39,227 bases of DNA. Origin: Folioceros fuciformis. Lineage: Eukaryota. Under the pieces are notes generated by a model. The model was given only the letters and a program-made list of their open reading frames with translations, did not search any database and had not been told where the DNA came from. Below, piece by piece: positions 1-39,227 of the stretch (positions within the stretch are counted from its first letter, which is position 1; each line of letters opens with the position of its first letter). The translations under genes were made by a program, and so were the position numbers. The stretch spans positions 125,114 to 164,340 of the forward strand of contig JBNGIO010005990.1 of NCBI GenBank assembly GCA_049999805.1, given 5' to 3'.

Positions 1-62
1 GCATAAAACATATAAAGGAATAGATGTGAGGGGGAGACATCGCAATTGTCAAATGAGGTTTG

Positions 63-506
63 GAGGTAGTGATGGGAGAGACTAAGGAGAAATTGCAATT
101 ATGTTTTAAGCCTGGAACGAAGGAGAAAACCACAATTAGCATGAAGTGTTTAATTGTTAAATTTTGAAATTTTGATGTCATTTTAGGGATGGAAGCTTTG
201 TTTATGCCTAGGGGAGGAGTGGATCTGTGGACAAAGGAGTTCTATTATCATCTAGGTTATCAACAAGATGATGGGTTGAGCTAGACAACAATTCCACTCA
301 AATTGCAATTGCAGGACGATGGGCAAGATGAATGCATAGTAGATATGACAACTTCCTTGGAGGGACAGGATGAAGAGGATAAAATGTGGATTATGCGTCA
401 CATGTGTAAGTCATGCTTTAAAGAGTGTAGTCATATCAAGCTGGAGGAGGATTCAATGAGAGCGAGTGTTGGTAGAGCATTAGCTGAGATTTTTAGAGAG
501 CTTGAA
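63..506 (+). mobile_element. Decayed retrotransposon polyprotein fragment: C-terminal part of a retropepsin (aspartic protease)-like domain plus linker
   Basis: Frame +3 from 63 reads EVVMGETKEKLQLCFKPGTKEKTTISMKCLIVKF*NFDVILGMEALFMPRGGVDLWTKEFYYHLGYQQDDGLS*TTIPLKL and continues into ORF 303-506. FDVILGM (171-191) matches the D-h-h-L-G-M motif at the C-terminal end of Ty3/Gypsy-type retropepsins. There are two in-frame stops (165, 282). The catalytic D(S/T)G would lie left of the window. Confidence 0.5.
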
Positions 507-606
507 NNNNNNNNNNNNNNNNNNNNNNNNNNNNNNNNNNNNNNNNNNNNNNNNNNNNNNNNNNNNNNNNNNNNNNNNNNNNNNNNNNNNNNNNNNNNNN
601 NNNNNN
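507..606. other. Assembly gap (100 N, placeholder of unknown true size)
   Basis: Run of exactly 100 N. Confidence 0.98.
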
Positions 607-607
607 T

Positions 608-1297
608 CAATTGGATGATAAGATTCGACCTTGTACGAAGGAAGCACTTTGTAAACTTGAGCTTGTTTGTAATAAACTTGTGACTTTGAGTTCGTCTATG
701 TATGGATTGGTCATGGTTGAGCTGTTTGCTGGGATTGCATCTAGTCTGGACCTGTGCTGGCTGCTGGATATGTAGTTAGACGCTACATTTATTGTGACCC
801 AAATGAGGTTTGTGAGATGATTGTACAGTTAAGGGTGTTCAAGCTTTGCAAGAAGTATCCTGACCAATTAAAGGTTGAGGCTGTGAAACAAGCATTTTCC
901 ACTTGGCTGCAAGATGTTAGGCTTATTGGGTCAATACAGTTTCGGATTAAAGAGGAATTTGACCTTATAGTAGCAGGTTAGGAATGTACAGGACACTCAA
1001 TGGAAGGCAAAGGAAAGGGTTTGTTAGCTTATAGGTTTGTGTAAGTTTATGAGTTAATAAGGATTTTAAATTTTGTACCAACATCAAAAGAAGGAGTGTG
1101 GGTATTTGATTGAAAATGGAGACTCGCAAGTGGATAACAGAGTTATATTGAGGCAAGATTTTGAGGAGATCAAGTATTATCTGGGTGAACCTATAAATTT
1201 GGATGTGGTGCATTTTGGATCCAAAGTTCACAGGCAACGGTGTTTTTGGAATAATATGATGCCTAAGCATTTGTTGCAGAGCCATGCACATCAATGA
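608..1297 (+). pseudogene. Degenerate C5-cytosine DNA methyltransferase catalytic domain (DNMT3-like motif style), probably retrotransposon-borne
   Basis: Motif I GLVMVELFAGIASSLD (704-751, frame +2), 1-nt frameshift into VLAAGYVVRRYIYCD (754+, frame +1), QDVR, motif IV FDLIVAG*ECTGHSMEGKGKGL (958-1023; TAG at 979 probably from TGG; catalytic Cys 985-987), stop at 1042, frameshift near 1072, motif VI YLIENG and motif VIII LDVVHFGSKVHRQRCFWNNM (ORF 1073-1297). Motif order and spacing are canonical. There are no introns. Confidence 0.75.
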
Positions 1298-2847
1298 CAT
1301 ACGAATGACGATTTTGCACATAAACTTTTGCAGCTTTGATTGCTAGGCTGAAGATCAACCCGTAAGTGCCCTTCTTGCACCTATAACCTTCTACGCCTTC
1401 CTCCCCATTTTACATCAATCTCATGTTTACAAGATCATGATTCGGCTAGAAAAAATGATTGCAACCATTGTTTACATTTTGATTTAAGAAACACCTATGG
1501 AAAAGAGGCCTTAGAGTCTAGCAAACTTGAAGACCATTCTCTGAAGAGAGAAGCAATCACCAATCCTTTGGCAACACCTTCCAACAATGACAACAAGAAT
1601 TAGATTAAAGATAACCTCCACCACTATGACCATTAGGCAAAACCTATGACCATTGCATGTCAAACAATTTAGTAGTCTTGTAGATACAGACTTCCCCTCA
1701 TGTTCATAGAATTCTACAAAATTCTGGGACTTCTGGTTCAATGAAAATACATAGAAGATTGTTATATGAGATTATGCATATGCTGTAAAGATGCCGGGAT
1801 TCTATTAGCAGCAAGGTGTTGCGTGGAGGATGGACAAGACAAGCGTTTCAATGCCTCAGTCGTAGTCGTGCGAAGAATTCTATATTGTCTGGTCGAGACA
1901 CTTGTGCCACTTGGTCCCTGTGCAACATTATTGCATGTCTTGCAAGGCGACAACGACTGGCTGACTCACCCAATCCCAGTCTCGTTTGGGAATAGAGAAA
2001 AGAAAAACAGGCCGGGATGACAGATGGAGAAATCACAGGCGGTCAAATCCAGCAACAGAAGGGAAGGGCAGTTGGAACGCTGGTCTACCTGCATTTCTCC
2101 TACTGCTGCCTTCAGAACTGGATGAGGTGAAGTTGGAAGGAAAGATGTGGGGGAGAGAAGGAAGAAAGGCACCAGCAGCCTAGCCCACAGCCCAGAGCCC
2201 GACACTCACCACCCCTGTCTGTCACGCCGGGCGAGTGGATCCCAGTTGGTGGGACGGCGACAACGACGACCCCCGGGCTAGACCTCCCCTCCTCCCCCTG
2301 CCCGGGATGGGATCGTGAGGGCCTCGTCTAGCCCGGTGGGCCGGTGTGTCCCGCACCTCTGAACTGCTCTGGAGTTACGGTCTCCGCACTCCTCTGGCAT
2401 GTGCAGCGTTGTGCTGCCAACGTCCGGCCCCGCAGCGCTGCGAAGGCTGATCGTGAATTGCAGCCCGCAGGCCTCTCTCTCGTCCATTCCTTTTCTTTGC
2501 TGGTGTGGACGCAGCTGGCGAGCGGGCGCTGTGCTGCGCGGCGGGTGCGCCGAGCGTTGGGTTTCTCGGATCGGACTCCGGAATTCGAATGGACTCGGTG
2601 GGTTGCGGCCGCAGGCTCCAATTAGTGTGGGAATCGGGAGTTTGTGTTCTTCTGGCCGGATGCTTTATATAGTAAGCTCTTGTTGGAGAGTCCTGTTTTT
2701 GGATGCTACGTCTCGGGGACTGTGGAAGTCGGATTTGGATTCCTGCTGCTTCGTTGTTCAGGTCTGTCAGCGGAGGGGCCCTCGTTGGGTTGAGGCGGGC
2801 GTGTGTTAGAGTGTTGGGGTGCCGGGTCCGGAGGGGGAGGCTGGGCG

Positions 2848-5800
2848 ATGGCGGAGTTCTGGGTGTCGGATGGGCTCGCCGGGAAGGTCACCAAGAGTGC
2901 TGCAGTGGCGCCGGTCAAGGCTGGAAGCAATGTGTCGCTGGTGGAGGAGTACTGCTACGCGCTGGGAGGAAACAGGCCGCTGTACAGTATTCTCATTGCC
3001 AACAATGGGATGGCGGCAGTTAAGTTCATGCGCAGCGTGAGGACCTGGGCGTATGAATCGTTCGGGGTGGAGCGGGCTATTCTTCTTGTGGCCATGGCCA
3101 CGCCGGAGGATATGCGGATCAATGCTGAGCACATCCGGATGGCGGACCAGCTCGTGGAAGTGCCTGGTGGAACTAACAATAATAATTATGCCAATGTGCA
3201 GCTTATTGCGGAGGTGCTGTGCTGCTCCTGCTCCATGGGATTTTTGGGATTAGAATTCGGGTCCCTTCGGCTGGCTCTTGTGTGTGTCATTCGGGCAGGA
3301 GGATTGAATTTGAAGTTTCCTGTGCCAGATTGCTGAACGTACAGGAGTTTCGGCTGTGTGGCCAGGGTGGGGTCACGCCTCGGAGAACCCAGAACTTCCT
3401 GATGCGCTTGCTGAGCGTGGGATTGCCTTTTTAGGGCCGCCAGCCGCACCTATGGCTTCTCTTGGGGACAAAATTGGCTCCTCTCTCATCGCTCAGGCTG
3501 CGGGTGTGCCGACACTACCGTGGAGTGGATCTGGAGTAAGCTATCGTGCTATCCAGTTTTGTCTTTGCTAATATTTACAGCTCGAGTGGTCGTGTTGTTA
3601 GTTAGCTGCCTTTGCCTTATGGTTGGCATGGATACTTTGCTCTTTGCTTGTTGATGTGACAGTCAATTTAGAATTCCCTTGGTTGTGCAGGTGAAAATTG
3701 CATTTGAAAGCTGTCAGGAGCCTATTCCAGAGGAAATCTATAGCCAAGCATGTGTACACACAACGGAAGAGGCACTGAGGTCATGCCAAACTGTTGGTTA
3801 CCCAGTCATGATAAAGGCTTCTTGGGGTGGTGGTGGTAAAGGCATTCGAAAGGTATAGCGTCATGTGAGGTGGTTCTGTAACATAAAGACATTTCCCGCT
3901 TTCATGGGGTGTTTTCATTGAGGTGGAATGCCCCACTGCTTGTTCGTAATGACAATGATGTTGAAAATGCAGGTCCACAATGATGATGAGGTCCGTGCTC
4001 TTTTCAAGCAAGTGCAGGGAGAAGTGCCTGGTTCTCCGGTGTTCGTCATGAAAGTTGCATCGCAGGTCTACCTCTTGACTTTGTTCAACTTACGATGCTG
4101 CGGCACATGAGTTAATCTGGCGCGATTTCAATTCATACTGAAGTATTGATCCAGTTTTCTGGGATCGGAGCAGAGCCGACACCTAGAGGTGCAGCTGCTT
4201 TGTGACCAGTATGGAAATGTTGCAGCTCTGCACAGCCGGGACTGCAGTGTGCAAAGACGTCATCAAAAGGTTTCTTTTTCTTCTCGCCAATGGACCACGA
4301 GGTTGCTCTTGTGACTATGCCCACGCCATATTTTTGAAAACTCTTCTTGATTCAGATCATCGAGGAGGGACCTGTTACAGTTGCTCCGGCAGAGACAGTA
4401 AGGAAGTTAGAAGAAGGTGCCCGCAGGCTTGCAAAGAGCGTGAATTATGTGGGAGCGGCTACTGTGGAATACCTTTACAGTATGGACACTGGAGAGTTCT
4501 ACTTTCTGGAGCTCAACCCACGATTGCAGGTGACACCAATCTGAGCTACGTCAATTTGTCCAGATCAAATTTTCTACACCATAAGAGAGCTGAACCAGGT
4601 TTGCAGGTAGAGCATCCAGTAACAGAATGGATAGCAGAGATCAACGTGCCAGCTGCTCAGGTTGCAATCGGAATGGGCATTCCTCTGTGGGCACTGCCAG
4701 GTTTTGCTTCTGCTAAGCTGCTTGGTCGTCGTCAGCCAGCCTGTTGTCGTGGATGGTGTGCTGACTTCTCAACTCTCTACCAGAGATTCGCAAGTTCTTT
4801 GGAAGGGAAGGCGGAGGAGGGCATGATAGCTGGCGACAGACTGCAGAAGTTGCTACAGAATTCAATTTCGATTCTGCTCAATCTGTGAAGCCGAAAGGGC
4901 ATGTTGTTGCCGTCCGCATCACTAGTGAGGATCCTGATGATGGGTTCAAACCCACGAGCGGGAGATTGCAGGTGAAGTAATCTAAACTAATCCAAAGTGG
5001 AACACCTCGACACCTCATGGTCGTGATGCTTGCATGATTGAGGGAACTGCAGTAAACATCTCACGTTCTTTGAGTTGGATCATGTTGCAGGAGCTTAGTT
5101 TTCGGAGCAAGCCAAATGTGTGGGCTTATTTCTCCGTCAAGGTAAGAGCTGAGAATATGTCCTTCCACCTGATTGTCGAAGCCGTGACATGTCTTGGTTT
5201 CAGATTCTGAAGGATTTGCTTACACCATTGTTTATCAGTCTGGTGGTGGAATTCATGAATTTTCAGACTCCCAATTCGGTAAGTTGCACCTCGAATTGAT
5301 GCCTTTTCAGTATGTGGCTGGGCTGTTTGGGCGCTGGCTTGTTGCTTCATCAAGAAACTTGTGGTCAGCAGTTCTAATCTGCTGTAACTGTTCAGGTCAT
5401 GTATTTGCATTCGGAGAGACACGACCAACAGCAATTGCAAATATGGTGCTTGGTTTGAAGGAGTTGCATATTCGTGGGGAAATACACACCAACGTTGACT
5501 ACACAGTTGACCTCCTCCACGTAATTCTTTCATCCTGAAGACTTCTCAGGCTACTCTATGGCACATGACATTTTGTAACTTTGACGATTCTGATCATTCT
5601 GTGGTAGGCTGCGGAGTACCGAGATAACAAGATTCACACTGGCTGGCTTGATAGTCGGATTGCTATGCGTCTGCGGGTAGAAAGACCACCATGGCATCTG
5701 TCAGTAGTTGGAGGAGCTCTATATGTAAGCCCTTCCGACCAGATTCACCTCCCGTTCTAAGCAAAGGGTGCGTGTTGCTCTTCGGGGTTGGAATTTGCAT

Positions 5801-8800
5801 CTAACAAGGTTTTTCCTTCTCAGAAAGCAACCATGCTGACAGCAGCCAGGGTATCGGAATACATAGGTTATCTTGAAAAGGGGCAGATACCCCCCAAGGT
5901 AATGTGCCATGTTGAAACTTTGAAGTCAGCTGCGTTCATAGGATGAAGTGGTTTGTTTCACACGACTTTGGACCAACTCCCGATGTTCGCGTCCTTCTGT
6001 GCAGCACATATCTCTGGTCAGCTTCAGAATTGTTCTAAACATTGAAGGGAGTAAGTACAAGGTATGTTGCCTGCTCGTTGGTGGTTAACTACGTTTGTTA
6101 GTGAGCAGCACAGATGGTCGGTTTCTCAGCCGTATAGTCACAACAATTGCAGGTAGATGTGACCAAGGGAGGTCAAGGAAGTTATTGCCTTACATTAAAT
6201 CAATCCGTGGTAGAAGCGGAAGTCCACACTCTTCGAGATGGCGGCCTTCTAGTACAGGTTTGTATCAATCAGTACCGCTGCGGCTGAAAGTGTTGTAAGT
6301 GGCTTTGTAGTTGAGGCGCTGTGTGTTCGACTAGGACGTGCTTGGAAAGTATTTTATGGCAGAGCAGAAAATTATTCTGATGGTGAGTGCTATTGAAACT
6401 GGCCTCTTGCAGCTCGATGGAAACAGTCATGTTTTGTATGCAGAGGAAGAAGCAGCGGGGACTCGCCTCCTGATTGATGGCAGGACCTGTCTCTTACAGG
6501 TATACTGAACTCCCTCTCTGTCTATCCTCAAGATTGAGTTTTCCTTTCATGTGATGTCGCTTACATTCGTGTTCGTGGCAGAATGATCACGATCCTTCAC
6601 GGTTAGTTGCAGAAACGCCGTGCAAGTTGATGAGGTTTCTTGTCCAGGACGGCACTCATGTTGACACAGACACCCCATATGCAGAAGTTGAGGTGATGAA
6701 AATGTGCATGCCACTGCTCTCACCCGCTTCTGGAACCATCCGTTTCAAGATGGCAGAGGGCCAAACAATGCTGGTAGGAGTGTATCCTCTACATTGTTGC
6801 TTATCAAAGTGGTCTTCTGATTTGAGGGGAGATTGTGAGCTTATAATTGTCTGCAGGCAGGAGATCTTATTGCAGCACTTGATTTGGATGATCCCTCGGC
6901 AGTGAGAAAGGCTAAGCCATTCGATGGAAACTTTCCTCTCCTTGGCACGCCGACAGCCATGCCTGGGAGGGTGCACCATCGGTATGCAGCAAGTGTTAAT
7001 GCTGCAAAAATGGTTCTAGCCGGTTATGAGCATAACATAGAGGAGGTAATATTATGTCCTGTTATTGTATGTTATGTCTAGCGGCTGGTGGACTTCATGC
7101 TCTTAAACTTGAGGGCTGCTGATTCCACATGGCAAACGGTTGCTAACAGGTGGTGCAAACACTGCTCAGCTGTCTGGACGATCCCCAACTGCCTCTGTTA
7201 CAGTGGCAGGAGTGCATTGCTGTCTTGGCTACTCGTCTGTCCAAGGAACTGAAAACCCAGGCACGGTTTCGTTGACCTGCACTGAAACTTTTCTCACGGT
7301 TAGCTGTGCTGTATATGTAAGGTCAGATGCATTAGCAGATGATGTAGTATGCAAATTCATTGAACCCTTTAGCTTCTATGTACAGCTAGACACAAAGTTC
7401 AGAGAGTATGAAGTTCTGTTCTCTGGAAATGGAGGAGCTGCTGAGTTTCCTGCAAAGGCTCTTGGAGGTGTGCTAGAGGTATTGAATTTCTAGGTGTGCT
7501 AGAAACATTGAATTTTATTGGAGCTGTGGATTTGCAGACGAGTCTGGTCTTTATTGGACCAGACTGGACTACATTGTGCAGACTTTTCTGGGGACATTTT
7601 CAGACAAGGATAGAGCACCTCAGCAGAGGCTAGTTGAGCCTCTACTGGCCCTGGCTAAGTCTTATGAACAGGGGCGTGAAGGTCATGCCTGCAGCATCGT
7701 TCATTCTTTGTTCCACGACTATCTCGTTGTTGAAGAGCTCTTCAGTGAGAACCTGCAGGTGCCGTCATGGATGACCTTCTAAGAGGATGCCTATGATTGC
7801 ATGTTTGCTCTCTTTGGATGTTGCTAGCCAAACCACTAGGCAACTCCAAGGCCTGTTTCAGCTTGTGTTACCATGAGTTTGCTCACCAGCATGTGCACAT
7901 CGTCTCTCGGATGCTGTGATGTAGGCTGATGTCATAGAGATGTTGAGACTTCAACACAAGAAGGACCTTTCAAGGGTCGTGGATGTTGTGCTCTCGCATC
8001 AGGTAGCTTCTATATCATTATCCTTGTATCGCAATTACGGAAAGGCTGGAAGCATGCTGAAGGAGGTCGATGTTGTGCAGGGAGTGAAGAGGAAAAATAA
8101 GTTGATCTTGCAGCTGATGGGGGCTCTCGTGTACCCTAATCCTGCAGCCTATCGGGAGCAGCTTATCAGATTTTCGAGGTTGAGTCACACGAATCATGCT
8201 GAGGTATGAGTTCCCTTCAATGTAGAGTCGATAGGGGGCAGTAAGGAGGTATGATTCTATCTCATCGTGTTCAGAACTAACTGTTTTACTGTCTGCAGAT
8301 TGCACTGAGGGCTCGCCAGCTGTTAGAACACACGAAGCTAAGTGAATTGAGATCAAACATTGCCAGAAGTTTATCACAGCTTGAAATGTTCACAGAAGAC
8401 GCTGGAGATGGAGCCCATGGCCGCAGAAGGAGTGCTATTGATGACAGGATGGATGATTTGGTAGACGCACCTTTGGCTGTTGAGGATGCTCTGATTGCAC
8501 TATTCGACCACAGTGACCACACCTTACAGAGACGTGTTGTTGAAACTTATGTCCGTCGACTGTATCAGGTACGGTGGTGTCCATGTCCATAACCTTCTTG
8601 ACAGTTTGACTCTATGGCGATGGTTTTAGATGGCTGTTGCCAACCTGAGGATGGGGAAGTCTTTTTTTTACTTGGTACAATGATGTCAATGATTGACCTT
8701 CAGCAGCTTCATTGTTGCAGAACAGAGGCGGCTCTGTTGGATGGTTTACTTGCTTGAAGTTCAGTGCCAGCTGACGTCACTGTGTCTCACTGTGTCTCTG

Positions 8801-11800
8801 TGACAGCCACGTTTGGTGACGGGATCAGTCAGAATGCAGTGGAATCGGTCTGGCTTGATAGCTTCTTGGCAATTCTCGGAGGGAACCCCTCCAAGGACTA
8901 CTGAGATGCTAAGTGGGTCTCTAGGATCATCGGCCACTGACAATCCTGGTGTGAAGCGGTGGGGAGCCATGGTCATTCTTTCCTCTCTGCATTTCCTACC
9001 AAGCGCTGTTGGTGCTGCTCTGCATGAAACCGGGGACCTCTTGACCAAGGGGTCAGTATCCAACGATCAGAATACCAGGCTTGGTAACTTTGGTAACGTC
9101 TTGCATGTAGCGCTTGTGGGCATCAAGAACCAAATGAGTGCGCTACAAGACAGGTTAGTAGTCAAAGTTGGGGTCTGGTCCTGGGAGGTCAGTTTTTTCC
9201 GAAATCGTGTACTGCTTTGGCAATGTAGCATCTGGTGACAAGGTTCAACATGGGTGCAGCGGAGACGAAGATCAAGCACAAGAGCGAGTGGAAAAGCTTG
9301 GTAAAGCTCTTAAAGGCGAGAGCTTAGGTCCGATGTTGCACAAAGCTGGGGTTGGCGTGATAAGCTGTGTTATTCAGAGGGATGAGGGTAGGCCTCCTAC
9401 TCGTCATTGCTTTCACTGGTCCACAGACCGTCAACAGTTCACAGAAGAGCCTCTTCTGCGACATGTGGAGCCACCCTTGTCGAGGCTGCTAGAGCTGGTA
9501 ATGATCTTCCAGTGCGGTTGGATACCAAGGGGGCAGGCTTCTTCGTGCCTGACATTGCTCCGTTCTCGTGTGCAGGAAAAGCTTAAGGGTTTTACTTCCT
9601 TGGTATATGCTCCGTCCAGGGATCGGCAGTGGCACATGTACTCTACAGTGGACAAGCCCGGGAACATCCGACGTGTATTCCTTCGCACGTTTGTGAGGCA
9701 GCCTCGGTCTGCCAGCATGTACAGTGAAGATGCGCAAGCTGATGGGGACACATCCCCTGTTTCCACAAGTGTGATCAAGGCTCTACAGGGAGCTTTGGAA
9801 GAACTGGAATTGGCAGCTCATGATTCGAATGCCAAGGCAGATTATGTCCACATGTTTCTGAGCGTTCTGAGAGCACAGAGCCTGGAGAGCATTGGAGGGG
9901 ACACAAGGTAATTCACGTTGTACGCCTATGCGCTTCTTGGCAAAGCTCATTTTGACTGGTGAATATCAATGAGGGTAATCAGGATCATGTGAATAAACTC
10001 GACCAGTGGTTGGGTCTTGCAGCAATGCTCTGTCGGCGACCTTTTCAGGAAACTATCCACAAGTGATTGCTGGCAGCCTTCAACGCCTGGCAGAAACAAT
10101 ATACGGCAGGCTGGGTGCCCGCATGTACCGTCTTGCTGTTGCGATTTGGGAGCTTCATCTGCATATAAAAAATGTTGGCTCAGCTAGTGGGGCTTGGCGT
10201 ATTGTTGTGTTCAATCCAACAGGCCACACCTGCACAGTCCAGGTTTCAATGACTAGTTTGCTGGTTCAGTTTCGCTGTTTTGCATCTTGTTATCCTTGCA
10301 AATCTGAGATGCGCGTGCTTCATGTCATAGGTATACCGAGAAGCGCTAGATCCAGCACAACATGCTGTGGTATACTATTCGCCACTGGACAGCTCTGTGG
10401 GCTATTTGCATGGGAAGCCGCTCACGACGAGGTACAAATCCTTGGATGCAATTGACAGAAAGAGATTGTTGGCACGGAAGAACAACACGACATATTGCTA
10501 CGACTTTCCATTGGTATGTCCACTGCAGTGCACTTTGGCTTTCACCCGAGCTGTGGAGCTGTGGTCCGGCATGCCCGACCAGCGAGTCATCCATCATTCG
10601 TGTATGTTGATTGCAGGTTTTTGAGACAGCTTTACGTCAGTGGGGGGAAGCCGCAGGGAAGGAGAGTGAAGGGTCTGTCCTGAGAACCTCTGAGCTCGTG
10701 TTTTCGAACTCAGAGGCAGACTGGAGAACACCCCTGATTGAGATTGAGCGACCTGTTGCGACAAATGATGTAGGCATGGTCGCATGGTACTTCCATCTCC
10801 GGACTCCTGAGTATCCATCTGGACGCACCATCCTGGTTGTGGCAAACGATGTTGCGTACGGTGCAGGCGCGTTCGGACCTAGGGAGGACAAGTTCTTCAA
10901 GGCAGTAACAGATGTTGCTTGTGAGAAGAAGTTGCCACTAATCTATCTTGCAGCCAACTCTGGAGCAAGGATTGGGTTAGCAGAGGAAGTGAGGTCTACA
11001 TTCAAAGTGGGATGGTTAGACGATGCTCCTGAGCGGGGCTTGCAGTACCTGTACCTAACTCCGGAGGATTATGGACGGATCAAAGATTCTGTGAACGCTC
11101 ATGAAGTGAGTCTGCCGTCTGGGGAGATAAGGTGGGTGATTGATGATGTCGTCGGAAAGGAGGATGGGCTGGGGGTCGAGAATCTGTCAGGTAGTGGTGC
11201 AATCGCTGGTGCCTTTTCGAAGGTTTATCAGGAAACGTTCACTCTGACGTACGTGACTGGGAGAACAGTCGGAATCGGTGCTTACCTTTCCAGGTTAGGC
11301 ATGCGCTGCATTCAAAGGGTGGATCAGCCCATCATCCTCACAGGCTTTTCAGCACTGAACAAGCTTCTGGGAAGGGAGGTATACAGTTCTCACATGCAGT
11401 TGGGTGGGCCAAAAGTAATGGCTCAGAACGGTGTGGTACATCTCACCGTCACAGACGATCTGGAAGGTGTTTCTGCGATCTTAAAGTGGCTTAGCTACGT
11501 TCCGTCCGTTCAAGATGGGAAGCTGCCAGTTCTAGATCTGGGAGACCCTCCAGAAAGGTTGGTTCAGTACATACCAGATACCGCCTGTGATCCACGAGCT
11601 GCCATCAAAGGTGTCCAAGGCAGCGAAAGCTGGCTGGGAGGGATATTTGACAAAGGCAGTTTCACGGAGACTCTGGAAGGATGGGCACAAACTGTGGTGA
11701 CTGGTCGTGCGCGGCTGGGGGGTATTCCTGTCGGCGTGGTCGCTGTGGAAACACAGACAGTGATGCAGGTGATACCTGCTGATCCTGGGCAGCTAGACTC

Positions 11801-13019
11801 CCATGAAAGAGTGGTGCCACAGGCAGGGCAGGTTTGGTTCCCCGATTCCGCTGCCAAGACTGCTCAGGCTCTGCTGGATTTTAACAAGGAGGGCATCCCG
11901 TTGTTTATCTTGGCTAACTGGAGGGGGTTTTCTGGCGGGCAAAGAGATCTGTTTGAAGGAATCCTTCAGGCTGGCTCCCTGATAGTGGAACACCTGAGAA
12001 CCTACAAGCGACCCGTGTTTGTGTACATTCCCAAGACGGGAGAACTGCGAGGAGGAGCCTGGGTTGTGGTGGACAGCAAAATTAACCCTGATAAGGTGGA
12101 ACTGTACGCCGACACGACAGCCAAGGGTGGGGTCCTGGAGCCTGAAGGCATGATAGAGATCAAGTTCCGTCCTCGGGAACTGTTGGAATGCATGCACCGC
12201 CTCGACCCACAGTTGGCTAGTTTGAAGCAGCAGCTCGCGGGCAGCCCGTCTACTGGCTTGGCTGAATTGCAGCAGCAAATAAAAGCAAGGGAGAAGCACC
12301 TCCTCCCGTACTACAAGCAAGTGGCAATTCGGTTCGCTGAGCTACACGACACCTCTTACCGCATGGCTGCCAAGCAGGTCATCAAGCAGGTAGTCCCTTG
12401 GGAGGAATCCCGCCACTTCTTCCACAAGAGGCTGAGACGGAGGCTAGCAGAGGAATCGGTGATTAAGGATGTGAAAGGTGCGGCTGGAAACTCTTGCTCC
12501 GACAGCCAGGCACTGGAATGGATAAAGGAGTGGTTCCATGCTTCTCAGCTCCCATCCAGCGGCCCGGGAGACGATCCATGGAGCAAGGATTCCTTGTTCC
12601 TGGAATGGTGCAATAATGGGCCGCCTCTGGCAGAGCAGTTGCAAGCACTACGAGCCGACCGGCTGTCGAAGGAGATGAGCTCTTGGGGCAGCCCAGACTT
12701 GTCAGCCCTGCCTCGAGGCTTGGATGCTCTCCTGCACACAGTAGGATGCTGTTTCCTTGTCTCATTCCTGACCTCCCTCATTTTGGATTTGTTGTCTTCT
12801 TCTTTGCCAGGTTTCTGGGTTCCCTTGTTTGTTTTGCTTGTTTCCTTTCCTAGTTTCCCTTCGCGTGTTGCCTCGTTTCCTGTTTTGGCACGGGACAGCC
12901 AACATAAGCCTGTTCCGTGTGATGCCAACTGAATCTAGTGTGTGGGATGGCAGCTGGAGGGACCGGGGAGGGCCCAGATGGTGGAGCGGCTGAAACAGGT
13001 TCTGGAATCTCACAACTGA
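2848..13019 (+). CDS. ACC1: Homomeric (multifunctional, cytosolic-type) acetyl-CoA carboxylase; about 31 exons
   Basis: Biotin carboxylase motifs ([64 protein letters not shown]), biotin carrier motif EVEVMKM (~6684-6704), central domain, and large carboxyltransferase exon 10617-12740 ([41 protein letters not shown]). ATG at 2848 has an in-frame upstream TGA (2791). Last exon 12954-13019 reads [21 protein letters not shown]. Exons were traced by eye through GT/GC-AG junctions. Confidence 0.96.
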
Positions 13020-13702
13020 AGAGAGAAGAGGTTCCGTTGCGGTTTTGAGATGCCATACTATTATCTTACCATTATTTTCTCCTGTGGCGATGCAAGTCGC
13101 GATGGAGGAGCAACAGTCCCTACCTAGTATACTGCCTTATTTTAGGCATACCCGCCCAGATTGTCATGACACCTGGGAGATTGGTTTGGATCTCTCCCTC
13201 ACCCCTCAAAAATCATTTATGCTCGTACGCATGTGGTGTTTGTATGTCTTGTGTGTCTGGGCCAGGAGGAGGTGGTGGCGAGAAGGTTCGAAGTCGCATC
13301 GTGATCTATGTGACGAGCTCAAGTCGTCACTGGAGCAAAGTGGAGGCCGCAGTGGCCCACCAGATATGCATTGTGCGGCGTCTTATCTCTCCTGGCATGT
13401 GAGGAGCATCCCAGTCGCCACGATGCATCCAAGTGCACTCAACACCTGATTCCAGATATCAAGCAACGGACAATCAGGAAACCTCCAGGAACAAATTCCC
13501 TTTCCTTTTCCATCACAGCTGACCTGACCCCATCCTGTCCCATTTCCACTTCTCCTTACACCCTGCGACATGACCAGGGTAGTGAGAAGATACTACTGCA
13601 TCCTTTAGAATTGTCGGTGTGACGGTGCGGGCGGGGGAGACGTGTGAGACTAGTCACCGTGACTTTTCTCATCCCAGCGGCCGCGGGCAGAAAAAGTCGG
13701 GC

Positions 13703-13740
13703 TCCAGCCCCGGCTCCGGCTCCAGCTCCGGCTCCGGCTG
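13703..13740 (+). repeat. Short hexamer repeat (CCGGCT/CCAGCT)n, about 6 units
   Basis: ccagccccggctccggctccagctccggctccggct seen directly. Confidence 0.75.
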
Positions 13741-14490
13741 CGGGTTGTGGGCCAGTTCCAAAATCGGAGGATCCACTTGTGTGCCGAGTCCGCTTCCAAA
13801 GAGGGGAAGCTCAGTGGAGGATCACGCTCGGCACTGCGGCTTCCCTTGGTGGAGCAGCAGCTCACGACAAGGGGTGGGAATGGAGCTTGGGAGCTTTCCT
13901 GACACCAGCCCCCCCGTACTCCGGACCGGGTCGCGATTCGACTTCCATGGACAGGCGGAGGTCTAGAGAGTCTTCGTCCCGTGCATCTGTGAATTGGCGT
14001 GGTTTGTGACATCAGACAAAGAAGAATACAGTACACCAAGTGTGTCGTACAGTTTAGTACAGGATGCTACTGTGTGATTGCGTTCGCCTGCTCCGGGCCC
14101 GGTTGCACCGCAAATTCTAGTGGAGCCTGTGGGAGGGCCCGGCCCCGGTCGCCCGCCCTGCCTCCAGGTCCAGGAAGCGGATGGAGCACGTTGCGTAGAC
14201 AGCGCAATCTAGACTCCATGTTTAAAAGGGAAAGGAGTGGTACGCCCGCCCGCTCTGGAAAGTGGGCCCCTGTCTTACACACTGATGGAAAAAGTGGCAG
14301 GAGCAGCAGCAGCAGACAAAGAAAAGAAAGAGGGAGAATAGAGGCCACGACAGCTCCTGTTTACGTACGTCCCAATAACAGACCATACCAACACAGCATA
14401 AACTACGTTGCGGGTGATGGCCAGGCCAAGGTGTGGCACGCCAAAGCCAAGCCAGCAACAAGACGAGAAAATTGGGTGGAGGTGAGTGTC

Positions 14491-14510
14491 GTCATGTCAT
14501 GTGACATGAC
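14491..14510. repeat. Perfect inverted repeat GTCATGTCA-tg-TGACATGAC
   Basis: The 9-bp arms are exact reverse complements with a 2-bp spacer. Confidence 0.85.
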
Positions 14511-16658
14511 AGACAGGCGTAGGCAGACTTGACCTGGGCAACGTTCACCCCGCTTGCGCTTGCAAGTCTTGCGCCTGACCTCGAGCTCGAAGATAAGTTA
14601 TTTTCAACATCTTGCGGGTCTGTTCTGTGCTGCAAGCATGCAGCCTGTACAGTGTGCTAGACTTACCTGCACCTGCAAGAAAGGCAACCTGCAGAAGTTG
14701 GACTTGCAAGGCACGCACGACCGGGGACGGTGCGACAGCCAAAAGTGGACTACCATCACATCATAGCCCACAAAAACAGACATGAAGTGTCTGATGCATA
14801 TACCATCTTTGACTCCACTGATCACAACACGTACGTGAAGTTGCGCGCGCAAGTGCAGTGGAGGTGGTGTCCGGCCGCATCCTTGGAGTCCTTGCCAGTT
14901 GGTCTGGCATGGCCAGGCCAGACCAACTGGCCCATTGATGCCATTCCCGGCCACGCCTGTCAAGTACCAGTTCAACTTCGGACTCGAGAAGCATATTGTC
15001 ATCTCCCTCTGGGAGTGTTGCCCTCTCTTTCCTCCGCGACTTGCTCCTGATTACCAGGCCACAGCTGGCCAGAGGCTGAGTAACATAACGGCGGCAACGG
15101 CACCCAGTCCAACACAATCAATGTTCTGTGGGAACACGACTGTGACCGCTACGCTACGCTACTCTACGCGCCGCACCTCATCAATACACACCTTGATGAG
15201 TCTACAAGTCCCAGCCCTGCCTGCCACGGCCTGCCCTGCCCTGCAGGATAGTGATTCCATTCGCCCCCGCCTTCCAACAGCGAACGCGCCTACGCTCCAA
15301 AAATGCCTCGTCTCCCGCCACAGCGACAACTTCACCAAACCGAAGCTAACCCTGGTTTCCGGGATCCCCCGCTTCACTGGCTCCAGCTCCTGAGGACATT
15401 CCTGGCACCCGCCCGACCTCTCGCCACGCTAGCACCCCCATGTGCGGGGAAGCCAACGTCATGGCGCCTCCGACGTCACGGACTCAACGTGTCCTGCCCA
15501 CTGCGAGCCGCTCCCCGGTCGTGGCCATCCTGCCATGGGAGCCTCCTGTGACTAAGCTACTTCCTCCATGTGACTCATCAGCTGGTGCTGCTGCTCGATG
15601 TTCTTCCTGCGGAAGCATCCAAAATCATGTCGCCGCACAAGTGGAGGGACGCTTGCCCTCACTGCATTCGGTCACCGCGCTCAGGCCGTCGCCGCCAAAC
15701 TCCGAGTTACAAACACACGTACGCCTCACAACACCCTGCCCCTGACCGTGCCCGCACAACATCTACCTGGGAAGCTCGCACACGGATAGTGCTTTCGATG
15801 CCATTGGCAATACGGATCATGGCTCCCTCTTTGCAATTTCGCACAACTCCAACACCCAAGTCCCAACCCCCTTCCTTCCTGCCATGTCCTCGACGCTCCA
15901 AGTAATTCCCACCAAAATTTACGACTCCCAGTCTGCATGCATCACGGAGCAGAATCTTCACTGTGCATATCCGTCTCCGTCACCACCACATCTCCCAGCC
16001 TGCCATGTTTATTACCGTTCCCTACCTGGAAGCTCAGCCCTGCATGCATCCCGAATTCCAACACCGACACACTTTGACACGCGCTTGCCAGATTCAGCAT
16101 CGTCGTAACTTTCTCCGTAAACCCTAAACCTTCACCGCGCTGTCCCACTTTCCCCTCGCGCTGCATAACCGTGCACTGAGAGTCCGAAGACCCTCTGAGG
16201 TGCATGCACACATCGGAATCTTGACATGCGTATACAGTACGTGGAAACGTTCAGGATGGAAGGGGAGGGGAATCGGGGATCTGTCCTCGGAGCTGGACAT
16301 TGCTGTGTGTGGTGTCAACCTTTCCCACCTTCTGGAGGCCTGGTTGCTTCTTCTAAGCACTCCACTCCACAGCCCTAGGAGCGGGTCACTCTCGGGATTA
16401 GGGCAGGTTCATTACTTATTCCATCCACAGGCGGCTGGTTGCTCTCACTCACTCCAAAGCTATGGACATCTCTACTTGGTATAGCTCTCAATGCAAAGCG
16501 CATGGAAGTGTGCTAACCTACCCTGCCCTCGAGTTGAAGGAGGGTCGTGCCTTGTCGGGAAGCTGGAGAACCTGTTGTGCCATATCCAAACCTTGACAAT
16601 CGTCTTGACTTTAGAGCCATTAGGGTTAGGTATGTACTGTACGATACACTTACGGGAA

Positions 16659-16786
16659 GCTATGATGGGGTCATGTGACATCATATGTGTGCTGTGATGG
16701 GGTCATATGACATCATATGTAAGCTGTGATGGGGTCATATGACATCATATGTGTGCAGTGATGGGGTCATATGACATCATATGTGT
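16659..16786. repeat. Tandem array, 4 x 32 bp (GCTGTGATGGGGTCATATGACATCATATGTGT)
   Basis: Units start at 16659, 16691, 16723 and 16755 and differ from the consensus at 0-2 positions. Units 2-4 contain the palindrome GTCATATGAC. Confidence 0.95.
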
Positions 16787-17448
16787 GATTGTGATACATG
16801 TGGAAAAGCGGAGCAGCAGCATTTGCCTAAAATGCGCGCTGATATGTAGGAGATCGTGGTGCCACAGCGTAGGGAGGGCCACGTCGGCTGGACCACGCGT
16901 CGCGGCATCCAAATTTCTGTCACGGGACTGTACTCGCCTGTCCGTGTTGTCCCCCACTCACTTTTGAAGCTAAGTGACAAAACAGAATCTGGCGCCGGAT
17001 CCCTTTTCCCTGGATTTACCCCAGGGAGAAAACTGTATTACCCGCCATCACCGTACCGGGGGCAAGTTGGCGGCCCACTTTGGGACGCCGTCGCACCGCC
17101 CGTAATTACATAAGCTATGAACTATGAGCCATAAGTCAAGCCAAGCCGTTCCCAACAGCAAACCGACGCCTGTCCCGCCTCGGTTCATCCCCTTCCCCGG
17201 CGGCCTGGGGACCCGGCTGAAAAAGAAAAATCCGTCTGCAACAAGGCCAATCGCTGGCATCTCGTCACCTTCGCTGACTCTGCCCCTGTCCCTGCCGTTG
17301 CGTTTGCTTGTGCGTATGCGTGTGCGAGTCCCGGTGTGGGTTGATGCTGGCCAGGACTGGGATGCTGAATCTGGTGCGGGAGAAGCTGGAGGTGGATCTG
17401 CAGCTGGACTGCTGCGGACTATGGCGGTGACGGAGGCTTCCAGCTGTC

Positions 17449-20400
17449 ATGGACGGAGCCGAGACCAAGTCGCCCCTCCTTAACACGCAGCAGCTGCAGC
17501 ACCAGCTGCAGCAGCTGCAATCCGTGCCGGAGGTGATGGCTGGGGCAAGCCCGGTCCCGGCTGGGGTGAATGGTGGAAGACCGTGGGACGGTGATGTCTC
17601 CAAGCTGCTGGCGTCGGGATCCCCGGATGCGCGGTTTCTTGAGGATGACCCGCCGCTCATGGAGCTCATGGAGCTGGAGTCTCTGTGTGATCAAGGCGCA
17701 GAATCGTGGATGGCCGGATCCCCTGGGGACTATGGGATGCCGTTCCTCAACTTCTCCTTCCCGCCGAGAAACATGTCTCCCGCGGCCTCTCCTTACTCCG
17801 CACCTATGCAGCAGCAGCAGCAGCCGGGGTTTTTGTCGTTTCGTCCGCCGGGGCCCGGAGTAGGAGAGATGCAGCAGCAGCAACAACAACAGTTTGAGGT
17901 GAATCCTGGAGGATTTAGTGCCGCATCCGAGTACGAGCGGCTCTCGCAGGCGCTTCTCGGTTTGGAGCAGCCGCAGCAGGTGCGGCCGGGTTTGGATGTC
18001 GATTACGCTCTTGCCGCTGCGCAGGCGCAGGTTGGTGTTGCCCTACAGGCGCCTGTGGAGGCCGTGCTGCCGGTGCCGCAGCCTTCGGCGGGGATGTCTC
18101 CGCCACCTCCGGGGCAGTTTTCGGCGGAGGATTTGCTGGAACATTACTTGGCCTCGCCCAAGGAGCGGGATGCGGGGGGATGGCCGGAGGATGTGAAGCA
18201 GCAACAGCAAACGCAAATGCAGCTCGTTCCGCCGGGCGGTTTGCATCTCATGAAAAGTAGCGTGTGGATCACACCCCATTTGTCATTCTCTTTCAAGGAC
18301 CGAATGATGCAGGCGTTGCAGATGATTGCACGGGGTAAGGGGGATGTCCTTGTGCAAGTGTGGATGCCGGAGATTGTGCACGACAGGGTGCAGCTAATCA
18401 CCAATGGCCAGCCGTACGCGCTAGAGCGCGACTCGGAGAGCGATGGATCGGGCTTGTGCCAGTACCGCGCGGTGTCTATGCTGTACCAATTCAGTGCGGA
18501 GAGGGACATGAAAGACGATCAGCTAGGGTTGCCTGGTCGGGTCTTCGTGAAACAGACGCCTGAGTGGTCACCGAATGTACAGTTCTACAAGAAGCAGGAG
18601 TTTTGGCGTGTCGCTGCTGCGGAGCAGTGCGACGTGCGAGGGACTCTCGCCGTCCCCGTCTTCGATCCCTCTTCTGGTTCTTGTATCGCAGTCATTGAGC
18701 TTTGTATGAGAGCTTCCAAGGTCCAGTACAGCCCGGAGATTAAAGACATTTGCCATGCCCTGCAGGTTTGCGCCTTGTACCGTCCTCGGTTGAATTGAAC
18801 GCGCAGCGCGGGACCACGTGATGCTAATAGCAGTGGATTTATCATGTGTAAAGGTTGTGAATTGGTATCAGGACACTGACTTCCTCTTTTGTCATCCTTT
18901 GTCCAGGCCGTCAATCTTACGGGCCCCGACGGTGTCACCTTACCCGGAGAGGTAGTGTCATCGTAATCGTGGATTGCCAATATGCGTGAGATTGTGCAGA
19001 TTTGTGCTGTGCTCTGGAATGGGCGACTCATCCCTCTCTTCCGTTGTACGCCAGATCCGTTCAGAAGGTCGTCAAGCTGCCCTGGCGGAGATTGAGGAGG
19101 TTTTGGTAGCTGTATGCGAGACTCACAAACTTCCCCTGGCCCAGACATGGGTCCCCTGTAATCGTGCTCGTGCTCGTCTGAGTAAGAGCGGTGGCAAGAT
19201 CGGGGAATCTGCAACTGCTCCCACGAGCAGTAGTTCCAGTAACCACAGTTCGGAGTCTAGTGGAGATCAGCTGAGATACTTGATGACGGGGGATGGGCCC
19301 TGTTACGTGAGTAACTACGCAAGTGATACCACCAAGATATGGGATTTTCGCAAGGCTTGCGAAGAACACTGTCTGGAACGAGGGCAGGGTGTTCCTGGCC
19401 AGGCCTACTCTTCAAATCAGCCCTTCTTTGCAAGTGATGTGAGAGCTTACACCAAGATGGAGTATCCTCTGGGGCACTATGCTCGCTTATTCGGATTGAC
19501 GGCAGCTGTGGCCATTCGGCTCAGGAGTGTGCATACTGGTAATGATGACTTTGTGCTGGAGTTCTTTCTGCCTCCCAACTGCCAAGGTAGTGTGGAGCAG
19601 CAGACAACTTTAAATTCGCTCTCCATTACGATGCAGCGAGTCTGTCGAAGCTTGCGTACAGTTTCCGCTCAAGAGCTGGAGGATGATGATAGAGCTGCAG
19701 CGCGCCATGAAGACTCTTTGGAGGTTGATAGTCATGCCGGTGGTGGACTAAATCACAGTGATGAACATTTGTCTTGGTCTGATTCTCATGTCTCGCCTGG
19801 CAATCATGTGGATGGGCCTCATCAGCAGTGGAATGGTCTTGTGGATCCCAGGCAGAGAGGGCAGCGGCCATCTGATCATGCTCAGCTACCTGGGTTTCTT
19901 CCCCTGGGCCAGTGCACTCCACCCCCTCATCAGCATCAGCAGCGAGTGCAGCAACCGTTACATCGCGCACCACTACAGGAAGGGGAGCAGCAGCAACCAC
20001 TGCAGCAACCTCACAGCGATGCACCTACAAATCCTCAACGTCCACCTGCAGGTCTGCGCCGTGAAGAAGAGCTCAAGGCAACCACTGGTACATCTTCGTC
20101 AATGCCTGGTTATCCGCTACCTTCTCCGTCTCAGGAGACTATGCTTAAGAGAAGATTAGACAGAAGGCGAGGCACGACTGAGAAGACAATCGGCCTGAAT
20201 GTTCTTCAACAGTATTTTGCTGGTAGCCTCAAGGACGCCGCAAAGAGTATAGGAGGTGAGTATGTAGAAGTTTAGTGGATTTGCACTCGAATTCCAGATA
20301 TTTGAACGCCCGCTTCTGCTGGGTTGGTGCCATCGGATGAGGTCACGCTTACCCTAAATTTTTTCTGCTTCTTTGCAGTCTGTCCGACAACGTTGAAAAG

Positions 20401-21457
20401 AATTTGCCGACAGCATGGAATTTCAAGGTGGCCGTCGCGGAAGATCAACAAAGTGAGCAGGTCTCTGAAGAAACTTCAAGGGGTGATCAATTCTGTTCAG
20501 GGGGCGGATGGCGCTCTGAACATCAATGCTCTGACATGTGATTTAGCATCTGCTGCTGCAGCTGCCTCCGCGGTAGCAGGGGTGCAATTAGGAAATGGTG
20601 GCGAACCGTCAGGCAGGGCAAACTGGACCATTGCCTGGGGCAAGTCTGCCCCTGAACCGGGGGACCAGACTTTTGCAAAAGACCTGCCTGACGTTGATAT
20701 GAATGCAGGAGTAACAGAAGTGAGAGCGGACAGTATGGAAAGGAGGGAGTGTTGCACGCCGGAAGGTGGAAGTGTAGGCGATGGTTCGAATGGAGTGAAT
20801 GGATTACCGGATGGTCTGTCTCCCTGTAATGAGACTGAGCGGGATGTGATCAGAACGGGCTCTAATTCTGCTGACAGTGGAGACACCCTCAGCAGACGGC
20901 GGCCGGTAATGGCAGGCGAGAATCGTGTACACGGGGGTGGAGCAGTTTTGGTGGCATTAAGTGGGGCTGATACAGAAAGCTTCATGCGAGATTGTGGTAC
21001 GAATAAGACGGGAGACATCTCACCCCGTGGATTCTCGCTCGACAGTTCAGATGAGGGAAGTCAACCCGCAACCACCTTTCCAGGCCGTAATGAGGCTGGT
21101 AGCCCCTGCAGCCCGTCGTCGATGGAGAGGAAAGGGCATGCCACAAAGAAGTACATTCTAGAAGATCAAGTGATAGTGAAAGCTACGTGTGGACCAGATA
21201 CTGTCCGGTTCAAGATGCCCTCGAATACTTCTTACGAATACCTCAGGGCTGAAGTGTCAAAGAGGATAGGTGCGGGTGGGGAAATGCTGCTTAAGTACCT
21301 AGACGACGATGCTGAGTGGATGCTGCTGTCTTCTGATCCGGATCTGCAAGAGTGTATGGAACTGATGCAAATGTCGGGCGGACACTGCATCAAGCTTCTG
21401 GTGAAATGTAACTTGCCAAAGTGTACAGAAGGATGCCCCGACAACTGTGACCGATAA
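17449..21457 (+). CDS. NLP: NIN-like protein A (nitrate-responsive/GAF-like region, RWP-RK, PB1); 4 exons
   Basis: Exons 17449-18765, 18907-18951, 19055-20255, 20379-21457 with GT-AG junctions in frame. NLP motifs: [122 protein letters not shown] (RWPSRK 20426-20443), PB1 [13 protein letters not shown]...[20 protein letters not shown] (~21170-21405). Confidence 0.95.
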
Positions 21458-23653
21458 CGTTGGCACCCTCTGCCCAAAAATCTCGCATGGAGCCGGTATT
21501 GTCAGTATTGGTTGATGAGAGTATTTTGCCTGGATTGTCTCCAGTGTCATTCTGGTGTCCTTTCACGAAGGTGGTGGTCCGCCGACAGTCGCCTGAAACC
21601 GCTCTCCTTCCCAGTCACAGGGTATACTGTCGCCGGGATACAGTGAAGGCAGTCTTAAAGTGTGCGGGGAGGTACAGATCATGGAAAGCGATAGAGGAGG
21701 TGACGAATATTCCTGGATGCCCACCTCTGTTATCAAATCCAATTGTTTTCAGCCAGGGTACTGTCACACATGAGCAGCGCCCAAGAAGTCACGTACCCAC
21801 ATGATGCGATTTCAAGCAGGTCCCGGCAACTCTCGGCAAACAGTATCGGAGGGGTGGCCTAGTCTGGACGCAAGGCTGTGCAGTTAGTTAACAGCCGCCG
21901 TGCTCTCCACCAATTCACACGACTTGATTCCAACTTGGCGGACTTCATGCGCGAGGTATGCTGCATATTGTAAGCTGAAAAGGAGAAATTTGTTCCACGG
22001 TTGGTAGGGTCGTGATTCCAGTCTCAGCCACGGGCTCACTAAAGGTGGTGCGTGTTTTGCAGGCGAAAAATTATATTCGCCTCACGCAGACAGGCGAGGC
22101 GAGGAAATGATGGAATCAGGCACGGCATGTCTGTAGCGGCACTGCACTCGCTGGGTGGCGGCACCTTCCCTCCACGCGCTGGGTGGGCAGTGTACAAGTG
22201 ACTGTAGAGCAGCCTACTGGTAGCGGGCTTGTGTTGAATTGTGGGGAGTCTACTCGTAGCAAAGAGACACGTAACTTGAATGTATTATTTTGGCCATGAG
22301 AAGGAAATAGTTTGCGAAGAAAGAGGCAGGAAGGCAGGGAGTCGGTGCGGGCTGCTCTCCCCCCAGGCCCACTTCGCCACAATAGCAGACTAAACATGTA
22401 AAGGCGGGGGCGATAAAACGACGTCCGCATTGGCACGAAGCACCAGAGCAAAAGTTGCTGAAGAACGCGGGCCATGCGGCTGGGCTGCTCAGCTTGGACC
22501 AGGAACATGGAATGGCAGCCGGAATTGAGATGGAGCATATTCGAGGAGCATCTCGGCACGTCTGTGGAACTACCTGAAAAGCGGCTAGCGAACCTGGAGA
22601 GAGGGGCAGCCAAATTTGTATGGGCGGAAGGGTTACTTTGCAGGCAGCTTGCTTGTGGAAGGTCCTAGCTAGATGGGGCAATGGGTGCATGAGAGAAATA
22701 TGGAGGAAGAGATAGCATGTGGGAAAGAATCACTCATGCAACTTGACAAGCCTAGTTGTGTCCCGGTGTGCTCTGGCACTGTGCGTGTGTGCAGCCGCTT
22801 GTCTGTGTGTCTGGTATTTACATCCAGATTCTTCCCCAGCCCGCCTAAATTTGTATGTGCCGGCCCCACCCAATGGAACGTGGACTCCTTAAATTTAGCT
22901 CCCTCTGTGTAAACGCTGCTTGCTCGTTTACGATCTATCCACGCTGTAGCCAGTCATCGGTCCTGGACTCCTACCCGATTTTATAACAAGCTGGCCCGAG
23001 ACGCACGCTCGTTCACAACACCACGCCACACGCCCCCCCCCTCCTCACCTCTTCCTCCTCTGCTACCTGCCCTTGTCCGCTACCTGAGCGGGAGCCCGAG
23101 AGCCTTCTGCCTGTCCTTGTCTTCTGCAGCTCCCGCCACCCCGGATTCCTTCCCCTTTCCTACCCTTCCTCTCTTAACTCTGCCTCCTTGTCTAGGTATA
23201 TCCTTCATTTGCGCAACCCCTCAAAGCATTTGCAAGGGAAAGGAAGCCGCGGAGCGGCTGCGTCAACGGACCGGACTGGCGACAACCCAACACGTCGCTG
23301 GCCGCCCTCAAGGTGAGATCCTTCTACCCATCTGCTCTACGCTGCTCTGTTCTGCGCCGTAGCTCTCTCTGCTTTCTCCCGCCTGGTGTGCGCCGCTCTG
23401 GAGATTCCAGCGCAGTGAGTCCTGGGCAAGCCGTGTTCCAGCGGAGAGGTGCCTTGAAGAGGCCCGGGAACCACCCGTCGTGCAGATAATGCAAATGTGG
23501 CTCCCTTTCCTGACGCTGTGTCGGGTGCAGGGGCAATGGCCGTGAGGAGGCTCGTTAGCGCTTACCACAATGGGCGCTTGCTGCTGCGGTTCGGGCTTTG
23601 CGTCGTCTTCTAGCACAACCAGCGAGTAGCACTTGGTAGCGTTCTGGTGAAAC

Positions 23654-26600
23654 ATGGCGGCAGGCTCGCCTGTGAACAACGTTGGCCCGTGGATAGCCAC
23701 GGGAGGACTCGGAATGGACTCCCGCATCATGGACGAGACCGCGCTCATGGAGTTGCTGGAGTGGGAGCCCCCCTACGACTCGGTGGCTCTAACAACTTGG
23801 GCCCCTACCGACTTCGTGGTGCCCTCCTCCCTTAACTACTCCGCCATGAATTCCTGCTCCGCGTCGCCCTTGGCAGCGGCAGCAGCGTCACCACTCGCTG
23901 GGAGCTGCTGTGCCGCGGTAGAGGCAGCGCAGCCTCACGCGTCCTCCATGCCTCCCCCTGCTTGCCGGCAGTACCAGGGAGATCTTCCGCTGGTGGCAGA
24001 CCCGGAGCCGCCTCATGCCTCGCGCTTCACGTCTTACCCGCCTTTCGGGTCACTGGAGGGCTGGGAGACGGGCCAATCCTCGGGCGTGACAGACAGGGAA
24101 AGGGACAGGGATGGGGACACCAGCTTGGCCTTCACGGCTCGGGGGGAGGTCCCATCACCCGCCACCACGCTCACGGCTACGACTCCTCCGGGGCAGCCGC
24201 AGCTGGAGTCGCTGGCGGAGAGCGAGGAGCGCGGGCCGCAGGTGGAGGATGGGCCCGGGCCCGGGCCCGGGCTTGGGCTGCAGCGCCGGGGCCCCTGGAC
24301 CACTCTGGACTACAGCTTCAAGGAGCGCATCGCGCGGGCTCTGGCCATGGTGCCGTGCCGGGACGCGCTCCTGCAGGCCTGGATGCCCGTAGAGGTAGGC
24401 GGGAAGGTGCTGCTCACCACCAACGGGCAGCCCTTCTCGCTGCAGGTGGTGCAGGAGTGGCAGCGGGAGCTGGGCGGGCTGTGCCTCTACCGCGCGCATT
24501 CCACCAAGTATCAGTTCGCGGCTAGGGAGAAGGCCGGGGATGTGCTGGGACTCCCGGGACGGGTCTTTTCCAAGAGGAAGCCGGAGTGGAGTCCCGACGT
24601 GCAGTTCTACAAGCGGCATGAGTTCCTGCGGAGCTCCGACGCCCAGCAGTGCAACGTGCGGGGGACCCTGGCGGTGCCCGTGCTGGATCCCGTTACCGGG
24701 TGTTGCGTTGCGGTTGTGGAGCTATGCGTCACGGTCCAGAAGGCGCACTTCGGCCCGGACATGCGCGCCATTTCCCGAGCCCTGCAGGTTGGTTCATGTT
24801 GCCAGCAAGACTTGGCTCTGTGATGATATCTCTTCCAAATCCGATCACGAGTTGGGTGATGGTGAGCCGATTTGATTTGATGGTTGGCGGAATTGAATTT
24901 CTTCCGATTGCAAGGTTTCTTGGCGCTGTGATGTAGGGCTAACTGCAGGACTTGTGTCGTTGTGCGGTTTTGCAGGCTGTGGAGTTGGCGAGCACGGATG
25001 TCGTAGACTCTCCGGCTGCTGCTGAAGATGTAAGGGACATTGTGGGCGGTTGCGGTGGAGTGAGTGAGTGCGGCGTGTTTCTGCATTGCTTGGAACAGGC
25101 GAGTGAGGATTTTGTCGGGTTTTGCTGCAGGTGGAGGTGGATGCCGGGCGGCAGGCGGCCATGTCTGAGATCGAGCAAGTGTTGATTGCCGTCTGCGAGA
25201 CTCACAAGTTGCCTTTGGCCCAGACGTGGGTGCCTTGCACTGGGATGAAGAACGCGGGGAAGGGGGATTCCGGGACCTGTGTGAGCAGCTGCTGCGGGTC
25301 CAGTTACGATTCGTGTGGGGAGCCTATGAGTTGTTTGGTGATTGGGAAGGGGCCGTGTTGTGTGCGGTACGAGAATTTGTGGGATTTCCACCAGGCCTGC
25401 CAGGAGCACTGCCTGGAAAGAGGCCAGGGTGTGGCAGGCCAGGCCTACGCGTCCAACCATCCTGTGTTTTGCAGCGATGTCAGCAGGTATTCCAAGGGGG
25501 AGTACCCTCTGGGGCATCATGCAAGGATGTTTGGGCTGACGGCGGCCGTGGCTATTCGGATAAGGAGCAAGCATTCCGGGAAGGATGACTTTGTGCTGGA
25601 GTTCTTCCTGCCCCCGTGTAGTGAAGCTGGTAGCACGGAGCAAGAGACGACGTTGAATGCGCTGTACGTGACCATGCAGCGTGCCTGCAGGAGCTTGCGA
25701 AGCGTCTCGGATAGGGAACTGGAAGAGGACATGGCACCGGCTGTCACGGAGGACTCCTATGAGGCGGATAGTCACATGACCGTGACCGTGAAGAAAGAGG
25801 ACGTTGCGGAAAGTGATGGGCAGGGCGTGCAGTGGTATGACTGTGGGCAGCAAGCAAGTCAGTTTGTAGTCAAGGCTGAGCAGCATGAAGACTTGTGTGA
25901 ACCTGCTCTTTTCCATCCCCCTTGTCATGATGCAGCAGGCCAGCAGCAGCAGATGCAGCATCAAGATCTTCATTCGCTACAGTATCAACAGCTTCAACAG
26001 CAGCAGCAACTGCAACAGCAGCAGCAACTGCAACAGCAGCAGCANNNNNNNNNNNNNNNNNNNNNNNNNNNNNNNNNNNNNNNNNNNNNNNNNNNNNNNN
26101 NNNNNNNNNNNNNNNNNNNNNNNNNNNNNNNNNNNNNNNNNNNNCAGCAACTGCAACAGCAGCAGCAACTGCAACAGCAGCAGCAGCTGCAACAACAGCA
26201 GCAGCTTCAACAGCAGCAGCAGCTTCAACAGCAGCAGCAGCTTCAACAGCAGCAGCAGCGTCGACAGCAGCAGCAGCTTCAACAGCAGCAGCAACCCCAA
26301 CTACTATTTCAGCCGCCGCGTCCCTTCATGCAGCGGTCAGATCACCTTCATCAGGATATCCTGGTGCGGAGTAATGTGACCGGCCCGTCTTCAGTTGGAT
26401 ATTTCCCAACGCCTTCATTGCACGAAACTGCGTTGAAGAGAAGAGTAGACAGGAGACGCGGCTCGACTGAGAAAACAGTAGGCCTGAATGTCCTTCAACA
26501 GTACTTTGCTGGTAGCCTCAAAGATGCCGCAAAGAGCATTGGCGGTGAGCAACTTAACCTTCGTAGCGTACCCACGATTTTCTGTACAGCAGCAATCGTA

Positions 26601-26998
26601 GCTAGCCTGTACATGCTGTAGTGTAGCATCACTTAAAGCTATAGCTAGGATAGTGATTTTTTGACACTCTTGGGACTGGTGGTTTGGCAGTATGTCCGAC
26701 AACTCTGAAAAGGATATGTCGCCAGCATGGAATCCCGAGGTGGCCCTCTCGGAAGATCAACAAAGTAAGCAGATCCCTGAAGAAGCTTCAGGGAGTGATC
26801 AGTTCCGTGCAGGGGCCCGATGGTGCCCTCAGCATCAACGCCCTGACCAGCGACATTGCATCGGCTGCAGCAGCAGCCTCCGCAGTGACTGGGGTGCAAT
26901 TGGGCAATGGCAGTCCGCAGGTAGAAGCATCCTGGCCTATAACCTGGGCTTCGTCATCTCCAGGAGCCTTGGGCCAAAGCTCTGCTAGTGAGTCGTAG
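23654..26998 (+). CDS. NLP: NIN-like protein B, tandem paralogue; RWP-RK intact, long polyQ tract, no PB1 in exon 4 (3' end uncertain, may splice on at 26988)
   Basis: Exons 23654-24787, 24976-25029, 25131-26544, 26691-26998 mirror the NLP A intron positions. It has the same NLP motifs ([56 protein letters not shown] 26738-26755). TAG at 26996 truncates the frame about 150 codons before the equivalent end of NLP A. Confidence 0.88.
25980..26300 (+). repeat. Coding polyglutamine minisatellite (LQQQQQ units, 18 bp), interrupted by an assembly gap
   Basis: Repeated ctg/ctt-caa-cag-cag-cag-caa/cag units on both sides of the N run 26045-26144. Confidence 0.93.
26045..26144. other. Assembly gap (100 N) inside the polyQ tract
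   Basis: Run of exactly 100 N flanked by CAG/CAA repeats. Confidence 0.98.
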
Positions 26999-29404
26999 GT
27001 GCATGCACCTTCTGTACGCCCAGCGGATAAGCTTCTCCCAAATCTCCACTCCCCTTCTTCGTGATAACCAAAGCTAATGGGTGGAGAGTTTGGCATCATG
27101 TAGTCGTGTCTTCCACTGAATAAGCCAATGGTGGTGGTCACTTGACCTTCACCAGAGGCAACCTGGGGCCGCATCCCTCAATGCTCCATCCAACTAACGA
27201 GACCAGATTGTGACAAAAATGACCAAGAAACCACGCTGACCTCTTGTTTAAGCCGGGTGCGGCATCGTGGAAGCTGGTGACGAGATGGTCATCGGTGCCT
27301 ACAAGGTCCACCAGGATTCGTCTGAAGCACCCACACCGCAAGCTTCGATTCTTCCACCTGGTACTGATATGTAAGGTTCTTTATTATTCATAAAGAGAAA
27401 AACTGCTTGAGAAAGAGTGGTATCCCTGCTTGCAGGCGTCACGATAAAGCGAAGGCATCCTCAGATACGTGTATCTGCAATTTGTTCCAACACTCCAAAA
27501 GAATCCTGCATCTACCAATGTTTCAAGGCCTGACAGAATATAGGTGTTAGGATTGGAAAATTTGAAAGGCGATTCATAGGATGATAGATCGTGCAAGACT
27601 GCACGGCCTGTCTTCCCGGGTTTAGTATGTAGCTGGTAAAAGAATAAGAAATTGGTACGAGCGAATGGACCATCCAATCTTGTGCGCCTCTGACTTGGCA
27701 GGGGCTGAGAAGGACTACAGTATGCGAATGAAGATTGCGATCGGGTGTTGGCGTATTGCACCCAGCCAAGCTTCAGCTACCGATGCCCTGCGCAAGTGTC
27801 CTAAACAGGGACAATACTGCCTACAGTTCGACCTCTGGCTCGCCTACGTCCATTCGTCCGCTGACATGGTGCCATGTTTCTGTTCCCGCAACAGGGCATC
27901 CTCATGAGTATGTTTGGTGACACACTTGCGGACGCAGACAGAGTGCTCAATTTGAAGTACTTCAAGGTTTCAAAACCCTGCACAAACAATCATGTTTCTT
28001 GCGCAGCCGGCGAGCATCCATTGCAAACTGGGCAGCCCACATGCAGACATTCCCGTTCCATGAAACTGGGGTGTCGAAGTCCGTGGGATCCCACACTGTA
28101 GAGAGCCCTCGAAAAGGAGAGAGCAAGCTGAACAACGCTGGCGGAGACGATACTGTCTTAATAATACTGTTTACCTACCGGGTGATCCACACGGGACGAC
28201 GATACACCTGTTCATACCAACAGCGTGGTAACAGCTTATCTACAACAAGACGGATGTTACAACTGCGTCCGGGACTGCGCAACTGGAGACGTACACGCAG
28301 TTGCTGGCAGCAGTCCTGTGCCTGTGCGTCGTAACGGTTGCTGTTGACAAGGCAACGACGCAGGGAGCTGTAAGACGTAGACGTCAAATGATCACATAAC
28401 GACGGCGTTTGCGCTATGTATGTCAGTTCTCTCACCTGTTTGGCTCATACGCGAATGGGCCCACTACCAAACAAGGTTCCCTGCATGTGCACCTTTCTTT
28501 GTCCAGGCTCATCTTGCCTTGGGAGGAAGACAGCCTTGGTGCGCTCTGCCATGGCCTAAATAATGATCCAATATGAGATAAATCGGACACTCCACGCACG
28601 TTGCTTAACTCTTTCCCACGCATACGTCACCTTTACTGCCGGCAAACCAGAAAACACCGGTCAACCAGACAGGACGACCCTCAGCGATTACGCAAAAGCG
28701 AAAGCACACCGAAGATCGACTAATCAGCTTATAGCTCTATCCTCCTTGTGCCGTCCTGCATGAATACGAGGGGAATGTAACACAACAGAAAAGTACTGTA
28801 CCTCGGGTGAAGCGACAGCGACGCAAGAGCAGCGAAACCGCTGCGGCTGGGCGCAGAGCAGCTTTTGCGCACCCGCCAGACGTTGCGTCCTCTCCGGAAG
28901 TTGCGCCACCTTCCGGCTTTGGATAATCAAGCCAGCAATGAATAACGCGCAACAACAACAGTACGTAATACCACCACTATGCTCGAGTAAGTATAATTAA
29001 TTCACCATACTCGCCGACTTGGTCTCCTCGCATCACCTCCACCAGCTGCGCCTGCCGCCTTAAACTTACGCAACAAGCTTGAAGCGCGCGACAGACTGGA
29101 CTGCGGCATCCGCCAGAGCCTGAGCCAGAGCTTGATCCAGAGCCTGCATCATCTTGCGCGACAAAGAAACAAGCAGGTCGGCCACTTGATAGCCACGCTT
29201 CAGTACGAACGCGCCATCTGCATCAGACACTGCTGATCATCAGCAGTTTGTCCCGTAGCCTCCACCCAGATTGCGTACATCCAAATCTCCAACATATTCA
29301 ATCCTCCAACAAAAGCGCACCCACGCTGCATCCCTTCCCAGCCCACAAGCGTAGCCAGCAAGACAGGTCAGCCTAACCCACCTCCCCCCGACCCCGGGTC
29401 AGCC

Positions 29405-29464
29405 AACCCGAACCCGAGCCCTAATCCTATCCCTAACAGTAACCCTAACCCTAACCCTAAACCG
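29405..29464. repeat. Interstitial telomere-like hexamer tract, (AACCCT)n degenerate, about 10 units
   Basis: aacccg aacccg agccct aatcct atccct aacagt aaccct aaccct aaccct aaaccg; reads TTAGGG-type on the minus strand. Confidence 0.8.
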
Positions 29465-30366
29465 GTCAACCGAGGCATATTCGTATATCCATTGGACCCG
29501 CACGCAACTCCATGCCAAGCATCCAGACTGCGAGATGAGCGGCCAGAGAGGGCAAATCCCATGGATTGGGCGGCCCGTCACGACAGCCCTGTCGTTTCCT
29601 CCCGCCTACAGCGGGACTTGCCACCAACCAAGCATTTCCAGCTTCGGCCACCAGAGCACGCACGATTTGTTCCCCTTGCACGACATCGATCCCAGGCAAG
29701 CAAGCTTCGCACCATCCTCGCTGCTTCCTGTGCCCTGCTTTTTCTCACCCGGATTTGTGCTAATGTGAACTAGTCAACCTGCTGGCCCTCGTCTCCTTCG
29801 TTCCAGCCGGTGCTTCCGCAGCAATTTGTGTTCACACGACTCGGTCTCACCAATCGGAGCCACCCCCACACCAACCATACCTCCTTTCCTACATCACTGA
29901 AAGCCCAAGAAATCTGCGCCAACCTCGCTTAGAGTCAAGAAGCAAGGAAAGGTACACACACCCTAGCATAGAGGACTAGAATATACCCCTCCTCCATCCC
30001 ATCCCTTTCAAGGTAAACTATCCATCAACATCATTAACAGCCATGGAATATACAACTTATTTTTAATTAACAATACACACTTAAAGACTCGGGAATCTCA
30101 CATTCCCTTTAACTCACCACATGTGCCAACTTTCTTCACGTCGCATTTGGCCAGAACGTGAATATTTTAATATCTTATTTTTATAATAAAAAAACTTTAA
30201 AACAATTATTCTACTAAAATAAAATAAATTTACATTATAAAGTGAGACATGGACACTGATGTTGGTTATGCATTATGGGCACCTCTCCATGTAATAGCTC
30301 TTCTTGTGTTGGAGAAGCTGGTCTAATCCTTCTGCCTTATTCTAAAAAAAGCTATTCTCACACCTG

Positions 30367-30449
30367 CTTGTGAAGGGGTATTTTATGGGCTCAAGCCTCC
30401 CCCTCCCCTTGTGAAGGGGTATTTTATGGGCTCAAGCCTCTCCCTCCCC
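30367..30449. repeat. 41-bp tandem duplication
   Basis: cttgtgaaggggtattttatgggctcaagcctc(c/t)ccctccc at 30367 and 30408. Confidence 0.92.
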
Positions 30450-30466
30450 AAGACCATAGGATTTGC

Positions 30467-30564
30467 AAGCTTTGCTCCTTGGAGCCTGAATCTGAATCAC
30501 ACTTCCTCTTCTATTAAGCTTTGCTCTTTGGATCTTGAATTTGAAATACACTTCCTCTTCTATT
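30467..30564. repeat. 49-bp tandem duplication
   Basis: aagctttgctc..tgga..ctgaat..gaa..acacttcctcttctatt at 30467 and 30516, with several mismatches. Confidence 0.9.
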
Positions 30565-30639
30565 GTCCTGCCTATGCCGGCCTTGTTACTCTCTTCTTTT
30601 TGAGGTTGTCGGCTTCTCTCTGCGTAGATTTTTTTCTTT

Positions 30640-31051
30640 CCACATTCCTAGGCTCTATGGACTATGTCTCTCTAAGCTTCTTGATCTTCACCAGTCCTTG
30701 TTGCCACATTCCCAAGCTCTCTGGACTATGTCTCTCTGAGCTTCTAGACCTTTGGCAGTCCTTGTTGCCACATTCTTAGGCTCTCTGGAGTATGTCTCTC
30801 TGAGCTTCTTGATCTTCAACAGTCCTTGTTGCCACATTCCTAGGTTCTCTGGACAATGTCTCTCTAGGCTTCTTGGCTTCTTGATCTTGGGCAGTCCTTG
30901 TTGCCACATTCCTAGGCTCTTTGGACATTCCTAGGCTCTCTGGATTATGTCTCTATGAGCTTCTTGATCTTCGGCAATCCTTGTTGCCACATTCCTAGGC
31001 TCTCTGGAGTATGTCTCTATGAGCTTCTTGATCTTCGGGCAATCCTTGTTG
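30640..31051. repeat. Minisatellite, 6 x ~64 bp
   Basis: Units ccacattcctaggctctctggactatgtctctctgagcttcttgatcttc..cagtccttgttg start at 30640, 30704, 30768, 30832, 30904 and 30987. Units 4 and 5 carry internal 8-bp and 19-bp duplications. Confidence 0.93.
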
Positions 31052-32327
31052 GACTCCTTGTAGTCTTGGCCTTCTTTTCTGTTTCCTCATACAAGTACTG
31101 CTTCTCTAATTCAGACGTAAGTAAGTGTACTCAATTTTTAAACGTTTTTTATGCTGTACTATATCTATCCATGATGGTTCTTCCATCCTTAGTGGACATA
31201 AATAAAGTTGTTGTTGTTATGCATGCGTTTCGCATAATAAGTCGGACTAGTTTTGAGTAAACGACTATGCAGGACTGACTCATCTGGAAGAGCAGAAAGC
31301 GGTGAGCGCTATCGGGGTTGGGAACCATGAACCAGCAGCCTACACTTCGGGATGAGGGCACGATTTTGAGGTGGTAAGGCTCCAGCGTGGGACCAGGCTC
31401 CAGCGTGGGACCGGGCTCCCCAATGAGGGAGGATTAATATTTAATACGGGAACAGGCAGCAGCGAGGAAGGATCGCGGACCGAACCTAGAGCTGTGGTTT
31501 GGAAGAGCGCGGAACCGGCGGGGTCGGCGCTGGAGCTTGCACAGAGGTGCTCTGTTTGAACATCTCCCGTCCTCTGCGTCGGCCGGCCTTTGTGGCAGCC
31601 GCATTGGTGCAATCACGCTCACGGAGCGGTGCGCCAGCCCCTCGTGTGCTGCAATTTCTGCCGTGATTGCCGTCCCACCACAGTTGTCGCAAAATTGCCT
31701 CACTCCCATTTAGTAGATCCGTTAGGGAGCACCCAAGGTGCTGGATTTGTGATTGCACGGCACGCTCTGGCCGTGGAAAGTGGAGTCGATTTGAGGCGTC
31801 CAGGGGCGGGGGAGGGCTGAAATTGATGTGTGCAGAATGTGTACCCTAAGCCCTCGTCGATCTCGTCTCGGGAGGTATGGCCGTATCGAGATAAAAAGGT
31901 TCTTATAGGTTGTGAGGTGGATGTGTGCGAGGAGCTGTGGTGTGAAATCGGCAGCCGGAGCAGGAGGAGGGCGCCCCTGGCCAGGCGGCTTGCCGGGTTT
32001 GGTGTTGACAACATGCCAACTTTGAGCTTGGCAGAGATCGGGATTTTAGAGGTCTGTGGTTGCTTTTTGGGTGGAGTGACGTGCTGAGTTGAGGTAGGGA
32101 TTGAGCAGTGGAGACATGTGTAGGCTTCTGGAGTAGGGATTACACATCTTGTTTGTCGGAGGTGAGGGGCAGGAGTCAGAATCTATTTTTTGTGTCCCAT
32201 GTTGCAGACGGGACTGGAGTCGGAGGGAAGCGCTCGACGCTCGTCTGCTATTTCTTCGCATTGCCAGATCCTCGGTCCGCGGGACCCCGGGAAGAGTGTG
32301 GCGGCCGTGGAATCGGACACGGCTGCC

Positions 32328-36454
<4,127 letters not shown>

Positions 36455-36692
36455 GCATTATTCATGCTGGTAAGGAGTGATCTCAACGGCAGGTGGGGAG
36501 TGCTCAAGGACCTGGCAGATCGTCCATTTAGCTGGAATGTTTTGTGCCAAGGAATTATCCGTGGATGCAACTCAACAGCGGTCGGTCATCAGGAGACATG
36601 ACTTACAGACGTGCCTTTGGAGTCTTGCCGAAGCTATCTGGCCGGTATTCGGAAATCTCAGGAGTTGGGTCAAACGCCGTGTAGTTACAGGT

Positions 36693-36925
36693 CAGTTGCT
36701 GGTGAAGCAAGAATACTGCGGAGGTTGGGATGTGGCTCTTCCAAGGAAGAAAAGCTTCTGAGGGCTCTTCCCAGTTCAGTTGTTGGTAAAGCAAGAAAAT
36801 TGGGGAAGGTGGGATGTGGTTCTTCCCAAAGATGGAGGCTTGTACGGACTCAACCAGGGCAGTTGCTTGTGAACCAAGAAAACTGTTGAGGTTTAGATGT
36901 GGCTCGTCCTGGAGACAGAAGGTTA
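36693..36925 (+). repeat. Degenerate triple repeat, period 83-84 bp
   Basis: cagttgctggtgaagcaagaa...ggatgtggctcttcc-like units start at 36693, 36777 and 36860. Confidence 0.75.
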
Positions 36926-37771
36926 TAGCGGCTAGAGAACGGCGGGTCGGGGTGGCGCATTGTCCTCCCGTTGAAGCCATCCGATGTTCTCAAACAATGT
37001 TTAAAAGCAAACTCAAATGATCATTCTAGATCCTTGCAATGCTCTTTTCAATACTTCAACTGCCCGAGTTCCGATTGGGATGCATTGGAAGCCGTCTTCA
37101 TTAGTTCTGGTTGAACGTTCTCGTAGGGACGCTAGGCACCTGGTTCAAAACGTGGGTCTTCGGGGGAATACTGTTACATCGTCCTGTGCTGTCGCAGCCT
37201 GGTGTTGTTTCTGAGAACTGTCTTGGCTCCTTCGGTCCTAAGAGCATCGGGGCATATTCGTTATTCGCAATGTTCCACGCCTGCACTGGAACCTACCTGC
37301 CTGGACAGTTGTGACCGCAAACCACTGGCCCATCATGGCCGGTTTCATATGGAATACCCCACATTGACCTGACTTCTTTCCTCTTTCTGTACTGGACTGA
37401 AATATGCTGAGCATCCACAAGATCCTGTAGTATAATATATAAAAACGTTTCACGAACTGTCAGGGGGCTGCTTGTGTTTGGAAACTTTTGGAATATCAGT
37501 TCTGCCAAGTATTCTCTTCTTGTCTGTTGCTGCTTTAAGTATTTTTATAAAATGTAAACATGTTCACACGTGGTATTGCACAATATGCAGTACCACCCAC
37601 GCTCTTGATTCCCACACCTTAGACCTAGCTGTGAGGACATCTTAGATTTAGGTAGGTTTGAGGTAGACATGTGATACCTAAGATCTAGGTAGAGGAGTGA
37701 TCATGTCACCTTCTTGAGCGGCATTGAGCTATCAAGGAGACAGAGGCGAATGCGCCACTATGATCATCCAT

Positions 37772-37991
37772 TGCCTATCTAAAGCAAGGGTAAGATGAGT
37801 AGGAGGCAACAATCTCTACAATTTTGCTAAGTAGTTGATTAATGCAATGCCTATCTATGGCGAGGGTAAGATGAGTTGGAGACAATAATCTCTGCAACTT
37901 TGCTAAGAAGTTGATTGATGGAGCGCAAGTGTCCATTTCATGTTTGTTGGAGGCAACAATCTCTGCAACTTTGGTAATAAGTTAATTAATG
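37772..37991. repeat. Degenerate 76-bp tandem repeat (2 full copies + 1 partial) in an AT-rich, probably TE-derived region
   Basis: tgcctatct...gggtaagatgagt.ggag.caa.aatctct.caa.tttgctaag.agttgatt.atg at 37772 and 37848; partial copy at 37946-37991. Confidence 0.8.
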
Positions 37992-39227
37992 TAGCATATG
38001 GTGTTCACTTCATGTTTGGTATGTTGCATACTCTTGACAGAGGGTAAGAGATTTTTTAGAGAGGTTTACAGAAGTTGAGAGTAACCATGTGCTAATATGC
38101 ATCAGATGTGGAAGCTACCTTCCATGCATTAGAGACCTAAAGAAAGGGCTAGATAAGCCGAGGGCCAACATGTGGCAGTACAGACCAATCAGTGATGGAA
38201 GCTCCGTCTCGAACTCTTGATAAACCACACACAGAAGTTCACTCATGAGCTCTAGAACGACTAGTTTATGGATGCTTAGGCTTATGAAGCTCGCAAAGGT
38301 AGAAATGTGGTAGCACCTCACATGTTGAATTGTGTTTGTAAGCCTTAGGTTGGTGTAGGTGGACACTAGAGATTGAATATGAGAACTTATAAATGAAATT
38401 TTGCAAGTCATTCCGGCTATGCTAATGAAAAAGACTTCTCGTCAGCTTTGCATTGCAGGATGTTCTCTTCCTTCTTTCCCACACATGGAACCTTTGAATA
38501 GGAAAGCTCTTAGACCACATGAACCTTGGAATAGGAAATATTTTTTTGAGAAAAAAGAAACTTTTCTCATACTCTTGTATTTGTTTTTCCTCTCTTTCTT
38601 TTGGTCTTCCCATGGATATGTTCTGGCACCATACCGGCACCCGTACGGATACTCCATACTTGTAAGGAATATTATTAAGAAAATGAAGGAGCCCTGCATT
38701 CTATGCATGCACAATATGTATGAGCGACCGCACTATACAATGTAAATTAAAAAAAAAAGGGAATAAGAGCACGAGCGTGGCACGGCGTAGCATCAGCAAG
38801 AATCGTGCCTCCAGGTGCCCCGGTTATCCTATTTCCTTGGGGGTCGTGTTTTGTTAAGGAAGCCTCGTGTCCTGCTTCCCGGAGCCCTGGTGGCCCCCCC
38901 GAAGCAAATTCTGTCCATCCTGTTGGGTTGTCCGCAGGGTGTGCAGCAAAGTGTATGATCTGCACGCTCTTACATGTCGATCGCTGCACGGGACCATTTC
39001 CTCATTTCCTGCCGCACTCTCCTCTGCCACATCGTGAGATTGGTACAGTAGCTTGTGCAGGTGCAGGGCCTTGTCAAAATCCGGATTCTGGGAGACTCGA
39101 ATTTCGGCAATGAGCTGTAGTTGCGGGGCGTATCCAGGCTTCTTTGAAATTTTTTGAAGTTATCGGGCAGCGGATGTTTGGAGGTGTCCTGGGCGACGGG
39201 GAACAGTTGTAGGGATACCGTTTACTC

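Follow-up and report, generated by a model that had tools for sequence, protein, structure and literature searches.

A probable Ty3/gypsy retrotransposon relic with a decayed DNMT3-like methyltransferase domain behind its protease

Introduction

DNMT3 domains have been described in two kinds of retrotransposon, the Gypsy elements of Klebsormidium nitens known as KnitGypsy-Dnmt3 and DIRS elements of Symbiodinium (PMC5890265, Nat Commun 9:1341). The preliminary description of the present DNA had likewise named dinoflagellates and charophyte algae as groups in which capture of DNMT domains by retrotransposons has been reported. Its authors proposed that DNMT3 domains within Pol methylate the element's own cDNA or its integration site, and they found no methylation by KnitGypsy-Dnmt3 in yeast. 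Since the same assay gave no signal for human DNMT3B either, they considered this result inconclusive (PMC5890265). A 2025 paper (PMC12344493) and a 2026 preprint (10.64898/2026.05.21.726589) still cite only the Klebsormidium and Symbiodinium cases, the preprint with the wording “streptophytes (Gypsy-DNMT3)”.

In the literature that we searched for bryophytes, hornworts and green algae we found neither a report of a DNMT-bearing LTR element in a land plant nor a mention of the identifier MARPO_0008s0049, a Marchantia protein considered below. The preliminary description knew of no well-characterised land-plant family of this kind. Public protein sets of Marchantia and Sphagnum nevertheless already include members of the family. 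A streptophyte alga has thus already yielded elements of this kind, and those among liverwort and moss proteins seem to have escaped notice.

Here we describe such a relic at the beginning of a stretch of 39,227 nucleotides, which we call the window. Its family resembles KnitGypsy-Dnmt3, as the latter is described in PMC5890265, in having an intronless DNMT3-type domain within Gypsy Pol in a streptophyte host, and the copies in K. nitens carry non-CG methylation, as the relic appears to do. This likeness is one of description, no K. nitens sequence being among the named matches of our searches, which scored the 8000 candidates sharing most words. The two differ in that the window holds a dead, truncated copy and that acetyl-CoA carboxylase places the host of this copy with land plants.

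A decayed methyltransferase domain behind a protease tail

Window 1-1297 is very probably what is left of a dead LTR retrotransposon of Ty3/gypsy type, from a family that, to judge from its related sequences, encodes gag, protease (PR), a DNMT3-like domain, reverse transcriptase (RT), RNase H (RH) and integrase (INT) in one polyprotein. The ancestral element had its DNMT3-like domain in this single polyprotein directly after the protease. The fragment lacks its 3′ end, and its 5′ end is cut by the edge of the window, probably with more of the element lying beyond that edge. The features are collected in Table 1.

Table 1. Features of the relic and of the neighbouring genes, in window coordinates.
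Feature	Position	Strand	Frame, evidence or remark
Retropepsin C-terminal part and start of PR-DNMT linker	1..506	+	tblastn of family proteins; frame of 57/168
Stop in protease frame	165-167	+
FDVILGM	171-191	+	frame of 168; translation of the window
Stop in protease frame	282-284	+
Assembly gap (100 N) within PR-DNMT linker	507..606	.	letters of the window
Linker end and DNMT motif I	607..751	+	frame of 608; first DNMT segment, 608-751
ELFAGI (motif I)	719-736	+	frame of 608
First frameshift	~751/752
DNMT motifs II-IV and next helix	754..1068	+	frame of 745; second DNMT segment; phmmer best E 2.4e-15
DLIVAG*ECTGHS	961-999	+	frame of 745
AG*ECTGHS (motif IV)	973-999	+	frame of 745
Stop within motif IV	979-981	+	family Trp position
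Stop in DNMT part	1042-1044	+
Second frameshift	between ~1068 and ~1079
DNMT motifs VI and VIII	1070..1297	+	frame of 1070; third DNMT segment; alignment with relatives
LIENG (motif VI)	1106-1120	+	frame of 1070
HRQRCFWN (motif VIII)	1229-1252	+	frame of 1070
Final stop	1295-1297	+
Acetyl-CoA carboxylase gene	2794-12932		Carboxyl_trans E 3.7e-144; start ~1.5 kb downstream of relic
NIN-like protein gene, first of tandem pair	17431-21457		GAF_NLP, RWP-RK, PB1
NIN-like protein gene, second of tandem pair	23651-26998		GAF_NLP, RWP-RK, PB1
Second 100-N gap of the window	26045-26144		in poly-Gln tract of second NIN-like gene
P-type Ca-ATPase gene	32166-36454

The preliminary description had read the DNMT part as a decayed, intronless C5-methyltransferase with motifs I, IV, VI and VIII, split over three segments in two frames. 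Each of the strings that it quoted, FDVILGM included, lies where it had been placed, and the assignments agree with the alignment to DNMT3A: the four motifs follow one another in order when aligned with the family and with DNMT3A, and the codon of the catalytic Cys in motif IV is kept, with Glu in the usual place of Pro and a stop in the preceding position, which is Trp in the family. When the middle segment (108 residues, stops written as X) was searched with phmmer against 1.84 billion representative proteins, 130 matches were found at E ≤ 1e-3 and seven at E ≤ 1e-10 (best 2.4e-15, 38-43% identity), and none of the matches was more than 50% identical to it. Chance similarity, which we also considered, is ruled out by these E-values. 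In tblastn searches the family proteins matched all segments of the window in order, and their matches end at window 1279-1309.

The preliminary description had proposed HMMER searches against DNA_methylase (PF00145) and retropepsin profiles after repair of the frameshifts. With the pieces as they stand, Pfam matches stayed under threshold: the middle piece scored E 0.0091 and 15.9 bits against PF00145, for which the cut-off is 22, and the protease piece E 0.13 against RVP_2. Among the 27 relatives that we scanned, PF00145 was found at E ≤ 1e-3 in 18, with 12 of these above the Pfam cut-off (maximum 45.7 bits). The domain of the window is also incomplete, ending after motif VIII without the target-recognition region and motifs IX-X, while its relatives extend for ~120 residues more. 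With four internal stops, two frameshifts and this loss at the 3′ end, it is not a complete open C5-methyltransferase domain.

As the preliminary description had noted, no RT or integrase is visible: across the whole 39 kb we found no similarity to RT, RNase H or integrase at E ≤ 0.1. Nor did blastn of window 1-2000 against the whole window find the second copy expected of an LTR, the element being cut at both ends here. With LTR, RT, RNase H and integrase all lacking from the window, the relic is recognised as a retrotransposon through its relatives, which are only 27-43% identical to it.

Relatives, architectures and tree

What, then, do the relatives look like? Pfam found RT, RNase H or integrase domains in 21 of the 27 scanned. 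We took a census of the 310 proteins collected, probing them with segments of one complete member, and found the DNMT domain between RT-RNase H and integrase in ~98 (type A, RT-RH-DNMT-INT) and between protease and RT in ~49 (type B, PR-DNMT-RT); a further 158 were fragments with the DNMT domain only. A complete type B protein is P0309, with 2358 aa, in which PR (663-711), DNMT (953-1137) and RT (1443-1596) are followed by RNase H, integrase and PHD. Closterium P0133 has the order CCHC (zinc-knuckle gag)-PR-DNMT-RT and Closterium P0341 the order CCHC-PR-DNMT. The protease-DNMT-(RT) retrotransposon family that had been predicted from the window letters alone is therefore found as such in P0309 and P0133. 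Among land plants, the Marchantia polymorpha protein MARPO_0008s0049 (P0359) has a zinc knuckle, a DSG protease and a full DNMT domain, and a Sphagnum troendelagicum protein (P0372) reads as (gag-)PR-DNMT. Both are annotated as genes and could be miscounted as host methyltransferases. The UniRef name of P0372 is “DNA (cytosine-5-)-methyltransferase”.

The tree of the domain (FastTree, 142 DNMT domains, 330 columns) included the three pieces of the window as one row, with X at the breaks. This row fell in a 43-row clade (support 0.94), together with all 27 PR-DNMT-RT rows and 15 fragments without assigned type, and with none of the 82 RT-RH-DNMT-INT rows; its position inside this clade had support of 0.08. 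All named members of the clade but one are streptophytes, namely Closterium sp. NIES-53, NIES-65 and NIES-68, Marchantia polymorpha and Sphagnum troendelagicum. Their proteins resemble the window in having the protease followed by the DNMT domain, are 27-37% identical to its pieces, and differ from it in the Marchantia and Sphagnum cases by Pro-Cys in motif IV where the window has Glu-Cys. The exception is P0336, a record from a metagenome-assembled genome (MAG) named [quoted passage not shown], which is probably a eukaryotic contig that was binned into a bacterial genome and so mislabelled.

The named type A members are chlorophytes. In these green-algal Ty3/gypsy elements, of RT-RH-DNMT-INT-PHD architecture (Scenedesmus sp. 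PABB004 “pol”, Haematococcus lacustris, Chlamydomonas eustigma and Cymbomonas tetramitiformis), the DNMT3-like domain is homologous to that of the window but stands after RNase H, whereas that of the window stands after the protease. Some of the green-algal polyproteins (P0054, P0103, P0266, P0271 and P0281) have a G-patch between DNMT and integrase.

Affinity to DNMT3 and possible activity

The affinity of the domain was scored for the family and not for the window alone, using an alignment of 16 family DNMT domains. The profile of this alignment, run against PDB sequences, matched DNMT3A best (E 6.7e-24), followed by DNMT3C (8e-21) and DNMT3B (2e-20), and then by M.HhaI (1e-8), DRM2 (1e-6) and DNMT2 (1e-3). 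Motifs I, IV, VI, VIII, IX and X of the family pair with their DNMT3A counterparts in the profile alignment. A structure model of one family member, built from the family alignment, had a pLDDT of 89.5 and a pTM of 0.89, and among the Foldseek matches to PDB that were listed (34 rows of the top 50) all were DNMT3A, 3B or 3C, with TM ≤ 0.79. An ESM Atlas look-up of a Closterium protein agreed with a DNMT3 fold. By sequence profile and predicted fold, then, DNMT3 is the C5-methyltransferase group to which the family domain comes nearest, its best matches being the animal DNMT3A/3B/3C catalytic domains (for example PDB 2qrv, 6w89 and 8tci); it differs from these in being only ~23% identical, in having no PWWP or ADD and in being embedded in a retrotransposon polyprotein.

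How might an intact element use such a domain? In intact relatives the methyltransferase would be made within Pol, beside the protease, which could free the DNMT domain or position it in the particle, and the domain might then methylate the new cDNA of the element or its integration site, as de Mendoza et al. (2018, PMC5890265) propose for DNMT3 domains in Pol. We regard self-methylation in the intact relatives as rather doubtful; the copy in the window presumably does nothing.

The main rival view, feasible if on balance unlikely, is that the DNMT3-like domain of the family is a pseudo-enzyme or serves a different purpose: it might bind DNA or chromatin and so direct integration, or take RNA as its substrate. 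The ancestral element would then have had the fold without de novo DNA methylation. What recommends this possibility is the residue before the catalytic Cys, where Pro is near-universal in motif IV: Glu stands there in the window, in 51 of the 82 type A rows (Pro in 20, other residues in 11) and in 11 of the 27 type B rows. The failure in yeast of KnitGypsy-Dnmt3, the one relative of this kind to have been assayed, points the same way, although its authors do not take that result as conclusive, human DNMT3B having failed too (PMC5890265). However, the canonical Pro-Cys is kept in 14 of the 27 type B rows (neither pair being present in the remaining 2), motifs IX and X are kept in the relatives, and the catalytic Cys, the Gln and Ser next after it, the Glu of motif VI and one Arg of motif VIII are invariant in all 16 aligned members.

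Evidence for one element across the assembly gap

The halves of the relic are separated in the assembly by 100 N, and it could be asked whether the methyltransferase part is instead a host pseudogene of DNMT3 or DRM origin that lies beside an unrelated protease fragment by chance or through misassembly at the gap. Besides the gap itself, this proposal could draw on the Pfam matches of the pieces, which are under threshold. We consider it highly improbable, on the evidence of homology, of copy number and, to a lesser degree, of reads.

The segment containing FDVILGM, which had been described as retropepsin-like, was matched by protease segments of family proteins at E 2e-13 to 5e-9 in tblastn searches. 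Residues 783-855 of P0307 match window 57-275 (E 2e-13), residues 771-898 of P0357 match window 60-497 (E 8e-12), and the match of P0046 begins at window 33. It is only the tail of the protease that lies in the window, the active-site part being upstream of it. When all collected proteins were compared with window 1-1500 by tblastn, both halves were found in order and with window-like spacing in 24 of the 30 best-scoring relatives, the protease matches of these 24 spanning window 33/57 to 275/497, and the other six were without the protease part. This collinearity means that the gap does not join unrelated sequence, and on it we rejected a host DNMT pseudogene as the source of the domain. The placing of the window domain within the polyprotein-borne clade, the lack of introns, and the finding that the protease and DNMT halves are both multicopy at similar depth all argue in the same direction.

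The reads give a further, weaker indication. One Logan contig of run X1 bridges window 505 to 615 at a depth of 18, 26 other letters standing where it skips 109 positions, and when the join was read by hand the protease frame ran on into the frame of 608. On its own this bridge is weak, because the shorter side of the contig has just 30 letters, and the contig may come from a sibling copy. The gap, which the preliminary description had raised as a caveat to its view that protease and DNMT parts form one element, is accordingly answered by homology and, weakly, by reads, and that view is upheld.

State, copy number and methylation of the relic

Contigs of three runs from one sample (X1, X2 and X3) were placed on window 1-2400. 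Run X1 gave 66 contigs at ≥90% identity (10 at ≥99%, 11 at 95-99% and 45 at 90-95%), run X2 gave 46 (5, 8 and 33, respectively) and run X3 gave 59 (4, 9 and 46). Their summed depth reaches 228 within the relic, up to ~20 times that of the flank, and falls to a flat single-copy level of 10.4-10.7 from ~1280 on, beyond which sibling copies continue with other sequence. From the drop in depth and the divergence of the sibling sequences past ~1280 we infer that the family is multicopy and that this copy is truncated at ~1280-1297. At position 751 one more base is present in other X1 and X2 contigs, while X1 record 5 (716-1180) matches the window exactly, so the first frameshift is real here, and a sibling copy or allele does not share it. 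The relic itself is dead, with its four internal stops, two frameshifts and 3′ truncation, and without RT or integrase.

The relic also stands apart in composition, with 39% G+C as against 50-61% in the neighbouring genes and a CpG observed/expected ratio of 0.31 as against 0.51-0.76 elsewhere in the window. Besides being poor in G+C and CpG, the relic has far more G than C on its coding strand over window 1-1000 (GC skew +0.37).

Run X3 shows 67 C>T differences over window 38-800, as a library of bisulfite type would. Over window 153-493, where the + strand has 40 cytosines, one X3 contig has 30 differences. All 28 of the C>T changes listed there are at CHH cytosines and none is listed at the 3 CG and 5 CHG cytosines, and at most two of the 12 unlisted cytosines can have been converted. 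By hand calculation the chance of all eight CG and CHG sites being among 12 unlisted cytosines of 40 is ~6e-6. Because none of its CG and CHG cytosines is listed as converted and all listed changes are at CHH, the relic appears to be methylated at CG and CHG and unmethylated at CHH in most reads. Silenced plant transposons usually show this pattern.

Least likely of all is that the locus is a domesticated, still functional host methyltransferase gene of transposon origin. In favour of this is the annotation of family members as genes in Marchantia and Sphagnum. Against it, ~1.1 kb of the present copy contains two frameshifts and four internal stops, nothing of its domain remains beyond motif VIII, the frameshifted sequence is matched exactly by X1 record 5, its CpG is depleted to an observed/expected ratio of 0.31, and its CG and CHG cytosines appear methylated.

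Wider meaning and neighbouring genes

The window copy is a fossil, and what matters is the family to which it points. Together with the Marchantia and Sphagnum proteins it points to a PR-DNMT-RT clade that reaches land plants. We tentatively suggest that seed-free land plants (the present host, Marchantia and Sphagnum) and zygnematophyte algae share an old Gypsy clade with a DNMT3-type domain between protease and RT, and that this clade was active here not long ago, the latter suggested by sibling copies at 90-95% identity. If this is true, transposon-borne de novo methyltransferases have existed alongside the methylation machinery of plants since before the move to land, and such enzymes may still methylate DNA in plant cells. 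Cytosine methylation is the main route by which plants silence transposons, so a transposon with a de novo methyltransferase of its own would reverse this arms race. Land plants already offer the genetics and the methylome tools for testing such an enzyme.

The genes downstream of the relic (Table 1) give some indication of the host. Over 718 residues the acetyl-CoA carboxylase shares 66-72% identity with the ACC1 proteins of land plants, about equally across the land-plant groups sampled. Its best match was eukprot Gb_33780, and next came Araucaria, Taxus, Ceratodon, liverworts, a lycophyte and ferns; the sole algal entry of the 120 matches listed was a dinoflagellate, at 54%. In a quick tree the carboxylase, on a long branch, grouped without resolved order with a lycophyte, mosses and liverworts (SH-aLRT 87). 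The host is accordingly a streptophyte and most probably a seed-free land plant, a close algal relative of land plants being less probable. Further downstream, the second of the tandem NIN-like genes has a long poly-Gln tract that is interrupted by the other 100-N gap of the window.
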